DNA of 63,953 nucleotides from Minisyncoccota bacterium (GTDB lineage Bacteria > Patescibacteriota > Minisyncoccia > Phycocordibacterales > CAINVO01). Under the pieces are notes generated by a model. The model did not search any database. It was not told the DNA's origin and saw only the letters and a list, made by a program, of their open reading frames with translations. The position numbers were made by a program, and so were the translations under genes. This document shows, one piece after another, positions 1 to 63,953 of this stretch. The stretch is from the NCBI GenBank assembly GCA_028714275.1, contig JAQTMP010000001.1:1-63953 (forward strand), read 5' to 3'. Within the stretch, counting starts at the first letter, position 1, and every line of letters begins with the position of its first letter.

Positions 1-306
1 ATTTATATCATAAGTGCCAAACTTACCAAACGAGACAAACTAGGCCTCCACACTACGGTCGAAGATACTTGTATAGAAATGCTCTCCCTTTCTATAGAAG
101 CTGCATTCAAATCAAAGCTACAAAAGAAAACCGTACTTGAATTCTTGCGAGTAAGAACAGAGGTCCTCAAACACCTTGTTCGCACTGAAAATGAAATCCA
201 TATCCTAGATCTTAAAACATACCTGCGTCTCTCCGAACAAATCGTAGAAATCTCTAAAATGATTAACGGATGGATTACTTATATAACACAAAAGGAGTCT
301 CTATAG
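1..306 (+). CDS. avd: Avd-like four-helix-bundle DGR accessory protein (5' end cut by window edge; frame 1 is open from nt 1)
   Basis: Translation IYIISAKLTKRDKLGLHTTVEDTCIEML...ISKMINGWITYI aligns with the second Avd-like ORF at 56624-57028 (KPHRHSLGLRIDTLFVESM...IGKMLGGWNGQI). It sits immediately next to TR1. Confidence 0.7.
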   Translation: MYIISAKLTKRDKLGLHTTVEDTCIEMLSLSIEAAFKSKLQKKTVLEFLRVRTEVLKHLVRTENEIHILDLKTYLRLSEQIVEISKMINGWITYITQKESL

Positions 307-324
307 ACTCCCCCGTGTAGAAAC

Positions 325-440
325 TTCCGAACGAGCCCCCATGTTGGAGTTCCGATTGCTGGAGTTGTTCCAATTGAACTTGACCTGCGAATTGTTCGGA
401 TTCCAGTTGCCGTTGGCCACATTGCCGGATGGCAAGCGCT
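325..440 (-). repeat. DGR template repeat TR1
   Basis: nt 327-438 align without gaps to 737-848 (offset 410). By hand count there are 23 mismatches, 21 of them at plus-strand T (A on the coding strand). In the target frame TR1 reads RLPSGNVANGNWNPNNSQVKFNWNNSSNRNSNMGARS, rich in AAC/AAT Asn codons. Confidence 0.85.
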
Positions 441-630
441 CATTATTTGTCTTATTTTTTCCATATCGCCAAAAATCGAAAAACTAAAAATAGCTGATCA
501 ATTTTCTGGGTTAACCACGTGGAATATCGTGCATTGTGTAAAATAAGACAAGCAATTTCTTTATAATGGCAAATTGTTATCTATATTACATAGATCAATT
601 TAAAAGCCAAATGTATTATATATAAAAAGG

Positions 631-670
631 AAAGCGTAGACCACAAGTGAGTGTGATCTACGCTTTTTCT
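631..670 (-). terminator. Hairpin downstream of DGR target 1 (10-bp stem aaagcgtaga/tctacgcttt, 16-nt loop) with T-rich flanks on both strands
   Basis: Inverted repeat 631-640/657-666. On the minus strand it is followed by CCTTTTTAT. Confidence 0.45.
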
Positions 671-710
671 TGTCCGAGGACCCAAACTAATGGGGCCAAG
701 GGAACAAGTT

Positions 711-1490
711 TTAAGGTGCAAGCGGAACGGGGATTGCCGAACGAGCCCCCACGCCGGAGCACCGAAAGCTGGAGCTGCTCCGGAAGAACTTGACCTGCGA
801 AGAGTACGGACGCCAGCCGCCGCGGGCCACATCGCCGGATGGCAAGCGGTTATTCGGACACCATGTCCACGTCTCGGGATCCAGGTAGTCTTTCAATACA
901 AGGTAGCGGAGGCCAAAGGCCAAAGCATACCTGCGAAGAGTGAGCCAGATGCGTCCTGTTTCCATGAGCATGTCCGGTGACTTGTTCATGGTATCAAGAC
1001 TGGGACGAAGTGAGTTTTCGATGATGTGTAGAGTCGGCTGCCCAGTGGCCTCCGATCCAGAATAGTTCATCACATCAGTTTCCTCCCACTCATCGATCCC
1101 CTGATCCTTGATTGCCTTTTGCACGGCATCACGGTTGTTCAGAGTGCCAGGATCATAGATGACCATGACGTTCTGCCATGGCAAATCCTCTGGAAATCCG
1201 AATTTCTTTTTCAGGTCCAGACCGCCAGCGACACCGAGGATTTTCTTCGCAAACTTTTCAGCCTGTTTGATTGCCTCGCTGAGGTTGGTTTCCGAGACCT
1301 TGAAGGAGGGGTGTGTGGTGACCTGTTGCTGTTGTCTTGATCCAAAACACCCTTCGATGAGCTCTTGCAAGCCCGCCGAGAGAAGTTGCGGATCAAACGG
1401 ATAACCATTCGGTTGACGGATCTGCCGTTTAAGTTCAAACAGCTGACCATCAACTTTTTGATACATTTCGCCTGTGACAATTGTTGCCAT
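711..1490 (-). CDS. DGR variable (target) protein 1 with C-terminal C-type-lectin-like VR
   Basis: 259-aa ORF. VR1 encodes the last ~40 aa (RLPSGDVARGGWRPYSSQVKFFRSSSSFRCSGVGARS). The TR-encoded NWNN..SN.NSNMGARS resembles the Mtd-type VR ending NSNANIGARG. No N-terminal signal peptide is visible. Confidence 0.85.
   Translation of the reverse strand: MATIVTGEMYQKVDGQLFELKRQIRQPNGYPFDPQLLSAGLQELIEGCFGSRQQQQVTTHPSFKVSETNLSEAIKQAEKFAKKILGVAGGLDLKKKFGFPEDLPWQNVMVIYDPGTLNNRDAVQKAIKDQGIDEWEETDVMNYSGSEATGQPTLHIIENSLRPSLDTMNKSPDMLMETGRIWLTLRRYALAFGLRYLVLKDYLDPETWTWCPNNRLPSGDVARGGWRPYSSQVKFFRSSSSFRCSGVGARSAIPVPLAP
735..850 (-). repeat. DGR variable repeat VR1 (inside the 3' end of the target gene)
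   Basis: Counterpart of TR1. The invariant GC-rich 14-mer GGGGGCTCGTTCGG (coding strand, 737-750) at the VR 3' end is IMH-like. Confidence 0.85.
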
Positions 1491-1722
1491 GACGTTTCCT
1501 TTCTTATTTTATTTATGATTTTTTCTCGAGGATTGCTCGAGATTTTTTAAGGGCTTTGTGCTAGCTAAAAGCGAGCACTCCGCTGACTTGTTTACCTATA
1601 TTATATCACGTTTAATATAAAAAGCAATGGACATTACAGCCCTATATTACTGGCTTATATTTTGTTTTTAAAAAATTTGACTTTAAAAGTGCTAGGTGTA
1701 TTATGTATATGTTTTACATCGA

Positions 1723-1742
1723 GGGCCACCGCAAGGTGGCCC
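1723..1742. terminator. Short GC hairpin (gggccacc-gcaa-ggtggccc) just past the NYN gene stop
   Basis: 8-bp stem and 4-nt loop. T-runs are weak on both sides, so terminator function is uncertain. Confidence 0.3.
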
Positions 1743-1749
1743 TTTGACG

Positions 1750-2295
1750 TTATTCATCTTTTTGAATAAACCCTCTTAGTTTATCTAGGTCGATAAACTT
1801 TACTCGCTGAATAAGTTCAATGGATACATGGTTCCTTGTTGAACACACGAGCACCATTTTCCCTTTAATCTTTAACAGATCGACCAACTGAGCAAAATCT
1901 GAATCTCCTGAAAATAAAATAATATCCCTATAATCCTCCCTCCATCTATAGGCATCGAGAGTCAACTCAACGTCAAGATTTCCTTTCTTTAAAATTCCTC
2001 CATCCCTATTTTGAATAATTTTTAACTCTTTTGAATGAATAATGTATCCTGCATTTTGTAGTATTGTTAAAAAACCTTTTTGCTTAGTGTCTTCTGGTGA
2101 AACTCCTGTATAAAAATGGGTAGCAGAGACTATATAGCCAGCTTGTTTTGCTTCAGCTTTTAAATATTCAATAAGTTTTATGTAGTCGACTTTCCAGCCT
2201 AATGTTTTTTGAGAATGATAGATGTTTGAGGCATCTATAAAAACAGCTAGGTCTCCTTTGATGTATTCGTGTATCATGCACACAACAATACACAC
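1750..2295 (-). CDS. NYN/LabA-like (DUF88) domain protein
   Basis: DLAVFIDASNIYH...GNLDVELTLD...ILFSGDSDF pattern typical of NYN/LabA nucleases. The start is probably M7 at 2277. Confidence 0.7.
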   Translation of the reverse strand: MCIVVCMIHEYIKGDLAVFIDASNIYHSQKTLGWKVDYIKLIEYLKAEAKQAGYIVSATHFYTGVSPEDTKQKGFLTILQNAGYIIHSKELKIIQNRDGGILKKGNLDVELTLDAYRWREDYRDIILFSGDSDFAQLVDLLKIKGKMVLVCSTRNHVSIELIQRVKFIDLDKLRGFIQKDE

Positions 2296-2330
2296 CTGAT
2301 CCTCTATTTATATAAATAAAAGATAAATTT

Positions 2331-5078
2331 TTACACAATTTTCACTTCCTCCTTTTTGTACTTTTTCAACACTTCTTCCTCAACTTCTTCCCGAGCACGA
2401 CCAAATTTTAGATACGAAAGCTCTTTTAGCTTGTCCACTAGCTCTGGACGGCCTTTCGGAGGAAAACCGGCCTTTTCAATATTAAATGGACGAGTAGGGC
2501 GACCGTCAACAAGAAGCCGCAGGTATGCATTGTGATTGTCGATATTCATAATATCTTGCGCCGTGAAAACTGGTTCAAATTGCTTAGCCAGAAACTCGGC
2601 ATCATCAGAACCAACACGGTAGACTGCCATCGAGCCGACGTTGCCAAAAACGGAATCTTTGATTTTTTCATCGAGCTGAGCGATAAACTGATGGGCAATA
2701 GTGAGGGAAAGTTTATATTTGCGAGCTTCGGAAAGAATAGTAGAGATGGAATCGGTAGTAATGTTTTGAAACTCATCAATGTACAAATAAAATGGAGGCA
2801 ACGCCGCCTTTCCAAAAGAATCCACGCGGGAAAGAGCAGCCATCAAAATTTTGCCGACAAGAATGAGACCAATGAGGTTGGAGTTGATCGCTCCAAGACG
2901 GCCCTTAGAAAGATTGACCAGCAGGATTTTCTTTTTGTCCATAATATCTCTAAAATCAAAGGCGGAATGTTCCTGAGCAATAATAGGGCGCATGATTTCA
3001 TTGGCCAAAAAGACGTCGAATTTACTGGTGATATATGGCACCATATTTTGAAGAGCGCCCTCCCCTCCAGCTTTTTCCGCGATTTCTCGCCAAAACTGGA
3101 CCACCACCGGATTTTTGCAACGAGCAATTTTGAGATCGCGAAAACTTTTAACGGCCATCACGCGAGACACATCGAGTAATGTGTTGCCGCTCTCAGGATC
3201 TTCGATGACGAGCATTGTGGCATTACGGAAATACTGCTCAAACATCGGACCCATAGACTCAGGCACGGCGCCATAAAGTTTTTGAAAAATACTGAAAAGC
3301 TCATTGACCACAAAAGTTTTCTGCTCCGGAAAATCAAGATTGTATTCGAGCATGTTGAGACCCATTGGGCGAGCAGTGTGGGCAGGATCAAAATAAATCA
3401 CATCTTCATAGCGCTCGGGTGGAATGTTAGCTAAAATATCCTGAACGTCTGAACCGTGCGGATCAATAAAACACACCCCCTCTCCGTTTTTGATATCCTG
3501 GATGATCATATTCTTGAGTAGCGTCGTTTTACCCGTACCTGTCTGACCGATGACATACATATGACGCAAACGATCTTCAGGAGCAATATATATAGGGGTC
3601 TCAAGATTGCGATGCTTGTTGATGCCGAGCAAAATACCTTCGGTGGGCAGACCGAGCGGTGCGGAGGCGGTGCCCGCCTTTGACTGCTTGAGCTGAGGAG
3701 ACGAGGTCACACTTTCCCCTGGAAAGTGCATCAATGAAGTGATTTCCTGCAAGGACAAAGGCATGGCTGAAACCTCTTCAAAGGAACGAAAGGAAAAATC
3801 TCGGATCACTTTTTTCAAGTCCGCAGGACGCTCCGCTCGTTTGAATTTTAAGGTGTTGCCCAGCGTATTTTCAAACTGATTGAAAGAAGACTCTATGTCT
3901 GTCAAAATATCCGCCGCGCGGGCCCGGTTTTCGGCTGAGGCGAGGATGCGGATGTTGGCTTCGACGATCGGGGTGCTGATTTTTAATTTTATATTTTCTA
4001 CTGCAATTTCATCGACAACTTGAGGTTTTTCTTTATCTTTTTCTTTAGGCCCCTTGATCAAGTCTTTCATCAAATCCGCCCCGACCTTGCTAAACTCACC
4101 CAAAAAAGTATGCCTTATATCAATGGCCTTTTTGGTGGACACGCCTTTAGTGATTTCTTTAAGGGCCTCTTTGTAACGGCCAACATAATAAGCCCCTCGA
4201 GGATTTATGACAATTTGGATAGAGGCCCCCTCACCGTCCTTTTTGAGCTTTGAAAGAGTGTTGAGGATGACGTTGAGAGGATCATAGTCAAACTGTTCGT
4301 AGGTCTTGATAGGAAAAATAGGATTTTTTGCTTGAGTAGCAAATGAGCCAAGGGCAATCCCAGCTGGATTGAAGATATTGTAGTCATTTTTCTGCTCGAT
4401 CAGCTTGGCGTCCGGAAAAATAGAGAGGATTTGCTTTTCAAAAAGCGCCGCTTTTTCATCTGGCACCGAAACATAAAAAATAAATTCATGGCTTCCTTCT
4501 CGGACGGCAAGCTCGATCGAAAAATGGTCGTCTCGCGCCCGCGTCTCAACTGAAAGCATGCCGGCATAAAACTGCTCCATTGAGGAAATAAGCTCCTTGA
4601 GCTGTTTTGATTGCTCCTCCTTTTTTACTTCAGGCAAGGCTACTTCAAAAAGAGTGTGCCTAAGCGATTTAGAAAAGGGCGTGCCCTCTTTTAGCCCAGC
4701 GACAGGAAAACCTTTTTTGATGTACTCAACCAAAAAACGATGAAAATCATCCTCGAGATGTGGGTTGTTCATCCCCTCAATCACTGAAAGGACATTCATG
4801 ACGCCTTTCTCATAAAGAATATGCAGCAAAGCCTCAATCTGCTTGTCGTGAGGCTCAGGTGAAAGGTCAAGCACAATCTCATCACGGCTCTGCTCAGGAA
4901 TCTTGAAGGATTCATGAAGGACCTCTGAAGGCTCTGCTGCACGATAGGTCTTCACTTGATGCTTGATCACATGCTCAAGCTTATTTTCGACACCCTGCTC
5001 ATTGAGGGCACGCTCTTTGGCCGCGACTTGTTCGCGTAAATATGTCAGCTCTTCTTGAGGTGAAGAAAACTTTTCCAT
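2331..5078 (-). CDS. Large P-loop ATPase, TraD/VirD4/HerA-FtsK-like (type IV secretion DNA-binding-domain-type)
   Basis: Walker A GQTGTGKTTLL and Walker B-like FYLYIDEFQN in the C-terminal half of a 915-aa ORF. The N-terminal half is unassigned. Confidence 0.65.
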   Translation of the reverse strand: MEKFSSPQEELTYLREQVAAKERALNEQGVENKLEHVIKHQVKTYRAAEPSEVLHESFKIPEQSRDEIVLDLSPEPHDKQIEALLHILYEKGVMNVLSVIEGMNNPHLEDDFHRFLVEYIKKGFPVAGLKEGTPFSKSLRHTLFEVALPEVKKEEQSKQLKELISSMEQFYAGMLSVETRARDDHFSIELAVREGSHEFIFYVSVPDEKAALFEKQILSIFPDAKLIEQKNDYNIFNPAGIALGSFATQAKNPIFPIKTYEQFDYDPLNVILNTLSKLKKDGEGASIQIVINPRGAYYVGRYKEALKEITKGVSTKKAIDIRHTFLGEFSKVGADLMKDLIKGPKEKDKEKPQVVDEIAVENIKLKISTPIVEANIRILASAENRARAADILTDIESSFNQFENTLGNTLKFKRAERPADLKKVIRDFSFRSFEEVSAMPLSLQEITSLMHFPGESVTSSPQLKQSKAGTASAPLGLPTEGILLGINKHRNLETPIYIAPEDRLRHMYVIGQTGTGKTTLLKNMIIQDIKNGEGVCFIDPHGSDVQDILANIPPERYEDVIYFDPAHTARPMGLNMLEYNLDFPEQKTFVVNELFSIFQKLYGAVPESMGPMFEQYFRNATMLVIEDPESGNTLLDVSRVMAVKSFRDLKIARCKNPVVVQFWREIAEKAGGEGALQNMVPYITSKFDVFLANEIMRPIIAQEHSAFDFRDIMDKKKILLVNLSKGRLGAINSNLIGLILVGKILMAALSRVDSFGKAALPPFYLYIDEFQNITTDSISTILSEARKYKLSLTIAHQFIAQLDEKIKDSVFGNVGSMAVYRVGSDDAEFLAKQFEPVFTAQDIMNIDNHNAYLRLLVDGRPTRPFNIEKAGFPPKGRPELVDKLKELSYLKFGRAREEVEEEVLKKYKKEEVKIV

Positions 5079-5086
5079 GAGCTACA

Positions 5087-5812
5087 TTATATACCTCCTT
5101 TGTACTCTTCGTAAGCGACTTTGAAGGGTAGGTTTCTCTCAGCGTATTTTTCGGTTTTTTCAGGATATTGTTCAAAAAAGGCTTTGTATTTTTCTGAAAC
5201 GGCTCTAGCCTTTTTGGACCTCATCTCGTTAAAATTGTTGCCCACAAAGTCTCCATCGTTGATTTCTTTGATTTGGCCCTCCAATTTTTTGACAGCTGGA
5301 TCCTTTTTATAATCTTCATAGACCCGAACTCTTTCAGCCTCGTCATACTCAGCCGCCTCTGTTGGAAAACGTTCTGAAAATATTTCAAAGGCGCGTTCCC
5401 TGCCGCTTTTGACCCTTTTACCATTAACTACGCCATTTTCCATGTAATTGTGAAGGTCCACCTCTCGATTGGGCGCATCCCCAAGGAGCTGTTCCCAGCT
5501 ATATTGAAGCTCCTGCAAAATAGATTCGAAACGCGAGTCCTGCTCTATGTATTTTAGAGTCTCCCGGGCTTCTTTTTTTTGGCCGGCTTTCTCACTTCCC
5601 TCCTCAAAATCTGGGAAAAGAGCCAGCTCTAAGCGCAAATTTTGCAAACGTTTCGCCTCTCGCTCGACGTGGGGATTGACTCTTTTATTTTGAGCAATTA
5701 AAATAGCCTCCCCCAACGGAGCTTGTCTCATTTTTTCGATTTTACCGATTTCGCTCTTTGGAATTTCTTCTTGAAGATTTTCGGAATTTTCCGGAGATTT
5801 CAAACTGTTCAT
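5087..5812 (-). CDS. Hypothetical protein (charged, Glu/Lys-rich)
   Basis: 241-aa ORF co-oriented with and abutting its neighbours. No motif recognised. Confidence 0.45.
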   Translation of the reverse strand: MNSLKSPENSENLQEEIPKSEIGKIEKMRQAPLGEAILIAQNKRVNPHVEREAKRLQNLRLELALFPDFEEGSEKAGQKKEARETLKYIEQDSRFESILQELQYSWEQLLGDAPNREVDLHNYMENGVVNGKRVKSGRERAFEIFSERFPTEAAEYDEAERVRVYEDYKKDPAVKKLEGQIKEINDGDFVGNNFNEMRSKKARAVSEKYKAFFEQYPEKTEKYAERNLPFKVAYEEYKGGI

Positions 5813-5819
5813 GTCTAAA

Positions 5820-6593
5820 TTATAGCACAGTCAAAATTTCTGGGCCTTTTTCGGTGATAACAATAGTGTGTTCGAACTGAGCGCTACGCTTACCATCGGC
5901 TGTTCGATAGGTGTAACCATCACTATCCATAGTAGCGCGAGGGGTACCTTCATTGATGATCGGCTCCACGGCTATGACCATGCCAGGTTTGAGAGCGGGA
6001 CCTTGACCTTTTTTGCCAATATTTGGCACAAAAGGGTCTTCATGTACTTCATAGCCCACTCCATGTCCGCCTAGATTTTCGGCGATACCAAACTTGCTGT
6101 TTTTTTTGACAAAACTTTCAATAGCGAGGCCAATGTCACCGGTGCGGGCGCCCACCTGTGAGGCTTTGATGCCAGCGGCCAAGGCCCCCCGCGTGACGTC
6201 CATGAGCTTTTGGGCGCCCGCGTCTACCTTTCCAACCCCGACAGTCGTGGCGCTATCCACAATCATGTTTTGATACGAAATACCCATGTCCAGAGTGACG
6301 ACGTCGCCCGTTTTCAAGATCCGAGGCCTTTCATTTGGAATACCATGTACAATTTCATCATTGATGGAGACGCAAATGCTTGCAGGATAGGGACGATCGG
6401 CACCATATGGTTGATAATTTAGAAAAACTGGAACCGATTTATATTTTTTACAAAGTTCATTGGCCTTATCATCAATTTCCTTGGTAGAAATACCCTCCAC
6501 AGTTGTCTCTGATAGTTCCTTTAAAATTTGAGCTAGGATTTTCCCTGCCTTTCGGAGTTTTGCGATATCTTCGGGTGTTTTGATAGTAATCAT
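5820..6593 (-). CDS. map: Type I methionine aminopeptidase
   Basis: ICVSINDEIVHGIP, VTLDMG, GHGVGYEVHEDP and EHTIVIT motifs. Canonical position after adk. Confidence 0.95.
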   Translation of the reverse strand: MITIKTPEDIAKLRKAGKILAQILKELSETTVEGISTKEIDDKANELCKKYKSVPVFLNYQPYGADRPYPASICVSINDEIVHGIPNERPRILKTGDVVTLDMGISYQNMIVDSATTVGVGKVDAGAQKLMDVTRGALAAGIKASQVGARTGDIGLAIESFVKKNSKFGIAENLGGHGVGYEVHEDPFVPNIGKKGQGPALKPGMVIAVEPIINEGTPRATMDSDGYTYRTADGKRSAQFEHTIVITEKGPEILTVL

Positions 6594-6605
6594 TGGCTCA
6601 AGGTG

Positions 6606-7262
6606 TTAGATGCGAGAATTGATTTCGTTGATCAAATCACGCTGCACTTTCTCGACTGGCTGTTCGCCATTTATGTGTAAAAAATGATAATTCTCATTTT
6701 CCTTAAAATAATTGATAGCTGGAATAACATCCCGCTGGTACCAGTCTAGGCGTTTCTCAATCATGGCAATATCAATATCGTCCTCACGCCCCCGCGAAAG
6801 CAGGTGCTTACGCGACCATTCGCGACTAACATCCAGGTAAACCACAAAGGGCATTTCTCTTTTATAAAACCTCATGGCTGTATCCAAAATAACCGCTTCC
6901 TCATGAGAACGGGGTGACCCATCGATAATTAGCTGATCTTTAGGGTTGAATTCTCTGATCAAAAGATTGGACCACATCCAGATGGCTAAAAAATCTGGCT
7001 GGCGATTTCCTAAAGCTGACACTTCACTAGCCAATTTATTGGACGAACCCTTTTCGGACATAAAACTCCGGAAATGTAAGCCTGTCTCCAGGTAATACAC
7101 ACTTGTTTGGTTTTCAGGCGCAACAACCTCTCCCGTCTCCTTTTCCATAGCCTCAATCGCTATCTTGTCCTGTTTTATTAAGTGCTCCTTTAGAAGCTCC
7201 GCCTGCGTGCCCTTACCACAGCCTGAGCGGCCTATAAAAATAAAGGTCTGGGGTTGTTTCAT
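6606..7262 (-). CDS. adk: Adenylate kinase-like NMP kinase
   Basis: P-loop FIFIGRSGCGKGTQAELL. Position is after secY. The track ORF extends to 7361, but the ATG at 7262 (MKQPQTFIF...) avoids running into hairpin element A1. Confidence 0.8.
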   Translation of the reverse strand: MKQPQTFIFIGRSGCGKGTQAELLKEHLIKQDKIAIEAMEKETGEVVAPENQTSVYYLETGLHFRSFMSEKGSSNKLASEVSALGNRQPDFLAIWMWSNLLIREFNPKDQLIIDGSPRSHEEAVILDTAMRFYKREMPFVVYLDVSREWSRKHLLSRGREDDIDIAMIEKRLDWYQRDVIPAINYFKENENYHFLHINGEQPVEKVQRDLINEINSRI

Positions 7263-7290
7263 AGGGCTATTATACAGAAATGGAGAAAAA

Positions 7291-7408
7291 TTGGTACCCA
7301 GAAGTAAAGACTTTTTGGAGACACGGAAAATTTTTGCTAAAATTTTCCTTGTCCTCGCCAACGCTTTGGCTGCGGGGTCTCCAAAAAGTCTTTACTTCTG
7401 GGTACCAA
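7291..7408. repeat. Hairpin element family A, copy 1 (perfect 32-bp stem, 54-nt conserved core)
   Basis: Arms 7291-7322 and 7377-7408 are exact reverse complements. The core plus the TTTTTGGAGAC/GTCTCCAAAAA inner arms recur, inverted, at 13149-13251. Confidence 0.85.
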
Positions 7409-7544
7409 TATTCTATCTTATTGACAGATTATCGGCTGATTTGTTAGTATACTTTCACATACAGAGAATCAAGTGATTCCCTGCCGGCCCCGCCCACAAG
7501 GCGGGGAATATTTATTTATAAAAGCAATTTTAAAAATAAAATAA

Positions 7545-7618
7545 AATTCTCCAAAAGACCTTTAGAACGGGTTAGCGAGTCTTCGAGCGCTTTAGTGAGA
7601 AAGGTCTTTTGGAGAATT
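7545..7618. repeat. Hairpin element family B, copy 1 (perfect 19-bp stem, 36-nt loop with conserved core)
   Basis: Arms are 7545-7563 and 7600-7618. The loop core gaacgggttagcgagtcttcgagcgctttagtga recurs at 24360-24393 with 1 mismatch. It ends 1 nt from the secY stop codon. Confidence 0.85.
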
Positions 7619-7619
7619 T

Positions 7620-8897
7620 CTAATACTCCCGCATGGAAATCTGAGCATCTATCTTTTTAACAAGATCGAGAACAACTGAAACCACGATCAAGAGCGCGGT
7701 ACCTCCTACAGCTAGAGATTTTGGCACGCCTGGCACAATCAAAGGCAGGATAACGGGCAAAACCGCGATGACACCGAGAAAGATGGCTCCGACAAGGGTA
7801 ATACGAGTAACTACTTTGGATAAATATTCTGAGGTAGGCTCACCTGGACGAATGCCGGGAATGAAAGCGCCGCCTCGTTGGAGATTGGTAGAAATCATGT
7901 GAGGGTCAAATGTGACAGCAGTATAGAAATACGTAAAGAGGAATACGAGCATAAAATAAGCACCGGCATAGACCCACTGGTTGGCTATGATATTCAAAAT
8001 CTGGGTTGAAATACCACTGATAGTGGCATTGCCGAGATGGCTCAAAAGATTGAAAATCATCTGAGGAAAAAGAAGGATAGAGAGGGCGAAGATGATAGGG
8101 ATCACTCCAGCTTGATTGAGGCGAAGAGGGAGGTAAGTAGAGATACCTCCATAAACCTTGTTGCCCCGAACCCGTTTTGAATAAGTGACAGGGAGTGGGC
8201 GCTCAGCTTCGGTCACGATTACTACTAGATAAATAACCACCAAGGTCATGATAAAGACACCAGTGTACATAGGGATCTGACTCTGGTCGAAGCTAAAGAG
8301 GGTTTGGTTGAGAGCTTGAGGAATCCGAGAGACGATACCTGAAAAGATAATCATCGAAACGCCGTTGCCAATGCCAAACTCTGTCATAAGCTCTCCAACC
8401 CACATGAGGAGAATAGAACCAGAGACGATAGTAATAACGTTGGTGATCAAAGAGATGCCTGACAAAGCTCCCACAACCCCCTGTCGCTCCAAGAGCACAA
8501 TAAAACCAAAAGCCTGGATGAAAGCTAGAGGGACGGTCAAAATACGTGAGTATTGACTAAATTTTTTGCGACCAAGCTCCCCCTCCTCTTGATACATAGC
8601 TTTGAGAGTTGGAGACATCATGGTCAAAAGCTGCATGATAATAGAAGCCGTGATATAAGGACCAACACCAAGCATCACAATAGAAAGGGTAGAAAGTCCT
8701 CCACCGGAAAAGACGTTGAGCAAACCAAAAAATTGGTTGCTATTAAAAAATATATTGAGCTTGGCAATATCTACACCTGGGATTGGCACTGCAGCAAGAA
8801 GACGAAAAACTACAAGTGAGCCAAGCATAAAAAGGACTCGGTTGCGCAAAGTCCGATCTTGGATGACCAACTTACATTTTTCGATAAAAGTATTCAT
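7620..8897 (-). CDS. secY: Preprotein translocase subunit SecY
   Basis: 425-aa polytopic membrane protein, follows rplO as in spc operons. Confidence 0.95.
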   Translation of the reverse strand: MNTFIEKCKLVIQDRTLRNRVLFMLGSLVVFRLLAAVPIPGVDIAKLNIFFNSNQFFGLLNVFSGGGLSTLSIVMLGVGPYITASIIMQLLTMMSPTLKAMYQEEGELGRKKFSQYSRILTVPLAFIQAFGFIVLLERQGVVGALSGISLITNVITIVSGSILLMWVGELMTEFGIGNGVSMIIFSGIVSRIPQALNQTLFSFDQSQIPMYTGVFIMTLVVIYLVVIVTEAERPLPVTYSKRVRGNKVYGGISTYLPLRLNQAGVIPIIFALSILLFPQMIFNLLSHLGNATISGISTQILNIIANQWVYAGAYFMLVFLFTYFYTAVTFDPHMISTNLQRGGAFIPGIRPGEPTSEYLSKVVTRITLVGAIFLGVIAVLPVILPLIVPGVPKSLAVGGTALLIVVSVVLDLVKKIDAQISMREY

Positions 8898-9340
8898 TAT
8901 TTTACTCCACCTCCCGCTTTCTCAATCTTGGCTTTAGCACTAGCGGAAACGGCACATGAAGTGACCACGATCTTTCGAGTCAGCTCACCCGTACCCAAAA
9001 TCTTAACTACTGGCTTTTTACCTTTGTAAAAAGTGACGAGTCCTGAAGCGACTAGAGTTGTAGGATTTACCTCCACCACACCAGCCTTGAGATGACGTTC
9101 GATAGCATCTAGGTTGACGACAACTGGCTTGTTTTGAATAGAAAGGTTTGAGTTGCGTCCTCGTCCACGCAATTTTGGAATCTTCTTGATAATATCACGA
9201 AGCTCTGGACGCTTTTTGCGACCCGCTCGAGCGTTCTGACCTTTGGTTCCTCGTCCAGATGTTTTACCCCGAGTACCTCCGCGACCTACTTGAGTACTTT
9301 TCTTATTTTTAAATCTTCGTTTTAGGTTGTGTGTCTGCAT
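8897..9340 (-). CDS. rplO: 50S ribosomal protein L15
   Basis: Gly/Arg/Lys-rich N-terminus GRGGTRGKTSGRGTKGQ. Synteny supports the call. Confidence 0.9.
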   Translation of the reverse strand: MQTHNLKRRFKNKKSTQVGRGGTRGKTSGRGTKGQNARAGRKKRPELRDIIKKIPKLRGRGRNSNLSIQNKPVVVNLDAIERHLKAGVVEVNPTTLVASGLVTFYKGKKPVVKILGTGELTRKIVVTSCAVSASAKAKIEKAGGGVK

Positions 9341-9349
9341 ATATTTGAA

Positions 9350-10045
9350 TTATTTTGTCGCTGTTGCCAAAGGGGCTGCGGTCGCTTTCGAAGTACGAAG
9401 CTTTAATTCTGAAAGCGCTTTTATGGTAGCCTGAGCAATGTTTAGCTGGTTTTTGCTTGGAGAAAGGAGCTTGGCCACAATGTCTTTGACTCCGGCAAGC
9501 TCAAGCACGATACGAATAGCTGATCCGGCCACGAGCCCTTTGCCTTTAGCCGGCATGATTTCAAGGCGAGCGCTTGAATATTTTGCAGAAACTTCATGAG
9601 GGATAGACATGTCTGATGTAGTTTTAATAGTGATCATGTGTTTCTTGGCATTTTTCAAAGCTTTTTCGATAGCCAAGGAAGTATCTCCTGCCTTGCCTGT
9701 ACCCACACCTACACGGCCTTTTTTGTCCCCAGCCACAATAGCGACACTAAAACTAAAGCGACGTCCTCCTGAAGCCACGCGAGTCACGCGGCGGATTTCA
9801 AGAATCTTCTGATCAAACTCGGGCTTGGCACGAGGCTCTCGTCGGGGGCCTCCACGACTGCCGCCTCGGCCGCCACGGTCTCCGCCACGATCACCCCCTC
9901 TTCCTGGGCCACCACTACGAAAACCCCCTCTTCCTAGGCCTGGAGTAGGATTGGCGGCTGCGGCAGCTGCAAAAGGAGCGGCTGCTGGTGCAGCTACTGT
10001 AGCTTCTGTGGGATTTGTATTTGTTTCTGTATCGGGAGTAGACAT
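9350..10045 (-). CDS. rpsE: 30S ribosomal protein S5 with Ala-rich and RGG-repeat N-terminal extension
   Basis: Core IRRVTRVASGGRRFSFSVAIVAGDKKGRVGVGTGKA. About 75 aa of low-complexity N-terminal extension. Confidence 0.9.
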   Translation of the reverse strand: MSTPDTETNTNPTEATVAAPAAAPFAAAAAANPTPGLGRGGFRSGGPGRGGDRGGDRGGRGGSRGGPRREPRAKPEFDQKILEIRRVTRVASGGRRFSFSVAIVAGDKKGRVGVGTGKAGDTSLAIEKALKNAKKHMITIKTTSDMSIPHEVSAKYSSARLEIMPAKGKGLVAGSAIRIVLELAGVKDIVAKLLSPSKNQLNIAQATIKALSELKLRTSKATAAPLATATK

Positions 10046-10078
10046 AGTATTTGTGGGTTTTAGTGTATAGAAAATGAG

Positions 10079-10426
10079 TTAAAAGACAAGTCCGCCTTCA
10101 CGAGCCCCTTCTGCAAGTGCTCGGACACGGCCGGTGTAAATAAAGCCGCCACGGTCAAACACAGCCAATTTCAAACCTTTCTCCGCGGCCGCTTTCGCTA
10201 CGGCAACGCCCACCATCTTGGCCTGCTCTGTTTTATTTTTACCCTTCATCGCCAAAGACGTAGCTGAAGCAAGAGTAGTCCCCGCATCATCGTTGATGAG
10301 CTGGGCGTAGATCGCTTTGTTTGATTTAAAGATGGCTAAGCGAGGACGCTCGGCAGTGCCTGCAACCTTGGCGCGAATGCGCTTGCGTCGTCTTTCTCGT
10401 TGCTGATGTTTGCTTTTGTTAATCAT
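10079..10426 (-). CDS. rplR: 50S ribosomal protein L18
   Basis: [20 protein letters not shown]...[25 protein letters not shown]. Confidence 0.9.
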
Positions 10427-10449
10427 AAATATATTTTAAATTTTAGACT

Positions 10450-10983
10450 TTAGACAGATTTTTTGCCTTGCTTGCGGCGAATTACTTCACCCTCGTAACG
10501 AATACCTTTGCCTTTGTAGGGCTCTGGTTTTTTCCATGAGCGAATAGTAGCCGCAAACTCACCCACGGTCTCTTTGTCTGCACCAACAATAGTGATGACG
10601 CCTTTTTCTGAAGTAACTTTAAGCTCTTTTGGAATGGCCACTTTTACCGGGTGAGAAAAGCCAATAATAAGAGTGAGGTCTGCACCGGCAACTTCTGCAC
10701 GGTAACCAATACCCTCAATGATGAGTTTCTTTGTAAAAAGAGCCGTCACTCCTTCCATCATATTGATAAGGTGCGAAGCATAAGTCCCCCAAAGAGCCCG
10801 CGTAGCGATGTCGTTACGTTTTGGATTGAGAATGACGGTATTACCCTCTACTTTTACCTCTACAGAGTCACGAAAAGTTCGAGTCAGCTCGCCTTTTGGA
10901 CCTTTGATAGTCACTCGACCGCCATCCACAGTGACTGTAGTGTTTGCCGGGATTGTGATGATTTTTTTGCCGATTCGTGACAT
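10450..10983 (-). CDS. rplF: 50S ribosomal protein L6
   Basis: MSRIGKKIITIP...GIGYRA...PEPYKGKGIRY. Confidence 0.9.
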   Translation of the reverse strand: MSRIGKKIITIPANTTVTVDGGRVTIKGPKGELTRTFRDSVEVKVEGNTVILNPKRNDIATRALWGTYASHLINMMEGVTALFTKKLIIEGIGYRAEVAGADLTLIIGFSHPVKVAIPKELKVTSEKGVITIVGADKETVGEFAATIRSWKKPEPYKGKGIRYEGEVIRRKQGKKSV

Positions 10984-11011
10984 AAATTTTAATTAAATGA
11001 ATTTAGAATTT

Positions 11012-11401
11012 TTACCAAATTTTAAAGAGAGGCTCACCTCCGACTTTAGCTTTGCGAGCTTCGAGATCAGTCATGATTCCCTGGGGAGTAGTGATGATCA
11101 AGGCGCCAAAACCGTTTCGCACAGGCTTGATATCAGATACTTTGTAATAAATGCGTTTTGAAAACTTTGAAATCTGAGACACGCCTTGGATGCGGGATTT
11201 GCCATCCTCATAGACAAGGGCTGCCTCAAGCGCCTTATTGACCTTTTTGCCCTTTTTGCCAACAGCTTTAACAAAACCACGCTTTTCTAGAGTGTTGAGA
11301 ATTTGCTCACGCATTTTTGAATATGGAAAAGAAACAGTCTCCTTGCCTGAAACATTGGCATTCTTGAGTTTTGTGATTAATTCTGCGATTGAGTCTTTCA
11401 T
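11012..11401 (-). CDS. rpsH: 30S ribosomal protein S8
   Basis: Begins MKDSIAELITKLKNA and ends GGEPLFKIW. Synteny supports the call. Confidence 0.9.
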   Translation of the reverse strand: MKDSIAELITKLKNANVSGKETVSFPYSKMREQILNTLEKRGFVKAVGKKGKKVNKALEAALVYEDGKSRIQGVSQISKFSKRIYYKVSDIKPVRNGFGALIITTPQGIMTDLEARKAKVGGEPLFKIW

Positions 11402-11433
11402 TTATTTTTAGGTATTTTAAGGTTTTTCAGGAA

Positions 11434-11619
11434 TTACCAAGATGATTTTTTGATGCCCGGGATACGGCCTTCGTTGGCAGCTTCACGAAAACAAATACGG
11501 CAAAGCCCAAAATCACGCATAAAAGCGTTTTTTCGTGAGCATCGAAAACAACGTCGCACCACGCGAGACGCGAATTTTGGTGTTTTTAATGCCCTTACTC
11601 TAGTTGATGTTTTTGCCAT
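11434..11619 (-). CDS. rpsN: 30S ribosomal protein S14, zinc-binding short (type Z) form
   Basis: 61 aa with CFRC...CRIC pairs. Confidence 0.9.
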   Translation of the reverse strand: MAKTSTRVRALKTPKFASRVVRRCFRCSRKNAFMRDFGLCRICFREAANEGRIPGIKKSSW

Positions 11620-11711
11620 AATGTGTAAAAAAATAGCTCACTTGAGCGTTCGCTTATACTAGCAGGGACCCAATATAAAGTCAATAATTTCCCTCCCAAG
11701 TCCTATTAGGG

Positions 11712-11969
11712 TCAATATAGTTCGGAATGGGTCCCTATTGTGATAAATATGACCAGATCAGCCTCAATCATAAGAATGGCCCTATAATCCCCTGTTATAT
11801 TGATACTCCGGCAATCGGGAAACGCCCTATCCACAGAATGCTTGTTTAGGACTGGATCAAACTGGTTTTTGTGAAAAACCTCTAATCTTCGGTAAAACTG
11901 CGTTTTTATTTTGCTTGGAAGCTTCTTAAATTTCTTAGTAAAGTGTTTTTTGTATCTGATCTGCAGCAT
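11712..11969 (-). CDS. RelE/YafQ-family type II toxin (mRNA interferase), copy 1
   Basis: 85 aa ending IGTHSELY, with an upstream small antitoxin ORF. Paralogous to 26684-26941. Confidence 0.7.
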   Translation of the reverse strand: MLQIRYKKHFTKKFKKLPSKIKTQFYRRLEVFHKNQFDPVLNKHSVDRAFPDCRSINITGDYRAILMIEADLVIFITIGTHSELY

Positions 11970-11985
11970 TTCTTACAAATTTATT

Positions 11986-12264
11986 TTACAAACTCTTGAG
12001 ATAAGCTACAGCCTCATTGGTACTATTAAAGCTTGGGGATATATCTTTGCCTTCTTTGATATCCTTGATTTCACGAATAAGCATGGCTCGTGTCTGAGCG
12101 CTTATTTTCTGTTGTGAAACTAGGCCAATATCAAGCTGCCCATCAACAAAAGCCTTGGTAGCCAGCTTAAGCACAGAAGAAAATGGAATCCCCTCATTTT
12201 GGGCCTTTTTCATAGCTTTCTCCTTAAGTTTACTATTTATATTAAAAATTATTTGTGTGTTCAT
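11986..12264 (-). CDS. DinJ/RelB-like antitoxin, copy 1
   Basis: 92 aa. MNTQIIFNINSKLKEKAMKKAQNEGIPFSSVLKLATKAFV fits a ribbon-helix-helix antitoxin N-terminus. It lies 16 nt upstream of the toxin. Confidence 0.65.
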   Translation of the reverse strand: MNTQIIFNINSKLKEKAMKKAQNEGIPFSSVLKLATKAFVDGQLDIGLVSQQKISAQTRAMLIREIKDIKEGKDISPSFNSTNEAVAYLKSL

Positions 12265-12309
12265 TGGTTTTTTTGTTTGTCATACATTATCGTCTATTGA
12301 GACGTATAT

Positions 12310-12338
12310 ATCTTATATATATTACAGATATATGTCAA
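12310..12338 (-). promoter_or_regulatory. Candidate sigma70-like promoter of TA module 1 (TTGACA - 17 nt - TAAGAT) inside an imperfect AT-rich inverted repeat
   Basis: The minus strand reads TTGACATATATCTGTAATATATATAAGAT. The inverted repeat is GACATATATCT/AGATATATACGTC. Confidence 0.3.
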
Positions 12339-12605
12339 CAAAGCATTTTTCCTTACGAAACATCTAGGGTATACTTAGATTAATACGCCTTATGTAGCTA
12401 CTATGAGTAAAAAGAGTCTTTGGATATTTGGATACTTTGTTTCTTAATCTTTTCCTATACCCTATTTTTGGCATAATTTTCCTTGTTGCTGGTATTTTTT
12501 TGATTCGCTCGAGGTGATATTTATTCGAACATTCTCCCGGGTGCGCAGCCGAATAAAGTAATGCTGAGGTATTGAACTGTTAAGAAAACTTGACTAAATA
12601 ATAAT

Positions 12606-13079
12606 TTGATTGTATCTTTTGATTTAGAAAACCGTTCAACAAGCAAAAGGATACAAATTATGTCCAAAGCATTTATGAAACGTGGAAGTGAGCGTCAGGC
12701 TCTCCACGAAGAAGCACACAAAGATATTTACAGACTCGAGGAAACATCTGAAGAATGGGCGAAGAACGGGCACAAGGCCTGCGCCTATCTAGCCCAAATA
12801 ATTATTGCCTACCTCTTCGGTAAAAACATGTCTCACCTTTCTAGTACTAGACGTGAACGGTACGAGCTGGTGGCTGAGGAGCTTTTTCAAAAGGTAACCC
12901 TTCGCCGCTATGCAACCTTCGCCAGAGCTGAAGAAGAAGAAAAAGCAATGCTTGCAGAATTTGCACTTTGGCTGATCGAAAGTCAGGCATTGTGTCAGTT
13001 TCCGCATGATCTTGCACGCATTGAAATATGCGATCCTCAGACAATTTTTCGGGCGCCCTCGGCTATGTCTGAAGTATAA
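12606..13079 (+). CDS. Hypothetical protein (opposite strand to the ribosomal operon)
   Basis: 157-aa ORF; a more likely start is MSKAFMKRG at 12660. It is followed by a good terminator. No motif recognised. Confidence 0.5.
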   Translation: MIVSFDLENRSTSKRIQIMSKAFMKRGSERQALHEEAHKDIYRLEETSEEWAKNGHKACAYLAQIIIAYLFGKNMSHLSSTRRERYELVAEELFQKVTLRRYATFARAEEEEKAMLAEFALWLIESQALCQFPHDLARIEICDPQTIFRAPSAMSEV

Positions 13080-13135
13080 AACCCGCCACTCAACCCAGGA
13101 ACCCATCCTGCCAGTTGAGGGTGGGTTTTCTGTTT
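13078..13135 (+). terminator. Rho-independent terminator of the 12606-13079 gene
   Basis: Stem aaaacccgccactcaac / gttgagggtgggtttt, followed by a T-run. Confidence 0.55.
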
Positions 13136-13148
13136 AAACAGTTGCGCT

Positions 13149-13251
13149 AAATAAATAGTGGTTTTTGGAGACCCCGCAGCCAAAGCGTTGGCGAGGATAA
13201 AGAAAATTTCAGCAGAAATTTTCTGTGTCTCCAAAAACCACTATTTAGTTT
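13149..13251. repeat. Hairpin element family A, copy 2 (inverted relative to copy 1)
   Basis: Arms are 13149-13172 and 13227-13251 (1 mismatch). The core equals the reverse complement of the copy 1 core with 5 differences, 4 of which form two compensatory pairs. It ends 3 nt from the rplE stop. Confidence 0.85.
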
Positions 13252-13254
13252 GGG

Positions 13255-13800
13255 CTATTTTTTGAAAAGAAAACCCAACTTCTCCAACATCGCCCGAGTA
13301 AGTTTTTTATCCTTTGAAGTAGTTACGATAGTAACCGCAAAACCAAAGACATCTTTGAGCTCTTCATCTGAAGTTTCAGGAAAGACGGTGTGCTCTTTAA
13401 CCCCAATGGTAAAGTTGCCCATAGCGTCAATGGCTTCTGGCTTGAGGCCACGGAAGTCACGGGTACGAGGGAGAGCAATGTTTACAAGCTTATCAAGAAA
13501 GCTATACATACGGTCACCACGGAGAGTGACCTGATAGCCGACAGGATCGCCTTCTCGCACCTTGAAGGTAGCGATTGATTTTTTGGCGGCTTTCTCAGCC
13601 ACTTTCTGACCAGTGATCTTTGTAAGACGGTCGCCGATAAGTTTCTTCTTGTTGGCATCTTTGACCGAGCCAGTGGCCGAACCAATGACAACTTTGACGA
13701 GCTGAGGAGCTTCCATCTTGTTTTTAAAACCAAAATCTCCTTTCATTTCATCAAAAAGAGCTTTTTCTTTATCTTTTATAGTGTGTGATTGTGTTTTCAT
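13255..13800 (-). CDS. rplE: 50S ribosomal protein L5
   Basis: ATFKVREGDPVGYQVTLRGDRMYSFLDKLVNIALPRTRDFRG. Confidence 0.9.
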   Translation of the reverse strand: MKTQSHTIKDKEKALFDEMKGDFGFKNKMEAPQLVKVVIGSATGSVKDANKKKLIGDRLTKITGQKVAEKAAKKSIATFKVREGDPVGYQVTLRGDRMYSFLDKLVNIALPRTRDFRGLKPEAIDAMGNFTIGVKEHTVFPETSDEELKDVFGFAVTIVTTSKDKKLTRAMLEKLGFLFKK

Positions 13801-13805
13801 AAAAT

Positions 13806-14021
13806 TTATGCGAGCTTAACGTTTGAAACATGGATGGGAGCGGCATATTCAACCACCTGACCCTTGGCTCCGCTACGGGTTGGCTTTTTGTGGCGCTTAC
13901 GCATATTGATCCCTTCTACCACCACAGCTGATTCCTTGGGAATAGACTTGACCACCTTGCCTTTAGCACCTTTATCTTTGCCTGTGATGATGATGACTGA
14001 ATCTCCTTTTTTGATATTCAT
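13806..14021 (-). CDS. rplX: 50S ribosomal protein L24 (short form)
   Basis: [26 protein letters not shown] motif. Synteny supports the call. Confidence 0.85.
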
Positions 14022-14042
14022 AAATTTTTATTAGATTGAAAA

Positions 14043-14414
14043 CTAGACGACTTCTGGGGCAAGTGAAGCGATCTTCTGGTAGCCTTTCTCGGAAAGCTCG
14101 CGAGGAATTGGTCCGAAGATGCGACCGGCAATAGGCTCACCCTTGACCTTGTCCACAATAACCACTGCATTTTCATCAAAACGAATGTAGGAACCGTCTT
14201 TGCGACGAAAAGCCTTCTTTTGGCGAACAACTACAGCTTGTAAAACATCCTTTTTCTTGACTTGTTTGCGAGGCTCCGCTTTTTGGACTGAAAGGACAAC
14301 AAGCTCCCCAATCTCAGCGTAGCGCTTTTTGGAACTGCCAAGCACCTTAAAGATACGTCCGATCTTGGCGCCGGAGTTGTCTGCAATATTTACAATTGAT
14401 CGTGGCTGTATCAT
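14043..14414 (-). CDS. rplN: 50S ribosomal protein L14
   Basis: MIQPRSIVNIADNSGAK...IRFDENAVV. Confidence 0.95.
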   Translation of the reverse strand: MIQPRSIVNIADNSGAKIGRIFKVLGSSKKRYAEIGELVVLSVQKAEPRKQVKKKDVLQAVVVRQKKAFRRKDGSYIRFDENAVVIVDKVKGEPIAGRIFGPIPRELSEKGYQKIASLAPEVV

Positions 14415-14431
14415 GGTAGTTGGTTAATTTT

Positions 14432-14722
14432 TTATTTGATGACTGTAAAGCGCTTATCCTTTGAAATAGGAGCACATTCCTGAATATCTGCCTTGTCCCC
14501 GATTTTCTTGGTATTACCAGGATTGTGGGCTTTGTATTTCTTTGAGCGCTCTATGTATTTACCATACTTTGGCGCTTTTACAAAGCGGCTGATTCTCACC
14601 ACCACAGTATCTTTCATCTTGTCTGATGTGACCACACCTGAAAGCACGCGCTTTTTGCTCGCCTTTGCAGCGGTATCCGTATCAGTTGCGGTCTTTTTGA
14701 TTGTTGATTTTTTTTCAGGCAT
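14432..14722 (-). CDS. rpsQ: 30S ribosomal protein S17
   Basis: LSGVVTSDKMKDTVVV...KYKAHN. Synteny supports the call. Confidence 0.9.
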   Translation of the reverse strand: MPEKKSTIKKTATDTDTAAKASKKRVLSGVVTSDKMKDTVVVRISRFVKAPKYGKYIERSKKYKAHNPGNTKKIGDKADIQECAPISKDKRFTVIK

Positions 14723-14757
14723 GGTATTTTTTAAATTTTTATTAAAATTGACTTAAA

Positions 14758-14949
14758 TTATTTTTTGGAAGCTGAAGGGGTAGAAATTTCAGTCATGATG
14801 CGGGCAATATCACGGCGAAGCACACGGCCTTCGCGTACGTTTTTAGCTTTACTGCCGGCTACAGCAAATCTAAATTCGTTGAGCTTTGATTTCTTTTCCG
14901 TCAGCTCTTTGATTAAGTCTTTTTGATTTTTTCCTTTGTATTCAGACAT
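14758..14949 (-). CDS. rpmC: 50S ribosomal protein L29
   Basis: LNEFRFAVAGSKAKNVREGRVLRRDIARI. The start is taken at the internal ATG 14949 (MSEYKGK) to avoid overlapping rplP. Confidence 0.85.
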   Translation of the reverse strand: MSEYKGKNQKDLIKELTEKKSKLNEFRFAVAGSKAKNVREGRVLRRDIARIMTEISTPSASKK

Positions 14950-14968
14950 ATGTTTGGTTGGATGCGGA

Positions 14969-15400
14969 TTAGTAGAGAGTATGGGCACGGCTAATAATCC
15001 TTGTTTTCACTGGAAGCTTGGTACCAGCCTTTCGGAGAGCTTCGCGGGCGACCGACTCCTCTACCCCGTCAATCTCAAAAAGAACATGCCCTGGCTTTAC
15101 CTGAAAACAATAGCCCTGGGGATCTCCTTTGCCGTGACCCATGCCTACTTCAGCGGCTTTTTGAGTGTAAGGACGATCTGTAAAGACTCGAATCCAAATA
15201 CGGCCAGTTTTTGAAGCTGAGCGGGAAAGGACTTTTCGAGCTGATTCCAGCTGATTGGAACGAACACGGGAAGCGGTTGTGGCTTTGAGACCAAAAGCTC
15301 CGAAGGCCAAAGTGATGCCGCGAGAAGCGACTCCTACTTTTTTAGGATTCTTGCGGGCGGTGTGCCATTTTCGATGTTTTACTTTTCGTGGGACGAGCAT
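14969..15400 (-). CDS. rplP: 50S ribosomal protein L16
   Basis: MLVPRKVKHRKWH...TQKAAEVGMGHGKGDP. Confidence 0.95.
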   Translation of the reverse strand: MLVPRKVKHRKWHTARKNPKKVGVASRGITLAFGAFGLKATTASRVRSNQLESARKVLSRSASKTGRIWIRVFTDRPYTQKAAEVGMGHGKGDPQGYCFQVKPGHVLFEIDGVEESVAREALRKAGTKLPVKTRIISRAHTLY

Positions 15401-15427
15401 AGTAGTTTTTTTATTGAATAAAAAGGT

Positions 15428-16135
15428 TTATTTTAAATCCTTCTCAAAAATTTCACCTTTGTAAATCCAGACCTTGATGCCAATATTTCCGTACGGCAAA
15501 TGCGCCTCATATCGTTTGAAATCGATATCAGCACGCAAGGTTTGGAGAGGAATACGACCTTTCTTAAGCTCTTCTTTTCGGGACATATCGGCACCCCCGA
15601 GACGGCCTGAAAGCAAGATCTTAATACCCTGAACTTCACGACTAGCCATTGATTTTTCTACCATCTGCTTCATGACACGGCGGAAAGGCATACGTTTTTC
15701 AAGGCCTTCTGCTACCATTTGAGCCACAATAGCTGAGCTGGCTTCTGGATTTTTGACTTCTTCGATGTCTAGCTTGAGCTCTTGTTTCTTTTCTTGAGCC
15801 CCTTTTTTGAGGGAGCCTGGTATTTTGGCAGAATTGGCGGAGATTTTTTCTAGATACTTTTCAATGTCTGCACGAAGCTTGGCAGCCCCCTCGCCTGACC
15901 GGCCAATAATCATACCTGGGCGTGAAGTCTTGAGAACAATGCGTAGAGCTTTGGCACTGCGCTCCATTTCAATATCAGAGACGTAGCTGCCACGGAGTTT
16001 CTTCTCAAGCCATTCGCGAAGAAGCATATCCTCTTTCAAATATTCTCGATACTGTGCGTTTACCCCAAACCAGCGTGATCTCCAATCGCGAATGATACCA
16101 AGTCTATGAGCATAAGGGTGAACGGTGTGTGACAT
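15428..16135 (-). CDS. rpsC: 30S ribosomal protein S3
   Basis: HTVHPYAHRLGIIRDWRSRWF...GRLGGADMSR. Confidence 0.95.
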   Translation of the reverse strand: MSHTVHPYAHRLGIIRDWRSRWFGVNAQYREYLKEDMLLREWLEKKLRGSYVSDIEMERSAKALRIVLKTSRPGMIIGRSGEGAAKLRADIEKYLEKISANSAKIPGSLKKGAQEKKQELKLDIEEVKNPEASSAIVAQMVAEGLEKRMPFRRVMKQMVEKSMASREVQGIKILLSGRLGGADMSRKEELKKGRIPLQTLRADIDFKRYEAHLPYGNIGIKVWIYKGEIFEKDLK

Positions 16136-16139
16136 ATAT

Positions 16140-16517
16140 TTATTTTTTCGTTGAAGTTACTTTCTTTTTAGCAGGCTTTTCTATCGCCTTTTTGGCTACA
16201 TCCAAAATAATCGAAACATGGCTTGAACGCTTGTTGATCCGTGAAGCTGACCCGCGAGCACGAGGCATAATGCGTTTTAGCACGACGCCTTTGTTGACCT
16301 GTACTTCTTTGACCATCAAGTCCTCAACCTCTAACTGAAAATTGGCCTTAGCATTGGCAATAGCACTGTTTAGAAGCTTCAAAACCGGCTCAGCTGCGCG
16401 TTTTTCCACAAAAGCTAGAGCCTTGAGGGCATCACTGGCTTTTTTTCCACGAATGACATCCGCCACAAGACGGACTTTTCGAGGTGATTGGCGATAGTTT
16501 TGTAAGGCAGCTTTCAT
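16140..16517 (-). CDS. rplV: 50S ribosomal protein L22
   Basis: YRQSPRKVRLVADVIRGK...RIMPRARGSASRINKRSSH. Confidence 0.95.
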   Translation of the reverse strand: MKAALQNYRQSPRKVRLVADVIRGKKASDALKALAFVEKRAAEPVLKLLNSAIANAKANFQLEVEDLMVKEVQVNKGVVLKRIMPRARGSASRINKRSSHVSIILDVAKKAIEKPAKKKVTSTKK

Positions 16518-16552
16518 GGGATTTTTATATTTTATTCAGATTTATCCAAAGA

Positions 16553-16897
16553 TTATTTTTTGGCTGGCTCTGTGGTAGCTTTTGCGGCTTTAGCAGCTGA
16601 GATTTCAGCTTCTTTTTTAGCGGCTTCCTGTTCTTTCTGCATCTTTCCTCCGTGTCGCAAGAATTTTTTGCTTGGAGAAAATTCACCCAAACGATGGCCC
16701 ACCATTTCTTCGGTCACGAGGACCTCTAGATGCTGCTTGCCATTGTGGACACCAAAAATGAAACCGACCATCTCGGGAGCGATCTGACTGCGTCGGGCCC
16801 ATGTACGAATAACCCCCGTTTCTACAGGTTTTTTACCCTCAATTTTCTTGAGGAGTTTTTCATCGACATATGGTCCTTTTTTAAGTGATCGGGTCAT
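16553..16897 (-). CDS. rpsS: 30S ribosomal protein S19 (with Lys/Ala-rich C-terminal tail)
   Basis: [12 protein letters not shown]...[23 protein letters not shown]. Confidence 0.95.
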
Positions 16898-16978
16898 TTT
16901 TTAACGGTTGTGTAAATAAAAAGCTCAAAATGAGCTAGTTGGTTCATACTAGCAAAACTATCATTAAAGTCAATAAAC

Positions 16979-17818
16979 TTATTTCTTACCTACCTTACGG
17001 CGAGAAACAATCAGCTTATTTGAATATTTCTTTGGGGTCCGAGACTTCTGACCCTTGCCTGTTGGCTTGCCATAGACTGAAATGGCTTTGCGGCGACCTC
17101 GTCCCTGACGTCCTTCACCTCCACCATATGGATGGTCAACGGCGTTTTGAGCAGTACCTCGGACCGTAGGACGGATACCCATCCAGCGACTGCGTCCGGC
17201 TTTTCCGTAATTTTGAAGACGGTTTTCATCGTTTGACACTTCACCAACAGTGGCCCAGCAATCCTCTTTAAGTTTGCGGACTTCGCTTGATGGCATTTTG
17301 ACCTGAGCGTAGCCTTCATCGTGGGCCACCACCTCGGCGTAATTTCCGGCAGAGCGGGCAATCTTGCCGCCGCCTTTTGGTTTGACTTCGATATTGTAAA
17401 CAAAAGTACCGACGGGAATATTTTTGAGAGGTAAACGATTGCCAGCTTTGATTTCAGCCTTTTCTGAGGCAATGAAACTGTCTCCGACTTTTAGGGATTT
17501 AGGCAATATAACATAACGTTTTTCACCATCCTTGTAAGTCACAAGGGAAATGAAAGAGGAACGGTTTGGATCGTATTCAATAGTTGAAAGAATAGCTGGT
17601 ATATCAAGCTTGGCATAAGTAAAGTCAATCTCTCGGAAACTGCGTTTGTGTCCTCCCCCTTTGTGTCGGGTGGTGACCACGCCCTGGTTGTTGCGGCCCA
17701 CTGCGCGTCGAAAACCGCCCGTCAGAGCTTTGTGGGGCTCAGTAGCTGTAATAATATCTCGATATGAGATGTTGCTCATTTGTCGGCGGGATGGAGATGT
17801 TGGTTTATAGCTTTTCAT
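16979..17818 (-). CDS. rplB: 50S ribosomal protein L2
   Basis: GRNNQGVVTTRHKGGGHKR...MGIRPTVRGTAQNAVDHPYGGGEG. Confidence 0.95.
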   Translation of the reverse strand: MKSYKPTSPSRRQMSNISYRDIITATEPHKALTGGFRRAVGRNNQGVVTTRHKGGGHKRSFREIDFTYAKLDIPAILSTIEYDPNRSSFISLVTYKDGEKRYVILPKSLKVGDSFIASEKAEIKAGNRLPLKNIPVGTFVYNIEVKPKGGGKIARSAGNYAEVVAHDEGYAQVKMPSSEVRKLKEDCWATVGEVSNDENRLQNYGKAGRSRWMGIRPTVRGTAQNAVDHPYGGGEGRQGRGRRKAISVYGKPTGKGQKSRTPKKYSNKLIVSRRKVGKK

Positions 17819-17855
17819 ATCGTTTAATTATTGTTTATTTGGTATTTTTTGAAAA

Positions 17856-18155
17856 TTAAATCAAATCAATCTTATCCCCTTTTTTCAAATACACGTAAGC
17901 TTTCTTAATGGCTTTAGTTGAACCAATTTTACCTTTGGACATGACTGTCTTGGCAGGCAAATTTACGATCGCCACTTTCAGAGGCGTCACTTTGTAAAGC
18001 TCAGTGACGGCCTTGGCGATGCTTTTTTTGGTCGCCTCTTTTTCTACCTGAAAAGTATAGACATTCTGAGCATCTACAGCGCGGCTAGCCTTTTCTGTAA
18101 TATGAGGCGTGCGGATGACTTGAGTTGCGTGTTTTTTGATAGAAAGTGATGCCAT
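17856..18155 (-). CDS. rplW: 50S ribosomal protein L23
   Basis: VIRTPHITEKAS...YTFQV. Synteny supports the call. Confidence 0.9.
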   Translation of the reverse strand: MASLSIKKHATQVIRTPHITEKASRAVDAQNVYTFQVEKEATKKSIAKAVTELYKVTPLKVAIVNLPAKTVMSKGKIGSTKAIKKAYVYLKKGDKIDLI

Positions 18156-18159
18156 AAAT

Positions 18160-18891
18160 TTATTTTTTTGTTGTTGCCTTCTTTGTGCTTGTTTTTGAAA
18201 TTACTTTTGTGGTGTTCAGATTTGCCTTTCCTGAAGCTTTACCTGAAAAAATCTTGATGGCCTCGGTAGGATTGGCGATGACAATATACTTGTACTGTAG
18301 GGCTGTCAATGGGTTGAGATTGCGCACCTCGTCGAGCTCGATGTTTTTGAAATTGGAAAAACCACGTTTGATTGAATCATCTTTTGTAGAGACTGCTACA
18401 TACGCTGTGTTGGTCTTCTTGGTGGAAATTTTTTCAAAACCCTTTATTTTTCCAAGATTCAGGATGACGGCCTTGGCTTCTTTGGCTTTTGGAGTGGCAA
18501 AATTGATGGCATCTACAAACATAACCTCACCGTCTCGAAGCTTTTGAGAGAGGATGGTGAAGAGAGCCTTTGATTTCATTTTTTTATTGACCTTGCGATC
18601 AAAATTTTTGTCGTTGCGAGGACCATGAGCGACACCTCCACCTACCCAGATAGGTGAGCGGGTGGATCCGTGTCGGGCGCGGCCAGTCCCTTTTTGCTGC
18701 CAAGGTTTCTTTCCCCCTCCCCGCACTTCACCCCGAGTCTTGGTGTGGGCGACTGGAGTACGCATATTGGTCTTCATTGAGTGAGCCACCTGGTGGACCA
18801 AGTCAGCATTCCAGGTCAAACCAAAAATCTCTTCTGGCAAGGTGATGCTGCCTGTTTCTTTTCCTGTTTGGCTGTAGATTTTTGTTTCCAT
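18160..18891 (-). CDS. rplD: 50S ribosomal protein L4 (Lys/Thr-rich C-terminal tail)
   Basis: TKTRGEVRGGGKKPWQQKGTGRARHGSTRSPIWVGGGVAHGP. Confidence 0.95.
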   Translation of the reverse strand: METKIYSQTGKETGSITLPEEIFGLTWNADLVHQVAHSMKTNMRTPVAHTKTRGEVRGGGKKPWQQKGTGRARHGSTRSPIWVGGGVAHGPRNDKNFDRKVNKKMKSKALFTILSQKLRDGEVMFVDAINFATPKAKEAKAVILNLGKIKGFEKISTKKTNTAYVAVSTKDDSIKRGFSNFKNIELDEVRNLNPLTALQYKYIVIANPTEAIKIFSGKASGKANLNTTKVISKTSTKKATTKK

Positions 18892-18900
18892 ATGTTTATT

Positions 18901-19503
18901 TTAGCCTTTGATTTCGACAAGAGTCCCTCGGCGGCCAGGAACTGCCCCTTTGATGAGCATTTCACCTTTTTCTTGATCGAAAGATACCACTGTGACATTT
19001 TTGATACTAATGCGATCCCCGCCCATTCTGCCGGCCATACGACGAGCCTTGAAGACTCGCTGATATCCAGCAGTACCAATAGAACCCGGCTCACGCTCTG
19101 AGTGTTTTTGACCGTGAGACCTAGGGCCTCCTTTAAAGCCGTGTCGCTTGACCACACCTTGAAAACCTTTTGATTTGCTAATAGAAGAGATGACGACCGT
19201 GTCACCGGCATTGATTTCAGCTGGTACTTTGTCGCCCACTTTGAGCTCACCAGCTGGACCTCGCACTTCTTGGAGAACGCTGAAGTTTCCGAGATCTTTT
19301 ATGTGTCCTTTGACTGGTCGACTGATACGCTTTTCTTTTTTGCTGCCAAAACCAACCTGGACAGCCTCATAGCCGTCAACTTCTTTGGTCTTGACCTGAG
19401 TCACCACCACAGGACCTGTCTTGACGACGGTGACAGGATAAACCTTGCCTTCTTCATCGAAGACTTGAGTCATATTTACTTTTGTTCCTAGTGTGAATTT
19501 CAT
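18901..19503 (-). CDS. rplC: 50S ribosomal protein L3
   Basis: GKSKGFQGVVKRHGFKGGPRSHG...FKARRMAGRMGGDR. Confidence 0.95.
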   Translation of the reverse strand: MKFTLGTKVNMTQVFDEEGKVYPVTVVKTGPVVVTQVKTKEVDGYEAVQVGFGSKKEKRISRPVKGHIKDLGNFSVLQEVRGPAGELKVGDKVPAEINAGDTVVISSISKSKGFQGVVKRHGFKGGPRSHGQKHSEREPGSIGTAGYQRVFKARRMAGRMGGDRISIKNVTVVSFDQEKGEMLIKGAVPGRRGTLVEIKG

Positions 19504-19539
19504 GGTTTTGTTTTCGTTCAGTTTGGCTGAATATTTTGC

Positions 19540-19935
19540 TTACATCATCTTGACATCAATGGTCACGCCGGAAGGCAAACTCATGTTGGTCAAAGCTTCA
19601 ATGATTTTGGGTGAAGGATTGACAATATCAATCAGACGCTTGTGGACACGCATTTCAAACTGTTCTCGCGCATTTTTATACACGAAGGCCGAGCGATTGA
19701 CTGTATACTTTTTAATTTCGGTTGGCAAGGGAATAGGTCCAAGAATTTTGGCATCATAACGAATAGCCGTATCCATGATTTGTTTGACCGAAGCATCTAG
19801 AATTTTTGATTCGTAGGCTCGGACCCGGATGCGAAGCTTACCAAAACCTTCAGGCGCTACACCTACTTCCTTTTTTGAAGCTTTCGGTGCCTTTGGTGTC
19901 TTTGGAGCTTTCTTTGATACCGTTTTTGTTGCCAT
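19540..19935 (-). CDS. rpsJ: 30S ribosomal protein S10 (Lys-rich N-terminal extension)
   Basis: LRIRVRAYESKILD...GPIPLPT...FEMRVHKRLIDI. Confidence 0.95.
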   Translation of the reverse strand: MATKTVSKKAPKTPKAPKASKKEVGVAPEGFGKLRIRVRAYESKILDASVKQIMDTAIRYDAKILGPIPLPTEIKKYTVNRSAFVYKNAREQFEMRVHKRLIDIVNPSPKIIEALTNMSLPSGVTIDVKMM

Positions 19936-19989
19936 TTTTTTAATTTTATTTTTACGTATTATTTTTTACGTATTACGTATTTTACTTAT

Positions 19990-21180
19990 TTAGGCGATGA
20001 TTTTTGTAACCACTCCGGCTCCCACTGTCTTGCCTCCTTCTCGGATAGCAAAACGTGTCTGAGCTTCTAGAGCTACTGGGGCTACAAGCTTGACCTTGAA
20101 TGTAACTGTATCTCCTGGCATAACCATTTCTACACCCTCTTTCAAAGTCACTTCACCTGTAACGTCAGTTGTACGAATGTAAAACTGTGGCTTGTAACCT
20201 GAGAAGAAAGGAGTGTGTCGTCCACCTTCTTCTTTTTTCAAAATGTAGACTTCTGATTCGAATTCTGTGTGAGGAGTCACTGTACCTGGTTTTGCAAGTA
20301 CCTGACCGCGAGTGATATCTTCTTTCTTAAGACCTCGGACCAAGATACCGGCATTGTCTCCAGCGAGACCTTCGTTGAGCTGTTTATTGAACATTTCAAT
20401 ACCTGTGACTGTTGTTTTAGCTGTTGGCTTGATACCCACAACTTCAACTTCTTCACCCACTTTTATCATACCTCGCTCAATACGGCCTGTAACCACAGTA
20501 CCTCGGCCTTCAATTGAGAAGATGTCTTCAACCGGCATAAGGAAAGGCTTGTCAGTATCTCGGACTGGCATTGGAATATAGTTGTCGAGAGCATCAGCAA
20601 GCTCGAGAACTTTCTTTGACCACTCATCATTGTTGTCCTTGGCTTCAAGAGCCTTGAGAGCAGAGCCACGGATCACAGGAGCATTTTCGTCAAAACCTTG
20701 CTTTGCGAGAAGCTCACGGATCTCAGCTTCAACGAGGTCGATCATGTCTTTGTCGTCAACCATGTCGCACTTGTTCAAGAAAACGATAATCTTTGGCACA
20801 CCCACCTGTTTTGCTAGAAGAACGTGTTCACGAGTCTGAGGCATAGCACCATCAGTAGCGGCTACCACGAGAATAGCGCCGTCCATCTGAGCGGCACCAG
20901 TAATCATGTTTTTAATATAGTCGGCGTGACCTGGGGCATCAATATGAGCATAGTGTCGAGCATCAGTAGAATACTCGTTGTGAGAAAGAGCGATAGTAAT
21001 ACCGCGAGCTTTTTCTTCAGGAGCTGAGTCAATTTGGTCAACACCCTTGAGTTTTACATCTTTACCTGCGCGACTGAGAACGTTCAAAATAGCCGCTGTA
21101 AGAGTAGTCTTGCCGTGGTCAACGTGCCCAATGGTACCTACGTTAACGTGTGGCTTTGATCGATCAAAAATTTCTGCCAT
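19990..21180 (-). CDS. tuf: Elongation factor Tu
   Basis: [21 protein letters not shown] and NKCD GTPase motifs. 396 aa. Confidence 0.98.
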
Positions 21181-21370
21181 ATGTTTTAAAATTATTTATA
21201 ATTATTAATAAATTTTGCTAACAATTTTTGCACTGATGCTGCAAGTTTGGCTTATTTCTTGTCTCTTTCGTAGACAAAAAAAGGCGCAAAACGCGATACG
21301 GGTCATCATAGCAAACCTTGTTAGAAAGTCAAATCTTAAAGCCCTTCCTGCGTAATTATCTTTCTTACAA

Positions 21371-21483
21371 GCAAGCCTGTAGGTGACCTTTTGAGGAACT
21401 CACGGAGGACGACGGTCCGAGTGGGAGGAAAAAAGTCAGCAGACTTTTTATCCGTGTCCGAAAAAGGTCACCTACAGGCTTGC
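21371..21483. repeat. Hairpin element family C, copy 1 (perfect 22-bp stem, 69-nt loop with conserved 58-nt core)
   Basis: Arms are 21371-21392 and 21462-21483. Imperfect complementarity continues outward to about 21352/21497. The core recurs at 27324-27381. Confidence 0.85.
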
Positions 21484-21525
21484 CTATAAGAGAATTATGA
21501 GTAGTATGTCTTTTAGAGAAATCAA

Positions 21526-23214
21526 ATGCCCTTTACATCAAGAAAGGCTGAAACTATGCAAAAAGTGAATATTTTGCGGCCGGTGATAAAAATCCTGGCT
21601 TTAGGGCCAAAAGGTAGCAATGCCCATAAGGCGGCGCGCACTTTTGCTCGAAGCCATGGACTGAAAACCTCCGGCTATATGGTGGTCTTTTGCAAAAACC
21701 ACCGCGAGCTTTTTCGAAAATTTACGAGGGAAACCTGCTTTGCTATCGTCCCTGTCGAGAATTCAATTCACGGCAAGGTCAAAGGCGTTGCAGGGGCTCT
21801 AAATCGGGTCACCAGAGAGTACAACGCTTTTGAGATGCGCCGATTTACCAAGCAAATCAAATATTGCCTGGCTACCCGCAACGGATCCACTGTCGAAAGG
21901 GTGATTTCTCACCCCCAAGCCTTGGGTCAATGCAGCGAATTCATCCAAAAAAACTGCTTCGGAAGAAGCAGGGCCCCCTCAACCTCGGCAGCAGCAGAAT
22001 TGGTGGCTAAAAGTGAAAAGCACCAAGCCTATGGGGCTATTTGCTCCGAAGAATCAGCGACTGAAAACGGCTTGTCCATTCGGGCAAGAGACATTCAAAA
22101 TCCAAAAAACCGGACCACCTTCGCTGCCCTTTCCCACGTCAACTCCATTGCATCCAAAAAAATCGCCATTTACGGTGGAAAGGGTGCCTTTGGAAGGCAA
22201 TGGGCCCGTCGACTCAAGGATCAGGGATGCACAGTCAGTTGCATCGAAGTGGAAACTCCTGAGGAAACTCAGAAAAAAATAGTAAAGGAGAGCGATGTCG
22301 TCATGATTAGCACTCCAACCCTAGTTTCCCCTTTGATTGCCAAAAGGCTTGCCCGCTGGCTGAATAAAAAACAGCTGGTGATCGATCTGACGTCCGTCAA
22401 GGTGCCGGTCTGTCGTGAGCTCACAAAATCGCAGGCAGAGTTTGCCAGCATCCACATGATGTTCGCTCCTTCGGCCAAAAGCTGGAAAGGGCAAAACATC
22501 CCGGTGTGCAAAGTGCGCATCTGCAAATGGAAAAAGTGGCTCAACGAACTTCTTAACTCCATAGGGGGGAAGACTGTCCCAACGACTCAGGAAAGGCACG
22601 ACCGGATTGCGATGATAGTCCAGCAGCAAGAGCACTTCCTGACCAAAGTAAAAATACTGGCAACCATTGAAAGCGGAGTCTCTATCAAGGAGATCCTGGC
22701 TTTCGCTAGTCCCTTTTACCAGCCGGGAATAAATCAGCTTTTGCGGTTTCTAGCCAAGCCGACCGGCATTTATACCGACATGCTCGAGGCAAATGAAAAC
22801 ACACCTCAAATGCTGAGCAACCTGCGTCGGGCCTTTAAAAAGCTCGACCTCATGGTGAAAAACAAACGGTCGGAAAAGATTAAACGGGTCATTGCAGATG
22901 CTCGGACGTATTTTGGAAAAAACACCATTCGTGGTGGCGACCAATATTCGGAAGAGCTGATCGCTGACATCGCCCGGAAGGATCCAGACGAGGTGGCGGT
23001 AATTGAGTTTACCGACAAAGAAAACCAAGCTGGCCTGTTGGCGGGTATCGCCAATGTTTTCAAAAAGTCCAACATCAATCAGTCGGGATTTAAGTACCGC
23101 CAACAAGGTCGGCGGCATCAATTCCTGATCTGTTTTGATGATCCCAAGGATCATCCGGTGATCCAAAAGGCCCTAGCTGTCATCCGACAAAAGTACGGAT
23201 GCCGAGTGGGGTAA
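21526..23214 (+). CDS. Fusion protein: prephenate dehydratase-like domain + prephenate/arogenate dehydrogenase (TyrA)-like domain + C-terminal ACT-like domain
   Basis: The N-terminal part has ILALGPKGSNAH, VPVENSIHGKV, ISHPQALGQC and NRTTFAAL (PDT-like). The middle has IAIYGGKGAFG Rossmann, DLTSVK, HMMFAPS and ERHDRIAMIVQQQEHF (TyrA-like). The C-terminal ~70 aa look like an ACT fold. An alternative start is MQKVNIL at 21556. Confidence 0.7.
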   Translation: MPFTSRKAETMQKVNILRPVIKILALGPKGSNAHKAARTFARSHGLKTSGYMVVFCKNHRELFRKFTRETCFAIVPVENSIHGKVKGVAGALNRVTREYNAFEMRRFTKQIKYCLATRNGSTVERVISHPQALGQCSEFIQKNCFGRSRAPSTSAAAELVAKSEKHQAYGAICSEESATENGLSIRARDIQNPKNRTTFAALSHVNSIASKKIAIYGGKGAFGRQWARRLKDQGCTVSCIEVETPEETQKKIVKESDVVMISTPTLVSPLIAKRLARWLNKKQLVIDLTSVKVPVCRELTKSQAEFASIHMMFAPSAKSWKGQNIPVCKVRICKWKKWLNELLNSIGGKTVPTTQERHDRIAMIVQQQEHFLTKVKILATIESGVSIKEILAFASPFYQPGINQLLRFLAKPTGIYTDMLEANENTPQMLSNLRRAFKKLDLMVKNKRSEKIKRVIADARTYFGKNTIRGGDQYSEELIADIARKDPDEVAVIEFTDKENQAGLLAGIANVFKKSNINQSGFKYRQQGRRHQFLICFDDPKDHPVIQKALAVIRQKYGCRVG

Positions 23215-23260
23215 AAACCTTCGCGCAGGAGGGAGGGCGCGATAAAAAGTCAAAAACAAA

Positions 23261-23302
23261 ACGGCGTGCTGGTCCAAGGGGACCTGCACGCCGTATTTTT
23301 TT
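23261..23302. terminator. Bidirectional rho-independent terminator between convergent genes
   Basis: 15-bp stem acggcgtgctggtcc / ggacctgcacgccgt (1 central mismatch), loop aagg, then T7. There is an A-run on the other side. Confidence 0.7.
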
Positions 23303-24005
23303 ACTCAAACTTCAACTGTCCCGGCCACTGCTTTTCGACAATGCCGACAATATCCCCCCATACGAATTCGCACGGAATATGCTTACCCGCTTCCAGGATG
23401 TCGTCGCCGATAAACACCAAGACCTCAAGCGAATAGGGTTCATTTGTGGAGGAAATCCAAGGCCGATACACGAACATTGAAACCCAGTTGGTTGTACCTG
23501 GACCCTCGCCGATATTGCCATGACGGAACTCTCGGTTTTTCAAAAAAAAGCCCTCTGTCGGAAAAACAATCGAGCCGCCTTGTAAGCTAGGCGGATGAAT
23601 GGAGGGCTTACCCGTGAGCTGCCCAAGATAATATTCGACTTGGGGCCTTTCACAGGTCTGATATTCTCCACTGCCCAGATCGAGACTCAAGCTTTCAATC
23701 GCCACCACCAGGACGAGCTGCCCAGGCTTGCTCGCGATCTTTTCCTTAAGAGCCGCCACAGCTTCCTCCTTTTTTTGGTCAAAACCGTAAAAGAACTGAA
23801 ACTGCTTGACCAGATCTTCACCGGGGCCCCCGCTGGCTTCGATCTGTTCGTGAGCACAGGAGGAAAAATGACTGAGCACTTTTTCCAAGCGCCTAATCCG
23901 ACCCGCATGTTTTTTTTCTTCGATGGAGATTTCCACCAAGACTGAAGCGTGCCTTCGCCGCAAGGCCTCGATCACAGGATCGCTACCATTAGAATTTTTT
24001 TCCAT
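23301..24005 (-). CDS. Hypothetical protein
   Basis: 234-aa ORF with protein-like composition. No motif recognised. Confidence 0.5.
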   Translation of the reverse strand: MEKNSNGSDPVIEALRRRHASVLVEISIEEKKHAGRIRRLEKVLSHFSSCAHEQIEASGGPGEDLVKQFQFFYGFDQKKEEAVAALKEKIASKPGQLVLVVAIESLSLDLGSGEYQTCERPQVEYYLGQLTGKPSIHPPSLQGGSIVFPTEGFFLKNREFRHGNIGEGPGTTNWVSMFVYRPWISSTNEPYSLEVLVFIGDDILEAGKHIPCEFVWGDIVGIVEKQWPGQLKFE

Positions 24006-24264
24006 AAAATTTTCAAATCTAAAGCAAGACTAGTCCAAAACGTCCATTTTTGCAACATCCCTTATGTCTAATCTGCCTCTATTGACTTCCCCTGTTTCAG
24101 GAAGGCAAGATCGCCTGCCTTTATTATGCGGGACGCTTCCTTGGAAAGGGTTGCGGAAACTTCGATGAGTTACGCACCTCCTACAATCGGTTAGTGGATG
24201 AAGCAACAGGTGCCATCGCCGGTGGCTCATAATTGTTGCTGCTGTGGAAGCCAAAAGCTCAAAC

Positions 24265-24307
24265 AAAATCGGCCGCACTTCAATGTGTGCGGCCGATTTT
24301 TTCTTTT
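24265..24307. terminator. Rho-independent terminator hairpin (aaaatcggccgcac / gtgcggccgatttt)
   Basis: 14-bp perfect stem and 8-nt loop, with T-runs on both strands. It lies about 40 nt beyond element B2, downstream of fusA. Confidence 0.65.
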
Positions 24308-24347
24308 CCAATTTTAAAGTATTGTAGAAAATAGAAATAAAAAAACA

Positions 24348-24405
24348 GGAAGGCCTCTCGAACGGGTTAGCGAGTCATCGAGCGCTTTAGTGAGAGAGGC
24401 CTTCC
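24348..24405. repeat. Hairpin element family B, copy 2 (12-bp GC-rich stem flanked by A/T runs, 34-nt conserved loop)
   Basis: Arms are ggaaggcctctc (24348-24359) and gagaggccttcc (24394-24405). The loop matches copy 1 except for 1 nt. It ends 6 nt from the fusA stop codon. Confidence 0.85.
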
Positions 24406-24411
24406 TTTTTT

Positions 24412-26556
24412 TTATTTGCTTCTATTTTCTACAATAGTCTTCTCCACATTTGGAGGGACCACATCGTAGTGGTCAAATTCCATGGTAGCTGAACCTCGTC
24501 CAGCGGTCATAGAACGAAGAGAGGTAGTATAGCCGAACATTTCTGACAATGGCACCATCGCCTTGATGGCTTTATTCATACCGCGATCTTCCATGCCTTC
24601 GATCTGAGCCCGCTTGGCTGAAAGTGAGCCAGTGATGTCTCCCATGAACTGTTCTGGGGTGACCACTTCTACCTTCATGATCGGCTCGAGGATGACAGGG
24701 CGAGCTTTTTTAGCGGCTTCTTGAAAGGCTTGAGAACCGGCAATCTTGTACGCGATTTCGGATGAGTCCACATCGTGATAAGAACCAAAGTTCAAATCAC
24801 AAGAAACGTTGACCATTTTAAATCCAGCCACAATCCCGCGCTCCATCGCTTCGCGAACGCCTTTTTCAACAGCAGGAATAAATTCTTGAGGAATAACCCC
24901 TCCTTTAATATTATCGATAAATTCAAAGTCATCGTAGCGCTTGACATTTTTTGGCACTTTGGCGCCCTCTTCCAATTTTTCAAGAGGTTTGATAGCAATT
25001 TTGACGTGGCCATACTGACCTTTACCTCCAGACTGCTTAATATATTTGTGTTCTGCTTCCGCACTGCCAAGAATAGTCTCTCGATAGGCCACTTGAGGTT
25101 TACCCACGTTGGCTTCTACGCCGAACTCACGCTTCATACGATCCACCATGATTTCAAGATGAAGCTCACCCATACCTGAGATGATAGTTTCCATTGTTTC
25201 GGGGTTGGTTGAGATGCGGAAAGTTGGATCCTCGTCTCCCAATTTTTTAAGAGCCATACCCATTTTTTCTTGATCCGCTTTGGTTTTTGGTTCGATACGG
25301 AGGGAAACCACAGGCTCGGCAAACTTAATAGGGTCGAGCACAATGGGATGATTTTCATCACAAAAAGTATGGGAGGTTTTGGCTTCCTTTAGACCTACAG
25401 CTGCCGCAATTTCTCCGGCAAAAACCTTTTTTACTTCTTCACGCTTGTCGGCTTGAAGGCGCACGATACGGCCAAGACGCTCCTTGTTGCCAGTGGTCGA
25501 GTTGTATAAATATGAGCCGGCTTCGACAGTCCCTGAATAAACACGGAAGAAGGTAAGCTGCCCGACAAACGGATCTGATTGGAGCTTGAAAGCCAAAGCA
25601 GCAAAAGGCTCGCTGTCAGAAGCGTGGCGAACAATCACATCTCCAGTGTTTGGATCGATACCTTGGATTGGGGGAACATCAAGAGGTGAAGGAAGATACT
25701 CCACGACGGCATCAAGGACAAGTTGAACCCCGCGATTCTTCAAAGCCGAGCCGGTAAAGACTGGGAAGATTTTGTTGGCAATCACTCCTTTACGCAAAGT
25801 TGCTTTGAGTTCCTCAATAGTAAACTCGCCGCCTTCGAGGTAACGATTCATCAAGTCTTCATCGAGCTCAACGATCTTTTCAACAAGCTCGGCGCGATAT
25901 TTTTTGGCATCTTCGAGATGAGTAGCTGGGATTTCCATTTCGCGGACATCAATACCCATATCTCCCTCGAAAGCGTAGGCCTTCATTTTCAAAAGATCGA
26001 TAACAGCTTCAAATTTGTCTTCTTCGCCAATAGGCAGCTGCATCCGGACAGCACTTTTATTGAGACGGTCAAGAATAGACCTGAAGGAACGTTCAAAAGA
26101 ACCTCCTGTGCGGTCAAGCTTGTTGATAAAACAAATGCGGGGCACATGATACTTGTCGGCTTGACGCCACACTGTTTCAGATTGAGGCTCTACTCCGGCC
26201 ACACCGTCAAAGACCACCACCCCTCCGTCGAGCACTTTGAGAGAACGCTCCACCTCCACGGTAAAGTCCACGTGTCCTGGTGTGTCAATAATATTAAAAC
26301 GATGTTTCTTGGACTGGTCCTTGCCCATATAGCTTGGATTCCAAAAACAGGTAATAGCAGCAGCTGTAATAGTGATGCCTCGTTCTTTTTCCTGTTCCAT
26401 CCAGTCAGTGACAGCTTCACCTTCATGCACTTCACCAATCTTGTGGCTCATGCCTGTGTAATAAAGAATGCGCTCAGACGTAGTGGTCTTGCCAGCGTCG
26501 ATGTGAGCAATGATACCAAAGTTTCGGGTTTTTTCGAGTGAATAGTCGCGTTCCAT
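24412..26556 (-). CDS. fusA: Elongation factor G
   Basis: [20 protein letters not shown] and NKLD motifs. 714 aa. Confidence 0.98.
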
Positions 26557-26683
26557 TTGAAATAAATATTGTTAAATGATAATAGTGATGATAAATATCG
26601 ACTCTAAAATAGATTGAAAGTCGTGGTGGTAAAATAGCACTATTTGGGGAGTTTGGCAAACAAAAAATTAAAGGGACCGTAGG

Positions 26684-26941
26684 CTACTTATATAGAGCAC
26701 TGTGAGTCCCTACCTTGATCAAGATGTATGAGTTCGTTTCAACTTTTTTATAAATCAATCTAATATCCCATGTCACATTAATACTCCTATATAAAGAATA
26801 CTCGCCGTGTAACTGATGATTGTTTAAAATTGACTCAAATTCATTCTTGATTAAAATTTCTAATCGTTCAAGCACTTTGATTTGCTGTTTATGTGGCAAC
26901 TTTTTAAAAAGTCTTTTAAATTCAGGTGAATAAATCAGCAT
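26684..26941 (-). CDS. RelE/YafQ-family type II toxin, copy 2
   Basis: 85 aa ending VGTHSALYK. Clearly alignable by eye to the toxin at 11712-11969. Confidence 0.7.
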   Translation of the reverse strand: MLIYSPEFKRLFKKLPHKQQIKVLERLEILIKNEFESILNNHQLHGEYSLYRSINVTWDIRLIYKKVETNSYILIKVGTHSALYK

Positions 26942-26961
26942 GAGGAGTTTGAAATTGAAAA

Positions 26962-27246
26962 CTAAGACATGAGTTGTCTTGCAAGCTCGTCAATATTTTT
27001 TGCTTTGTAAAAATGACCCTTTTTATACTCTTTCTCAGATCTAGTAATTGAGCGAATTAAGCTAGCTGTAGGACGAGGTGCTATTGAAAAAGTCACTTCC
27101 TTTGAACGAACAAACTGTCTCAGGAAGGCATTTATAACTGTACTCAAAGAGATGCCCATCTCATCAGCGGTTTTTTTTGCATCTAATTTAAGACTCTTAT
27201 CCATTTTTATAGAAATAAGTGTCTTTGTGTGATTGATTGTAGTCAT
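26962..27246 (-). CDS. DinJ/RelB-like antitoxin, copy 2
   Basis: MTTINHTKTLISIKMDKSLKLDAKKTADEMGISLSTVINAFLRQFV. The track ORF (to 27525) runs through element C2 and into rpsG, so the internal ATG at 27246 is used. Confidence 0.65.
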   Translation of the reverse strand: MTTINHTKTLISIKMDKSLKLDAKKTADEMGISLSTVINAFLRQFVRSKEVTFSIAPRPTASLIRSITRSEKEYKKGHFYKAKNIDELARQLMS

Positions 27247-27281
27247 ATACCAAAGTATATACTTTGGTATATTATTGTCAA
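27247..27281 (-). promoter_or_regulatory. Promoter (TTGACA - 16 nt - TATACT) overlapping a perfect 24-bp palindrome ATACCAAAGTATATACTTTGGTAT that abuts the antitoxin ATG; candidate operator and leaderless transcript
   Basis: The palindrome is 27247-27270. The -35 is at 27276-27281 and the -10 at 27254-27259 (plus-strand coordinates). Only 7 nt separate the -10 from the ATG, and no Shine-Dalgarno sequence is visible. Confidence 0.5.
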
Positions 27282-27296
27282 GTAACGTAGTAGTAT

Positions 27297-27409
27297 AAAA
27301 AAACAAAAAACCTCTTGAAGGAGACTCGCGGAGGACGACGGTCCGAGCGTGAGGAAAAAAGTCAGCAGACTTTTTATCCGTTCTCCTGAAAGAGGTTTTT
27401 TGTTTTTTT
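27297..27409. repeat. Hairpin element family C, copy 2 (perfect 20-bp A/T-rich stem, 73-nt loop)
   Basis: Arms are 27297-27316 and 27390-27409. The 58-nt core differs from copy 1 at 3 positions, two of which are a compensatory pair. It ends 3 nt from the rpsG stop. Confidence 0.85.
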
Positions 27410-27412
27410 AAA

Positions 27413-27883
27413 TTACCAAGCCAGGTGGGCAAAAGCCTTGTTGGCCTCGGCCATTTTGTGAGTGTTTTCGCGCTTTTTGACCGCTTCACCTTCGTTTTTG
27501 GATGCGAGGATGATTTCATCAGCAAGCTTGAGATGCATTGGCTGACCCTTTTTAGCTCGAGCAGCGAGAATGATCCATTTCATAGAAAGATGGCTGCGGC
27601 GCTCAGGTCGAACTTCACGGGGAACCTGATAGTTGGCGCCACCAACTCGGCGGGAGCGGACTTCCATAGCCGGAGCGGTGTTGTTGAGAGCTGTATCAAA
27701 AACTTCGAGAGGATTTTCAACTTTTTCCTTTTCTTTAATGGCATCAAAAGCGCCATAGACAATAGCGCGGGCGGCATTTTTCTTGCCTCGTTCCATGACG
27801 TAGTTTACAAACTTCTCAATCTTTTCAGATTTGAAAACTGGATCTGGCTTGACGATATTTCGATTTTTAACTTTTCTTCGCAT
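27413..27883 (-). CDS. rpsG: 30S ribosomal protein S7
   Basis: EVRSRRVGGANYQVPREV...MAEANKAFAHLAW. Confidence 0.95.
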   Translation of the reverse strand: MRRKVKNRNIVKPDPVFKSEKIEKFVNYVMERGKKNAARAIVYGAFDAIKEKEKVENPLEVFDTALNNTAPAMEVRSRRVGGANYQVPREVRPERRSHLSMKWIILAARAKKGQPMHLKLADEIILASKNEGEAVKKRENTHKMAEANKAFAHLAW

Positions 27884-27904
27884 AAATTTTATTTTTCAGA
27901 TTTT

Positions 27905-28321
27905 TTATTTGGCTTTTTTAGGCTTTTTGGTACCGTACATAGAGCGGACCTTGCGGCGCTTTTCCACACCCTGAGTATCGAGCACACCCCGCACAATGGT
28001 GTAACGCACACCGATATCCTTTACCTTTCCCCCTCGAAGGACAACCACTGAGTGTTCCTGGAGATTGTGGCCTTCGCCTGGGATGTAAGCAGTCACTTCC
28101 ATACCGTTGGTCAGACGCACGCGAGCAATTTTTCGAATAGCTGAGTTAGGCTTTTTAGGAGTTTTGGTAGTCACTTTGGTGCAAACACCTCGTTTGAAAG
28201 GAGCGGGATAGTACGTAGGATGATTTTTGATAGCGTTAAAACCCCGAGTCAAAGCAATGGCTTTTGGCTTGCGGGCTGTTTTAGTACGTTTTCGTTTTAG
28301 AAGTTGGTTGACTGTTGGCAT
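27905..28321 (-). CDS. rpsL: 30S ribosomal protein S12
   Basis: [12 protein letters not shown]...[19 protein letters not shown]...LRGGKVKD. Confidence 0.97.
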
Positions 28322-28369
28322 TTGTGTAGTCGCTACTTTACTATGGCTACCTTAAAATTGCAAGTGCGA

Positions 28370-28990
28370 TTAAAAAGTCTGGCCCGTAAAAAGACTGAAA
28401 ATAACGGGCACTACGATGGCGACCAGCCTCCACAGAAAGAAAATATAGAGAAGAATGAGAGGCAATGAATACTTTTCGAGAAATCTACGGAAGGCTCCAG
28501 ATCTATCAGGAACAAGAGAAAAAAGGATTTTTGAGCCATCTAGAGGGGGAATCGGCATTAAATTGAAGACTGCCAAGACAATATTGGTGACTACTATAAG
28601 GGTAATAAAGGAAAGGGTAGCTAAAGGTAAAGAAAGTCCAAATACACCAGTAAAAGCCAGCCTGATAATGGTGCCCCCAATCAAAGCAATAATAAGATTT
28701 GAAAAAGGACCGGCCAGAGCCACGATTGCTTCTCCCCAACGCTGGTTGCGCAAGTTGTAAGGATTGTACGGTACTGGCTTGGCCCAGCCAAACATAATAG
28801 ATCCGGGCAAAAGTGCACATATAATAGGTACAATGACAGAACCGACCGGATCGATATGCTTAATAGGGTTGAGAGTCAGCCGACCTTGTAATTTGGCTGT
28901 CGGATCACCTAGGGATAGAGCGGCCAAGCCATGCGAGACCTCATGGACTACCACAGACATGATAAGTATAGCTAAAGAAAATATAAACAT
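28370..28990 (-). CDS. Site-2 protease family (M50) membrane metalloprotease
   Basis: HEVSHGLAA zinc motif in a multi-TM protein. The start is moved to ATG 28990 (MFIFSLAIL) because the longer ORF overlaps rpmB. Confidence 0.75.
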   Translation of the reverse strand: MFIFSLAILIMSVVVHEVSHGLAALSLGDPTAKLQGRLTLNPIKHIDPVGSVIVPIICALLPGSIMFGWAKPVPYNPYNLRNQRWGEAIVALAGPFSNLIIALIGGTIIRLAFTGVFGLSLPLATLSFITLIVVTNIVLAVFNLMPIPPLDGSKILFSLVPDRSGAFRRFLEKYSLPLILLYIFFLWRLVAIVVPVIFSLFTGQTF

Positions 28991-29042
28991 AATATTTGCA
29001 AAAGGGATATCGCTATGATAGCATGACCAGCACACTAAATAT

Positions 29043-29285
29043 ATGGCTAAAGCTTGTCCAATCACTAAAAAAACATCTCGGATGGGGGGCGGATATTCCA
29101 ACCGTACTCGTGCTACCCAGTACAATCCTACCGGCATGGTCCGTAAATACACCAACCTCCAAAAGAAGAGGATCTACATTCCTGAGCTTAAAAAATTCAT
29201 CACCCTCACTCTCTCTACTAAAGCCATCAAAACCATCCAGAAAAATGGCGCTTTTGCTACCTTGAAGAAGGCGAAGTTGATCTAA
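29043..29285 (+). CDS. rpmB: 50S ribosomal protein L28
   Basis: MAKACPITKKTSRMGGGYSNRTRATQYNPTGMVRKYTNLQKKRIYIPE. 80 aa. Confidence 0.85.
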   Translation: MAKACPITKKTSRMGGGYSNRTRATQYNPTGMVRKYTNLQKKRIYIPELKKFITLTLSTKAIKTIQKNGAFATLKKAKLI

Positions 29286-29343
29286 TTACATTATAAGAAA
29301 GGTGCCCGCTACAGATGTTACATCCAGAAATTGGGATATAGAC

Positions 29344-30690
29344 TTACAACACCGGTTCGTATATTTCTTCTGATTGATTCGGTCTATATTTGAGTGAGGC
29401 CCCATTACTTGAAATATTCTTGAGGGCTTGAACCAGCACATCAATGTCTTTCTTTGTGTTATGGATTCCAATACTTGCCCTCACAATTCCGTAGGACGAG
29501 AGTCTTTTCCCTTTGGCGATTTCTTTTTCGATTTGCGCTTGTTCTGCATCTGAAATATCAAACCATCGACGAACGAGGCGATGATTGCAGATTGTACCTG
29601 CTCGGGTTTCGATGCCATATTCAGCATCGAGAATAGTAGCCAAAAGTGCATGATGGTAGCCCTTGAGATTGAAAGTAATTGTACCTATGCGATTCTCTTT
29701 TTTGTAAGCACTAGGAGATATGTACAAAGTTATGCCGTCTATTGCAGATAACTTGTCGACTGTATAGCTGACCAACTCAGCTTCGTGCTTGTAAATATTT
29801 TTCCATCCTACATTTTCCAAAATGCGACAGCTTTCTGCAAGAGCAACAATTCCTGTCACGTTCCACGTACCCGTCTGATGACGTGACTCTATTGGTGCCC
29901 AAACAACCCTTTCTTCTGAAAGCATGTCGATTGAACCCCCTCCTGGATCAACAGGGTTTCGATTAAGAATACTTGTAGGAAGCACGAGCACTCCGATGCC
30001 AAACGGCGCATATATTTTGTGGGCGGAAAATGCGAGGGCATCAACGCCGTCACTTTTCATTCGTATCTGGCGGTGAGGAGTAAGTTGTGCGGCATCAACA
30101 AATAGTAGGGCATTATACTTATGAGTAAGCCTGACTATCTTCTTTATGTTCGGAACGTATCCAGTAAGGTTCGATGCCCCCGTGATTGCGACCAACTTGA
30201 CCTTATTTTTGTGTAAAAGTATTTTTTTCTCAAAATCTTTATAATCCAAAGCCCCGTCGTGTGTAGAATTCACATAAATGACAGTGGCTTTTGAATTGAA
30301 CCTCCAGGGTAGATTGTTTGAAGTATGCTCAATGTCAGAGGTGAGGATGATATCTCCCTTTTCCAATCTTAGTAGACGAATAAAAAGATTAATTACTGCA
30401 CTGGTGTTGTGCGCAAAAACCATTGACTGATCTTTTCTTGCCTGCAAAAAATCCCTTATTGTTTGCATGGATTCGTGAACGGCCTCGTATGTCTTTTGTG
30501 CATGAGGACCGGCACCTCTATGAAAAGCGCTGTATGTTTCAAGGAAAGTATTTACTTTTTTCAAAGTCTTCTCAAATGGAGGAGTTGTTGCGGCATTATT
30601 AAGCAGCACCACTTTCGCGGTTTTTCCATTATGCAGTTTTATTTTTTTGTCCGTGCCGATTACCCTCGGAAATATATTGCGGAATTTCAT
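29344..30690 (-). CDS. Class V aminotransferase-fold PLP enzyme, cysteine desulfurase-like
   Basis: LLNNAATTP, PLP-lysine context FSAHKIYAPFGIGVL, and Cys loop ETRAGTICNH. Composition is similar to the host backbone. Confidence 0.75.
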   Translation of the reverse strand: MKFRNIFPRVIGTDKKIKLHNGKTAKVVLLNNAATTPPFEKTLKKVNTFLETYSAFHRGAGPHAQKTYEAVHESMQTIRDFLQARKDQSMVFAHNTSAVINLFIRLLRLEKGDIILTSDIEHTSNNLPWRFNSKATVIYVNSTHDGALDYKDFEKKILLHKNKVKLVAITGASNLTGYVPNIKKIVRLTHKYNALLFVDAAQLTPHRQIRMKSDGVDALAFSAHKIYAPFGIGVLVLPTSILNRNPVDPGGGSIDMLSEERVVWAPIESRHQTGTWNVTGIVALAESCRILENVGWKNIYKHEAELVSYTVDKLSAIDGITLYISPSAYKKENRIGTITFNLKGYHHALLATILDAEYGIETRAGTICNHRLVRRWFDISDAEQAQIEKEIAKGKRLSSYGIVRASIGIHNTKKDIDVLVQALKNISSNGASLKYRPNQSEEIYEPVL

Positions 30691-30790
30691 ATTTGATTGT
30701 TAAGTGCCTGCGCACTTTTCTCAGAATTCTAAAAGAATAGAATGCTAGGAAAAGTGCTGGAATAGAGGGCAAGGCCATATTCCAGCATGA

Positions 30791-31693
30791 TTACAACCTC
30801 CTTTCGATCGCTGCTTTATAGACGGCATCCCTGTCTGCCGAGCTGACTACATTCGCGATCTCGAGAACTCTCTCGACCTTCGCGATAGCATCCTCTCTCG
30901 ACAGACGTGGTGTCCGATGCAGACCTTCCCTCAAATACCACTGGCGTGGCGACAAGAGGGAGAAACCCGAATCAGCGACAAGCTTTCGCCATCCGTCTTC
31001 AGGTAGCACTTCCTCCGTCTCGTGACCGAGATAGTGCCGTCGGCTTTTTTCGGGAATCCACGAGGCCATTTGCGCATCGCAGTAGCGGAGTCCTTTGACA
31101 TCAAATTCATTGTATCCGAACTTAGCAAGCTCGGGCAAGAACGATAGGTCGGAGAGTTCCGCTATGTAAGGATGCGAGATGGGCAAAGCTCGAACACCTT
31201 CTTCTTTTGCCAACCGAAGGGTTTCAAGATGCTGTTGCACCGTGACCTTTTCGACTGGCGGATGGTTGCCGGTGATGCCGACGACCAAACAGAAGTTTTC
31301 AATTCGAGCAAGTCTCTTCATCACGTCTCGCTTTATCGGCCACTTCGTTACACACGTCACCAATTTTGCAATAGGCGATACCGTTTCGAAAAAGTGCCAG
31401 AGGAAACGATTGAGCTTCGGCCAGAATGGATCCGTCACTGCCGTAAAACCCACGAAGTCGCCCTCAAGGATCTCGAACGGGAAACGAAAGAATCGGTCCT
31501 GCTCCTCTGCCGAATCAACGATCCACGGAGTGACATTTATGAAGGTCGAGGCTCTGTTTACTCCCGCGATCGGGTTGGTGTTCCAGAGCTCTCGGCGTGC
31601 ATCGTGCTCCGTAATGAAGCAGTATTTGCACGCTACCGGACAGGCTGGTTGACCAGCCTCGAATCTTTGCCCACTACTTATTTTTGTTGGCAT
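30791..31693 (-). CDS. Radical SAM protein, SplB/COG1533-like
   Basis: CX3CX2C motif ACPVACKYCF near the N-terminus, then FTAVTDPFWP and CVTKWPIKRD, resembling the TDPYQP/TKS signature of that family. GC is visibly higher than in the flanks. Confidence 0.65.
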   Translation of the reverse strand: MPTKISSGQRFEAGQPACPVACKYCFITEHDARRELWNTNPIAGVNRASTFINVTPWIVDSAEEQDRFFRFPFEILEGDFVGFTAVTDPFWPKLNRFLWHFFETVSPIAKLVTCVTKWPIKRDVMKRLARIENFCLVVGITGNHPPVEKVTVQQHLETLRLAKEEGVRALPISHPYIAELSDLSFLPELAKFGYNEFDVKGLRYCDAQMASWIPEKSRRHYLGHETEEVLPEDGWRKLVADSGFSLLSPRQWYLREGLHRTPRLSREDAIAKVERVLEIANVVSSADRDAVYKAAIERRL

Positions 31694-32220
31694 TGGCTGA
31701 TCTCCTTTCTGATGGATTGGTTGATTTGTAGTTCGGGCAGTGTTCCATCTATTTCCACATACCGAAACTTTTGCTTGAGATGCGAGAGAAGCTCCGGCAA
31801 ACGATTCACTTCAACAGCGAGACGCGCTTTTGCTTTTGCCAACGCATCGCCTTGACGTTTACGACCGAGCACCCGCTCAATTGCTACTTCCTCCGAAATG
31901 ATCAGATTCACCACGAGGGTGGGATCTACCGGATGAAGCAGAAACTGGTTGAGATTTCTGGGATATCCGTCAAGGATCCAGTTGTCTTGAATGTCCGAAC
32001 CGAGAAGAACCTGGACAGCAAGGTCATCATCGAGCGGTTGCCAGATGTCACCATTGCGTTCGAAATACTCCGCGATTCTTTTTCCAAGATCGTCATCGGC
32101 TTTGAGATGCTTGCGCACCTCATCGCCAATAGAGATATGGGGCACACCGTAACATCGCTGCAACAGTATGCCTTGAGTGCCTTTGCCGGCACCCGGTAAT
32201 CCAATAAGAAGAATTCTCAT
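31678..32220 (-). CDS. Adenylate-kinase-family NMP kinase (second copy in window)
   Basis: MRILLIGLPGAGKGTQGILL...ISIGDEVRK...LDGYPRN. Its 3' end overlaps the radical SAM gene start by 16 nt. GC-shifted. Confidence 0.75.
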   Translation of the reverse strand: MRILLIGLPGAGKGTQGILLQRCYGVPHISIGDEVRKHLKADDDLGKRIAEYFERNGDIWQPLDDDLAVQVLLGSDIQDNWILDGYPRNLNQFLLHPVDPTLVVNLIISEEVAIERVLGRKRQGDALAKAKARLAVEVNRLPELLSHLKQKFRYVEIDGTLPELQINQSIRKEISQCQQK

Positions 32221-32263
32221 ATATACATTATAGAAGAGGGATTGAACCTTTCCTAACCATCTC

Positions 32264-33484
32264 CTAATTTTCGTAGTCGAGGATCCTCGACGGCGACATG
32301 CCGACCGTGACCCGAAACTCTGGCGGAAGCACGTCCTTAAACATTGCCAAGAAGCAGTAGCTGCACTTGAAACAATGTTCTTTGGCGCGATACTCGCTCC
32401 AGACCATCCATGAATTCACTCCGTAGAGCGAACCATGTCCGGACACGCCGTCAGGCATCTTGAAGCGAGGGTGGAGTCTGACTGCCGATGTCTCACCGGG
32501 TGCTATGTGTGGATCCGTCGCCAACATTCCGCCAGTTATAAATCTGGCAAGACTCATCTCTCCCCATGAAGGTGTTTGGCCATCATGAGTTCTGATGTTG
32601 ATATACGGCGTTCCGTATTTGGCAGGCGAAACCGGACAGTTCGTGCAACACAGGCTGCACTGACTTCTCACTTCGACATTACAGTTCTTGTAGCGTTCCG
32701 AGGCGGTATGGACTTCAACCTTGAAGCCGAGGTAACGAAGCAATTCGACAGAGCCCGGTAATGGTTGTGCAAACTGAGCTTGCCCCGCACAAGTGCTCTG
32801 AATGGGACATAGATCGCAACGCACGAACTTTGCAGCGGTGTGGTACGGATTCAAGCTTCTCTTTTTACCGAGAAGCGATGAAATCGCACACTGGGTTCTT
32901 ACCCAGTAAGGAATTTTCAACTCACCTGCAAGCTCGCGCATATATTCTGCGGTTGCCTGAGGAGTGAGTTTCAAAGTCTTCATCCACTGTTGACCGTCTG
33001 GCGCTGCAATGTGTTCCAGTCCGCTGGCGATCACGACATCATGACTTCCTCGGAAACCGGAAGAAATGATTGCGTTGCAACCAGCATCGACGCTTTTGCG
33101 GAAGATTCGCCCGATCGTTTCCTTGTCATCATTCACGGTATGAATGATCGGACGGACATACGATACCGACCATGCTCCGCACTCGCGTGCGGCTTGCAGT
33201 GTTCTGTAGCGATGTTCCGTTCCCATTGGCTCCATTTCTTTCGGGAGTTCCGAGATAGAAGCAAAGACAAAGAGGTTGAGATTTTCTGCCCAATGCGTCA
33301 GACGTTCACGCCACCATGGCGTGTCGAGGTTCCCTTTGGTAATGATGCCAACGGGACCGGTGTGCTTGTCTGCCACCAAGGCATCAAGCTTTGCCGCAGT
33401 CGAATCCCGAAGGATGACTGGATCTGCCAAGTTGTTTATACTCACGGGCAGATTACGCAGGAGTGTTCGATATGTTTCTTTCAC
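32264..33484 (-). CDS. Cys-rich radical-SAM-like protein lacking the N-terminal cluster motif
   Basis: NLADPVI and GIITKGNL echo the SplB-like barrel motifs, but there is no N-terminal CX3CX2C. The C-terminal half carries CDLCPIQSTC, CNVEVRSQCSLCCTNC and HCFKCSYCF. GC-shifted. Confidence 0.5.
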   Translation of the reverse strand: MKETYRTLLRNLPVSINNLADPVILRDSTAAKLDALVADKHTGPVGIITKGNLDTPWWRERLTHWAENLNLFVFASISELPKEMEPMGTEHRYRTLQAARECGAWSVSYVRPIIHTVNDDKETIGRIFRKSVDAGCNAIISSGFRGSHDVVIASGLEHIAAPDGQQWMKTLKLTPQATAEYMRELAGELKIPYWVRTQCAISSLLGKKRSLNPYHTAAKFVRCDLCPIQSTCAGQAQFAQPLPGSVELLRYLGFKVEVHTASERYKNCNVEVRSQCSLCCTNCPVSPAKYGTPYINIRTHDGQTPSWGEMSLARFITGGMLATDPHIAPGETSAVRLHPRFKMPDGVSGHGSLYGVNSWMVWSEYRAKEHCFKCSYCFLAMFKDVLPPEFRVTVGMSPSRILDYEN

Positions 33485-33655
33485 GGGAAAGTCCTTTCTG
33501 TTTGGGTTGTGTGACAGGATCTGAAAGTGGTTGTAATTTCAAAGAGCTTACAGTTATATCTGTAAAACAAAATTAACCGGGGCACATGCCCTTCGTAACG
33601 TAGAACTCTTCTGGTAGAATTGTAGTATATTTACTAACCATAATATAATTTACAT

Positions 33656-33916
33656 ATGAAAATAGAAAAGAAATTGAGAAAAGAATATTTTGAAAAGTTA
33701 CTTGCGGGAGAACAAAATTGTGATATGAAACTTGCTGATTTTGAATGCAATACTGGTGATGTCATTGTATACAAAGAATGGGATGGTGATACAAAAGAAT
33801 ACACAGGACGAACATTAGAGAAGACCGTCAGTGACATTGTACGAAGTCCTCGACCACGAACATGGTCAAATGAAGATATTGAAAAGTTTGGATTCATGAC
33901 AATTTATTTAAAATAA
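33656..33916 (+). CDS. DUF3850/ASCH-like small PUA-fold protein
   Basis: LRKEYFEKLLAGEQNCDMKLADFECNTGDVIVYKEWD...EYTGRTL matches the DUF3850 pattern as remembered. 86 aa. Confidence 0.55.
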   Translation: MKIEKKLRKEYFEKLLAGEQNCDMKLADFECNTGDVIVYKEWDGDTKEYTGRTLEKTVSDIVRSPRPRTWSNEDIEKFGFMTIYLK

Positions 33917-33974
33917 CTTTTAGCTTTCGTCCTTTCGGACTCATCAGTCGGGATACACATCCCGAGAGCAAAGG
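33917..33974 (-). ncRNA. Hammerhead self-cleaving ribozyme, type III topology
   Basis: The minus strand reads CCUUUGCUC|UCGGGAU-GUGU-AUCCCGA-CUGAUGA-GUCC-GAAA-GGAC-GAAA-GCUAAAAG. The complete conserved core is present: CUGAUGA, GAA, the A15.1-U16.1 pair, the G10.1-C11.1 pair and C17. Helix I has 7 bp and helix II 4 bp. The predicted cut is between 33966 and 33965. Confidence 0.8.
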
Positions 33975-34056
33975 ATGTATTTCTACATCCTCGCAAAGTT
34001 TATTTCTAAACTTCACTTGCGACTAAATCGCCAATGCCTTTCGGCTGAGATTTGGC
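33973..34056 (-). ncRNA. Three consecutive GAAA (GNRA) tetraloop hairpins directly 5' of the hammerhead
   Basis: Minus-strand hairpins are GGAUGUA-GAAA-UACAUCC (33973-33990), AAGUUUA-GAAA-UAAACUU (33996-34013), and GCC-GAAA-GGC nested in GCCAA/UUGGC (34030-34056). Confidence 0.55.
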
Positions 34057-34148
34057 ATATGCCGGGTTCTCTACAGGAGGGTTGATGTTCCTGTGACCCA
34101 ATCTATTTGCAGATGCAAGGAGATATATCCCTTAGTCCTCCCCGAAGG

Positions 34149-34472
34149 TTAGGCGACAGTGTCGCCGACCTTCAGGGTTTCGTGACCATGAACCATCGCG
34201 ACCACATGGGTAGCCATGGGAGGGACGAAGAACGCAACCGCGCTGAAGCGGTGCGCCAGGACATGGCCGAAGGCAGCTGCGACGGGAACCAGCAAAGGTC
34301 CCGTGACCTTGATGAGGCCACCGCCGGCGAGTTCGCCGTTGGTGTCCATCTCGGCCAAGCGCGCGACGGTGTCGCGAACCTTGGCGCTGGCGTCACCTTC
34401 GGCGGTATGCTTGAAGGTGATGACGTCCGCGTTGCGGGTGATCTCGACGGTGGGGGCTGTGGTAGTGTTCAT
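34149..34472 (-). CDS. Small protein resembling Csx3/Crn3 (cyclic-oligoadenylate ring nuclease family); tentative
   Basis: 107-aa ORF with strong GC3 bias inside a ~0.4-kb very GC-rich patch. GLIKVTGPLLVPVAAAFGHVLAHRFSAVAFFVPPMATHVVAMVHGHETLKVGDTV aligns by eye with my recollection of A. fulgidus Csx3 (VISGRGPIWLHCFLAHKYHHTPFVAVYDPRLGAVVVQSHSELREGDVI). Confidence 0.4.
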   Translation of the reverse strand: MNTTTAPTVEITRNADVITFKHTAEGDASAKVRDTVARLAEMDTNGELAGGGLIKVTGPLLVPVAAAFGHVLAHRFSAVAFFVPPMATHVVAMVHGHETLKVGDTVA

Positions 34473-34831
34473 ATTTATCAGAACACTACAAGGAAAACCT
34501 ATCCTACATTTCTAGAGCACAACATGTGCCCAAAGCTCCATTTCGGTAACTTTTTCGAAATACAGGACAAGTGTCTTGCAGTGTATTCTAGATATAACAC
34601 TTGTTACGTTCAGAATACACTACAAGACCTCCAGCAAACCCACCATCTCTACCTGCATCTGTTTTAATCAATGAACTCTTTATCTGATATAAGTATAGCA
34701 TATCCAGTTTATTTGTCAAGCACAATGCAATACTAAACCCTTATATATAAGCCTATTTTCACCACGATATTGACAATATCCAGTAAAGCCTATAATATAA
34801 GGCTATTATTGTTATACATATAAAACACTTT

Positions 34832-35599
34832 ATGAGCACCAAATTATTGGAACAAATTGGTTTAACAGGAGAGCAGGCACGGGTATACTCTTGCCTTGTC
34901 TCTTCAGGAACGCTACAGGCGAGAAAAATTGCCTCTGAAAGCAGGGTAAATCGTAGCCTTGTATACAAGATATTGAAGCAGCTTATTGAATTTGGCTTGG
35001 TTATAGAGAATGCTTCCCCCGGCTCTGTCAGTACCTTTACCGCACTCCATCCTTCCAAGCTCCACATTATCGTCAAAAGAAAAGAAGATGATCTCAAAAT
35101 TGCTGACCAGGCACTCCACGAAGCGGTGAGCAGCCTCGGCGCTCAGTTCAATCTTACGTGTGGGAAACCATCGGTACGATTCTATGAAGGACTCGATGGA
35201 ATAAGAATCTTGAACAAGGACATTATCCATAGTAAATCGGATATCAAATTGATACGCTCACCATTCGACAACAATACGGAGGAGCTCGATGCTAAGGCGA
35301 AGAAGCTTCTTGAGGAACGGGCGCAAGCAGGAATAAAGACCAGATTGATCGTTCCTATAAAAAATACCCCTTCTTCTATATCGCAGGAATGGGATAAAAA
35401 TAATCTGATCGAGCGTCGGCGCGTTCCACGAGAAGAACTCCTGAACTCTGCGCAGGTCATCGTCTATGCGAACAAAGTCGCCTTCACGTCTTTTAGCGAT
35501 TGCATGATTACAACCATCATAGAAGATAAAGGCATTGCTGATACCTGCTCGATGCTCTTTGAAGCATTGTGGGCCAAGTACGAATATAATAAAATATAA
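34832..35599 (+). CDS. TrmB-family transcriptional regulator
   Basis: The N-terminal winged helix LEQIGLTGEQARVYSCLVSSGTLQARKIASESRVNRSLVYKILKQLIEFGLV is typical of TrmB. Confidence 0.7.
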   Translation: MSTKLLEQIGLTGEQARVYSCLVSSGTLQARKIASESRVNRSLVYKILKQLIEFGLVIENASPGSVSTFTALHPSKLHIIVKRKEDDLKIADQALHEAVSSLGAQFNLTCGKPSVRFYEGLDGIRILNKDIIHSKSDIKLIRSPFDNNTEELDAKAKKLLEERAQAGIKTRLIVPIKNTPSSISQEWDKNNLIERRRVPREELLNSAQVIVYANKVAFTSFSDCMITTIIEDKGIADTCSMLFEALWAKYEYNKI

Positions 35600-35602
35600 A
35601 TT

Positions 35603-36193
35603 ATGAAATATACTCCTCTTATAGAAAAAGCTATACAGACCTCTGCTCATGCTCACAGAAAACAATACCGTAAAGGCAATCCAGACCTTCCTTATATCAG
35701 CCACCCATTCTCTGTCTTTGTTATTCTTTCAGAATATACCACCAATGAAAACGTGCTCATTGCAGGTCTGCTCCACGATATACTTGAGGATGCTGACCCT
35801 TCCGAATATTCTGAGGCTGCACTAACTAAAGATTTTGGAGAAAAAATAGTTTCTATCATCAAAGAAGTATCTGAGGAAAAAGACGGGGACCTCGAAGAAT
35901 CAGACGCAAAAAGTAATTGGGAGGAAAGAAAGATTGCCTACCTTGAGCATTTAAAGACGTCATCTCCGGAAGCACTTATGGTTTCTTCAGCGGACAAATT
36001 GCATAATATAGAAAACACACTGGTTGATTATAAAAAATCGGGATCAATGATATGGGAAAGATTTAACGCACCAAAAGAAAAGCAGATTTGGTTTTATAAA
36101 GAATTTAACAAAATAATCACAGGAAGACTAAGTAACGAGATCGCACAAAAATTTGCTACTATTGTTACTGAACTAGAGAAGGTTATTCAGTAG
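35603..36193 (+). CDS. RelA/SpoT-type HD-domain hydrolase (small alarmone hydrolase-like)
   Basis: AHAHRKQYRKG...PYISHPFSV...GLLHDILEDA motifs of the (p)ppGpp hydrolase HD domain. There is no synthetase domain. Confidence 0.75.
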   Translation: MKYTPLIEKAIQTSAHAHRKQYRKGNPDLPYISHPFSVFVILSEYTTNENVLIAGLLHDILEDADPSEYSEAALTKDFGEKIVSIIKEVSEEKDGDLEESDAKSNWEERKIAYLEHLKTSSPEALMVSSADKLHNIENTLVDYKKSGSMIWERFNAPKEKQIWFYKEFNKIITGRLSNEIAQKFATIVTELEKVIQ

Positions 36194-36980
36194 GAGAAGG
36201 CTCACCTGAAGACTCTTTTCCTAAGTTAATCACAAAACGTGAGAATGCTTGAATTGTCTCACGGGTTCCAAGAGACTCGCCTCTTTCAAGATGATGGACT
36301 GAGCCACGAAACACACCGTCTTCTCCGACACCCTCAACAAGATCTTCTGTTCCTTTGTAATCAGAATATACCTCTGCAATTACAGGTATACCCAGTGTGG
36401 TAAAAAATTCTTTCCATTGCCCCGGCAAACCGTTTTCAACAGATGTTTGACCAGAAAGAATGACGGCAGCGTTTGCCCCCGAGCATATCTTTTCATTCTC
36501 TGGAGAGATAACTCCTCCGATATCAATAAAATTAAGAGGTAAATTGATTTTTTTAACCGAATCCTCAATTCTTTTTGCAAACTCTGGAGTAAATTTTGAC
36601 TTATATTCCGCCTTGAGTTTTGCAGCCATTTCAGGATCAGCATTCATAGCTTCTTGAAACCAAGAACCTTCTCCGTCTGGACAAGCTGTTAATATGTATG
36701 GGTAAGGAGCACCTGGGGTACTTGCGATTGAGCTCTTAACACCCTGACGAAAGCATGATTTTCCTGAACGCTGTGGTCCTGCCAGTACTATCTTTTTTGC
36801 TTTCAACATCTCTTTTCCATCTGGTGTTTGCAAAAAATCGACCAAGCGAATACCTTCAACTTTTGATGTTGATTCTTTAAGCAAATCAAGTCCTTCTCTT
36901 CCTGTAAGGATTCTCTCGACAGCACCCTCTTGCTGTTGTTCCTGTAAATTTTGTAGTTGAGGTTGCTCTTGAGATTTCAT
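36183..36980 (-). CDS. P-loop NTPase of unknown family
   Basis: Walker A VLAGPQRSGKSCF, then ACPDGEGSW and FIDIGG. 265 aa with a Gln-rich N-terminus. Confidence 0.5.
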   Translation of the reverse strand: MKSQEQPQLQNLQEQQQEGAVERILTGREGLDLLKESTSKVEGIRLVDFLQTPDGKEMLKAKKIVLAGPQRSGKSCFRQGVKSSIASTPGAPYPYILTACPDGEGSWFQEAMNADPEMAAKLKAEYKSKFTPEFAKRIEDSVKKINLPLNFIDIGGVISPENEKICSGANAAVILSGQTSVENGLPGQWKEFFTTLGIPVIAEVYSDYKGTEDLVEGVGEDGVFRGSVHHLERGESLGTRETIQAFSRFVINLGKESSGEPSPTE

Positions 36981-37006
36981 GACTTAATAATAACATGAAC
37001 AATACG

Positions 37007-37993
37007 CTATTCGCGAGGCTTAAGATGCTTTTCCACGATTCCTATTACCTGCTCTGGAGAAAGTTCTGAGCTCTTTCCTTGTGGACTTCCGATGATGGTA
37101 GGTGATCCGCCCCATCCTTCTTCGAGTTGCGCCAGTTCATTTTTTGCAGCGACAAGATCGGCCCATGTTCCCTCATACTGACAGACGGTATATTTCTTGT
37201 ATGCGTCGCCAGGTCCTTGCTTGAACGTAGGATTAAAGGCAACGACGACTGGAGCTTGAGAATATCCGAGAGATGTTCCTGCGCGATGTGAGCTTTCTAC
37301 ATATGCAATGTTTCCATCGGCAACCACTTCTATTTTTATAGCTCCTTTTTCAAGTGCAGCTACCATGTCAGCTCGCTCAGCCTCCACTTTTTCTCGATAA
37401 CCAGCTGGCTCAGTTCCGACAGTGAGATATTCTTCCATTGATTTTACTCTGTCAGCTAGAGGTGCTTTGAAATCCATTACTCGAGCGGCAATACCGGCAA
37501 GCGACTCAGTTTCAGAAGCACTCCCTGATGCAGGCCAAGGATTTTCCTTGCTTGGTAAATCAGTTTTACCCGGCCATCCACCTCGAGCAAATTTATCAGT
37601 CGTTGCAATTTCCTGAATACGAGCAGCCATCTCTGGCGTGACTTGGCCTCCGCTTGCACGATATTTTATAAGAGCCATTGCTCCAAGAGCGTCGAGATCT
37701 GCTCTTACTGTAACCATGGATGCTTCGCTCGCGGGAAGGTCTAATGTTTGAGCGACTTCAATAGCTGCAAGATCTACATTTCCATCCGAGTGTTGAGGGT
37801 CGATATTTCCGAGCGTACATTTTTCAGCATAGGCAGGAATAGTGACTTCGATGCCGAGGACTCCGTGAGGATTTTCAAAGAGCTTTTCATTTGCTGCCTT
37901 CGCGTCAGGGATGGGCCTAGGGTCGATCAGTCCGTACTGATAATCTTTAAATTGCTCTCGTGATTCAAAACCTTGTGTGGGTGATTCGTTCAT
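37007..37993 (-). CDS. Hypothetical protein
   Basis: 328-aa ORF, co-oriented and tightly spaced with the P-loop gene. No motif recognised. Confidence 0.5.
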   Translation of the reverse strand: MNESPTQGFESREQFKDYQYGLIDPRPIPDAKAANEKLFENPHGVLGIEVTIPAYAEKCTLGNIDPQHSDGNVDLAAIEVAQTLDLPASEASMVTVRADLDALGAMALIKYRASGGQVTPEMAARIQEIATTDKFARGGWPGKTDLPSKENPWPASGSASETESLAGIAARVMDFKAPLADRVKSMEEYLTVGTEPAGYREKVEAERADMVAALEKGAIKIEVVADGNIAYVESSHRAGTSLGYSQAPVVVAFNPTFKQGPGDAYKKYTVCQYEGTWADLVAAKNELAQLEEGWGGSPTIIGSPQGKSSELSPEQVIGIVEKHLKPRE

Positions 37994-38086
37994 ATGGGAT
38001 AAATTAATTTATAAATTTAAGGATAAATATTAAAATCGTATGTTGAAATTGTAACAAAATTCAGACTATAACCATAACTTTTTTAG

Positions 38087-38160
38087 TGTTTCAAATTCAA
38101 AACAAGCAAGACAAACTCTTTCAGAAATAGGCCAATACTGTTTTTGAATTTTTACAAAAA
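38087..38160 (-). promoter_or_regulatory. Shared upstream motif pair, copy upstream of the 328-aa gene
   Basis: GTTTCAAATTCAAAACAA (from 38089) and TTTTTACAAAAA (from 38149), start to start 60 nt apart. The same pair recurs at 39821/39883. Confidence 0.35.
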
Positions 38161-38254
38161 GTTATCCTGATCCTTTCACGGTCCGCTGGCTAACAATTTA
38201 CAAAATCTTATCCGAGAATTTAAAAAGATGGGTTAATTTTTTATATCTAAAGTA

Positions 38255-39688
38255 TTACCATATTTTTTCTCCAACTGGCATAGGTCGGGTCCCTCTTTCT
38301 ACTCCTAGACCGAGCGGATCATCTTTCTTCAAGATACCATCCTCAACGATTTTTTTCTGAACAGCCACTGTACCATCTGGCCAAATATGGTAACCGGGCA
38401 TACATGCCATCACATCATGATCTTTTTCTCCATGCTCTGACTTTACATGTCCTGAATAATTTGAGACTTTTCCCGTGTTTATACGGATCTTTTTTAAATC
38501 ATCACTATTAAGATGCTTTTCAAGCTCTTCCCTCATAGTGGATACAAAATCTTTATCACCAAAAAGTATAACTTGCGGGCCTAAGGGTAATAAAGTCTTG
38601 ATCGTGTTAATTGTATCGACTATATATGTATCCATTCTATTTCTAGCCCTTATTTCAAATTGATTTACTGAAATCCTTGTATTAAAAAAATATTCTGTTC
38701 CAAGATTTACTATTTTTTGAGCTGCATTTTGCGCAACATGGTCCGTTTTTGACCATCCAGCAGTAGTTATGTGAAGAGGTCTTTTTTTTGTGGCTAAAGC
38801 TAAAGCGACATCCCCAAAATCCGCAGGCGACCCATCTACATGTGAGAAGTTGTTGTCTTTATAATCAAATGGATCACTGTCATAGTAATTCGCAATAGAC
38901 CAGAAAAGTTGACTGACATGAAAAGGAAAACCACTACCTCTTGTAAGATCTGATAGAAAATATTTCCTATCGTATCTTAATCCTGACTTGTTCACAGCCT
39001 TTATTGTTGTAGACACGAGCTCAGGGGTTTGTCGCATCTGATTTTCAAAATATTCTTCAATAAGTGGAAATTCTCTTATTAAACTTATAAGATATTCATT
39101 GGCTTTGTCTACATCATTATCAAAAAAGTCTGATAAAGCCTTCCTCGCTAATGGCCTAAAATCCGATTGGAGTTTCTTCCTCTGTAGATCCCAATCATCT
39201 CCAAACTTATCATCATACATAAACGAGCTATCGAAATTTAGTCGGCACCCAAGTTCCTTGCAAAAAGCAACCCATTCTTGCACTACTTGATTTTCAACTT
39301 CTTTCATCTGTTCTCCAATCTTTAAAATCGCCTGGTACGGCATCGTTTCTACCGTTCTAGAAGCCCCTGCCGCACAGAAAGTACAAGCATGTCGACAGCC
39401 TTTTGTTATTTGTACATTAGCTAACTTCATTCCCAACAATTCACGTCTATCTGGTATATCTAGATCTTCAAAATATTCTAGATGCGGGTTTTCTACCGTA
39501 GGAAGATTCTCGGGTAAAATGTCAGTTACTTCTTGATTACTAAGACTGTTTTTTACCTCGACCCCTCTTTGACTAAGAGGAAAACGTCTTTCCGTCAGAG
39601 ATCTCGATATTTTCTTTATCAACTCAGGACTGCTTTGAGAGTTACTCTCTACTCTTGGTAGATTTTGTTCCTGAACAGATTCTTTCAT
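38255..39688 (-). CDS. Radical SAM protein with large insertion after the cluster motif
   Basis: CX3CX2C in ITKGCRHACTFCAAG. About 200 aa later come NYYDSDPFDY and HITTAGWS, reminiscent of SplB-like TDP/TK motifs. 477 aa. Confidence 0.6.
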   Translation of the reverse strand: MKESVQEQNLPRVESNSQSSPELIKKISRSLTERRFPLSQRGVEVKNSLSNQEVTDILPENLPTVENPHLEYFEDLDIPDRRELLGMKLANVQITKGCRHACTFCAAGASRTVETMPYQAILKIGEQMKEVENQVVQEWVAFCKELGCRLNFDSSFMYDDKFGDDWDLQRKKLQSDFRPLARKALSDFFDNDVDKANEYLISLIREFPLIEEYFENQMRQTPELVSTTIKAVNKSGLRYDRKYFLSDLTRGSGFPFHVSQLFWSIANYYDSDPFDYKDNNFSHVDGSPADFGDVALALATKKRPLHITTAGWSKTDHVAQNAAQKIVNLGTEYFFNTRISVNQFEIRARNRMDTYIVDTINTIKTLLPLGPQVILFGDKDFVSTMREELEKHLNSDDLKKIRINTGKVSNYSGHVKSEHGEKDHDVMACMPGYHIWPDGTVAVQKKIVEDGILKKDDPLGLGVERGTRPMPVGEKIW

Positions 39689-39817
39689 AAAATTATTTTT
39701 TGGTATGCCTTTCTACAATTTCAATCACTTGATCAGACGAAGGTACATACATAAATTTTTAATCTAATACTTATAAAAGGATTATACCAAAATCTAATCT
39801 AATTCACATCCAGTTTT

Positions 39818-39894
39818 CTTGTTTCAAATTGAGAACAATAGAGAAATATTCTTTATAAAAACTGGATATTACTGTTATCTGTTTTTTACAAAAA
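39818..39894 (-). promoter_or_regulatory. Shared upstream motif pair, copy upstream of the 477-aa radical SAM gene
   Basis: GTTTCAAATTGAGAACAA and TTTTTACAAAAA, start to start 62 nt apart. The pair lies about 130 nt upstream of the ATG at 39688. Confidence 0.35.
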
Positions 39895-40097
39895 TAGTAC
39901 CTAGTACCAATAAGACTGTACCCCTCCCATAGGCATTCAAATCCGGGACATAAGAAATTTACCAGCGACTGAGGGGCTAGAGATTGTGACAAGGAAACAG
40001 ATCAACAGCCAGTCCCTAATGAGATCATCGAAGATCAAGCTATATATGAAATGCATAAAACTTTATTTAATTTTACCTGGAATAAAGCTGATAAAAT

Positions 40098-40856
40098 CTA
40101 ATTTATTCTCCACATTTTTTCTCCATCCGACTCAAATCTCTCTACGCTAGACGAAGATGCCCTCCATTCATCCGCAGGCAGTTTTAAATAATCCCGTATT
40201 GACTGGCTCACCCCATCCGAAAAAGTAAAAACGGTTTTTCCATATACCAAACGACTGACAATGATTCCTTCACGCATTTCTCGCCGAGCGCTGGAAAAAA
40301 TCCGATCTGGAAAAAGAATTTCGAGATAGATGTCACGTTTTTGATCTAAAACAATCTTCATGCCTTGAAGGGCGATTTTTGCTTCAAGCTTTTTTTCTGA
40401 GAGACTGCTCATCACAGCCTCGATCGCTCGCTGATCCGATGTCGAGCTCGCCTCCGAAACCGATGCTGTATTTACATTTAAAAAAGGCGCGAGCACTTTA
40501 CCCACATCGTACCGCTCCGCCACAGAAGGAAAACCGCCAATATATTTTCTTTTCATTTCGGTCAGAATGACTGCGTCAATCTTGTACTGATAGATTGGCA
40601 AACTCCGGCCGAGGATAGACAAGGCTGCTCGATCCTCGTCGCCCGCATTGATCAAAACCCTCACCCCATTTGGAGCTTCTATCAGCACCAACATATTTTT
40701 ATTTTTAGCCGTGCCGAGATTAAAAAACGAAACCCGCAGATGGGCTTGCGGCCACTCCATCCACACCAAATAACCCCCGAAAATAATGGGTAAAAAAGCC
40801 ACCAGAAAGACAAGCCAAAAGCGCGGTGATATACTGCTAGTGTCTTTGTTAGCCAT
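40098..40856 (-). CDS. Membrane-anchored ComEC-C-terminal-like metallo-beta-lactamase-fold protein (His motif degenerate)
   Basis: N-terminal TM, then VLINAGDEDRA...IDAVILTEMKRKYIGG where ComEC MBL domains carry THxDxDHxGG. Confidence 0.5.
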   Translation of the reverse strand: MANKDTSSISPRFWLVFLVAFLPIIFGGYLVWMEWPQAHLRVSFFNLGTAKNKNMLVLIEAPNGVRVLINAGDEDRAALSILGRSLPIYQYKIDAVILTEMKRKYIGGFPSVAERYDVGKVLAPFLNVNTASVSEASSTSDQRAIEAVMSSLSEKKLEAKIALQGMKIVLDQKRDIYLEILFPDRIFSSARREMREGIIVSRLVYGKTVFTFSDGVSQSIRDYLKLPADEWRASSSSVERFESDGEKMWRIN

Positions 40857-40873
40857 AATTTAATTTAAAATAT

Positions 40874-41482
40874 ATGCACACCTATCTTGAAAAAAAATTT
40901 AAAATTCCTGCTCTTGCGGGTATTTCTTCAAACACCATCACTGAGCATCTCAAGCTCTATGCTGGATACGTCAAGCATAGCAATCTGATTCTGCAAAAGA
41001 TTTCCGAGCTATCGGCTACGCCAGAAGCAGCGGAAAAAAATGTCTACGCTATTGGTGAGCTCCGTCGACGCTTTGGCTTCGAATTTGACGGTATGCGCAA
41101 TCACGAATATTATTTTGCGCAGTTTGAAGGGGCGCCCAAGCAAGCTGATCAGAAAAGTCCTCTCTCTAAAAAAATTGCCAGTGTCTGGGGAAACTTTGAT
41201 GCATGGTTTAAGGAATTTAATACCCTCGCCATGACTCGCGGGATTGGCTGGGCTATTCTTTATTACGATCCAACCGCTGATACTCTCCTCAATGTTTGGG
41301 CTGATGAACAGCATCTCGGACACCTCACCGGTCTCAAGCCAATCCTGATGCTCGATATGTGGGAGCACTCATTTATGCTGGACTATCCGCCTTCAGAAAA
41401 GAAAAAATATGTTGAAGCTTTTTTTACCAACCTCAACGGCGAGGTGGTAGAAGAACGTTTTGCAGAGGCGGTCGGTAAGTAA
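40874..41482 (+). CDS. sod: Fe/Mn superoxide dismutase
   Basis: NHEYYF, GWAILYYD and LDMWEHSFMLDY signature. Confidence 0.85.
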   Translation: MHTYLEKKFKIPALAGISSNTITEHLKLYAGYVKHSNLILQKISELSATPEAAEKNVYAIGELRRRFGFEFDGMRNHEYYFAQFEGAPKQADQKSPLSKKIASVWGNFDAWFKEFNTLAMTRGIGWAILYYDPTADTLLNVWADEQHLGHLTGLKPILMLDMWEHSFMLDYPPSEKKKYVEAFFTNLNGEVVEERFAEAVGK

Positions 41483-42984
41483 AAAGCGTGATAGCCACTC
41501 GCCGCACCTAATAAAAAAATATAGGCCCCAATACTCCACCCAAAACTAAACGGGTGGAGTATTGTGTAGGCGTACGGAAGATTTGAACCAACGTCGACTA
41601 CCCCGAGCTCAAAAGCGAGTAAAATATAGGCCGCAAAAACTGACGGCAAGGCCAGAACAACCGAAACAAAAGCTGAAATCCCCATCACAAAACTAAAGAA
41701 CATGGTCAGAGGTACGAGCGGCACCACTAGGAGATTGACTGGCAGGGCGACAAGAGACACTCCGCCAGTGGTGTAGAGCAGCAGGGGCAAAGTCGCAAAT
41801 TGAGTAGAAAAAGTAGCTACGACCAAAGGCCGGATTCCATATTTTTCGGGTAAAAATCTAAAGAGATGTTCAAAGGGAGGTGAAAAAATAATGAGACCAA
41901 GAGTAGCTAAAAAGCTCAGCTGAAAGGAAGGGTTGTGAAGAAGAAGCGAAGGTGTAACACACAACATTATGAAACAGGCTGCCCACAGGGCTCGCGAGGC
42001 ATTGTAGGATCTGGAAGTTTCACGCGCGAACACAGCGATCAAAGCCATGATCACTGCGCGAATGACTGTGGCGCTGCCCCCAGCCATCAAGGAAAACAAA
42101 ACAATCCCTAAAGCCCCGGCAATGGATCCAAAAATTTTCGGAATAAAAGTCGGGAGCAAAGCAAAGACCTGCATCATGGCTTCAGCCACGATGGTGACAT
42201 TTTGACCTGACAAAACGACAATATGAATAATGCCAACCCTTTTAAATTTTTCTTGCAAATCAGCAGATAGGCTGCGCTTGCCAGCAATGACCAAGCCGCC
42301 GGCCAGCGAGCTATACGGCTCCGGCAAAAGTTCATCCAATCTCCCCAGAAAAAGTTTTTTGAATTTTAAAAGCTGACCCTTAAGAATATTGCCGTTATCT
42401 CTTGAAATGATTGCCCCGTCTCGCGCTGTAAAAAGATAATCAACATCCTGACTAGCCAAATATTCCTCGTAATCAAACCATCTGCCATCACCCGACTGAA
42501 AAGACACCGGATTTCTAAGCTGCCCCCACAACTGCAAACGATCTCCGTAACGCAAATCGGAAAGGTTGCGAGAGAAAATGGGAGTGGAGACAAGAATTGT
42601 GGCTTTAAAGGGAGTCTCGACAGAAAAAGTCACTCTGCGATTGTGGGCTCGGAGCTCTGGATCATCCACCACTATGCCCTCAAGAGTGATAGGCTGAGCC
42701 AAAAAGGCTTCTCCATTTTTCACATGGCTCTCAAGGGCGTGCCAAGTCAAAAATATTCCTAGCATTACGAAGATAAAAATAATCAAAAGGAATAATAAAA
42801 ACTTTTTGAAACGAAAATGGGCTTGAGGTAAAAAGAAAAATGAAAGAAGAAAAGTCGCGATTCCGCCTATCAATAAAATCAAAACCAGGCTGAATTTTTT
42901 ATTTAGTAAAAATCGATGGGTGTCCGCCCATACGATCGCTCCACAAAAACTAACGATGGGCATGTAGTAATACATGCCCATCAT
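41383..42984 (-). CDS. comEC: ComEC/Rec2 competence channel protein (DUF4131 + competence domains, no MBL domain)
   Basis: 533-aa polytopic membrane protein with SLAGGLVIAGKRSL...IIHIVVLSGQNV pattern. Confidence 0.75.
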   Translation of the reverse strand: MMGMYYYMPIVSFCGAIVWADTHRFLLNKKFSLVLILLIGGIATFLLSFFFLPQAHFRFKKFLLFLLIIFIFVMLGIFLTWHALESHVKNGEAFLAQPITLEGIVVDDPELRAHNRRVTFSVETPFKATILVSTPIFSRNLSDLRYGDRLQLWGQLRNPVSFQSGDGRWFDYEEYLASQDVDYLFTARDGAIISRDNGNILKGQLLKFKKLFLGRLDELLPEPYSSLAGGLVIAGKRSLSADLQEKFKRVGIIHIVVLSGQNVTIVAEAMMQVFALLPTFIPKIFGSIAGALGIVLFSLMAGGSATVIRAVIMALIAVFARETSRSYNASRALWAACFIMLCVTPSLLLHNPSFQLSFLATLGLIIFSPPFEHLFRFLPEKYGIRPLVVATFSTQFATLPLLLYTTGGVSLVALPVNLLVVPLVPLTMFFSFVMGISAFVSVVLALPSVFAAYILLAFELGVVDVGSNLPYAYTILHPFSFGWSIGAYIFLLGAASGYHAFYLPTASAKRSSTTSPLRLVKKASTYFFFSEGG

Positions 42985-43035
42985 TTTACCTACCCCGCTT
43001 AAAATTTTGATGAAGAGATGCTAAATTTGCTCAAA

Positions 43036-43794
43036 CTATCTTTGCCACCCTTCAATAATATTTTTCTCCTCTCTGGCGTCCAAAGCCTTTTTATATTTGG
43101 CACCCTTAGCCCCCTTGACCCTTTTTTCACATTCGGCCCAGGTTTTATGTTTTTGTAAAACACCCTCAACCAAGGAAAGATACGAATAGGCTTTGGCGCT
43201 GCTTCTATTTTTGGAAGCACTTCGGGCGCCATCGAGCACTGGGTCGACTTTAATATTTAAAATATCTATGTGATGTAAAGCTTTATACCCTTCGAGTGAA
43301 CCTTTGTACAAAGATTCTGGTGCATTATCGGCAAAGGCAGTGGCTATGACATCGCAGCGCTCGTTGCCCGCGATTCCTCGGTGACCTCCAATGTATTCCC
43401 ATTTTATTTTTTTACCCAAGCTGATATCCGCCAACTTTTGCCACAAATCCTTGTTTAAAACTTCTTTTTTTTCCTTGGTTTGCCAATTATTTCTCTGCCA
43501 CCCTGAGACCCAGCGCGTGATGCCGTTGATCAGATATGAGGAGTCTGTATATATAGTATAAAGGCTCTCTTTAGCTGAGGTTTTATCAAAATAATCTTCA
43601 AAATGTTTTAAAGCTGCCAGGGCGGCGTTCATTTCCATTCTATTATTGGTGGCCATGGCCTCAGATCCACCAAGCTCGTCTACCTGTATTCGTCCTGCCG
43701 AATCCGCATAGACCACCACTGCTCCAAAACCCCCTGGCCCTGGATTGCCACGGGATGAACCGTCCGTAAAAATCATCACATTATTTTTAGTCAT
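43036..43794 (-). CDS. rnhA: Ribonuclease HI with C-terminal hybrid-binding-like domain
   Basis: FTDGSSRGNPGPGG..., NNRMEMNAAL, IYTDSSY and GHRGIAGNERCD catalytic pattern. The C-terminal KAYSYLSLVEGVLQKHKTWAECEKRVKGAKGAKYKKA resembles the RNase H1 HBD. Confidence 0.85.
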   Translation of the reverse strand: MTKNNVMIFTDGSSRGNPGPGGFGAVVVYADSAGRIQVDELGGSEAMATNNRMEMNAALAALKHFEDYFDKTSAKESLYTIYTDSSYLINGITRWVSGWQRNNWQTKEKKEVLNKDLWQKLADISLGKKIKWEYIGGHRGIAGNERCDVIATAFADNAPESLYKGSLEGYKALHHIDILNIKVDPVLDGARSASKNRSSAKAYSYLSLVEGVLQKHKTWAECEKRVKGAKGAKYKKALDAREEKNIIEGWQR

Positions 43795-43838
43795 TTTATT
43801 AAAATTCTTTAGGCTATTATACCAGACTGGCCAACGGA

Positions 43839-45662
43839 TTATACTGACTTTACGTCAACGATCCGCAGCCTCAGCTCAGGAAAACCTCGAAACATAGACT
43901 TCTCCATGGTCACAAAAAGGTCCACTTTGGCCCCAGCGCGCAGAGCTTTGTTTTCAAAATTATCTTCGGTCATAAAAAAACCAATGGCTGAAAGTTTTTT
44001 ACCCGCGATATTTTTGGTTATCAACTCAAGATGATTTTTTTCCTTGCCAAAAAGTTTTACTGCATCGAGGATCACATCCCGAATGCGGAAAATAGGTTTG
44101 GGATTGGCCATGCCAAAAGGCGCCATTTTTTCAACCAACGTATACGTCTGCCAAGTAACATCCTCGAGAGAAATTTCGGCGTCCTCTTGTGGCGTATCCT
44201 CTGCCTGTCCTTGATCTGTTTGCCCCTCTACAAGATTTTTCAAGTCATTTTTGGTAGAAAGACTGGCCAGCGCCTTTTCCAGCTCGGTCTGAAAATAATG
44301 AATCTGCTCAGGTTCCACACTGAATCCCCCAGCCCCAGCATGTCCGCCAAAATCCTTGAAAACTTTTTTATCCGTAGCGTTCATGACATCCACTAGACTG
44401 ATTTTACCATTGGATCGACATGACCCTTTGATAGTACCTGTCATCTCGTCTCCATCTCTGCCCCACAAAAAAACCGGACGATCATATTCTTCGACGAGCT
44501 TGCCTGCCACCAGACCAAGCAGGGCCGGACTCCAATTGGGATTGCCAGCCACAATGACTGAAACCTCCGCTGAAAGCTTTTCGAATCTTTCTGCCAAAAT
44601 CTTGCGAATTTCTTTAACCAACGAAGCCACTTTTCCTTTTCGTTCATTATTTATATGATCTAAATGCTCCGCCAAGGCTCCAGCCTGACTGACGTCTTCG
44701 GTTGAAAGCAGCTTAAAGGCATCCATCGGCACACCCATACGCGAGGCCGCGTTGATCCTGGGAGAAATCATAAAACCAATGTCATCTTCCGAAAGGTATC
44801 TCTGATCTATTTTCAATTTTCTCAAAAGAGCGGCGAGTCCGGCTCTGGGAGATTTGCGTAAAACTTTCAAGCCATAATGGGCAAAAATGCGATTTTCCCC
44901 AAGCAAAGGCACCATGTCCGAAAAGGTGGCAATGCCTACCATGTCGAGCAACCATTTTTCCCAGCCATCAACAATCTCTATATCCCGAGCGGCAAGCAGA
45001 TTTCGCAATGGCTTATGCGTAACAAGAGCTTGCACTACTTTAAAAATCACTCCGGATCCGCAAAGCATTTTTTCAGGATACTCACAGTCTGATTGTTTTG
45101 GATTGATGATGGCATAGGCGGGAGGCAAAACATCTGGAGCAATATGGTGATCCGTAATAATCACATCCATGCCGAGCTTCTGGGCGAGAGCAACTTCCTC
45201 CACATCGGTGATTCCACAATCAATCGTAATCATTAGTTTCACCCCATCTCGCGCAAAACCTTCGACAGCTTCCCGATTGAGACCAAAACCTTCGTCGTGG
45301 CGCTGAGGAATATAGACGCGGACACCACCAATATCATTTTTCCCATTTTCGGATTTTCCTCCCAGCCCAATTTTTTTAAAAAAATCATAAAGCACCACTG
45401 CGCCCGGCACTCCGTCGTGGTCATAATCACTAAAAATTAAAATCTGTTCTGGGCGAAGAACGCCCTCAAAGCATTGGCGGATGGCTTGAGTGATCCTCTC
45501 TACCCCTTTTCGCATATCTTTCAGCAAGTAGGGATCATGCCCCTTGGCATAGTCTATGGAAAAAAAATCTTGAGCGGCTTGCGTGGTTTTGATACCCCTC
45601 CTAGAAAGCAACTGCCTCAAAAGCTCTGGGTATTCAGACAACTGAGATTGGGATTCGAACAT
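43839..45662 (-). CDS. recJ: Single-stranded-DNA-specific exonuclease RecJ
   Basis: DHH motifs IFSDYDHDGV, DCG and ITDHH. 607 aa. Confidence 0.9.
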   Translation of the reverse strand: MFESQSQLSEYPELLRQLLSRRGIKTTQAAQDFFSIDYAKGHDPYLLKDMRKGVERITQAIRQCFEGVLRPEQILIFSDYDHDGVPGAVVLYDFFKKIGLGGKSENGKNDIGGVRVYIPQRHDEGFGLNREAVEGFARDGVKLMITIDCGITDVEEVALAQKLGMDVIITDHHIAPDVLPPAYAIINPKQSDCEYPEKMLCGSGVIFKVVQALVTHKPLRNLLAARDIEIVDGWEKWLLDMVGIATFSDMVPLLGENRIFAHYGLKVLRKSPRAGLAALLRKLKIDQRYLSEDDIGFMISPRINAASRMGVPMDAFKLLSTEDVSQAGALAEHLDHINNERKGKVASLVKEIRKILAERFEKLSAEVSVIVAGNPNWSPALLGLVAGKLVEEYDRPVFLWGRDGDEMTGTIKGSCRSNGKISLVDVMNATDKKVFKDFGGHAGAGGFSVEPEQIHYFQTELEKALASLSTKNDLKNLVEGQTDQGQAEDTPQEDAEISLEDVTWQTYTLVEKMAPFGMANPKPIFRIRDVILDAVKLFGKEKNHLELITKNIAGKKLSAIGFFMTEDNFENKALRAGAKVDLFVTMEKSMFRGFPELRLRIVDVKSV

Positions 45663-45715
45663 TTGGGTATTTTAGCACAATCAGCAAAAGTTTATTTTTT
45701 AGGTATAATAAACCC

Positions 45716-46153
45716 ATGCTAAAAAATATCCCTTATATTACCGACCCAGATTGCCTTTTTTGTAAAATCATTGAGGGCTCAATTTCATCATATAAAGTCT
45801 ACGAAGATGCTGACACTTATGCTTTTCTGGATATCAATCCAAACAATCACGGCCACACCCTAGTAGTGCCAAAAGATCATTTTGAAAATATTTATGGCAC
45901 CCCAGATGAAACTCTCTGTCGTACCATGATCACAGCCCGGAAAGTCGCCATCGCAGTCAAAAACGCCCTAAATGCAGACGGGGTAAACATTAACATCAAC
46001 AACGAAACGGCGGCTGGCCAAATAATTTTTCATACTCACATTCATATTATTCCTCGTTTCAATAATGACGGTTTCAAACACTGGGCCCAAAAAAGCTACC
46101 TCCCTGGCGAAGCCGAAAGCGTCTTAGAAAAGATAAAAGAAAAACTTAAATAA
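45716..46153 (+). CDS. HIT-family (histidine triad) nucleotide hydrolase
   Basis: CLFCKII...FLDINP.N.GHTLVVPK...HTHIHIIPR. Confidence 0.9.
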   Translation: MLKNIPYITDPDCLFCKIIEGSISSYKVYEDADTYAFLDINPNNHGHTLVVPKDHFENIYGTPDETLCRTMITARKVAIAVKNALNADGVNININNETAAGQIIFHTHIHIIPRFNNDGFKHWAQKSYLPGEAESVLEKIKEKLK

Positions 46154-46271
46154 AATTAAGAGCCCTTTCGGGAGCACGGATAAATCCTTGCTAGGATTTT
46201 CCTCGTGCTCGCTCCGTCGAGCCTCGCAAGTCTCCCTCAAGGGTTCTTAATTTTATTTAAGTTTTTCTTTT
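46135..46271. repeat. Hairpin element family D, copy 1 (31-bp stem with one G-T, ~75-nt conserved core)
   Basis: Arms are 46135-46165 and 46241-46271. The 5' arm contains the last 5 codons plus stop of the HIT gene, and the 3' arm reaches the pgk stop codon. The core recurs at 55551-55620. Confidence 0.85.
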
Positions 46272-47412
46272 ATTTTAGCGCTTCAATTCCGACTAACGTC
46301 TCATCCAAAAGATATTGCAACATCGCACCGCCGCCAGTAGAAATAAAACTAATTTTTGACTCAGCTTTTTCCCCGAGAGAGCTAATAGCGGCCAGAGTAT
46401 CTCCCCCGCCCACCACCGCTTCTAAAGAGCCGTCCGCATCTGAAATAATTTTAGCCAGCTCAATAGTCGGCTCCGTAAAACCAAGCTCATAATTTCCGAG
46501 TGGACCATTCCACAAAACACATTTTGATTCACCAATCATGGTCTGCAGCATAGACATGGTTTCGGGACCTGCATCCATAATGACGTCTGCGTCACCCACT
46601 TGGTCTGATTTCTTGGCTGAAACAGCCTGAGTATTTTTATCCTGCACGATGACATCTGTCGGGACCAAAAGCCTGGTGTCCGCTACTATATCTGTGACCG
46701 AAAAATCTCCACCTGAGACAAGCGATGCTCCGACATTCCATCTGCGCGCCTTAAAAAGATTGTTGGCCAAAGCTCCTCCCACAAAAACATGGTCAGCCAA
46801 CGTTAAAAACTTTTGAATCAAAGGGAGTTTGGTGTCAAACTTAGCGCCGCCTAAAATAAACAAAAAAGGATGAGGGGGGTGAAATATTTTTTTGAGATGG
46901 TTGATCTCGTCAGACAAAAGCAGCCCAGCATAGTGAGGTAAAAATTCGGGTACCCCCACTATCGAAGCATGTGATCGGTGTGAGACAGAAAAAGCATCAT
47001 TCACGTAGATGTCTGCAAAACCAGCTAGTTTTTTAGAAAATTCTCGATCATTCTTTTTTTCTTCTGGGTATTGGCGGATATTTTCGACGAGAATGATATC
47101 TCCGTCCGCCATAGAAGACATTTCGGCTAAACTTTCTTTGCTAAAAATATCTTCAACAAAAGTTAAAGGAAAAATCTTCATTAAATAATCATAGATAGGC
47201 CGCAGGGAATCTCCGCCCTTGCCTTCAATGTGACTAATGAGGATAATCTTTGCCTTTTGATTGCGTAAAAACTCAATAGTCGCAAGGCTTTTTTTGATTC
47301 GGGTGTCTCCAGTGATTTTACCGTTTTCGATGGGGACATTAAAATCTACCCGCACAAGTACTTTTTTACCGGCAAGGGATTCCAAGGTGGTGATGGATTT
47401 TGGGATGAGCAT
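46270..47412 (-). CDS. pgk: Phosphoglycerate kinase
   Basis: RVDFNVP, ISH.GKG, NDAFSVSHR and STGGGA motifs. Confidence 0.95.
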   Translation of the reverse strand: MLIPKSITTLESLAGKKVLVRVDFNVPIENGKITGDTRIKKSLATIEFLRNQKAKIILISHIEGKGGDSLRPIYDYLMKIFPLTFVEDIFSKESLAEMSSMADGDIILVENIRQYPEEKKNDREFSKKLAGFADIYVNDAFSVSHRSHASIVGVPEFLPHYAGLLLSDEINHLKKIFHPPHPFLFILGGAKFDTKLPLIQKFLTLADHVFVGGALANNLFKARRWNVGASLVSGGDFSVTDIVADTRLLVPTDVIVQDKNTQAVSAKKSDQVGDADVIMDAGPETMSMLQTMIGESKCVLWNGPLGNYELGFTEPTIELAKIISDADGSLEAVVGGGDTLAAISSLGEKAESKISFISTGGGAMLQYLLDETLVGIEALK

Positions 47413-47446
47413 ACAGTAAATAAAATTCCTAATAATTTCTTATAAA

Positions 47447-48295
47447 CTAATCACTATTTTTTAAAAGATGACGAAAATTTTCGACTGACAAACTTTCACG
47501 GCCCACCAACACTCCGTCAGCCTGGCCTTCGTTGATTATGCTGCTGACGTTTTCAGCTGTGACCGAGCCTCCGTATATGACGGCTACCATTGAAGCTGGA
47601 GCGCCGCCCACCAACTCCATTAAATATTTTTTGATAAAAATACTCATCTGGTGCATATCATGAGGAGTAACAACTTGAAAAGCCTGATTGCCGATAGCCC
47701 AGAGCGGCTCGTAGGCAATCACAATATTGGCTATGTCTTTGCCGATGACGTTTTGCAAGGCTGCTTTGATTTGATTTTTTATATGAGAAAGATAATCCCC
47801 CTGATCATCCCGCGCTGACTCTCCCACACAGACCACCGGTTTCAAACCGTTTTCCAGTGCAATCAAAACTTTTTGATTGACTATAGCATCCGTCTCGCCC
47901 ATGGCACGGCGCTCTGAATGTCCGACAATCACATACCCTGCCCCGAGGCTTTTTAGCATGGAAGCGGCCACTTCCCCAGTAAATGAGCCACCCTTTTTGG
48001 CAGACAAGTCTTGGGCTCCAACAAAAATATGTTTACTATCTTTTGTCCTCGAAAAATAAGCGGCTACACTTGTCAAAAACGGATGGGGTGGGCAAATGAC
48101 AAGAACCGTTTTCTTGAGCTCACGGGCAAACGAACGAACCCCTACCGCAAGACTTTTGGCTTCCATCAGTGACCCTGGATTTTCCTTCCAATTGGCAATG
48201 ATGATTTTTTTAGGTTTTGTTGCTATTTTGTTTACCGATTTTTTGCTCCTCGGCTTTATTTTTTTCTTCAAGACTTTTTTAGAGCGCTTTTTCAT
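47447..48295 (-). CDS. tpiA: Triosephosphate isomerase with Lys-rich N-terminal extension
   Basis: ANWKEN, VIVGHSERR, AYEPLWAIG and YGGSV motifs. About 30 aa of Lys/Arg-rich leader. Confidence 0.9.
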   Translation of the reverse strand: MKKRSKKVLKKKIKPRSKKSVNKIATKPKKIIIANWKENPGSLMEAKSLAVGVRSFARELKKTVLVICPPHPFLTSVAAYFSRTKDSKHIFVGAQDLSAKKGGSFTGEVAASMLKSLGAGYVIVGHSERRAMGETDAIVNQKVLIALENGLKPVVCVGESARDDQGDYLSHIKNQIKAALQNVIGKDIANIVIAYEPLWAIGNQAFQVVTPHDMHQMSIFIKKYLMELVGGAPASMVAVIYGGSVTAENVSSIINEGQADGVLVGRESLSVENFRHLLKNSD

Positions 48296-48327
48296 AGGTT
48301 ACAGGCATTATATCACAATCAAAACTT

Positions 48328-48564
48328 CTATTTTGCCCTTCTAATCATCCAAAGGGCAGCCGCCACCAACACCAATACCGCCAAAAGAGTCAAAAACACC
48401 ATAGGAAAATAGCTTCCGGCGTTTTTGACAAGAGGTTGCCCGTTTTGGGTAGCTAAATCAGTAGTGCTAGCCGTTGCATTTTCTGCTGGATTGAGATTAC
48501 CCTGAATATTGCCAGAAATGTTGGCGTGGATATATTGAGGAGGGGGTTGAAGTGTATTTTTCAT
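48328..48564 (-). CDS. Small protein with C-terminal transmembrane anchor
   Basis: 78 aa. The C-terminal FPMVFLTLLAVLVLVAAALWMIRRAK is a TM segment. It is the last gene of the pilus cluster. Confidence 0.4.
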   Translation of the reverse strand: MKNTLQPPPQYIHANISGNIQGNLNPAENATASTTDLATQNGQPLVKNAGSYFPMVFLTLLAVLVLVAAALWMIRRAK

Positions 48565-48582
48565 ATATTTTTCGAATTTATT

Positions 48583-49986
48583 TTAATTACTTGTCCAGCT
48601 TATTTGCTGATATCCTGAAGACGAAGTTGGAAAACTAGGCGGAGGGTAAAAGAGGAGGTTGCTATCGTAGGTATCTGTAGTGTTTGCGTACCCAGAGACC
48701 ACGTTATTAAATGAGTCCACCCAAGACCATGTCCACTGACCAAAAGTCATTATAGAACCAAAAACCGTAATGCTATTTTTGACCACATTGTTTTTATAAT
48801 AATAAAATTGAGCGCTCCCGTTTTGGGCGATCAGAGCCGCGTCAATCTCTAAATTGTTCGGGGCGCCGTAAGTCACTACGATACTGCCTTGGGAAAGAAG
48901 CCCCAGCACACTACTGCCGTCTTTAGCTGAATAAAGAATATTGTTTGGAATATAAATAGTCGGAGCCGTCGAAGAATTGTACGGTAGCAAAGCAGCCGCC
49001 ACCATCACCCGACCGTTGACTGTGCCTTCGACCCATATTTTATCTTCTATATAAATAATGCCGTTGCTAGGGATACTTTTTGTGTACTGCAACGTTCTAT
49101 TTTTATAATCAAAATTTTCATTATGAGCGTTCCCGTAGACATCCCAGCCTGTTGGTTCAGAAACGAGACTAGTCACTTTATACACGCTTACAGTGCCATT
49201 ATTATTAAACACCAGCGAGTAGCCTTGGCTATTAGAAGGAGGTAAATAGATGCCCCCATTTTGAGCACTACTCTTTAGGCTGGCCAAGTTGGAAGTCAAA
49301 GTCGAAAAATCCACTGCGGGCACAGGAAATTGCCAGAAATTTTTAGTAGCTTGATCGGCACTGCCCCACACCCCATTCTCAGTTGCGGGACAAGGGCTGC
49401 CTTGAGAAGAAGGGCAAGTATAGGTAGCCTTGGCCGAACCAATAGGAGAATTGCCTACCCCGTCAAAACGAATACCGCTGTTTGACATCAATTGCCCTCC
49501 GACTGTTTCGTTGCTGCCAATCCAAATAATGTCATTGCTCAAAAAAGAATACTGGGCCAGTGAAGGAATTCCGTACTTGGCTGTCACGGTCCTGGTAATC
49601 GCGGGATTATCGATGGTAGAACCTGTTGATTGGATGGTGACTACAGTTGAACCGACAGCCGGAGGAGTGATCGTCAAGCTGTATTGGCCTACCACTTTCT
49701 GAGTGTCAAAATCAGAGTAACTATGAATATACGGACCGGCAGCATTTGTCCCGTCCGTGTAGTCGCTCGGATAATGAGCAAGATGCCACTGGTAATAATC
49801 AATGCCGGCTTCGGCAATTTGCAAAGCTTCTTCTTTGTTTATAGTCGTAGAAGCTACTTTCATTTTTAACACCACCGCGTCCACCACAGGCAGCATCATG
49901 ATTGAAAAAAGAAAAATAATAACCAAAAGATAGACCAACACATCTCCTCCTTGTCCTCCGCTTTTGGATGTTATTTTTTTAATCAT
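48583..49986 (-). CDS. Pilus-associated protein with N-terminal TM helix (PilX-like position)
   Basis: The N-terminus GGQGGDVLVYLLVIIFLFSIMMLPVV is followed by a Ser/Thr/Asn/Gly-rich beta-type sequence. It is co-operonic with the pilins. Confidence 0.5.
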   Translation of the reverse strand: MIKKITSKSGGQGGDVLVYLLVIIFLFSIMMLPVVDAVVLKMKVASTTINKEEALQIAEAGIDYYQWHLAHYPSDYTDGTNAAGPYIHSYSDFDTQKVVGQYSLTITPPAVGSTVVTIQSTGSTIDNPAITRTVTAKYGIPSLAQYSFLSNDIIWIGSNETVGGQLMSNSGIRFDGVGNSPIGSAKATYTCPSSQGSPCPATENGVWGSADQATKNFWQFPVPAVDFSTLTSNLASLKSSAQNGGIYLPPSNSQGYSLVFNNNGTVSVYKVTSLVSEPTGWDVYGNAHNENFDYKNRTLQYTKSIPSNGIIYIEDKIWVEGTVNGRVMVAAALLPYNSSTAPTIYIPNNILYSAKDGSSVLGLLSQGSIVVTYGAPNNLEIDAALIAQNGSAQFYYYKNNVVKNSITVFGSIMTFGQWTWSWVDSFNNVVSGYANTTDTYDSNLLFYPPPSFPTSSSGYQQISWTSN

Positions 49987-49988
49987 AC

Positions 49989-50612
49989 TTAATTTCCTAA
50001 ATTAGTCTTAAGGCTCCTAATGGTTGAGCCGGCCTGGACTGAAAAAGTAGTGGTGCCGTTTCTTTGATCTTGGCTGGAAATGACCAAGTTGATTTGGACA
50101 TATTTAACTTGATTTAAATTTATCGGAGGGACAAGCGGAGAGCTCGTGCCAGCATAGTTTGAATCATAATAATAAAAGACCGGCACGTTGCCATTGGCGA
50201 GAGCAGACTGAACCGCCGTAATTTTTTCTGAAGCGGAATTGTAAGTCAAAGGATTGCCAGAGGGTATGATGACTCCTTTATAAAGAGTCGCTCCAGACAC
50301 ATAATAACGCACTCGGTTGACCGCATTTCCGCTGGCTCCATAGCTAGTATATAAAACCAAGGTTGAATTGTCCGCCTGGTTGACTGGGTAAGAGCCATCG
50401 TTTCCGGGAGTAGCATCTCTGACTTCGTTAATGAAATTAAATTCCGCCAATCGAGCTTGGTCGATATTATTTAGAGCTAGATTTTTTTGACTAGAGCCGC
50501 TGTATATTTCTTTAAACAGAAGCGAGGCTCCTGACATGAGAATAAGAAAAACAAAAATAGTAACGAGGGTTTCTACCAGAGTAAATCCATAGTTTTGATG
50601 TTTCTTATGCAT
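49989..50612 (-). CDS. Type IV pilin-like protein (prepilin-type N-terminal methylation motif)
   Basis: HQNYGFTLVETLVTIFVFLILM matches the G-F-T-L-x-E class III signal. Confidence 0.8.
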   Translation of the reverse strand: MHKKHQNYGFTLVETLVTIFVFLILMSGASLLFKEIYSGSSQKNLALNNIDQARLAEFNFINEVRDATPGNDGSYPVNQADNSTLVLYTSYGASGNAVNRVRYYVSGATLYKGVIIPSGNPLTYNSASEKITAVQSALANGNVPVFYYYDSNYAGTSSPLVPPINLNQVKYVQINLVISSQDQRNGTTTFSVQAGSTIRSLKTNLGN

Positions 50613-50620
50613 ATAGCGAA

Positions 50621-52429
50621 TTACTGGCTTAAGGATACCTGTAAAATATTATAACCGCTAATATTTAAGTCGCTGATAGTCTTGGTCTGATACCCTGGCA
50701 TACTGACCACCAGCTGATAATTGGAGCCAGCAGTCAAACCTGGAAAGAAAACCTGCCCTGGCGTAAAGCAACCTGCGACATAATTAATTCCTACACTGGT
50801 GACTACAGGATTTTTGGCTAGATCCGTGGTCGAAAGGAAGGCTTTGTATCGAATATACCGATTGTTGTTGCTTGAAGGGCTAATACTTGTGCCTGGCACC
50901 GTATAATATGTGCTGGCCGTGCCATCAGGACCAACAAAGTTCCAAGTAGCGTTGTCGTTGTTTGTGGCAATTTGGAATTTGACAGTGGCAGCGGGATCTT
51001 GAGAAGTTGGCTGCCAGTTTAGATTGGTGTAAGTCGTAGTAGTAGCTCCTGTATCAAAAGATGAAGAGATCAGCGAACCAGAATTAACAACCGCTTGACC
51101 ATTGTTACTGATCAAGCGCATGCCGGTGGGAATATCATTGGTACTAATATTGCCATCATCTTGAGAATACATCGTTGGGTCAACAAAATTCTCTTGACCT
51201 GACCCTCCTGTCCACGACTGCTGACTCCAATTGCTCCCTCCTGTCAATTTATTTGTGTCAGTTTGAGGGCTGAGAGTTTGCAAATCAACATTGGCCCCCT
51301 CAATAGCATTCCCGGTTGATGCATCTTTGACAATCACCAAAAGGCTATTGGCAGTTTCTGGACCAAGAAGTAAAGCAAAAGTCTGATTTGTATTTGGCAA
51401 AATGTTAATTTGTTGGATGGGTGATGAGCCGTAAACCATATAAGTGCTCGTGCTAATCAGGCTTGGAGTATAATTGTCCCACTCTAGGTTTGAAAGCGAA
51501 ACTTGCCCATTTCCATCCGAGGTATAGGTCTTGTCAAATTTTAGAACATTTGGCGTCCCGATTAATTTTGAACCTTGGACTCTTAGACCCACCCCCGAAA
51601 GGGCGCTGCAAGTTTGATCGACAGTATTAATGACAAGATTGCTCAATTGGTCTATCGAAAAACTGACCTGGGTGACTTGACCATTGGCGATGGTCGAATC
51701 AGCTTTGATCGGATTGGGATTGCTGCCGCTGACAGGATAGGTCTGATCTGTCGAATAACCATTTTTGGTCACCACGACGTGATAGCTATTGGCTGCGTCT
51801 GGAAGACCCACCTCAATCCAGTTTCCGCTGGCATCACTGATACGGCTAAGATTGATGGCCGGGGTGATAGTGGCGTTGCGGATAGAAATACTGGCGCCGG
51901 AAATTGGCTGCCCGACCGCGTCAAAGACTTTGATTGAAAATGCTCCCGCATTATTTATATTTTCCAAGCCTTTTGGAACAAAATTGGAAAAAAAACTAGT
52001 CGTCACCCCTGTGACAGTATTTTTAACGTACAGTTTGACCTGCTTATAATCATTTGGAGCAGGATCGGTACCCGCCAAAATAGTCCCATCGGCAGGATCA
52101 TCTATATAATTGACTACATAATAAATTTGGTAGGCGGTCCCATTTACGACCGTGGTGGTAGCGTTGGGCTGGTCATAGAGATTGCCGTGGGGATTTCCAT
52201 TGATGGTACCTATTTGAGAATAGGGCATATTTCTGACTACCTCCATGTACTGATCCGCCAACCCTGAAATAGTAGTAGTCTCTCGAAAAGTTCTTGTTTC
52301 CCGAATGACGGCCGCACTGGTCTGATAAACAGCCAAAGCCAAGAGTACAAAAATAAAGATGCTCACCAAGCTTTCGATGAGGGTAAAACCTTTTTGAAAA
52401 GAGGCTATGTGTAATGTATTTTTTTTCAT
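50621..52429 (-). CDS. Large type IV pilin-like protein (prepilin-type N-terminus)
   Basis: QKGFTLIESLVSIFIFVLLALAV, then about 570 aa of Thr/Ser/Asn/Gly-rich sequence. Confidence 0.75.
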   Translation of the reverse strand: MKKNTLHIASFQKGFTLIESLVSIFIFVLLALAVYQTSAAVIRETRTFRETTTISGLADQYMEVVRNMPYSQIGTINGNPHGNLYDQPNATTTVVNGTAYQIYYVVNYIDDPADGTILAGTDPAPNDYKQVKLYVKNTVTGVTTSFFSNFVPKGLENINNAGAFSIKVFDAVGQPISGASISIRNATITPAINLSRISDASGNWIEVGLPDAANSYHVVVTKNGYSTDQTYPVSGSNPNPIKADSTIANGQVTQVSFSIDQLSNLVINTVDQTCSALSGVGLRVQGSKLIGTPNVLKFDKTYTSDGNGQVSLSNLEWDNYTPSLISTSTYMVYGSSPIQQINILPNTNQTFALLLGPETANSLLVIVKDASTGNAIEGANVDLQTLSPQTDTNKLTGGSNWSQQSWTGGSGQENFVDPTMYSQDDGNISTNDIPTGMRLISNNGQAVVNSGSLISSSFDTGATTTTYTNLNWQPTSQDPAATVKFQIATNNDNATWNFVGPDGTASTYYTVPGTSISPSSNNNRYIRYKAFLSTTDLAKNPVVTSVGINYVAGCFTPGQVFFPGLTAGSNYQLVVSMPGYQTKTISDLNISGYNILQVSLSQ

Positions 52430-52451
52430 TTTAAAAAAATCTTTAAAAGAT

Positions 52452-53666
52452 TTATTTAATATTATTCATCACGGTATACATCGGTGTGATCATTGAAACG
52501 GCAAAAAATCCAACCACCGCTCCAATAATCACCATCAGAAAAGGTTCAATGATAGTGGACATGTCTTTTGTTTTTTGCTCCACCTCATTTTCGTAAAAAA
52601 CAGCCACATTTCCAAGCATTGAGGCTAGTTTTCCTGTCTCCTCTCCTACACTCATCATTTCTGACACAAAGATTGGGTACAGATTGGTTTTTTCAGAAAA
52701 AACTGTCGAGATAGGGTCGCCTTTTTCAACAATTTTTTCGGTCGCTCTGAGAATTTCTTTGTAATATGAATTCTGAAGCACGTCTCCTGTGATCTTGACG
52801 GCCAAGACCATATCCACTCCTGAAGTCAAAAGTGAAGCGAGGGTGCGCGTGGTGCGGGCAGCATTAGTTTCCTTGACCAAAGGACCAATGACAGGAGTGT
52901 GGAGAAAAATATAATCAAAAACCCTCTGCCCCTGAGGGGTTTTTCCGGCAAAATAAAAAAGAGCGGCAACCCCTAACACAAGCATAAGGGCGAGAATATA
53001 ATTATTTTTTAAAAAATCGCTCAAAAAGATGATGAACTTTGTCGAGCTAGGTAAATCAGCCCCTACGTCCTTGAAAGTAGCAGTCAGACTAGGCACTACA
53101 TATACGAGCATCAGAATACCAATCAAAACCATGACTGAGACAATCACCGCAGGGTAAATCATGGCCCCTTTTATTTTTTTCTGAAGGGTATAGTTTTTTT
53201 CCATTTGAGAGGCCACTTCGCGAAGGGCTCCGACCACATTCCCCCCTTCCTCCCCAGCCTTGACCATCGAGACAAAAAGCGTGTTAAAGATATTGGGGTA
53301 GGCTGCCAAGGCCCCGCTAAAAGTCTTACCTGAGCTGATTGAAGCATTAAGCTCTCCTAAAATTTTCTTCAACTTTGTATTGCTTGACTGTCTCTCCATG
53401 ACCGAAAGGGCGCGGGACAAGGCTAGCCCGGCCTCAAGCATACCAGCCAAATTGCGGGCAAAAATTATTTTTTCGTGCTGTTTGATGCCTTTAAAAAAAT
53501 TAAAGGAAAGCTCCAAATGGGCAATCCCCGCCTTCACTTCCTCGACAGACACGAGTGATTCCTCATTTTTTTTCAGCTCGCGAAAAAGGGCTGAGCGATC
53601 CGCCGCTTCCTTTACGGCAGTATAGGTCTGACCTTCTTTGGTGACCGCTGTATATTTAAATTTCAT
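52452..53666 (-). CDS. pilC: Type IV pilus/T2SS platform protein PilC/GspF family
   Basis: Duplicated GspF-type domains. 404 aa, 3 TM segments. Confidence 0.9.
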   Translation of the reverse strand: MKFKYTAVTKEGQTYTAVKEAADRSALFRELKKNEESLVSVEEVKAGIAHLELSFNFFKGIKQHEKIIFARNLAGMLEAGLALSRALSVMERQSSNTKLKKILGELNASISSGKTFSGALAAYPNIFNTLFVSMVKAGEEGGNVVGALREVASQMEKNYTLQKKIKGAMIYPAVIVSVMVLIGILMLVYVVPSLTATFKDVGADLPSSTKFIIFLSDFLKNNYILALMLVLGVAALFYFAGKTPQGQRVFDYIFLHTPVIGPLVKETNAARTTRTLASLLTSGVDMVLAVKITGDVLQNSYYKEILRATEKIVEKGDPISTVFSEKTNLYPIFVSEMMSVGEETGKLASMLGNVAVFYENEVEQKTKDMSTIIEPFLMVIIGAVVGFFAVSMITPMYTVMNNIK

Positions 53667-53712
53667 TGAAATTTTATTAAAATTTTAACTAAAACATGAC
53701 CCGTCGGTTTTG

Positions 53713-55467
53713 TTATTCCGAAATCACCCGCAAAACTTCTTCGATAGTAGTGACTCCTTTGACACATTGATAGATACCATCTTCTATCATAGTAAGCATG
53801 CCTTCACTCCGCGCCTGTTTTTCAATCTCATCTGAGCTAGCCCCGCGAATGATCAACTCCTTGATCGCTGAGCTCACTTTCAACACTTCGTGAATACCTA
53901 CGCGGCCTCCATAGCCGTCTTCCGAATCCGCGCTCGGACGAGGTTTGTAAAAAGGAATCTCTTTCCACTCTGCATTAGCAGCCACAATGTTTTCTTCTTT
54001 CAAAACCTTGAGAACTTTATCCATATCAATCTTCTTACTAACCTGAGCAAGCTCATCTTTTGATAAAAGATATTTGTCTTTTGCGTTAGTCAATCTACGA
54101 ATCAAACGCTGAGCCACAATGACATTGAGAGTCGACACGAGCAAGAAGGGCTCACATTTCATATCTATCAGACGAGGAATGGCACCGGCTGCAGAGTTGG
54201 TGTGCAGTGTCGAAAGCACGAGGTGGCCAGTCAAAGCTGCATTGATGGCGAGTGAAGCCGTCTCATTGTCACGGATTTCCCCCACCATGATGATATCTGG
54301 ATCCTGGCGAACAAGTGAGCGCAGACCTGAAGAAAATGTAAAACCGATTTCGGGTTTGACCTGAGTCTGGTTGACCCGTTTCATTTGATATTCCACAGGA
54401 TCTTCGATGGTCGAAATATTCACATCTGGAGTGTTCAAAATGTCCAGCATGGTGTAGAGAGTGGTGGTTTTTCCGGAGCCGGTGGGACCGGTAGTGAGGA
54501 TCATGCCGGTGGTGAGCTTGGTCGATTCATGCAAAAGTTCAAGTCCTTCACCATGAAAACCCAGACCCTCGAGAGAAAAACCTGAAGCATTTTCTCGCAG
54601 CAAGCGCATGACGGTTTTTTCTCCAAAATAGGTTGGCAGAACAGAGACACGGAAAGAAATTTTTTCCCCGTTTAGATCTATTTTAAAGCGGCCATCCTGA
54701 GGAAGGCGTTTTTCGTCGAGTTTGAGATTGGCCAACACTTTCAAACGCGCCGTAATGCTCGAACCGGCACTTTTTGGCAAAATCATGGCATCGTGCAAAA
54801 TACCATCAATCCGATAACGGACCACCACCTCTGTTTCCATCTGCTCAATGTGAATATCCGAAGCCCCTTGAATGGCGGCGTGCTTGAGGAGCGTGTCCAC
54901 AATACGCACCACTGGCAGATCCTCAGCCAATTTTTTTAAATCGTCTGCGCTTGTCTGATCATCTCCAGAAGAATTTCCTACATTTTTAAGTCCAGCCGCT
55001 TCCTTTTGGATGATATCTCCAAAATCCGCCTTAAGGCTTTTCTGGTATTGAAGTAAGGCTGCCTTGATTGAATCATTGTTGGTAAGTCGAGGAAGAATTT
55101 TTAAACCAGTTTTTTTCTTAATAAAATCAATGGCACTGAGATCCTCGGCGTCTAGCATAGCCACCTCGAGAGTGTCTTTGTGTTTTTTAAAGGCCACGAT
55201 GTTGTGATTGCGGGCAATCGGTTCTGGAATAGTAGACAAGACATCAAAGTCCAATTTTTGATCCGCTAAGTCAATAAAAGGAATGCCGAATAGATACGCT
55301 TGCATGCGGCGGAAATCATCCTCCAAAACTTTTCCCCCGCTCACCAAAATATCCCCTATCGACTGCCCTCGTTTTTTGGCTTCGATTTCCGCCGCGTCAA
55401 TATCCGCTCGACTGACCAGTCCCGAGTCCAGGATAAATTTTTTTAATTGCTCTTCTTCGATGTGCAT
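53713..55467 (-). CDS. pilB: Type IV pilus assembly ATPase PilB/GspE family
   Basis: Walker A TGPTGSGKTTT, Asp box, Walker B IIMVGEIRD and His box LTGHLVLSTLHTN. Confidence 0.95.
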   Translation of the reverse strand: MHIEEEQLKKFILDSGLVSRADIDAAEIEAKKRGQSIGDILVSGGKVLEDDFRRMQAYLFGIPFIDLADQKLDFDVLSTIPEPIARNHNIVAFKKHKDTLEVAMLDAEDLSAIDFIKKKTGLKILPRLTNNDSIKAALLQYQKSLKADFGDIIQKEAAGLKNVGNSSGDDQTSADDLKKLAEDLPVVRIVDTLLKHAAIQGASDIHIEQMETEVVVRYRIDGILHDAMILPKSAGSSITARLKVLANLKLDEKRLPQDGRFKIDLNGEKISFRVSVLPTYFGEKTVMRLLRENASGFSLEGLGFHGEGLELLHESTKLTTGMILTTGPTGSGKTTTLYTMLDILNTPDVNISTIEDPVEYQMKRVNQTQVKPEIGFTFSSGLRSLVRQDPDIIMVGEIRDNETASLAINAALTGHLVLSTLHTNSAAGAIPRLIDMKCEPFLLVSTLNVIVAQRLIRRLTNAKDKYLLSKDELAQVSKKIDMDKVLKVLKEENIVAANAEWKEIPFYKPRPSADSEDGYGGRVGIHEVLKVSSAIKELIIRGASSDEIEKQARSEGMLTMIEDGIYQCVKGVTTIEEVLRVISE

Positions 55468-55530
55468 AAATAGGGTGAAAAAGTATTTTCATATATATTG
55501 TATCAAATTTTTAGGGGCAAGAGAATGAAA

Positions 55531-55640
55531 CTATCAGTCTAAAGTCTCTTTCGGGAGCACGGATAAATCCTTGCTAGGATTTTCCTCGTGCTCGCTCCGT
55601 CGAGCTCGCAAGTCTCCCTCAAGAGACTTTAAACTGATGG
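55531..55640. repeat. Hairpin element family D, copy 2 (20-bp stem with 2 mismatches)
   Basis: Arms are 55531-55550 and 55621-55640. The 3' arm is the last 6 codons of the DGR RT gene (HQFKVS). The core differs from copy 1 by a 1-nt indel. Confidence 0.85.
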
Positions 55641-56620
55641 TTAGCGACCTTTTTCTGCAACTTCCCTGTGTTTCCATGACTTAAAAGCCCTAGATAAGAT
55701 TGGATTACCTCCTTTTTTGTGTCTTTGTGGATATTCCTAAACATCCTTTTCTTGGTGGTGGTCCGTAAAACTCGATGAGTGGGAAAATGTACCCATCCTA
55801 AAAAATCAACGCCTGATGAAAAGGTTTTGAGATAGATTTTATCCGGATGAAGCGAAAGTTTCAGATTTTCGTATAAAAATTGGGAAATTTTTGGAAGAAC
55901 TTTGAGCAATGTGTCTTTATCGTGGTGCATGATCACAAAGTCATCAGCGTAGCGAATATAGTGTTTCTGTTTTAGTTCGTGTTTTACGAACTGATCAAAT
56001 TCGTTCATATAGATATTTACAAGAAGCTGAGAAGTTAGGTTGCCGAGAGGTAACCCCTTACCTTCTCCTATAGACTGAAAGCTATCGATAATTTGGATTA
56101 GCAACCATAAAACGTCCTTATCTTTCAGATACATGTCTAGTATGTCAATTAGTACCTCGTGATCGACAGATGCGAAAAATTTTCTGATATCGCACTTGAG
56201 TATCCAAAGTGTCTTCCTGTTATTCTTGCTCGCCTTGTACCCGTATTTCCTAAACTGCTGCACGGCTTTATGGGTTCCCTTTCCAAACCGACACGAATAC
56301 GAATCTGATATAAATGTCCTGTTAAAGAAAGAATGAAGTTTACGATAAATTGCGTGGTGCAATAGTCTGTCACGAACACTGGCTTTATGAATATTTCTTG
56401 GCTTTGGATCGGATATATTGAACGCTTCATACGGAAGATGAACGTAAGTTTTGTCTTTTAATTCTAGGTGAAGAGCAATGATATTACTCATCAGATTTCT
56501 TTGAAATTCCTGTACATCTTTTCTGCCCTTTTTGCCGTTTATAAACTCCTCCCATGCTTCGAGCAAATTTTCTAGAGAAATGATATCGTTGTAACTACTA
56601 TCAGAAGTAATTAAAGCCAT
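55619..56620 (-). CDS. DGR-type reverse transcriptase
   Basis: RT motifs include YADDFVI and the DGR-diagnostic LPLGNLTSQLLVNIYMNEFD ((I/L)GxxxSQ). The gene is adjacent to avd and a TR/VR pair. Confidence 0.9.
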   Translation of the reverse strand: MALITSDSSYNDIISLENLLEAWEEFINGKKGRKDVQEFQRNLMSNIIALHLELKDKTYVHLPYEAFNISDPKPRNIHKASVRDRLLHHAIYRKLHSFFNRTFISDSYSCRFGKGTHKAVQQFRKYGYKASKNNRKTLWILKCDIRKFFASVDHEVLIDILDMYLKDKDVLWLLIQIIDSFQSIGEGKGLPLGNLTSQLLVNIYMNEFDQFVKHELKQKHYIRYADDFVIMHHDKDTLLKVLPKISQFLYENLKLSLHPDKIYLKTFSSGVDFLGWVHFPTHRVLRTTTKKRMFRNIHKDTKKEVIQSYLGLLSHGNTGKLQKKVANHQFKVS

Positions 56621-56623
56621 TCT

Positions 56624-57028
56624 ATGAAGTCTACCCCCCCCCCGAGAATCCTGCCAGTGTTACAAAAGCTAAAAACTGTGTATATCCAATGGTACGGCTA
56701 TTTACAGACAATTCCGAAGCCTCATCGTCATTCCTTAGGCTTAAGAATTGATACTTTATTTGTTGAGAGCATGGAAGCGATCAGTGTGGCAAGTTTCCTG
56801 CAAAGGAAAGAAAAACTGCCTTGGGTGAAATTGGCTATACGAAAAATTGATACTGCAAAAGTCCTACTTATGGTGCTTTGGGAGACAAAATCATTAGACA
56901 GTAAAAAATATATTGAATTGTCGGTTCAACTGGAAGAAATTGGGAAAATGCTTGGTGGTTGGAATGGACAGATATCATCGAGACTTTTAAAACAAAACTC
57001 TCCTACCATGAAGGCGGGAGAGAAATGA
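56624..57028 (+). CDS. avd: Avd-like four-helix-bundle DGR accessory protein
   Basis: 134 aa with helical heptad-like pattern (YGYLQTIPKPHRHSLGLRIDTLFVESMEAI...EEIGKMLGGW). Its ATG is 3 nt from the divergent RT ATG, and its stop is 5 nt from TR2. Confidence 0.75.
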   Translation: MKSTPPPRILPVLQKLKTVYIQWYGYLQTIPKPHRHSLGLRIDTLFVESMEAISVASFLQRKEKLPWVKLAIRKIDTAKVLLMVLWETKSLDSKKYIELSVQLEEIGKMLGGWNGQISSRLLKQNSPTMKAGEK

Positions 57029-57033
57029 GAGAG

Positions 57034-57165
57034 TTGCGAAGACGGAAGACGATCCGATTGTCGAGATCCCAATGATTGTCGGGATTCGTCCAATTGCCGT
57101 TGAGCCAACGATTGCCGTCATCGTTGCGCTTGACGTTGAACACGTTCGGGTTGCCGTCGGAGTCG
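57034..57165 (-). repeat. DGR template repeat TR2
   Basis: It aligns without gaps to 57568-57699 (offset 534). All 20 mismatches are plus-strand T in TR (A on the coding strand). In the target frame it reads DSDGNPNVFNVKRNDDGNRWLNGNWTNPDNHWDLDNRIVFRLR. Confidence 0.92.
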
Positions 57166-57404
57166 ATTTGTACATGATTTCATCTATTACACCACCCCTA
57201 GAATACTCGCAGGGTTGAATCTTATTTGTGATCTATAATCACTCAAAATCACGCACCAAGTATCTTCATTTTTTTGAAGTGTCTACATACACCACTCTAG
57301 CCGAAACCTTGGTCGCGGATATTCTCGATGCATGGATACTGGATTCGGTAGCGGAAAACCTTGGCCGTCCGCATATTCACCTACTACCGAAATTTATAAT
57401 ATCA

Positions 57405-57440
57405 TAAAATAAAAGCCCCGAGCACGTGATCGTGTCGGGG
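57405..57440 (-). terminator. Rho-independent terminator of DGR target 2
   Basis: Stem ccccgagcacg / cgtgtcgggg (1 bulge), loop tgat, followed on the minus strand by CTTTTATTTTAT. Confidence 0.6.
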
Positions 57441-57551
57441 GGAAGATTTTCTCGTCAGAAATGAATCTGGGCGATAGGTGTATCTTGCCTTAACTTTTTG
57501 CGCCGAAGGACAAAGTTCAAAGGGTCTAAGGAGACCACAGTGGACAAGTCC

Positions 57552-58244
57552 TTAGGGTTTAGCGATCTTGCGAAGACGGAAGACGATCCGAATGCCGAGA
57601 ACCCAACGACGGCCGGGATACGACCAACGGCCGCAGAGCCAACGATGGCCGTCATCGCTGCGCTCGACGCTGAACACGAGCGGGTCGCCGTCGGAGTCGC
57701 TAATGCGTTCCATCGCCATCCAGACGACCTCGCTATTGGGCTGATCCTGATACTGGCGACGGAGTTGCGGCCCGTCTTCAGGAGAGCAAAGTTCGATGAC
57801 GTAGCCATCGAGGCGCTTCGCACTCCACTCGGCGCAGAATTCCTTGGTCATGAACTCGTCCGTGCGCGGATTGGCGGTGAAGCCAAGATCTCGCGGTGTG
57901 AGGTCAATGAGATCAACGTCTTCTTCTTTTTCTGCCACCGAGAACGCGGGTTTGCCCATGATGCCTTTGGCGTAGTCACTGGACTCGTCCTTGACGCTCT
58001 CCGCGAGCTTTTTCTTGGACATACCGCCGACCTTGATGGTTTTCCACGGGGTCAGCGTGCGTTTCTGGATTGGCGAAGAGATCGGGGTCTTGTTTCGATC
58101 CTTAATCGCCACTACCGAGAGCGCGATTGCGGCTTCGGTATTTTCGATGGCCCATTGGACGTCATCGTTTGAGAGGGCTTCGAATCCCTCCTGTTTACTC
58201 ACAATTGCCCCTGCGAGTACGGGGATCTGTTGTTTGGTTGCCAT
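57552..58244 (-). CDS. DGR variable (target) protein 2 with C-terminal CLec-type VR
   Basis: The track ORF runs to 58295. The ATG at 58244 (MATKQQ) is preceded by AGGAG about 10 nt upstream. No signal peptide is visible. GC is elevated. Confidence 0.85.
   Translation of the reverse strand: MATKQQIPVLAGAIVSKQEGFEALSNDDVQWAIENTEAAIALSVVAIKDRNKTPISSPIQKRTLTPWKTIKVGGMSKKKLAESVKDESSDYAKGIMGKPAFSVAEKEEDVDLIDLTPRDLGFTANPRTDEFMTKEFCAEWSAKRLDGYVIELCSPEDGPQLRRQYQDQPNSEVVWMAMERISDSDGDPLVFSVERSDDGHRWLCGRWSYPGRRWVLGIRIVFRLRKIAKP
57568..57699 (-). repeat. DGR variable repeat VR2
   Basis: It encodes DSDGDPLVFSVERSDDGHRWLCGRWSYPGRRWVLGIRIVFRLR. The 24-nt 3' segment (57568-57591) is identical to TR2 (IMH-like). 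Confidence 0.92.
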
Positions 58245-58473
58245 ATATTTATGGCTCCTTTCATTTTTCAGCTTGACTAATGCCGCGAGTTTCAATCTTC
58301 GGTTCTCCTACTGATTGTTTCTCATCGACTAAGGAATCTTTCACCTTTCGTCGCAGCAGGGAGCGGCCTATTTGTAAGCCCCTTTCTGCTGTGACGAATT
58401 TCGCAATGTTTTTTAAAGATCTTAACTGCTGAATATTCTACCATATTTATATGCCCTTTGTCAACGATAGTGT

Positions 58474-58501
58474 TTGACAAATTACATTTACATACTATAT
58501 A
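58474..58501 (+). promoter_or_regulatory. Candidate sigma70-type promoter upstream of nusA (TTGACA - 16 nt - TATATA)
   Basis: Consensus -35 at 58474-58479 and an AT-rich -10 at 58496-58501, about 100 nt upstream of the nusA ATG. Confidence 0.4.
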
Positions 58502-58600
58502 CTATGCTTATTGAAGTTCGCTGTCGGGCGAGCTCGTTTTTTTACCAAAATTTGGCCTATTTTAAGGCTAAAATTAGAAAATTAATCCAACAAACCCAAT

Positions 58601-59758
58601 ATGTTCGACCTTAAAGTCATCCATTCCGTCCTTGATCAGCTCGAGGAAGAGCGTGGCATTCCCAAAGAAAAAGTCATTGAAGCCATAGAATTGGCCCTTG
58701 CAACAGCCTATAAAAAAGAATACGGCAAGCGCGGACAGCTCATCCCGGCGCATTTTGACCTGAATAGTGGCAGTGCCGAGCTCCAACAAGTCAAAGTGGT
58801 AGTGGATGAATCTACCGTGATCATGGGCGAGGAAAGTGTTGAGCACTCAGAAAGTGAAGCTAAAATGTCCGAAAACCCCGACGAAAAACCTCATTTCAAC
58901 CCAGAACAGCATATTCTCATTGAAGACGCCCGAAAAATCAAAAAAGATGTCCAGCTCGGTGAAGAGCTTGTCTTCCCACTAGAAGAAAAGGGTGACTACG
59001 GCCGTATCGCTGCCCAGACAGCCAAACAAGTCATCATCCAAAAGATCCGTGAAGCTGAAAAGGTCTCTGTCCTTGCAGAATATGGCAAACGCGAAGGTGA
59101 AATCGTCACTGGCAGTGTCCAGCGTGCAGAGAGAGGGAATGTCTTTATCGACATGGGTCGCGCTAGCGGTATTCTTCCTTATGAGGAGCAGATCCCTAGC
59201 GAACACTATCGCCAAGGTGAACGTCTCCGCATGTATCTAGCCCGAGTAGAAGAGACTCCTCGGGGTATCTTTCTCAGGCTTTCCCGTGCTCATCCCCAGT
59301 TTTTGGCTGAACTTTTCAAAAGTGAAGTACCTGAAATTGCTTCGGGTGCTGTCGAAATCAAAGCGGTTGCCCGAGAAGCTGGTGCTCGTTCAAAAGTAGC
59401 CGTCTTTTCGTCTGACCCACATATTGATCCGATTGGTTCAATGGTAGGCCAACGCGGTGTCCGAGTTTCGACTGTCATGAGCGAGCTTGGTGGCGAAAAA
59501 ATCGACATCATAGAGTGGTCCGAAGACCCTGCTCGCTTTATCGAGGACGCTCTTTCTCCTGCTAAAATTATTTCCGTCAAACTCAATCCTGAAGAAAAAT
59601 CAGCCACCGTAGAGGTAAATGAAGATCAGCAGTCGCTCGCTATCGGCAAAGGGGGCCAAAATGTCCGCCTTGCAGCCAAGCTCACAGGTTGGAGAATTGA
59701 TATCAAATCCGCAGCTGTTCCAGTCGCAGAAGCAACCCCAACTGAAGAAGAAAAATAA
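58601..59758 (+). CDS. nusA: Transcription termination/antitermination factor NusA
   Basis: The N-terminus, S1 and two KH domains are recognisable (GEIVTGSVQRAERGNVFIDMG; GMVGQRGVRV; AIGKGGQNVRLAAKLTGWRIDI). Confidence 0.93.
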   Translation: MFDLKVIHSVLDQLEEERGIPKEKVIEAIELALATAYKKEYGKRGQLIPAHFDLNSGSAELQQVKVVVDESTVIMGEESVEHSESEAKMSENPDEKPHFNPEQHILIEDARKIKKDVQLGEELVFPLEEKGDYGRIAAQTAKQVIIQKIREAEKVSVLAEYGKREGEIVTGSVQRAERGNVFIDMGRASGILPYEEQIPSEHYRQGERLRMYLARVEETPRGIFLRLSRAHPQFLAELFKSEVPEIASGAVEIKAVAREAGARSKVAVFSSDPHIDPIGSMVGQRGVRVSTVMSELGGEKIDIIEWSEDPARFIEDALSPAKIISVKLNPEEKSATVEVNEDQQSLAIGKGGQNVRLAAKLTGWRIDIKSAAVPVAEATPTEEEK

Positions 59759-59791
59759 TTAAACCGTTTAAAACTTTCAAAAAATAAAAAT

Positions 59792-60325
59792 ATGAGTATG
59801 AATCTATGGCACGACATTGATCCAGGGACTAGCGAAAACATCACGACTATTATTGAGATAAACAAGGGCTCAAAAAATAAGTATGAATTGGATAAAAAAA
59901 CTGGGCTGATCAAGCTCGATCGTGCTATGCACACCGCACAGGATTACCCTTTTGATTATGGCCTTGTTCCTCAAACTCTCTGGGATGATGGAGACCCTCT
60001 CGATGTAGCCGTCCTGACCACGTATCCTCTTTTTCCGGGAGTGATGGTGCACGTCCGACCTGTGGCTATCATGAACATGGTTGATAGTGGAGAATCTGAC
60101 GCCAAAATCATCGCTGTCCCAAATGAAGATCCTCGTTTTGACCACGTCAAGGATGTCACCGATATAAACAAGCACACTCTGAAAGAAATTGAACATTTTT
60201 TTCTTACCTACAAGAAACTCCAGAACAAAGAAGTGACTATTCATGGAATTGAAGGGGCAGATGCCGCTAAAAGAGCTTTCGAAAAATCCTTAAAACTTTA
60301 TCAAGAAAAATATCCAAAGAAATAG
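59792..60325 (+). CDS. ppa: Family I inorganic pyrophosphatase
   Basis: IIEINKGSKNKYELDK...DYPFDYGLVPQTLWDDGDPLDV. Confidence 0.93.
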   Translation: MSMNLWHDIDPGTSENITTIIEINKGSKNKYELDKKTGLIKLDRAMHTAQDYPFDYGLVPQTLWDDGDPLDVAVLTTYPLFPGVMVHVRPVAIMNMVDSGESDAKIIAVPNEDPRFDHVKDVTDINKHTLKEIEHFFLTYKKLQNKEVTIHGIEGADAAKRAFEKSLKLYQEKYPKK

Positions 60326-60326
60326 C

Positions 60327-61445
60327 ATGTCATCTTCACATAAAATTGTAGCGACCAAAGCTCTCCCCGATTCAGAAGTAGAAATAAAGGTTGAAATAGA
60401 GGCCTCAAAGCTTGCCGACCACCGCCTCGAAGCTGTCAAAAACCTCGGAACGCGAGTAAAACTCGATGGTTTTCGTCAGGGGCATATTCCAGAAAAAATC
60501 CTAGTGGATCGTCTTGGTGAAATGACTATCCTTGAAGAAGCCGCTGAGCTTGCTCTCAAAGAGGTCTACGGATCCATCATGGCCGAAGCCAAAATTTCAG
60601 AGACCAAAATCCACCCGATTGGCTCTCCAAAAGTCACTATCACAAAAATCGCAGCCGGCAATCCTCTCGAAGTCACTATCACCACAGCGATAGTGCCGTC
60701 AGTCGTTTTGCCTGATTACAAAAAAATAGCCGGTGAAGTAATGGCCCCAAAAAATGAGACGGCCAAAGAAGAAGAAATCGAAGTATCTGACAAGGAAGTT
60801 GATGATGCCATCGAGGATCTACGCAAGCGAGTAGCCCACAGTGATTTTCATGCAAAACAAGAAAAAGAAAAACCTGCTGAAACCAAATCGGACGATCATG
60901 ACCACAACCACGGAGATCTGCCTCTTCCTGAATTAAATGAAGATTTTATTAAAAAGTTTGGAGATTTTGCCACAATCGAAGCCTTCAAAAAAACTATTCG
61001 TGAAAATATCCTTAAAGAAAAAGAATATAAAGCTAAAGACAAGAAGCGAGTGACTACTATTGAGAAAATAATCGCGGATATGAAGGTAACCCTACCGAAA
61101 ATACTCGTAGAAAGTGAACTCACACGCATGATTTCCCAATTTAAATCAAATATCAAAGACATGGGCATGGACCCTGAAGCTTATCTTGTCCACAGTAAAA
61201 AAACTGAGGCAGACCTGCGCACCGAGTGGAAATCCGAAGCCGAAAAACGCGCCAAAATACAGCTCGCCATGAACCAGATTGCGCTTGAGGAAAAAATCCA
61301 GGCCAGTGAAGAAGAAATTAAAAAGGAAACCGAGCTGCTCCTTTCATCCTATAAGGACGCCGACCCCCTCAATGCTTCTATCTACGTCGAAACTGTCTTG
61401 ACCAATGAAAAGGTCTGGGAATTCTTGGAAAAGCAGAATATGTAA
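60327..61445 (+). CDS. tig: Trigger factor (short form)
   Basis: The N-terminal ribosome-binding region has VKLDGFRQGHIPEKIL. At 372 aa the PPIase domain appears reduced. Confidence 0.75.
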   Translation: MSSSHKIVATKALPDSEVEIKVEIEASKLADHRLEAVKNLGTRVKLDGFRQGHIPEKILVDRLGEMTILEEAAELALKEVYGSIMAEAKISETKIHPIGSPKVTITKIAAGNPLEVTITTAIVPSVVLPDYKKIAGEVMAPKNETAKEEEIEVSDKEVDDAIEDLRKRVAHSDFHAKQEKEKPAETKSDDHDHNHGDLPLPELNEDFIKKFGDFATIEAFKKTIRENILKEKEYKAKDKKRVTTIEKIIADMKVTLPKILVESELTRMISQFKSNIKDMGMDPEAYLVHSKKTEADLRTEWKSEAEKRAKIQLAMNQIALEEKIQASEEEIKKETELLLSSYKDADPLNASIYVETVLTNEKVWEFLEKQNM

Positions 61446-61500
61446 TATAAAGCATAAAAATATGTCTTATACTATATATTGAGAAAAAGGACTACCTAAA

Positions 61501-62277
61501 CTATCTCAAACCACCAAAGCCTGCCAAAGAAATTGCTACGATTCCGGCAATTGCCGCCGTTTCGGCCCTCAAAATCTGACTCCCCAGACTGACAACATCA
61601 AAACTTTCTTTTTTAAAAAGCTCAAGCTCTTTTTCAGTCCAGCCGCCTTCTGGGCCAACAAACACGGCCACTGGGATACTATTTAGTGTGTTGATTTTAT
61701 TTTTATTTTCAAAATTCCTCAGATTTTCCCCAGTCGGATCAAAAGCCACCCCTTGCATTTTTTTCTCTTTGACCAACGCAAGCGCCTCCGTTAGCGACAC
61801 GACTGTCAAAACTTCTGGCAATATCACTCTCCCCGACTGCTCACTGGCTTCTATGACAATTTTCTTTAGGCGCTCTTCATTTAAAGACTTTTTTTCACTT
61901 CTTTCACTCACCACGGGTACAACCCCATCGACTCCCAACTCTGTGGCTTTTTCTACAATCCATTCAAAATTATCTTTTTTGACGACTGCAGCAAAAAGCC
62001 AAACCACTGGTTCTGATTGTTCAGACCCTCCGTCCTTCCTTTCATTCTTTTTATTAATCTTATCAACGATTTCCAAGCTAGCCCCTTTTTTCTCCAGAGC
62101 GTGAAACACCGTTCGATACTCAAAACCCCTTCCGTCAAACAATAAAACCTCAACCCCCGGCCTGAACCGAAAAACATTCCTCCATTGGTGTAGCAGGGCC
62201 GGAGAAGAGACTGTCAGTTCGTCCCCTATACCCAAATCATCTATTTTTTGTTCAATGTAAAATCTGTGAAGTCGCAT
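61501..62277 (-). CDS. rsmE: 16S rRNA (uracil1498-N3)-methyltransferase RsmE
   Basis: MRLHRFYIEQ start (ATG 62277) and C-terminal FVGPEGGWTEKELE...SLGSQILRAETAAI. Confidence 0.85.
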   Translation of the reverse strand: MRLHRFYIEQKIDDLGIGDELTVSSPALLHQWRNVFRFRPGVEVLLFDGRGFEYRTVFHALEKKGASLEIVDKINKKNERKDGGSEQSEPVVWLFAAVVKKDNFEWIVEKATELGVDGVVPVVSERSEKKSLNEERLKKIVIEASEQSGRVILPEVLTVVSLTEALALVKEKKMQGVAFDPTGENLRNFENKNKINTLNSIPVAVFVGPEGGWTEKELELFKKESFDVVSLGSQILRAETAAIAGIVAISLAGFGGLR

Positions 62278-62376
62278 ACGACCAGTATACGTAAAAAGCC
62301 TAAAATACAAAAGGAGATAAAGAAAATGCCACCATCCTCTCGTTGCTTTTTTTGAGAATTTTGTTATTGTTTCTAT

Positions 62377-62946
62377 ATGTTAATCCCAACCGTCATTGAA
62401 AAATCTCAGTTTGGCGAGCGTGCTTACGACATTTATTCTCGCCTTCTTAGAGAAAACATTATTTTTCTGGCTGGTCCAATAGATGACAATGTAGCCAATA
62501 TTGTCATTGCCCAGCTTCTTTTTCTCAATTCTGAAAATCCCAAAAAGGACATCTCACTCTATATCAATTCCCCTGGCGGTCATGTCACGGCCGGTTTAGC
62601 TATTATAGACACCATGAATAACATCAAAAACGATGTCTCCACCATCGGGGTGGGTATAGCTGCCTCAATGGGCGCCATGATCTTATCAGCCGGAGCCAAA
62701 GGTAAGCGTTTTTGTCTGCCAAACGCTGAGGTCATGATCCACCAGCCTCTAGGAGGTGCCGAGGGTCAGGCTACCGATATTGAAATCAGCGCCCGCCAAA
62801 TCCTCAAAACCCGTGAAACTCTCTATAAAATGCTAGCTAAAAACAGCGGCCAGCCAATATCAAAAATTGAAAAAGATGCTGAGCGCAACTTCCACATGAC
62901 AGCTGAAGAGGCCAAAAAATACGGCATCATCGACAAAATTCTCTAG
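62377..62946 (+). CDS. clpP: ATP-dependent Clp protease proteolytic subunit
   Basis: [15 protein letters not shown] (Ser) and MIHQPLGG (His) catalytic contexts. Confidence 0.95.
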
Positions 62947-63154
62947 TTATTGTAGACTGCAGGTATTACCTATATTAATTTAATGGCCTGCGGTTTTCTG
63001 ATATTAGAGTAAATTGCCTTATTTATGCGTAAATTCGAAAAATTAAATCAAATTCATTCGCCTGGATCATTCCTTCTGAAAATTCCTAGAAAATTTTTGC
63101 GTGCTTAGAGTAGCAATTTAAAAACTAGTACAGAGACGGGGCTTAATAAAAGCC

Positions 63155-63953
63155 ATGTTAGTATCATTAAAAACTGTGTTGCTCATTGCCGCCTTTATGG
63201 GGGCCATGGGACTTGCGTGTGGCTACATTCTTCGATGGATTGTGGCCTTGGGAAAAAAGGGCTCTATTGAGCTAGAAATCAAGAAAATGATGGTTGAGGC
63301 CACGGAAGCCGCCCAAAAAATTACCCTCGAGGCTGAGGAAGAGGCGGCGACTATTTTACGGACAGTCCGAGAAGAATCTAAGGATCGTGAAGATAAAAAT
63401 AAAAAAACTGAAGATCGCCTGATTAAAAAAGAAGAACTTCTCGATGGTCGCCAAACTGAAATTGACAAGGAAGTAGAGGCTCTGAAAATAAAAATTGAGG
63501 AAATAAAAACTATCAAGGAACGTGCGGATAAGCTTGAATTAGAAAAAAAGACGGCCTTGGAACGAGTGGCCAAACTCTCTGCCGAAGAAGCTAGAGCGGA
63601 GCTTATCACAAAAGTTGAACGTGAAAGCGAAGAAGATATCCTAAACCGCCTAAAAAAACTAGAAATTTCCGGCCAAGAAAAACTAGAGGGAAAGGCTCGT
63701 GAGATTCTCGCCACTTCTATCCAGCGCCTTGCAAATGCTGTCACAGCTGATGTCTTCACGACTCATGTGCCGATTGCCTCTGATGAAATCAAAGGCAAAG
63801 TCATTGGCAAGGAGGGACGCAACATCAAAGCCTTCGAAAGGGAGACGGGCGTAGAGGTGATCGTAGATGACAGCCCCGGTTCTATCACCATTTCTTCATT
63901 TGATCCTATTCGCCGCCAAGTAGCTAGAGTGGCCCTCGAAGCCCTTATAGCTG
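63155..63953 (+). CDS. rny: Ribonuclease Y (3' end beyond window; not in the ORF track because it has no stop)
   Basis: My own translation from ATG 63155 gives [24 protein letters not shown] (TM), then a coiled coil [16 protein letters not shown]..., then the KH motif [26 protein letters not shown]. Confidence 0.85.

Follow-up and report, generated by a model that had tools for sequence, protein, structure and literature searches.

Between secY (7620-8897, minus strand) and adk (start at 7262, minus strand), the 63,953-nucleotide stretch of DNA analysed here (the window) carries a long hairpin whose arms, as read from the sequence, are fully complementary over 33 bp (7290-7322 and 7377-7409) and enclose a core of 54 nt (7323-7376). 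An earlier note on this DNA had described the stem as perfect, which it is, and as 32 bp long, which is one pair short. A second copy has arms that are perfect over 21 bp (13152-13172 and 13227-13247) and extend imperfectly to 13117 and 13282 (82% over 56 nt in an inverted-repeat scan), and its core (13173-13226) is the reverse complement of the first, in agreement with the inversion reported in the note. The inner arms TTTTTGGAGAC / GTCTCCAAAAA occur at only four positions in the window, all of them in these two copies, and the right half of the core (29 nt) is the same in both, where the chance expectation is 0 matches. The two cores differ at five of 54 positions (G3A with C26T, T12C with A17G, and G30A), and reading of the sequence confirmed that four of the five form two compensatory pairs, G3A/C26T and T12C/A17G, both in the AT-rich hairpin.

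The predicted fold consists of a closing stem, a 10-bp hairpin (UGCU/AGCA loop) and a GCCAA-CGCU-UUGGC hairpin. For the first copy (7287-7412), folding energies were -73.9 kcal/mol on the plus strand and -73.0 on the minus strand, against about -25 for shuffled sequences (z about -15), and both copies folded far better than shuffled sequences on either strand (z from -8 to -15). Two Logan contigs (L121 and L185, run SRR22315509), which are de Bruijn contigs of the same sample and end inside the hairpin, include an outer arm, and L121 continues into the core as far as the first hairpin loop. Because these independently assembled contigs contain the arm, and L121 also the start of the core, the hairpin is not an assembler chimera, and assembly across the arm-core junction speaks against the possibility of chimeric stems raised in the note.

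Four further long hairpins of the window also emerged from the inverted-repeat scan, and their loops, 56-59 nt in length, align to the cores of the first two (ACGGA(T)AAA-stem-TGCT-stem-TTTTCCT...CTCG-hairpin). A covariance model of the element (R1) found exactly six copies in the window, scoring 61-91 bits, and nothing more above noise. The family therefore does not consist of two copies, as had been supposed, since the same architecture is shared with the four other long hairpins:

7290..7409, minus strand: copy 1, subtype A1 (R1 match 7309-7390, minus strand, 65.1 bits; folding)
13117..13282, plus strand: copy 2, subtype A1 (R1 match 13159-13240, plus strand, 61.2 bits)
21363..21491, plus strand: copy of subtype A3 (R1 68.4 bits; arms 21363-21397 and 21457-21491; core 21398-21456)
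27290..27416, plus strand: copy of subtype A3 (R1 71.2 bits; arms 27290-27324 and 27382-27416; core 27325-27381)
46130..46276, minus strand: copy of subtype A2 (R1 81.3 bits; arms 46130-46174 and 46232-46276; core 46175-46231)
55529..55642, minus strand: copy of subtype A2 (R1 91.4 bits; arms 55529-55557 and 55614-55642; core 55558-55613)

Orientations are thus split three to three, and the subtypes A1, A2 and A3 have two copies each, between which sharing is confined to the core and the innermost 10-11 bp of the arms; within the window, the outer stems are indeed private to each copy, as the note had it. The copy at 21363-21491 (arms 89% complementary) lies between tuf (minus strand) and a pheA/tyrA-like gene (plus strand), that at 27290-27416 immediately 3' of the rpsG (S7) stop codon, with a RelB-like ORF on its other side, and that at 46130-46276, with 45-nt arms that are 91% complementary, between the convergent HIT (plus strand) and pgk (minus strand) genes. 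At 55529-55642, a DGR-type reverse transcriptase gene ends within the element: its last 7 codons are contained in the right arm, and its TGA stop falls in the conserved inner arm. A tie to this neighbouring gene was considered and dismissed as chance adjacency, a reverse transcriptase homologue being present at 1 of 120 element loci and an Avd homologue at 0. The window contains no tRNA or tmRNA gene, and the core of a family B (GGGTTAGCGAGTCNTCGAGCGC) was absent from the other 184 loci.

In order to follow the element beyond the window, the GTDB species set was searched with the pattern ACGGATAAA-N3-7-TGCT-N3-7-TTTTCCTC, which gave at least 120 matches. Among the matches listed, about 110 were true copies, often several per MAG, and all of their named hosts were CPR/Patescibacteria (the rest came from MAGs), namely Saccharibacteria, Parcubacteria/Paceibacterota, Taylor-, Lloyd-, Vogel-, Zambryskii- and Berkelbacteria, and Minisyncoccia. 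Nine pattern matches in other phyla were set aside as chance occurrences in which the rest of the element was missing. Applied to 100 pattern-selected loci (711 kb from CPR MAGs), R1 recovered 136 copies, so that the further copies which the note had suggested seeking were found in number, and the densest contigs carried one copy every 1-2 kb. The same model found 0 copies in 63 rplE loci of the closest available relatives (611 kb), and the pattern had 0 matches in IMG/VR, which leaves a phage origin unsupported. Since many CPR hosts carry the element and neither the rplE loci of relatives nor IMG/VR do, its distribution is wide yet patchy. Comparison with an empty site was limited by distance: the closest rplE loci lack the element and are 59-74% identical in L5, which is too distant at the nucleotide level, and exact-protein look-ups for empty sites returned matches from the same sample only, or none.

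No Rfam 15 model matched anywhere in the window at its gathering score, and at E<=10 the interval 7250-7650 gave only weak look-alikes of miRNA precursors, owing to the long stem; the ribozyme models covered included hammerhead, twister, twister-sister, pistol, hatchet and HDV-like, none of which matched. As full-text searches of the open literature on CPR did not turn up an element of this kind either, these hairpins constitute a large family of small, non-coding palindromic repeats in CPR genomes that appears not to have been described before.

The element is multi-copy, measures 80-170 nt and contains no ORF of its own. Its conserved unit of about 76-80 nt is made of inner inverted repeats (a T-run with GGAG...CTCC and an A-run) around a core of 54-59 nt, which as a single strand is predicted to fold into a Y-shaped three-way junction, with a closing stem (P1) and two hairpins (P2 and P3). 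P2 is a hairpin of 10 bp that has one bulged base and is closed by a loop of 4 nt (GGA(U)AAA-stem-UGCU-stem-UUUUCC). P3 is a G+C-rich hairpin with a tandem mismatch (G.A/A.G, or U.C/C.U on the opposite strand) and often a C(A)GUC loop, and its tip accommodates insertions of up to about 240 nt that contain no ORF. On the strand opposite ACGGA, the consensus reads ttt..GAG-n-C UnGCGAG..CGA.GG..CGAGCnCG A GGAAaattt-AGCA-aaattT(A)TCC GUG CUC..aaa. Many copies from Saccharibacteria and Paceibacteria have a longer, equally conserved form with two extra helices flanking an asymmetric internal loop (GUCGAA / GAGAAA, same strand), and other copies carry TCGCTC on both arms. Parts of the stems are kept as sequence, beyond what pairing demands (GGAWAAA/TTTTCC, GCTCG/CGAGC, and TCGCTC on both arms).

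Covariation across the family is extensive. When 49 copies were aligned with MAFFT, changes on both sides were seen in 25 of 31 pairs and 92% of cells could pair; in the model alignment of 136 copies, these values rose to 31 of 31 pairs and 93%, against 66% for shuffled controls and 44-56% when the partners were slid. The conserved core with compensatory changes that had been proposed from two copies is therefore strongly confirmed. Exchanges in P2 were frequent, from U-A to C-G and from U-A to A-U, and G-U pairs made up only about 2.6% of cells, with almost none in P2, where more G-U intermediates would be expected of a point-mutating RNA under selection. Mismatches were strand-biased (100 G.U versus 51 A.C, and 101 G.A versus 26 C.U), which implies that a single-stranded state matters; a purely double-stranded mechanism would not predict a favoured strand. 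For a core to be conserved to this degree across a very deep phylum, with asymmetric internal loops likewise conserved in the longer form, is unusual for selfish DNA and could instead be a sign of some use by the host or of activity as RNA.

The copies typically lie a few nucleotides past a stop codon, inside operons (secY/adk, rplE/next gene, S7/next gene, scpA/scpB) and occasionally inside genes, in either orientation. With respect to the flanking genes there was no bias (29 copies on the same strand, 22 opposite, 16 convergent and 16 divergent). A Rho-independent terminator was rejected on these grounds: the stems are 20-45 bp long and A+T-rich, the T-run lies on the 5' arm in both orientations, and orientation is random.

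Ten candidate ORFs with internal copies were scanned, and seven insertions were supported by Pfam as genic, all of them open and in register. The genes concerned encode Fpg, a SpoU methylase, KsgA, RNase HII, ComEC and Dus (twice), the insertions occur in both orientations, and in the two Dus genes, which belong to two species, the element sits at the identical site in opposite orientations. When read in the forward frame, the element contributes the peptide ...TDK(S/I)LL.FSS... (Fpg, SpoU, RNase HII, Dus of locus L024, and an ORF of locus L092 that has no annotation), and in the reverse frame the peptide ...EEKASRLLSV... (KsgA, and Dus of locus L111). When aligned to solved structures, Fpg showed an insert of 57 residues and Dus one of 69 residues, both coinciding exactly with the element. 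An open, in-register frame in all seven genic copies is needed only if they are translated; to judge from sequence, only in-frame, stop-free insertions survive in genes, where they appear to undergo translation. In five cases, copies were closely bracketed by two genes on the same strand; each such pair consisted of two complete and unrelated genes, and there is therefore no sign of genes being split by an untranslated insert. At the level of the DNA sequence, an intron or split-gene reading was accordingly rejected, none of the five tight pairs representing halves of one gene and the genic copies being open and in frame.

Signs of insertion came from one MAG, C24_metabat.bin.140, whose six copies have in common arms of about 35 nt, the two tips of which can be told apart (CCAGACC... 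and ...GGAAGC). Direct repeats of 7 bp, exact and placed at the same boundary each time, border three of the six (AGCGCTT at locus L031, GAGTTTT at L056 and ATAATTA at L050), a further copy (L068) has a direct repeat matching at 5 of 7 positions, and two of the copies, L050 and L068, have their interior inverted with respect to the asymmetric tips. Among the loci examined, the C24 arm sequences were found only at elements. Inverted arms are present in every copy of the family, and long arms common to several copies also occur in the MAGs CH-Oct18-75 and SRP150892_co2_467. The description of the element in the note as the opposite of a MITE was based on the window and does not hold for the family, given the long arms shared in other CPR genomes, the 7-bp duplications of this MAG and the in-frame genic copies, all of them traits of mobile DNA of the MITE or RPE type.

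Across the family, target duplications did not emerge as a general feature. Two automated tests, one of them on 127 copies, found no excess over controls, the 6-mers returned by the first proving to be the conserved TCGCTC on both arms and not duplications. In the window, five of the copies lack a duplication; the sixth, at 21363-21491, is flanked by AATTAT at 21354-21359 and 21493-21498 (6 of 7 positions matching), a possible target duplication. Neither a transposase nor another candidate mobilising gene was found in the window or beside elements, and the element loci examined contained no autonomous IS relative with the same ends. An autonomous master copy was likewise sought in these loci and dismissed, as the copies that seemed to lack a nearby closing arm had P3 insertions (up to about 240 nt) or mismatched arms, and contained no ORF.

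The private stems appear in a different light when they are compared with the genes that they abut. At 46130-46276, the segment 46130-46153 corresponds to the last 7 codons and stop of the HIT gene, and 46253-46276 mirrors it at 23 of 24 bases. The HIT C-terminus here reads ...EKIKEKLK, and because 12 homologues end likewise (...GEAE..(A/L)(E/K)KI(K/R)..L..), this 3' end is native; the right arm is thus an inverted copy of the left flank. The right arm of the copy at 13117-13282 enters the native 3' end of rplE (...LGFLFKK*, stop codon 13255-13257), and its outer 36 nt match the opposite arm at 25 of 36 positions in fixed register; here too, one arm is likely to be native flank and the other its inverted copy.

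Such copies could arise if, at the short inner repeat, a nascent or resected strand snapped back and used the flank next to it as template, by fold-back priming or by template switching within the molecule at a quasi-palindrome, a process that would also turn single stem mutations into seemingly compensatory pairs. Fold-back copying would explain why stems that are perfect are unrelated between copies, why the 33-bp stem of the first copy is free of mismatches despite 9% divergence between the A1 cores, and why single mutations so often show up as clean changes of both partners. Once enlarged by such copying, hairpins might become mobile as whole units, as in MAG C24. The private stems are not selected base by base. 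The note had taken covariation as an argument for selection on structure: the covariation stands, but selection is not its only possible source. The near absence of G-U intermediates, the equal folding of both strands, the random orientation and the stems copied from flanking DNA are in keeping with correction or copying for which the DNA hairpin itself serves as template.

Taken together, the hairpins are probably a CPR-specific, non-autonomous, mobile palindromic DNA element of the MITE class, most similar to the RPEs of Rickettsia, whose conserved core is a recognised fold. The Y-fold would be recognised by a putative trans-acting enzyme in a single-stranded intermediate, and such recognition would explain why the fold is kept phylum-wide while its surroundings vary. 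In transcripts, the long hairpins may in addition serve as substrates of double-strand-specific RNases or as 3' stabilisers.

RPEs are small palindromic repeats that occur between genes and in frame inside housekeeping genes, with no known transposase (PMC10969869). As far as described features go, the CPR element resembles them in being non-coding, hairpin-forming and about 100-150 bp long, in residing in a reduced genome and in contributing a conserved peptide in frame; it differs in its CPR hosts, in combining a conserved three-way-junction core with variable arms, in being spread over a superphylum and not one genus, and in having arms derived from the flanks. To our knowledge, how RPEs spread is still unsolved. 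The element shares with Correia/NEMIS, ERIC, RUP and BOX elements a long inverted-repeat hairpin, many copies near gene ends and, in one MAG, target duplications. The interior of Correia elements inverts relative to their ends (PMC10969869), as in L050 and L068, and the transcripts of the CPR element, like those of Correia, are probably substrates of RNase III. In contrast to MITEs, which have conserved termini and a variable interior, the copies of this window show the reverse, and neither a TA or other fixed target nor a related autonomous IS was found.

An extragenic palindrome, probable recognition as a folded single strand, strand-specific mismatches, high copy number and the lack of coding capacity are features in common with REP/REPIN sequences, which RAYT (HUH Y1) transposases mobilise, and with the single-strand hairpin ends of IS200/IS605. 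REP families tagged GTAG or CGTC are among those described (PMC3733652). The frequent C(A)GUC of the P3 loop bears comparison with such tags. However, REPs are simple hairpins of 20-40 nt with a foot tag and are not known to lie in frame in genes, whereas the conserved unit here is branched, 76-80 nt long and in some cases genic, and HUH-type transposition is not known to produce target duplications.

The attC sites of integrons are recombination sites that act as folded single strands, as is proposed for the CPR element; their structure counts for more than their sequence, and the strand is marked by bases that are extrahelical or mismatched. attC sites have a conserved R/L-box base and a variable top and form cassette arrays of uniform orientation, whereas in the CPR element the top is conserved and the base variable, and copies are scattered among housekeeping genes in both orientations. 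The terminal hairpins of parvoviruses and AAV are T- or Y-shaped, with a long stem and two small hairpins, flip and flop forms and GAGC/GCTC-type repeats. A stem capped by two hairpins and an interior present in both orientations recall these ends, a likeness that we take only as a lead, since the CPR elements are internal chromosomal insertions, not linear viral telomeres with a rolling hairpin driven by an HUH Rep, and no Rep-like gene was seen.

Among the alternatives to a mobile DNA element, the one that survives best, unlikely as we hold it to be, is a cis-acting RNA selected by the host, which would set transcript boundaries through RNase III-like processing, stabilise 3' ends or mediate protein-dependent termination. 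Copies usually start a few nucleotides past stop codons, in intergenic positions within operons, and reach one per 1-2 kb on some contigs; their stems of 20-45 bp would make ideal double-stranded RNA, the core is conserved phylum-wide with covariation, G.U pairs and purine-rich mismatches favour one strand, and Correia and ERIC transcripts are cut by RNases (PMC10969869). However, the favoured strand is the sense strand only about half the time and divergent sites are as common as convergent ones, there is no 3' U-tract and the T-run stays on the 5' arm in both orientations, the orthologous operons of relatives lack the element, and copies lie in frame in conserved enzymes, where a processing signal would be harmful.

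We regard as quite improbable a structural DNA site, that is a cruciform or hairpin bound by a host protein for chromosome organisation, replication/repair or DNA uptake and spread by gene conversion. It is in keeping with stems that are conserved in sequence, which suggest recognition by a protein, with the folding of both strands and the random orientation, and with the natural competence of CPR (ComEC and type IV pilus genes are present in the window), but the genic insertions and the 7-bp duplications in C24 point to insertion events, absence from relatives is at odds with an essential chromosomal role, and the mismatch statistics favour one strand.

An active RNA (a small ribozyme, a small RNA gene or an intervening sequence) is given a slim chance; here P1 would join the flanks and the Y core would cleave or excise itself, so that insertions in operons and ORFs would have no effect on the phenotype. 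Its build would be ribozyme-like, with a variable closing helix, a three-way junction that is conserved along with nucleotides of the junction and loops, and a P3 of variable length into which up to about 240 nt can be inserted; copies occur within essential genes, and no known family matches, which leaves room for a new class. On the other side, all seven Pfam-supported genic insertions keep an open frame, none of the five candidate pairs is a split gene, random orientation would make half of the copies present the wrong strand, G-U pairs are few, the two strands are equally good at folding, and the element is associated with neither a promoter nor a terminator. A Y core acting as a module of this kind, a ribozyme or intervening hairpin that is cut, or cut and religated, from transcripts or single-stranded DNA at the base of P1, is a long shot as well; if true, it would explain the silent spread through operons and essential genes of minimal genomes with no obvious transposase. 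Finally, there is next to no chance that palindromic assembler chimeras account for the family, for although de Bruijn contigs from the same sample break within the hairpins, the same architecture recurs at more than 100 loci in dozens of independent assemblies, Logan contigs hold the arm-core junction and in-frame copies lie in conserved genes.

As a mobile palindromic element, the family would represent the second independent case, after the RPEs of Rickettsia, of palindromic selfish DNA inside protein-coding genes. Little is known of mobile DNA in CPR/Patescibacteria, whose genomes rank among the smallest and most streamlined of bacteria; the many deep lineages that carry the element, together with cultivable Saccharibacteria, are available for seeking the mobilising activity. 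Fold-back copying of flanks also calls for caution, as it can yield perfect "compensatory" stems with no selection on RNA structure, and in the annotation of CPR genomes these hairpins risk being mistaken for structured RNAs or terminators. They also break short-read assemblies and add inserts of 40-65 residues to annotated enzymes.

The loop that characterises family B, a second hairpin family distinct from the palindromic element of family A, is conserved over 34-36 nt, with the sequence (A/C)GAACGGGTTAGCGAGTC(T/A)TCGAGCGCTTTAGTGAG, and is carried at two sites by stems that are private to each copy. These sites, a possible transcription unit and two further hairpins are as follows.

Hairpins and a promoter-like site in the window
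7544-7619 and 24320-24436: hairpin family B, conserved loop in private stems
7422-7515, + strand: promoter-like site TTGACA-N17-TAGTAT with a downstream hairpin
34573-34628: long intergenic hairpin without any core, 27-nt arms, 2-nt loop
30712-30757: long intergenic hairpin without any core, 20-nt arms, 6-nt loop

The first family B copy lies directly after secY and has a perfect 20-bp stem, and the second, after fusA, has a terminator-like G+C-rich stem flanked by A- and T-runs. The CGAG-UCUU-CGAG hairpin of family B resembles a miniature version of P3, the G+C-rich hairpin of the family A core. We found no copies of family B among the other 184 loci searched.

The promoter-like site, in antisense orientation to the secY-adk spacer, is located between the hairpins of families A and B. 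Approximately 40 nt further on comes a hairpin rich in G+C (CCCCGCC-cacaa-GGCGGGG), and then a T-rich run; the unit may specify a small transcript. For the two coreless hairpins, three origins are conceivable: they may simply be terminators, serve as targets of the element, or represent footprints that remain once a core has been lost.

Additional sequences were also observed at element-bearing loci of other genomes. In the MAG binchicken_co16_374, a conserved module (..AAATCTTCCTGCGGACTC.CCTCG..) lies to the right of the element in all four copies (L008, L021, L040 and L064), indicating that the repeat unit there is larger than the hairpin. In three Taylorbacteria loci (L013, L070 and L115), the element is followed by a different conserved hairpin (ATTCGCTTTTGA.TACAAAAGCTC). 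Finally, in the element-bearing Dus protein of locus L111 (5063-6757, - strand), comparison with T. maritima Dus (1vhn residues 176-186) reveals another insertion, about 100 residues long, at residues ~320-425. R1, the covariance model of family A, did not match this second insertion, which may be a further inserted element.

Three regions of the window contain further genes.

Further genes and repeats in the window
12606-13079, + strand: 157-aa ORF among the small ORFs after rplE, opposite in strand to the operon
Within 1750-5078: 915-aa protein with HerA/VirD4/TraG-like coupling-ATPase motifs
55619-58300: diversity-generating retroelement (DGR), comprising reverse transcriptase, bAvd-like gene and repeat pair
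55619-56620, - strand: DGR reverse transcriptase
56624-57028, + strand: DGR bAvd-like gene, starting 3 nt from the reverse transcriptase start on the opposite strand
57034-57165 and 57568-57699: DGR 132-nt repeat pair (template and variable repeat), 85% identity

Unlike in relatives, where rpsN directly follows rplE, the ribosomal protein operon is broken at this point, several small ORFs that match no Pfam family being placed after rplE (11450-13110); the terminator hairpin at 13081-13133 belongs to the 157-aa ORF. The coupling-ATPase-like gene is adjoined by an NYN-domain nuclease gene, and its product may belong to a module for DNA transfer or defence. The second DGR repeat falls within an unannotated ORF.

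Follow-up and report, generated by a model that had tools for sequence, protein, structure and literature searches.

Several classes of short palindromic or hairpin-forming DNA are known from bacteria. The RAYT-associated REP, REPIN and BIME sequences of Proteobacteria are short non-coding palindromes that occur in many copies, are extragenic, lie mostly just downstream of genes and form hairpins; the two arms of a REPIN evolve in a correlated manner, and in a BIME the inverted REPs are joined by a conserved linker. Effects on mRNA stability and RNase III processing are known for REP, ERIC and Correia elements, and REP sequences serve as insertion targets for IS1397 and some members of the IS110 family. 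In REP the palindrome is the conserved unit, with a GTAG or CGTC tag at the hairpin foot (PMC3733652). MITE-like repeats (Correia/NEMIS of Neisseria, ERIC of enterobacteria, RUP, RPE) are non-autonomous, 100-170 bp in length and fold into long imperfect hairpins; they insert at intergenic, co-transcribed positions and affect mRNA processing, and MITEs carry conserved terminal inverted repeats and direct target-site duplications. Integron attC sites are imperfect palindromes of 57-141 nt beside cassettes, which are defined less by sequence than by structure and recognised as folded single strands, with conserved outer R/L boxes (R''/R' GTTRRRY) and a variable centre. Template switching during replication homogenises and expands the arms of inverted repeats and inverts their spacers (Ripley model; PMC8604942, PMC8794818, PMC13100816). 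The documented cases are isolated short inverted repeats with arms of about 7-16 bp and spacers of a few bases.

A hairpin scan of the window, the whole 63,953-nt stretch of a Minisyncoccota genome analysed here, returned exactly eight long hairpins with a score of at least 17, and no hairpin reached even 14 in 20 dinucleotide-preserving shuffles of the window. All eight are built in two layers, a conserved apical core inside a long stem of about 19-55 bp whose sequence is specific to the copy. The flanking genes were assigned by Pfam (adk, secY, rpsN, a ParE/YafQ toxin, rplE, tuf, a PDT-PDH fusion, fusA, YafQ+RelB, rpsG, HIT, pgk and RT). An earlier note had described the same eight hairpins at gene boundaries near stop codons; each was found where it had been placed, its distances to gene ends agree with ours to within a few bases, and the boundary position was borne out both in the window and in the wider family described below. 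That note had overlooked that the arms continue as imperfect outer parts, which take in 21-25 nt of coding sequence at the 3' ends of rplE, fusA, HIT and RT.

Table 1. Hairpin elements of the window, with positions of cores and arms (CM, score with covariance model R1).
Element	Span	Strand	Core	Arms (left / right)	Context	CM (bits)	Remarks
A1	7287..7412	+	7323-7376	7287-7322 / 7377-7412, 36 nt, 97% complementary	secY-adk spacer	62.1	A/C/D superfamily core, canonical orientation on + strand; MFE -73.9
B1	7544..7619	+		7544-7563 / 7600-7619, 20 bp	abuts secY stop		loop 7564-7599, 36 nt, contains common B core GAACGGGTTAGCGAGTCTTCGAGCGCTTTAGTGAG (35 nt)
A2	13117..13282	-	13173-13226	13117-13172 / 13227-13282, 56 nt, 82% complementary	after rplE	57.8	core in canonical orientation on - strand
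C1	21363..21491	-	21398-21456	21363-21397 / 21457-21491, 35 nt	divergent tuf / PDT-PDH spacer	64.7	
B2	24320..24436	+	24360-24393	24320-24359 / 24394-24436	fusA 3' end		inner GC stem GGAAGGCCTCTC flanked by A-tract and T-tract
C2	27290..27416	-	27325-27381	27290-27324 / 27382-27416, 35 nt	between rpsG stop and RelB-YafQ pair	65.7	A-tract and T-tract in arms
D1	46130..46276	+	46175-46231	46130-46174 / 46232-46276, 45 nt, 91% complementary	between convergent HIT and pgk	87.3	
D2	55529..55642	+	55558-55613	55529-55557 / 55614-55642, 29 nt	3' end of DGR reverse-transcriptase gene	84.8	

The cores of A, C and D constitute one family with the motif ACGGAWAA..TGCT..TTTTCCT, which was matched five times in the window with 0 matches expected. 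They fold into a three-way junction with conserved joining strands, a P2 hairpin whose loop is TGCT and a GC-rich P3 hairpin whose loop is C(A)GTC, on an inner stem of about 8-12 bp. Of the stems, this inner part alone is conserved across the elements (TTTTnGGAG / CTCCnAAAA, or GAGAC / GTCTC), and the true termini of the elements vary between copies. A covariance model of this core, R1, recovered six window copies at 58-87 bits and 73 matches in CPR loci from Saccharibacteria and Paceibacterota MAGs, with at most three per 8 kb. The core lies within a long stem in 42 of 120 genome matches; those of the 42 that are named to group are all Patescibacteria MAGs, several others being labelled just 'bacterium', and core matches from other phyla are without a stem. 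In a covariation test 93.4% of cells were paired compared with 69.6% in shuffles, double-sided changes numbered 321 compared with 88, and pairing dropped to 43-61% when the partners were slid. Families B and F have different and far smaller cores, with the same architecture and positions as A/C/D; the B core was unmatched by R1 and had no further copy in any fetched locus. The eight hairpins belong to a repeat family that is widespread in Patescibacteria and has a conserved folded structure. No paper describing the A/C/D core family was found, and Rfam 15 gave no match in the window at the gathering threshold; searched by E-value, D1 hit just generic long-hairpin (miRNA precursor) models, far below their thresholds.

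Four unpaired segments, ACGGATAAA, TGCT, TTTTCCTCG and CTCGC, are near-invariant across Saccharibacteria and Paceibacterota, and the core keeps a G.A mismatch beside a covarying pair. G.U pairs are commoner than A.C (80 vs 23), and the P3 stem is the most variable part among otherwise near-identical copies. The core could be a functional ligand site, either a small RNA gene or a folded ssDNA or duplex site for a conserved Patescibacteria protein of the nucleoid, replication or recombination, with the stems presenting it. The strong covariation fits such a role, as do type IV pilin paralogues downstream of seven copies. We nevertheless regard it as quite improbable, given that the copies have no Rfam match and no promoter or terminator in common, that their orientation is random relative to genes, that families B and F combine other small cores with the same architecture and positions, and that no partner protein was identified. 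Apart from the pilin paralogues, no recurrent neighbour protein and no adjoining transposase was seen at about 70 copies.

Comparison within the pairs A1/A2, B1/B2, C1/C2 and D1/D2 showed that the core and about 10 bp are common, and the arms are unrelated. D2 is identical to D1 over 58 nt (55548-55605). The outer arms repeat the local flank in inverted form and enter the native 3' ends of four genes. In A2 the right arm 13258-13282 is the final 25 coding nt of rplE and the left arm its inverted copy, the perfect stem ending 3 nt before the rplE stop (13255-13257); the C terminus of the protein, GFLFKK, looks native from its sequence (Pfam L5_C extends to residue 179 of 181). In B2 the GC stem ends 6 nt before the fusA stop (24412-24414), the outer right arm 24415-24436 is the final 22 coding nt of fusA and the left arm 24320-24345 is the inverted copy; the C terminus TIVENRSK agrees with relatives (QIVENRK in L209). 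D1 spans the stops of both HIT (46151-46153) and pgk (46270-46272): its left arm holds the HIT stop and the final 21 coding nt, and its right arm is an inverted copy of the left, ending at the pgk stop. In a relative, L207, the pgk-HIT site has remained empty: 2 nt separate the two stops, and pgk ends as in the window, with GIEALK. In D2 the right arm 55622-55642 is the final 21 coding nt of the RT gene, the stop of which (55619-55621) lies in the conserved inner stem. Element ends carry these inverted flank copies, and direct target-site duplication is absent. A possible direct repeat of 6 nt in L083 is the sole such case.

The two arms also change in concert. Upstream of rpsS, L204 and L206 carry orthologous elements with differences at 12 of 34 arm positions, all of them mirrored on the opposite arm, and each element remains paired at 33/34 or 35/35 positions; mirrored differences were likewise found between the window and L204 at the HIT end and between L133 and L143 after fusA. 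Perfect arms were found in 24 of 60 elements (median arm 23 bp), and arm mismatches had no wobble bias to the transcribed strand (10 vs 13). The arms are thus of local origin and evolve in concert, and two of the features by which template switching is recognised, arms that are reverse complements of pre-existing neighbouring sequence and differences mirrored on both arms, are present. In other MAGs (L072/L083 and L011/L074) same-genome copies are alike over the whole hairpin including arms of 14-28 bp; therefore, arms can also travel with the core. Some CPR genomes repeat whole hairpins at 92-96% identity.

Cores at a given site differ between relatives. At the fusA 3' end, where most relatives examined have a hairpin of some kind, the window has a B core and relatives have cores of type E, F or A/D, or a terminator that is a plain palindrome, independently of the presence of cargo. 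In the window (D core) and in L204 (F core) alike, the palindrome between pgk and HIT ends at the same outer boundary. Upstream of rpsL an F core lies in opposite orientations in L204 and L206, a single case in which the arms have diverged and the 61-bp arms of L204 are perhaps beyond short-read assemblers. E-type copies after fusA are kept in three diverged relatives (L133, L143, L149), which suggests retention of copies.

The shared pgk-HIT boundary, together with the plain terminators and the many core-less perfect palindromes in ribosomal-protein spacers of relatives, could mean that the arms came first and that a small mobile core inserts at the tip of long palindromes or terminators already present, the stem reflecting target preference; IS1397 and certain IS110-family members offer a precedent. 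Core-less palindromes share junctions with cored elements and many arms are like bidirectional terminators; therefore, insertion into existing hairpins is possible for some copies. As a general explanation it appears unlikely. Every window hairpin scoring at least 17 has a core, leaving no empty long palindrome in the window, and native coding ends form part of the arms in A2, B2, D1 and D2. Because the RT stop lies in the conserved inner stem, the D2 palindrome minus its core would fall inside the RT reading frame. Moreover, the core-less palindromes of relatives belong to repeat families specific to a genome rather than being unique copies of the flank, and they would still need a process of inverted duplication.

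With respect to neighbouring genes, the median gap in the wider family is 31 nt on the stop side and 89 nt on the start side (Mann-Whitney p=0.0015), and 7 of 73 stop-side gaps overlap the coding end. In the window, B1 ends at 7619 next to the secY stop (7620-7622) and C2 extends to the rpsG stop (27413-27415), A1 begins 24-27 nt before the ATG of adk (7262), and C1 lies between the starts of tuf (21180) and PDT-PDH (21526), upstream of a promoter-like site of tuf (21332-21305). Promoter-like sites downstream of hairpins were also seen elsewhere in the window, in L204 and in L206. In B2, C2 and B1 a GC stem is accompanied by an A-tract and a T-tract, and A1, C1 and D2 are without a clear T-run. 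Judged from sequence, an effect as terminator or RNA-processing hairpin is plausible.

Host selection for such an effect would make the elements cis-regulatory RNAs, that is terminators or attenuators, 3'-end stabilisers or RNase III sites that insulate units of the ribosomal super-operon. Their closeness to stop codons, the tract-flanked stems, the following promoter-like sites, the recurrence of hairpins after fusA, the E-type copies kept there and the known mRNA effects of REP, ERIC and Correia elements agree with this proposal, which we consider possible but not the likely explanation. Core orientation shows no strand bias relative to transcription (25 sense and 20 antisense in co-directional contexts), 16% of elements lie in divergent spacers, and several lie within operons expected to be co-transcribed. 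Selection on RNA does not explain perfect stems of 35-61 bp or copies of coding sequence, and a terminator needs no conserved core. The loops of 27-68 nt (34-57 nt in B2, C2 and B1) are not called by a consensus terminator scan.

The earlier note had also suggested that the hairpins were acquired with accessory cassettes or mark their integration, which amounts to attC-like recombination sites or scars of cassette entry into the ribosomal super-operon. Three window junctions do combine hairpin and cargo (rpsG, C2, TA2; fusA, B2, PDT-PDH, C1, tuf; rplE, A2, TA1). The relatives contradicted the proposal. In L209, a relative whose fusA is 87% identical, fusA and tuf are likewise separated by the PDT-PDH cassette on the opposite strand, but the interval contains short ordinary terminators alone and no long hairpin, which is the very observation that the earlier note had named as refuting. 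Conserved-gene junctions of relatives numbered 748; of the 63 with cargo, 58 are without such a hairpin, and 20 of 25 hairpins are at cargo-free junctions such as rplD-rplW, rpsG-fusA and tuf-rpsJ; the enrichment at cargo junctions is weak (odds ratio 2.9, p=0.05), and cargo junctions simply have more intergenic space. In addition, one cassette is bracketed by unlike cores (B2 and C1), the outer ends are unconserved, and no integrase or transposase was found among the window ORFs scanned. Hairpins and cassettes are thus not linked, and cassette entry is a very improbable origin of the hairpins.

Long palindromes can break or confuse short-read assemblies, and A2 is where the sole other contig with an identical rplE protein breaks off, 47 nt beyond that gene. 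Chimeric inverted joins from assembly or amplification are nonetheless contradicted as the source of the hairpins by the recurrence of the same cores at orthologous sites in dozens of independent assemblies from different projects, by the covariation and by the intact flanking genes, and their probability is practically nil.

With some reservation, we favour a non-autonomous palindromic repeat, the arms of which are grown and homogenised by replication template switching, with the stem-loops being incidental at mRNA 3' ends. The process itself, the origin of new copies and any RNA effect are inferred from the patterns described above. The inherited module would be the structured apical core with its inner stem of about 8-12 bp, and the outer stem would be built in situ from the adjoining flank, copied in inverted form. 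New copies would enter intergenic spacers, mostly directly after stop codons, independently of accessory cassettes. The inverted repeat of the element would then seed template switching in DNA replication: the nascent strand would fold back on itself or move to the other strand, and the neighbouring sequence would be copied as its reverse complement; by such copying, arms would therefore lengthen by tens of bases and stay near-perfect while drifting, and the core would be invertible. Growth would halt where coding sequence or a start region would suffer. Transcribed stem-loops at mRNA 3' ends would probably terminate transcription, protect the 3' end or be cut by RNase III, as a by-product of the nature of the elements and not their reason to exist. 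Against template switching stands that no enzyme or donor form was identified. Likewise, the conserved unpaired core with its G.A mismatch and G.U excess hints at a specific ligand or RNA role that template switching does not explain. The A/C/D/E core could conceivably be a new class of functional folded RNA or ssDNA, conserved across Patescibacteria, whose dedicated protein drives spread and inverted target duplication of variable length by a new transposition-like mechanism, with the hypervariable P3 as specificity determinant, a proposal in which we place little confidence.

Compared with the described systems, the elements share with REP, REPIN and BIME sequences their short non-coding, multicopy, extragenic nature and position downstream of genes, the correlated arms of REPINs and the conserved linker of BIMEs. 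Here, however, conservation lies in the apex, the outer stem is copied from the flank and specific to its locus, the foot tag is absent and the arm ends are unconserved, CGTC occurring in the P3 loop instead; no RAYT gene was seen in the window, and the ORFs scanned in these 64 kb of the genome gave no match to Y1 transposases (RAYT, HUH type). With the MITE-like repeats the elements share size, a non-autonomous nature, long imperfect hairpins and intergenic insertion, whereas window copies have in common just the core and about 10 bp and are flanked by inverted target duplications. Relative to attC, with which they share imperfect, structure-defined palindromes beside cassettes, the architecture is reversed, and the cassettes lie on both strands and form no co-oriented array. 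As with bidirectional intrinsic terminators, plain forms of which occur at the same junctions in relatives, elements lie directly after stops; yet intrinsic terminators have loops of 3-8 nt and not large loops of conserved structure, the stems extend far beyond need into coding sequence, and some copies lie in divergent promoter regions. The reverse-complement arms, the homogenised and expanding stems and the possibly inverted spacer are those of template-switch hairpins, but in contrast to the documented cases a multicopy family is found, with a conserved structured spacer of 27-68 nt and arms of up to 61 bp.

CPR (Patescibacteria) genomes are small and compact. Among the phyla surveyed, perfect inverted repeats are reported to be densest in those of the CPR (PMC13155455). 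The hairpin family provides a concrete searchable object, a covarying three-way-junction module tipping long hairpins whose stems are demonstrably rebuilt from neighbouring DNA and co-evolve perfectly. In practice, the hairpins break short-read assemblies, mislead gene callers into spurious ORFs and over-extended starts, and may be taken for scars of integration. A dedicated partner of the core, if there is one, would make the family a new mobile-element mechanism. If template switching is the correct reading, CPR would offer a natural setting for hairpin-driven mutation that visibly reshapes gene ends, by the supply of stop codons and the duplication of coding tails, and operon punctuation as well, even within the ribosomal super-operon.

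The eight long hairpins of the window, A1, A2, B1, B2, C1, C2, D1 and D2 (the letter denotes the core type), were found by a repeat scan and by a separate hairpin scan, which confirmed their positions in the earlier note. The repeat scan yielded local inverted repeats at 7.3, 7.5, 13.2, 21.4, 24.3, 27.3, 46.2 and 55.6 kb with 34-65 nt between the arms. The between-arm sequences pair up among themselves as direct or inverted repeats, and the shared repeats comprise 76 nt for A1/A2 (93% identity), 88 nt for B1/B2 (76%, with a near-identical 34-nt core), 58 nt for C1/C2 (95%) and 58 nt for D1/D2 (100%). In the hairpin scan a score of at least 17 was reached by these eight and no others, and the maximum in 20 dinucleotide-preserving shuffles was below 14. 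Folding predictions give each hairpin a single long stem that branches at its tip, with energies of -32 to -77 kcal/mol. The distances to stop and start codons reported earlier were correct within a few bases, and Pfam matches confirmed the flanking genes: adk, secY, rpsN, a ParE/YafQ-like toxin, rplE, tuf, an opposite-strand PDT-PDH fusion, fusA, YafQ with RelB, rpsG, HIT, pgk and reverse transcriptase (RT).

All elements follow a common plan of a conserved core on a long stem, and the stem sequence is unrelated among copies of one core. The arms of D1 and D2, 45 and 29 nt long, are dissimilar past the first 10-12 bp. Cores A, C and D have in common the motif ACGGAWAA-stem-TGCT-stem-TTTTCCT, followed by a GC-rich hairpin; on the strength of this motif (5 matches versus 0 expected) they are assigned to one superfamily. 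The 34-nt B core differs from these, is unmatched by the covariance model of the A/C/D core (R1), and gave only B1 and B2 in a blastn-short search over all fetched loci. A 23-nt stretch (ATTTTTGGCATAATTTTCCTTGT) within the cargo between the toxin-antitoxin cassette TA1 and the hairpin A2 has 87% identity to the region of core hairpin P2 in A1; it is unmatched by R1 and may be a decayed element.

The elements are a multicopy structured module. A scan for the A/C/D motif was performed with one genome per species, and among the 120 matches listed the motif lies inside a long stem in at least 42 loci, whose arms are separated by 53-79 nt and in most cases by 53-61. Among these matches, all stem-bearing loci with a group name are Patescibacteria MAGs (Saccharibacteria, Paceibacterota/Parcubacteria, Taylor-, Zambryski-, Lloyd- and Berkelbacteria), several others are labelled only 'bacterium', and those from other phyla have no stem. 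The consensus of 41 aligned copies is TTTTnnGnG-CACGGATAAA-TTTT-TGCT-AAAA-TTTTCCTCGnGCTCGC-(core hairpin P3, loop C(A)GTC)-CTCGCAAGT-CnCnnAAAA. In this alignment the P2 pairs interchange U-A, C-G, A-U and G-C, with a single unpaired cell. R1, built from the same alignment, found exactly six copies in the window (58-87 bits), 73 matches in CPR loci with at most 3 per 8 kb, and more copies in the window's relatives. Across 72 aligned copies, 93.4% of the cells were paired versus 69.6% in shuffles and 43-61% with partners slid, and double-sided changes numbered 321 versus 88.

Rfam returned nothing meaningful for the window at the gathering threshold or for D1 at the E-value threshold. Viral contigs gave 2 weak matches to the A/C/D motif and none to the B core, and the elements have no phage link. 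Families of the same plan also occur in the relatives. The E core is a variant of the three-way junction (loci L132, L133, L143 and L149); the F core consists of 27 nt (TAAGACTTGGGCAAGCGCCCCGGAGCG) enclosed by GAGAC and GTCTC, and its arms, 31-61 bp long, are perfect (L204, L206 and L170); and several other core families have the same architecture. Only short common motifs (GCTCG..CTCGCTA; ..AAGTCT) hint that B and F could be kin to the A/C/D core. Two further readings were abandoned. The extended -10-like TGCTAAAAT in the P2 loop was dropped as a promoter because about half of the copies carry TGCTGAAAT and orientation is random, and the resemblance of the GAGAC/GTCTC ends to a type IIS restriction site was set aside as a result of the consensus.

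The arms are made from the flanking sequence. In four window elements one arm includes coding sequence, of which the opposite arm is an inverted copy each time. The right arm of A2 covers the terminal 25 coding nt of rplE with the usual C-terminus ..GFLFKK*, and that of B2 the last 22 nt of fusA, whose ending ..TIVENRSK* matches ..QIVENRK* of the relative L209. In D1 it is the left arm, which spans the final 21 nt of HIT together with its stop; in D2 the right arm takes in the final 21 nt of the RT gene, whose stop is located within the conserved inner stem. Flank-copied arms were likewise found at fusA of L206, with an F core. The genomes compared are relatives, not strains, none in the collections being closer than 88% fusA identity; the exact-protein match to rplE was one 1.2-kb contig, which ends inside A2. 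An empty pgk-HIT site is present in L207 (86% fusA identity), where pgk has the same ending as in the window, GIEALK*, with the HIT stop 2 nt beyond. By this comparison, an insertion of about 116 nt separates the two stops in the window, made up of the inherited module and of the HIT tail copied in inverted form.

Arm evolution is mirrored. Upstream of rpsS, L204 and L206 have orthologous elements that differ from each other at 12 of 34 arm positions, whereas within each genome the two arms match, at 33/34 and 35/35. About half of the positions differ between the HIT-tail arms of the window and L204, every difference being mirrored in the copy, and mirrored differences were also found after fusA in L133 versus L143. 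The arms are perfect in 24 of the 60 elements with arms of at least 12 bp (median 23 bp). Perfect stems of 35-61 bp are not an easy outcome of selection on RNA pairing; a copying process does yield them. Wobble pairs among the arm mismatches showed no bias toward the transcribed strand (10 versus 13); relative to the core strand the mismatches numbered 11 versus 28, from which no reading is drawn. Whole hairpins including their arms are repeated at unrelated loci with 92-96% identity in some other MAGs, suggesting that the hairpin can be copied as a unit. The most variable part of these repeats is the P3 stem, which copies seem to swap or to have substituted.

Copying of the flank into the arms would, on the preferred reading, proceed by template switching during replication, started by the element's own inverted repeat. 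Template switching is documented to homogenise arms, expand them and invert spacers (PMC8604942, PMC8794818, PMC13100816). It would account for rapid arm growth, the cores of D1 and D2 being identical and their arms different, and for random core orientation. Growth would halt at coding constraints, as in D1, one arm of which reaches precisely to the pgk stop. The window ORFs scanned and the neighbourhoods of about 70 copies yielded no transposase or integrase.

The earlier note had linked the hairpins to foreign cassettes in the ribosomal super-operon. In this clade the operon has cargo hot spots that recur at few junctions: fusA-tuf (cargo in 16/22), rplB-rpsS (24/50), rplE-rpsN (8/25), secY-adk (4/14) and rpsG-fusA (4/15). 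A core-bearing hairpin is present at only 5 of 63 cargo junctions in the relatives, and 20 of 25 hairpins lie at cargo-free junctions; the elements have no cassette link. The suggestion that the hairpins were acquired with the cassettes failed as well, since L209 has the same opposite-strand PDT-PDH at fusA-tuf, where two short terminators of the ordinary kind are present but a long hairpin is not. A PDT gene is also present there in P0004, a contig of the closest relative; the PDT-PDH cassette thus appears to predate B2 and C1. Cores vary at one junction: depending on the relative, the fusA 3' end carries a B, E, F or A/D-type core or a plain palindrome.

The cargo at the same junctions differs among genomes (L121-L209). 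Toxin-antitoxin pairs, PG_binding proteins and PDT-PDH are among it, and in L207 even rplJ-rplL. Promoter-like sites follow the cargo in the window ahead of fusA and rpsN. Because a strong + strand terminator sits inside a minus-strand ORF, the cargo from PDT-PDH to B2, at 23199-24311, may be read from + strand ORFs and not as minus-strand ORFs. A perfect loopless palindrome lies immediately upstream of the RelB-YafQ pair and is probably the antitoxin's operator.

The proposal that the elements hug stop codons was borne out: by a crude home-made gene caller, stop-side gaps had a median of 31 nt and start-side gaps one of 89 nt (p=0.0015), with overlap of the coding end in 7 of 73 stop-side gaps. 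With the same gene calls, 45 contexts were co-directional, 14 convergent and 11 divergent versus a background of 370, 41 and 45 (p=0.004). The elements follow no strand logic; in co-directional gene pairs the core was sense in 25 and antisense in 20 by these calls, its orientation being possibly unreliable where arms exceed assembly k-mers. The only proteins recurring beside the elements were type IV pilin paralogues of one Saccharibacteria genome and ordinary housekeeping genes.

Seven copies in that Saccharibacteria MAG (L004, L012, L031, L036, L119) lie upstream of the paralogous pilin genes (N-terminus ..FTLIELLVVIAIIGILA). Near-identical copies within one genome (L072/L083, L004/L012, L031/L119) differ in P3 by several compensated changes (e.g. 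GGCTCAGTCAGCC versus GCGCCAGTCGCGC), their arms and P2 being almost unchanged. Genome-specific families of perfect palindromes (arms 16-25 bp, loop 0-4 nt) fill the spacers of ribosomal-protein genes in L132, L138 and L148, about 10 nt past the stop and about 10 nt ahead of the next start, which fits the record inverted-repeat density reported for CPR phyla.

Other features of the window are a complete diversity-generating retroelement (DGR), in which 20 of 20 differences between template and variable repeat are A-to-N on the minus strand and whose RT stop is overlapped by D2, and two adenylate-kinase-like genes. Between A1 and B1, a promoter-like site and a strong terminator (region 7421-7515) might together encode a small RNA about 50-60 nt long.

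Coordinates of features in the window and, where a locus is named, in relatives
Feature	Position	Strand	Remark
NYN-domain gene	1750-2295
VirD4/TraG-like coupling ATPase	2331-5078		adjoins NYN-domain gene
Adenylate-kinase-like gene	6606-7262		higher Pfam ADK score of the two
Promoter-like site, A1-B1	7421-7450		best of region; TTGACA-18-TAGTAT with TG; antisense to secY-adk
Terminator, A1-B1	7488-7506	+	CCCCGCC..GGCGGGG and T-run
Promoter-like site, rpsN	11684-11656
Stretch resembling P2 of A1	12464-12486
ORF	23199-23480	+
ORF	23301-24005		no Pfam match
ORF	23595-23945	+	no Pfam match
ORF	24030-24311	-	no Pfam match
Terminator in preceding ORF	24265-24300	+	14-bp stem and T-run
Promoter-like site, fusA	26659-26631
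Palindrome, RelB-YafQ	27245-27272		28 nt, ATATACCAAAGTATATACTTTGGTATAT
Adenylate-kinase-like gene	31678-32220
Type IV pilus gene cluster	48583-55467
DGR, complete	55619-58295
DGR RT	55619-56620	-
DGR bAvd-like gene	56624-57028	+	opposite strand to RT
DGR template repeat	57034-57165
DGR target gene	57552-58295	-
DGR variable repeat	57568-57699		3' end of target gene
L138 palindrome	8348-8397
L148 palindrome	9624-9663

In their workings the elements resemble palindromic repeats of the REP/REPIN or MITE type, and they also behave like hairpins maintained by template switching. However, they lack the conserved palindrome and foot tag that define REPs, the direct target duplication of MITEs, the conserved outer boxes of attC sites and the short loop of a simple terminator. 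Of the conserved termini expected of a MITE they show the inner 8-12 bp only, and no integrase such as serves attC sites was found among the window ORFs scanned. At the RNA level the elements may act in termination, in the protection of 3' ends or as targets of RNase III, as an analogy with REP, ERIC and Correia elements suggests. Literature searches turned up no account of them, and as far as checked the family is undescribed. What sets this family, spread across Patescibacteria, apart is its inverse layout, in which the structured tip is conserved and the arms are flank-derived and locus-specific.

Follow-up and report, generated by a model that had tools for sequence, protein, structure and literature searches.

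MITEs and related palindromic repeats (Correia/NEMIS, ERIC, RUP, and RPE), which sit at gene boundaries and can act as terminators, are small, non-coding, hairpin-forming, multi-copy, and patchily distributed (PMC3184786), and the repeat family described here, referred to as family B, resembles them in being all of the latter. MITEs share terminal inverted repeats, usually together with target-site duplications, whereas family B copies share only a hairpin tip of 27–34 nt and a pyrimidine/purine rule over ~5 bp of the adjoining stem, and no direct repeat of the target-site duplication type was seen at the borders of their palindromes, which are fuzzy. REP, BIME, and REPIN sequences are similarly extragenic palindromes, often lying downstream of genes and present in many copies, but the REP stem is itself conserved and has a GTAG-type head, whereas the arms of family B are unique to each copy, and neither a RAYT nor a Y1 gene was found in any of eight carrier genomes tested. 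The insertion sequences IS1397 and ISKpn1 target the loops of REP units, and class C and attC-associated group II introns target the stem-loops of terminators and attC sites; these hairpin-targeting elements are kilobase-sized and autonomous and encode their own enzyme. Family B is like them in that the target is a stem-loop rather than a primary sequence and in the use of terminators as safe landing sites, but it measures 27–34 nt, has no coding capacity, and lands at the exact apex.

In rRNA, IVS and the short ORF-less insertions of CPR bacteria are alike in that an extended hairpin replaces the loop of a native helix, with a patchy and apparently horizontal distribution. CPR rRNA insertions are found mostly at the tops or bases of stem-loops, and the short ORF-less ones that are not introns are uncharacterized (PMC11270868). 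An extended hairpin that replaces an rRNA helix loop occurs in a single family B copy, in helix 40 of the 16S rRNA gene of genome G033, whereas most copies sit on the terminators of protein genes and the stem is supplied by the host site. Intrastrand template switching is a known mutational process at quasipalindromes, which turns imperfect inverted repeats into perfect ones and can lengthen the stretch over which the arms are identical (PMC7202029, PMC3820800). It has been described as a mechanism of point-mutation hotspots and not as one that maintains or spreads a repeat family; its role in family B, if it has one, would account for perfect, Watson-Crick-only, growing arms and for the inverted copies of coding ends reported below.

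Two Copies at secY and fusA

The window, that is, the whole stretch of 63,953 nt analyzed here (contig JAQTMP010000001.1 of a Minisyncoccota bacterium), contains the 34-nt core GAACGGGTTAGCGAGTC(T/A)TCGAGCGCTTTAGTGA exactly twice, both times on the + strand, and a match to it arose in 0 of 100 shuffles. The adjoining ORFs are identified by Pfam as SecY (7620–8897) and EF-G (24412–26556), both on the minus strand. The parts of the two copies are as follows.

7544–7563: left arm of copy 1, 20 bp, perfect and private, its own partner arm being the sole other match in the genome
7565–7598, + strand: core of copy 1, 34 nt, T at position 18, antisense to secY
7600–7619: right arm of copy 1, abutting the secY stop codon (7620–7622, minus strand)
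24321–24346: outer left arm of copy 2, an imperfect inverted copy of the fusA 3' end plus an A-tract (ATTGTAGAAAATAGAA-ATAAAAAAA)
24347–24359: inner left arm of copy 2, 13 bp, perfect, GC-rich
24360–24393, + strand: core of copy 2, 34 nt, A at position 18, antisense to fusA
24394–24406: inner right arm of copy 2, partner of 24347–24359
24407–24435: outer right arm of copy 2, with a T-run, the fusA stop codon (24412–24414), and the last seven fusA codons

The identity of the two cores after secY and fusA, which an initial annotation had pointed out from the sequence alone, was confirmed, as was its claim that an unrelated perfect stem closes each of them (20 bp at secY and 13 bp at fusA). In copy 1, the bases beside the core (A7564 and G7599) are unpaired. 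In copy 2, A- and T-runs flank the 13-bp stem and an imperfect outer palindrome spans 24321–24435. The fusA gene ends by encoding IVENRSK*, in agreement with the EF-G C-termini of relatives, and the gene side is therefore the original and the left outer arm the inverted copy. Since secY and fusA lie on the minus strand, their mRNAs would carry the reverse complement of the core as quoted here.

The terminator-like shape proposed in the same annotation is also borne out, since on the gene strand a GC-containing stem is followed by a T-run just past the gene (...CCTGTTTTTTTATTT at fusA and ...GAATTTTATTTTATTTTT at secY, where TTTTATTTTATTTTT comes after the hairpin), and at fusA a T-run follows on both strands. 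The loops of 34–36 nt exceed the 3–8 nt of the short-loop terminator criterion, and a consensus terminator scan consequently does not call these sites. The whole hairpins fold more stably than shuffled sequences (z −4.7 to −6.5); the core with 5 bp of stem folds no better than shuffles under standard DNA parameters, so that the stability of the whole elements is due to the arms, and the core itself may fold into a continuation of the helix. At the gathering thresholds of Rfam, there were no matches in the window, and a relaxed E-value returned only far sub-threshold hairpins of the miRNA type. A suggested echo between the arms of copy 1 and the inner arms of another hairpin family (family A) did not hold up, because it rests on TCTCCAAAA, a word 7-fold over-represented genome-wide. 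The window genome contains this word 50 times against ~7.5 expected; its reverse complement, TTTTGGAGA, includes a Shine-Dalgarno-like GGAG, and the word forms the inner arms of family A.

Two other features lie close to these hairpins. In the secY-adk spacer, antisense to both genes (7421–7515, + strand), a promoter-like TTGACA-18-TAGTAT with an extended −10 TG (7421–7450) is followed after ~40 nt by a GC-rich terminator-like hairpin with a T-rich tail (7488–7506), and, judged by sequence, the pair could specify a small antisense transcript. Downstream of fusA, the plain terminator of the convergent gene (24265–24300, + strand; L027) is orthologous between the window genome, G000, and its congener G001, where the outer stem AAAATCGG/CCGATTTT is conserved and the inner stem has been altered by compensatory substitutions; it provides a yardstick for the evolution of ordinary terminators at this place.

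Anatomy and Distribution of the Family

The window genome G000 is a fragmented metagenome assembly of 742 kb in 68 contigs with 44% GC, and the genome-wide search for the core that the initial annotation had proposed found seven full copies and one half copy in it. The seven cores vary at position 18 (A, T, or C), and the copy after pth has in addition a G-to-A change at position 31. Every full copy in G000 is closed by a perfect inverted repeat that occurs nowhere else in the genome, and across copies the perfect arms measure 13–36 bp and end in A-tracts and T-tracts. The half copy (the 3' 24 nt plus the right arm; contig C20, 4640–4800) adjoins a member of an ordinary MITE-like family with conserved arms that G000 also possesses (ttatattacatattgagaaaaag, with a 17-nt loop); its right arm now pairs with a downstream segment, and the arrangement looks like a nested insertion or a rearrangement. 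At least three other families in G000 are built like family B, with a conserved core and long private arms, and the similarity of the family B core to families A, C, and D is not significant (best p ~0.05 of 24 tests).

A covariance model (R1) built from 11 copies, which retrieved a diverged copy from G001 that had been withheld as a control, was used to search 401 genomes of the order and found family B in 12 of them, belonging to 7 of 223 genera, with 1–11 copies each. The model did not confirm a decayed remnant that had been suspected by eye in the rpoC-dnaG spacer of G001. The usual core in relatives is 27 nt long, GARCGGGTTAGCG-A/T-AGCGCTTTAGYGA, with the consensus GA(A/G)CGGGTTAGCG-(A/T)-AGCGCTTTAG(T/C)GA, and the 34-nt form of the window consists of this sequence with seven additional bases at the apex.

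From its base upwards, the core has a tandem G·A, two Watson-Crick pairs, a 5 × 3 internal loop (GGGTT/TTA), a 4-bp helix (AGCG/CGCT), and a variable apex. Among ~43 copies, the tandem G1·A34/A2·G33 is nearly invariant, in agreement with the purine juxtaposition remarked on in the initial annotation; ~40 copies retain it, and one has two T-A pairs instead. Pair 3:32 alternates many times between A-T and G-C, and pair 4:31 is usually C-G, with T-A in four copies, three of which have A at position 31. The inner 4-bp helix (P2) never varies and is thus without covariation support. The bases beside the tandem G·A read Y-GA-R on both strands, and the five stem pairs next to the core almost always have a pyrimidine on the 5' side and a purine on the 3' side. 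A kink-turn reading was rejected, as the tandem G·A abuts the stem on both strands without a three-nucleotide bulge. Overall, 97% of cells are paired and the covariation score was reached by 0 of 500 shuffles, with most of this signal coming from the private arms; a hand count of the arm mismatches put ~23 as G·T-compatible on the core-sense side against ~12 for the antisense strand, a difference that is not decisive. In the 27-nt form, the apical sequence is GCGAAGC or GCGTAGC, which resembles the mini-hairpin DNA d(GCGNAGC), with the sole variable apex base falling on N (PMC13037366). Most 27-nt copies have this motif (GCGNAGC or GCGNNAGC) at their apex, and the 34-nt copies of the window lack it, their apex being expanded to GCG-AGTCNTCG-AGC. 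An alternative register with the AGCG/CGCT helix and a 3-nt loop is equally possible for the 27-nt form, and standard folding cannot model the mini-hairpin motif.

Genomic Context and Orientation

Every family B copy is the tip of a copy-specific palindrome, and most of these palindromes resemble terminators and lie directly against a stop codon. For 42 copies, the gene context was assigned in core-sense orientation: 16 lie between tandem genes with the core antisense and 6 between tandem genes with the core sense, 9 between convergent genes, 7 between divergent gene starts (some of these calls possibly resting on spurious ORFs), and 4 at a contig edge or in rRNA. The right arm has a stop codon within 12 nt in 20 cases, the left arm in 5 (p = 0.004), so that the core is usually antisense to the gene it abuts. 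The orientation relative to the upstream gene that the initial annotation saw as common to the two window copies therefore reflects a family-wide trend, although not a fixed rule, as in G000 rpoC and a pilin-like gene are each followed by a core in sense orientation. The annotation's tie to essential genes and gene ends is not supported, with copies lying between divergent genes (L017/L023), as an opposed pair in one spacer of G001, and in a 16S rRNA gene. No replication-strand bias was found when strands were assigned by GC skew on the 562-kb contig of G277 and the 284-kb contig of G213, the core sequence being that of the lagging strand in 8 cases and of the leading strand in 5.

The copy in the 16S rRNA gene of G033 is located at the tip of an elongated helix 40, a position that bears other extensions or large insertions in relatives. 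Helix 40 of 16S rRNA is a general insertion hotspot in the order (L055, L057, L058, L060, and L062; G008, G009, G010, G006, and G004), and in these five genes it has its own elongated hairpin in two genomes and a large unrelated insertion in three. In G000, a tRNA-like sequence recognized by eye, with a Glu-type anticodon loop TTCTCAA, lies ~110 nt downstream of the family B copy at a PBP gene (contig C13).

Arms and Tips at Orthologous Sites

More distant relatives carry plain palindromic terminators after fusA and secY, composed of an A-tract, a GC stem, a loop of 3–5 nt, and a T-tract, with arms of 13–21 bp. In closer relatives, the hairpins compare site by site as follows.

fusA end: family B in G000; a D-like tip in congener G001, on a palindrome that copies G001's own fusA end
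PBP-gene end: a 34-nt family B tip in G000; a family B tip of the 34-nt type in G001 at the same position and orientation, with five changes and completely different arms
Spacer L091: two family B copies in opposite orientations in G001; a short spacer without a hairpin in G000
G213:103664: family B on a palindrome in G213; a plain terminator in G277
G213:30606: family B in G213; a D-like element with other arms in G277
G277:239027: a family B tip in G277; a D-like tip on the same arms (AAAATAGCTCT/AGAGCTATTTTGTTT) in G213, with the upstream gene end aligning

These comparisons contradict the expectation of the initial annotation that the loop would be kept among close relatives, given the five changes at the PBP site of the congener and the other tip family at its fusA site. 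The PBP genes of G000 and G001 both end by encoding QLPPDR*, and the distal arm of the G000 hairpin is an inverted copy of that coding end. In spacer L091 of G001 (1369–1546), the two copies are ~90 nt apart, each has its own perfect arms of 21–27 bp, and one of them is the copy with T-A pairs in place of the tandem G·A. Gene DNA of G000 and G001 is only ~70–75% identical, and arm homology between these two genomes is therefore uninformative. More can be read from the gene end at G277:239027, for which eight genomes of the genus show one intact family B tip, one truncated family B tip on homologous arms (G402), five D-like tips, with arms that range from partly homologous to different, and one case without a hairpin (L155–L162); at this gene end, the D-like family seems older or more successful than family B. 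The occurrence of different tips on the same arms, as in G277 and G213, implies that arms can be inherited while tips are replaced and that the tip is the moving unit, and at the level of sequence it was shown that tips of different families replace one another on one orthologous hairpin. Among the sites compared, none had identical arms closed by a plain loop in one genome and tipped with family B in a second; the closest approach is the same arms with a different tip.

The palindromes that carry family B also differ in size from the ordinary hairpins of the genome. In G000, 102 plain hairpins (stems of 10 bp or more, loops of 11 nt or fewer) have arms mostly of 10–17 bp located 1–50 nt past stop codons, and of the 50 close to a stop, only 6 extend into coding sequence. 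Perfect arms of family B in the same genome have a median of 20 bp compared with 12 bp in the plain hairpins (p = 0.0002), and the palindromes abut or overlap stop codons, with the distal arms at both fusA and the PBP gene being inverted copies of native coding ends.

Metagenome hosts that are 64–73% identical to G000 in gene DNA carry cores identical to those of G000, whereas the PBP-site copy shared vertically with G001 has drifted by five changes; together with the patchy distribution, this argues for recent horizontal movement rather than ancient conservation. Scans of public genome and metagenome collections with the exact pattern found five true loci, the remaining matches being chance ones inside coding sequences of unrelated bacteria. 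Viral contigs contained no copy of either core form, and an exact look-up of SecY and EF-G for strain variants returned no record. The transposase domain Y1_Tnp (PF01797) was absent from all eight family-B-bearing genomes tested and present in two genomes without family B and in 6 of 14 control genomes, which indicates that the search works.

Origin of the Hairpin Tips

Family B is probably a very small, non-coding, horizontally mobile hairpin-tip module of 27–34 nt that resides at the apical loop of host hairpins, and a tip module of this size in a few ultra-small bacteria has apparently not been described before. The module would occupy the apical loop of hairpins native to the host locus, mostly intrinsic and often bidirectional terminators and once a 16S rRNA helix, and because the hairpins belong to the locus, the stems are private to each copy. 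The core only lengthens the hairpin, so that the composite would still terminate transcription of its gene, and from sequence it is probably for this reason that the tip is tolerated. After arrival of a tip, the palindrome may be kept perfect and extend outward by intrastrand template switching (quasipalindrome correction), in which a copy of the flank on the gene side would replace the non-coding one, and the large structured loop may keep such long palindromes viable. The favored guess for the transfer itself is that copy-choice takes place from one hairpin to another by way of the short pyrimidine/purine inner stem, and a structure-specific enzyme would serve equally well as the agent; the five pyrimidine/purine stem pairs beside the core either travel with the tip or reflect the choice of target. 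Pairing runs continuously from the arms into the core with no visible remnant of a former loop, which counts against a hairpin-tip module since simple loop insertion does not predict seamless pairing, and the 20:5 orientation bias is not accounted for by this model.

The seamless junction between core and arms, without loop remnants, is what would be expected if the element made its own arms, by inserting next to a gene end and priming fold-back (snap-back) synthesis from the core hairpin, which copies the flank and thereby creates the palindrome. Such an origin would also suit the distal arms at fusA and the PBP gene, which are inverted native coding ends, the length of the arms in excess of plain terminators, and the two long-armed copies of G001 that fill a spacer which is short and free of hairpins in G000. 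It is nevertheless considered unlikely, because arms can predate the tip, as seen from the same arms with different tips (G277/G213) and from the truncated family B on homologous arms (G402), because arms usually show the A-tract/GC stem/T-tract layout of plain terminators at orthologous sites, and because the 16S copy uses a native rRNA helix. The orientation bias, tied to the abutting gene (20:5) and not to replication (8:5), suits instead a constraint at the RNA level or one linked to transcription, and would be consistent with a dedicated protein-binding or RNase-directing RNA loop on housekeeping-gene terminators, acting as a cis-regulatory or mRNA-stability signal. Conservation of the tandem G·A and the asymmetric internal loop across genera, covariation of pairs 3:32 and 4:31, and the closeness of most copies to stop codons point the same way. 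This interpretation is nonetheless given a low probability: the family occurs in just 12 of 401 genomes of the order, the sets of genes that carry it vary among genomes and both orientations occur, copies lie between divergent genes, as an opposed pair in one spacer, and inside 16S rRNA, and the same site in congeners bears another tip family, a plain terminator, or nothing. In addition, it is the antisense core that most mRNAs would contain, and there the G·A pairs become C·U and U·C.

A hairpin-shaped, multi-copy, intergenic repeat could also be a REP/REPIN-like or IS200/IS605-derived palindrome mobilized by a Y1 (HUH) transposase that works on hairpins of single-stranded DNA, and the very stable mini-hairpin motif GCGNAGC of the core-sense 27-nt form, with its tandem G·A in a Y-GA-R context (PMC13037366), would fit such a substrate. 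This possibility is held to be very improbable in view of arms that are not conserved from copy to copy, the lack of a replication-strand bias (8 vs. 5), and the absence of PF01797 from all 8 carriers tested, though it is found in 2 genomes without family B and in 6 of 14 controls. The fragmented nature of the window genome (68 contigs from a metagenome) raises the question of chimeric inverted duplications produced by assembly or amplification, but an artefact of this kind deserves next to no credence and is refuted by recurrence in independent assemblies, with the same core in 12 of them and in 4 metagenome contigs of other samples, always as hairpin tips, and with orthologous copies in congeners.

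It is conceivable, although the proposal is tentative and at present doubtful, that hairpin tips form a class of mobile element in which several unrelated families, among them B and the D-like tips, are in competition for the ends of host terminator and rRNA hairpins and pass between hairpins when replication switches template at a few bases of homology in the inner stem, without a dedicated transposase, and that the same process seeds the short helix-tip insertions of CPR rRNA and drives the growth of palindromes at gene ends.

Implications for Ultra-Small Genomes

In family B, conservation and mobility reside in the loop and the long stems are the host's own, which is the inverse of the arrangement in MITEs and REPs. 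Tip elements of this kind would escape both repeat finders that seek shared inverted repeats and terminator finders built around short loops. Should tips move by copy-choice, they would represent a way for DNA to spread without a transposase and a natural system for the study of template switching. As far as sequence can indicate, tip-bearing hairpins may mark the ends of transcription units in genomes that have no experimental data, and the tip family links the abundant long gene-end palindromes of ultra-small CPR genomes with the uncharacterized short insertions at the helix tips of their rRNA.

Follow-up and report, generated by a model that had tools for sequence, protein, structure and literature searches.

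A locus with two related hairpins

The window, that is, the whole 63,953-nt stretch of DNA analysed here (Minisyncoccota bacterium, GCA_028714275.1 JAQTMP010000001.1:1-63953), contains two long hairpins with a shared core, denoted copy 1 and copy 2. Copy 2 is located 2 nt away from rpsG, which encodes S7 (27413-27883, minus strand), on the side that faces a RelB/YafQ toxin-antitoxin pair (26684-27246, minus strand); past this pair come fusA and then two ORFs without a Pfam match. A terminator that parts rpsL-rpsG from the toxin-antitoxin module inserted there would occupy exactly this position. Copy 1 is flanked by two divergent genes, tuf (19990-21180, minus strand) and a PDT-PDH fusion (21526-23214, plus strand); more precisely, it is located between a promoter-like site of tuf (21332-21305) and the start of PDT-PDH. 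The Pfam annotation thus agrees with the gene context given for both copies in the preliminary description of this DNA.

Directly beyond copy 2, the toxin-antitoxin module has a promoter-like site, TTGACA-16-TATACT, on the minus strand (27281-27254). This near-consensus RelB/YafQ promoter is overlapped by a spacerless perfect palindrome of 14+14 bp (27245-27272; ATATACCAAAGTAT followed directly by ATACTTTGGTATAT) which, judging from its sequence and placement, is probably an autoregulatory operator of the module.

Both the sequence read-out and pattern searches, exact and with 3 mismatches allowed, recovered the shared core twice in the window, with a chance expectation of 0; the 18-mer GGAGGACGACGGTCCGAG and the 26-mer AAAAAGTCAGCAGACTTTTTATCCGT each have 2 exact matches in the window, with 0 expected. 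When folded and compared to shuffled sequence, both strands of both copies yielded z-scores from -8.9 to -11. The core of copy 2 is at the coordinates originally assigned to it, whereas that of copy 1, although real, had been placed one base too low, at 21397-21454 instead of 21398-21455. Of the stem lengths initially reported, 22 bp is accurate for copy 1, but the stem of copy 2 is 21 bp long, the value of 20 bp being the part inside 27297-27409. The two hairpins consist of the following features:

27296-27410, plus strand: copy 2, whole hairpin, with the core at 27324-27381 and perfect arms of 21 bp
27296-27316, plus strand: copy 2, 5' arm of stem P1, TAAAAAAACAAAAAACCTCTT, in the fold a perfect 21-bp inverted repeat with 27390-27410
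27317-27318, plus strand: copy 2, GA of the GA/GA internal loop, facing the partner GA at 27388-27389 in the fold
27319-27324, plus strand: copy 2, inner stem P1a (AGGAGA), paired in the fold with 27382-27387 (TCTCCT); 5 of 5 modelled pairs covary
27325-27352, plus strand: copy 2, helix P2, in the fold CTCGC / internal loop G-G-A / GGAC / loop GACG / GTCC / GA / GCG(TG)AG
27353-27379, plus strand: copy 2, helix P3, GGAAAAAAGTC-AGCA-GACTTTTT-A-TCC, with the AGCA loop at 27364-27367 and a bulged A at 27376; 10 of 10 modelled pairs covary
27380-27381, plus strand: copy 2, junction GU that links P3 and P1a; G in 67 and U in 64 of 73 copies
27390-27410, plus strand: copy 2, 3' arm of P1, with its end 2 nt from the rpsG stop codon (27413-27415)
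21371-21483, plus strand: copy 1, whole hairpin, with the core at 21398-21455 inside private 22-bp arms (21371-21392 and 21462-21483); its GA/GA loop is followed by a P1a of 3 bp

A superfamily of hairpins with a Y-shaped tip

The genome to which the window belongs (G000; a 742-kb assembly, 97.5% complete, 44% G+C) contains 154 perfect inverted repeats of at least 12 bp, many of which enclose conserved cores. An HMM search followed by a covariance model built from 17 copies (model R1) identified 37 superfamily copies in this genome, about 25 of the C/D type (63-102 bits) and about 9 of the A type (45-50 bits). Beyond copies 1 and 2, the matches to the covariance model in the window include these:

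46133-46273, minus strand: superfamily copy, family D, 102.5 bits
55533-55638, minus strand: C/D-type copy, 100.1 bits
7290-7409, minus strand: A-type copy, 49.8 bits, E = 1.8e-12, with the same architecture in the fold
13152-13247, plus strand: A-type copy, 46.8 bits

The conserved unit is a Y-shaped three-way junction atop a long perfect stem, P1, that is private to each copy. Inside a symmetric GA/GA internal loop, an inner stem, P1a, of 3-6 bp supports two helices. P2 comprises a lower helix, an internal loop with G(N)A facing GA, an upper helix of 4-5 bp and a GACG loop; P3 is an A/U-rich helix of 9-11 bp with a bulged A and an AGYA loop, after which a GU(G) junction closes the structure. 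The 8-bp hairpin AAAAAGTC-AGCA-GACTTTTT that had been noticed in the core exists, as part of the 11-bp helix P3 with its bulged A. Because the short inner stem and the usual GA/GA loop belong to the unit, it is about 77-81 nt long, not 58 nt as originally proposed.

Family D turned out to be the C type seen on the opposite strand, and family A is a shorter sister type with the same architecture, a shorter P2 and no bulge. A single covariance model finds all three, so that the separation of family C from A and D in the preliminary description gives way to one superfamily; the AT-rich, AGCA-capped hairpin was correctly recognized there as common to C, A and D. This cap does not extend to all hairpin families, however, because families B and E have different cores. 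Yet these two families have the same boundary, with private arms abutting a direct GA...GA repeat.

Covariation and invariant unpaired bases

The model-guided alignment included 77 copies, 73 of them distinct, from G000, the sister species G001 and 26 loci of 14 other genomes. Standard pairs occupy 97.2% of the 1867 pair cells, compared to 38-53% when the partners were slid by 1-3 columns and 64% in shuffles; fitting the alignment to the model favours the structure, but the margin is still very large. Far from accumulating substitutions that break the proposed helices, the additional copies preserve them, and both-sided changes are found in 26 of 27 pairs. The difference between the two copies that had been read as compensatory (CAC...GUG versus CGC...GCG) falls in a pair that is GC in 44, CG in 11, AU in 8 and UA in 7 of the 73 distinct copies. 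The initial view of a hairpin family with a conserved core, compensatory change and long private stems is thus borne out. The upper 4-bp helix of P2 covaries freely, as do all five modelled pairs of P1a. In the relative G020, the upper P2 helix differs among otherwise identical tips, and the differences are always compensated (GCGC/GCGC, GGCC/GGCC, CGCC/GGCG, AGGC/GCCT).

The pairs are almost exclusively Watson-Crick (95.5%), with 1.7% G-U and 0.5% A-C. Such scarcity of G-U pairs is unusual for helices under selection at the RNA level, and Watson-Crick-only pairing implies that both strands are able to fold. The unpaired positions are nearly fixed. The letters of the AGCA loop are A, G, C and A in 72, 68, 64 and 73 of the 73 copies, respectively; the bulged A is present in 67 of 67; the GA on the 3' side of the P2 internal loop is conserved in 73 and 72 of 73; and the G(N)A side, the GACG loop and GUG are nearly invariant. 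GA is also the commonest letter pair on either side of the GA/GA loop among the 73 distinct copies. Invariance of this kind suggests that one folded strand is read by something, but conserved unpaired bases across families of the phylum suit a functional RNA and a DNA ligand equally well.

Position and orientation relative to genes

Genomic context was assessed against a gene set consisting of genes backed by conservation in G001, with the gaps filled by long ORFs. The 37 copies in G000 occupy 12 convergent, 23 tandem and 2 divergent intergenic sites, so that convergent sites are enriched (32% of the copies vs 13% of the intergenic regions, P = 0.002). A gene end lies upstream of 35 of the 37 copies, with the outer end of the palindrome typically between -21 and +40 nt from the stop codon. 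Copy 1 is an exception, being located between divergent genes, in a promoter region rather than in the position of a terminator. At tandem sites, the tip is in sense orientation in 12 cases and antisense in 11; likewise, in the single 680-kb contig of genome G035, copies on the two strands are mixed all along. The arms are A-rich at the 5' side and T-rich at the 3' side on either strand, which is the shape of a bidirectional terminator; a simple terminator scan is unable to score loops longer than 8 nt. The copy at 55533-55638 adjoins a DGR, but there is no variable region beside this copy, and a link with the DGR was rejected.

Stems are local DNA whereas tips come and go

Three type-1 tips differ from one another at 2-3 of 58 nt (95-97% identity), but their arms are unrelated and unique in the genome. 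Searched against the genome, the arms of the G000 copies have no match beyond chance and show no significant likeness between copies; an origin of the arms by copying from elsewhere in the genome was rejected on this ground.

We compared orthologous sites with the nearly complete genome (808 kb) of the sister species G001. In G001, the rpsG site is occupied by a perfect 17-bp hairpin with a plain loop, AAAAAGACCCTCTTGGC-gagaaatt-GCCAAGAGGGTCTTTTT, the stem of which resembles the P1 arm of copy 2, itself unique in G000 (AAGAGGGTCTTTTT versus AAGAGGTTTTTT); at C4:21904 and C5:4730 (contig:position), G001 has a different tip family, of the E type, on partly similar arms. Given that the two genomes are only about 70-80% identical, the arm homology at these three sites rests on short A/T-rich matches. 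At the tuf site (21371), both genes are present in G001 without the element or any such palindrome; at C35:3980, there are two ordinary terminators; and the sites C32:622 and 46133 are empty. The fusA site, where the arms are likewise similar in part, is occupied by a C-type element in G001 and by a B-type one in G000. The only site with the superfamily in both species is C9:15125 (C4:31704 in G001), where the two elements have the same orientation and differ in P2 and P3 by compensated changes. In G000, two elements of opposite orientation at this site (C9:14198-15257) bracket about 820 nt with small ORFs; the matching site of G001 (C4:31704-31830) has a single element and no insert.

Some of the arms contain coding sequence of the neighbouring gene. 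The left arm at 46133 encodes six C-terminal codons that are conserved in the element-free G001 ortholog. At fusA, the gene-side arm holds the conserved last codons (..T-I-V-E..) in both genomes, which means that coding DNA must have been copied in inverted form to give the opposite arm. In the family B hairpin of G000 (24320-24436), the outer 17-bp arm at 24420-24436 corresponds to the last fusA codons and 24320-24336 is its inverted copy, with the fusA stop codon at 24412-24414; in the C-type element of G001 (C21:51888-52012), the arm also includes the fusA stop codon.

Decay and correction are apparent as well. Two hairpin loops look like eroded tips: the one at C18:1200-1269, 30 nt long, retains three parts of a C-type tip, namely GA, P1a and the 3' end of P3; the one at C38:691-724 reads gaaagtga, which equals a B-type core with an internal deletion; and at C36:7299, the GA/GA loop has been 'corrected' to TC/GG. 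In G020 (loci L241-L250), the arms are related between copies and differ by substitutions and indels, with each arm pair perfectly complementary.

Apart from the hairpin tips, G000 contains many perfect palindromes with arms of 15-22 bp and a spacer of 0-1 nt (for example, C32:8460-8499, C37:4044-4087, C11:8986-9017 and C56:2813-2846); among those with arms of at least 10 bp, 8 are spacerless and 10 have a one-base spacer. Such near-spacerless palindromes are atypical of terminators and fit with fold-back synthesis being common in G000.

Comparison with known RNA families and mobilizing enzymes

No Rfam family, hammerhead, twister, twister-sister, pistol, hatchet and group II intron D5-D6 included, matched any part of the window at the gathering threshold, and E-value scans of both copies returned just generic long-hairpin matches far below it. 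Several structural resemblances were inspected and dismissed. A hammerhead core would need longer junction strands. P2 and P3 recall domains 5 and 6 of group II introns, with a 2-nt bulge and a bulged A, respectively, but lack the AGC triad, the GNRA loop and an Rfam match. TIGR-Tas arrays do not fit either, the elements being dispersed single hairpins with self-complementary arms and no spacer arrays.

The Y1 transposase domain Y1_Tnp (PF01797) is absent from G000 (37 copies), G001, G020 (36 copies) and G029, but present in 9 of 17 element-free genomes, so that a RAYT/IS200-type Y1 transposase, missing from G000 and showing no association with the element, was rejected as the mover. Of the 24 genomes with the element, 15 encode Resolvase (PF00239), as do 10 of the 17 that lack it; the domain is absent from G003 and G014, which have 18 and 21 copies, respectively. 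A serine recombinase was set aside as the mover on account of this lack of association. That GA...GA marks a 2-bp crossover is neither favoured nor disfavoured by palindromes with a central GA, which are not clearly enriched: among perfect palindromes with a 2-nt centre, GA/TC is found in 5 of 20, against 3.3 expected. Target-site duplications were not detected in G000, where the longest flanking direct repeat averages 3.4 nt, the same as in controls (3.4 nt), and reaches at least 6 nt in 1 of 37 copies. A tblastn search with the IS982-type transposase of G028 (see below) found no such enzyme in G000 or G001. None of the searches for Y1_Tnp, Resolvase and IS982-type transposase identified a protein associated with the tip.

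The situation in the relative G028 is different. All 19 fetched copies (loci L222-L240) share the whole hairpin of about 165 nt with terminal inverted repeats (YTTTGAATTACGAAACTC...), and 15 of the 19 are flanked by AT-rich target-site duplications of 6-8 bp. An autonomous IS of about 975 bp in the same genome (L261:439-1413; G028:C20, about 3938-4912), with ends identical to those of the MITE, encodes a 266-aa DDE_Tnp_1_3 (IS982-type) transposase. The simplest reading is that, in G028, a tip came to occupy the middle of a palindromic MITE, which then carried it along. Together with the partly shared arms of G020, this MITE implies that, in some genomes, the whole hairpin moves rather than the tip alone.

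Distribution among genomes

Within the same order, sampled as one genome per family except for the sister species, 24 of 41 genomes contain between 1 and 49 copies, and 17 contain none. In an even sample across the phylum, matches were found in 15 of 401 genomes, with these phylum counts being lower bounds because few candidates per genome were scored. The exact 18-mer GGAGGACGACGGTCCGAG occurs in 83 stretches of a collection of species representatives. Most of the 18-mer elements confirmed by the model come from genomes labelled Paceibacterota, Parcubacteria, Doudna-, Yanofsky-, Nomura- and Saccharibacteria; the matches in high-GC actinomycetes and archaea are within the chance range. Two exact core patterns had 0 matches in viral contigs, and carriage by phages was discounted on these grounds. 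A search for strain-level relatives by the exact S7 protein retrieved none on record. In three loci labelled as uncultured Saccharibacteria (L142, L148 and L186; contigs CAZCND01...), the elements form dense arrays, with one every 120-250 nt, in which C-type units alternate with another hairpin type in the opposite orientation and the arms are common to the units.

Proposed interpretation: a mobile tip on self-templated arms

The interpretation we favour, derived from sequence comparison, distinguishes two layers, namely, arms that would be self-templated perfect palindromes and a tip that would be a dispensable mobile module. The case for a mobile, dispensable tip is that arms without any relationship bear near-identical tips, that copy number is distributed patchily, that sites turn over, that decay remnants are present and that orientation is random. 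The case for self-templating is that the arms are Watson-Crick-only, include copied coding sequence, remain perfect while diverging in G020 and show a conversion at C36:7299. On balance, the Y-shaped tip is somewhat probably a selfish module that acts at the DNA level and occupies the tips of terminator-like palindromes at gene ends. Such a module would take over the apex of a resident palindrome, whose arms, and probably the inner helices too, could be held perfectly Watson-Crick by template switching within a strand (fold-back), either in replication or in repair; the same process may extend the arms outward. The invariant unpaired bases would then provide the contact surface for a putative protein that reads one folded strand, and the whole hairpin probably still serves its neighbours as a putative bidirectional intrinsic terminator.

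A more specific and, in our estimate, unlikely version has the tip as the recognition module of a new DNA-moving route, in which a structure-specific enzyme or tip-copying repair would install the module of about 60-80 nt at the apex of a hairpin, with no terminal inverted repeats, target-site duplication or element-encoded transposase. Under this scenario, the palindrome would grow by fold-back synthesis into gene ends, and the GA...GA common to three unrelated tip families would be a scar.

The tip could also be a functional structured RNA of gene 3' ends, transcribed within the terminator hairpin, bound by an RNA-binding protein or RNase, for example, in 3'-end protection or processing, and kept by host selection. 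Strong covariation, invariant loop, bulge and junction bases, the placement of 35 of 37 copies downstream of a gene end, typically at -21 to +40 nt from the stop codon, and arms that are A-rich at the 5' and T-rich at the 3' side, like bidirectional intrinsic terminators, all speak for such a role. However, the tips point either way with respect to the gene upstream (12 sense vs 11 antisense), so that, in half of the tandem copies, an RNA would bear the complementary loops CGUC and UGCU, and G-U pairs amount to 1.7%; the random orientation and the near-absence of G-U pairs both speak against an RNA that functions in cis in a strand-specific manner. Moreover, 17 of the 41 genomes of the order have no copy, with the number elsewhere ranging from 1 to 49; the orthologous sites of G001 have plain loops or tips of another family, or else are empty; copy 1 is situated in a promoter region between divergent genes; and Rfam has no match. 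We therefore regard a host-selected RNA as improbable. The orientation independence that counts against an RNA would be expected to suit a host signal at the DNA level, whereby extruded Y-tipped hairpins or cruciforms bind a chromosome-organising, replication or repair protein, in the way that REP/BIME elements are bound by gyrase, IHF and Pol I; Watson-Crick-only pairing with both strands foldable, the invariant unpaired bases and the genome-wide intergenic spread are compatible with this role too. Nevertheless, the patchy presence among close relatives with rapid turnover at orthologous sites, the decay remnants, the occurrence of several unrelated tip families at the same type of site and the failure of our searches to find a candidate protein make a host signal the least probable of the explanations considered. 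A conventional MITE, in which the whole hairpin is the unit, a transposase acts in trans and the arms only seem private due to fast self-templated concerted divergence, would account for G028, with its 19 of 19 fetched copies sharing the hairpin of about 165 nt with terminal inverted repeats, 15 of 19 having direct repeats of 6-8 bp and an IS of about 975 bp that shares these inverted repeats and encodes the DDE_Tnp_1_3 (IS982-type) transposase, as well as for the partly related arms of G020. In G000, by contrast, there are no flanking direct repeats, the arms are unrelated despite tips that are 95-97% identical, and arms include conserved coding sequence of the neighbouring gene; neither G000 nor G001 has an IS982-type transposase, and there is no Y1_Tnp. 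A tip that settled in the middle of a palindromic MITE and was carried along with it would also explain G028. Taking these points together, we consider a conventional MITE to be quite improbable, although marginally less so than a host signal.

If the selfish-tip interpretation is correct, gene-end palindromes are a habitat of selfish DNA, with a conserved tip and a private stem, the reverse of REPs and MITEs. This would be the case even in compact CPR genomes of about 0.7 Mb, among which G000 holds 37 superfamily copies and further hairpin-tip families. Perfect 'compensatory' covariation could then result from self-templating at the DNA level instead of selection on RNA, which would call for caution in the discovery of RNA motifs, and palindromes that grow outward could overwrite the ends of adjacent genes, including the final codons and the stop codon. 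From the invariant unpaired bases, a specific binding partner can be predicted.

Relationship to known repeats

A full-text literature search of limited coverage found no description of such elements in CPR bacteria. Interspersed palindromic repeats are known as a class, but the hairpin-tip repeat of CPR/Patescibacteria is apparently undescribed; as far as we found, its novelty lies in the architecture, with a conserved three-way-junction tip on private stems of local DNA and no inverted-repeat ends, duplications or transposase.

The bacterial MITEs (Correia/NEMIS, RUP, ERIC and the IS982- and IS630-derived ones) are similarly small, non-autonomous, long hairpins, often at gene ends, but possess conserved terminal inverted repeats and target-site duplications, whereas the G000 copies have neither, nor a matching transposase; only in G028 does the likeness go further, as the MITE that encloses the tip there is of the IS982 type and has both terminal inverted repeats and target-site duplications (6-8 bp). 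Selfish palindromes in small reduced genomes, with no transposase gene, include the Rickettsia palindromic elements, the sponge RHE (PMC2800124), the Volvox palindromes (PMC2670323) and the fungal double-hairpin elements. The Rickettsia and mitochondrial hairpin repeats likewise proliferate in intergenic DNA and sometimes into coding sequence, but there the whole palindrome is conserved, and none has been described with a three-way-junction tip on site-specific arms. The attC sites of integrons are comparable in that structure is conserved over sequence, one folded DNA strand with extrahelical bases is recognised, and the sites are located at gene 3' ends. The polarity is reversed, however, because conservation in attC is found at the stem base, in the R and L boxes, and variation at the tip; furthermore, attC sites come with an IntI integrase and are uniformly oriented in arrays, in contrast to the mixed orientations here. 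A model in which template switching corrects imperfect inverted repeats is well established (PMC5941160), and the behaviour of the arms described above fits with it. Such quasipalindrome correction and the coding palindromes of Nematomorpha mitochondria (PMC6649704) parallel the present arms in that perfect arms are kept, arms overlap coding sequence and compensated changes arise from a mutational mechanism, but they involve generic inverted repeats without a shared structured central module.

The REP, BIME and REPIN elements of Proteobacteria, with the associated RAYT (TnpA-REP), are also short, non-coding, high-copy extragenic hairpin repeats found mostly after genes, in both orientations and without target-site duplication; their active form is presumed to be folded single-stranded DNA (PMC3116915, PMC8266576, PMC3733652). 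In REPs, however, it is the stem that is conserved, together with a tag (GTAG or CGTC), and the repeats are accompanied by RAYT, a Y1 HUH transposase. Here, the tip is conserved and the stem private, and copy number does not follow Y1_Tnp, which G000 lacks. Another repeat family of G000 has a pattern opposite to that of the hairpin tips, with a stem (..TATGTAATATAA / TTATATTACATA..) that is conserved between copies and a loop of 15-17 nt; examples are found at C15:1467-1537, C25:4278-4340, C34:6292-6366 and C40:2584-2646.
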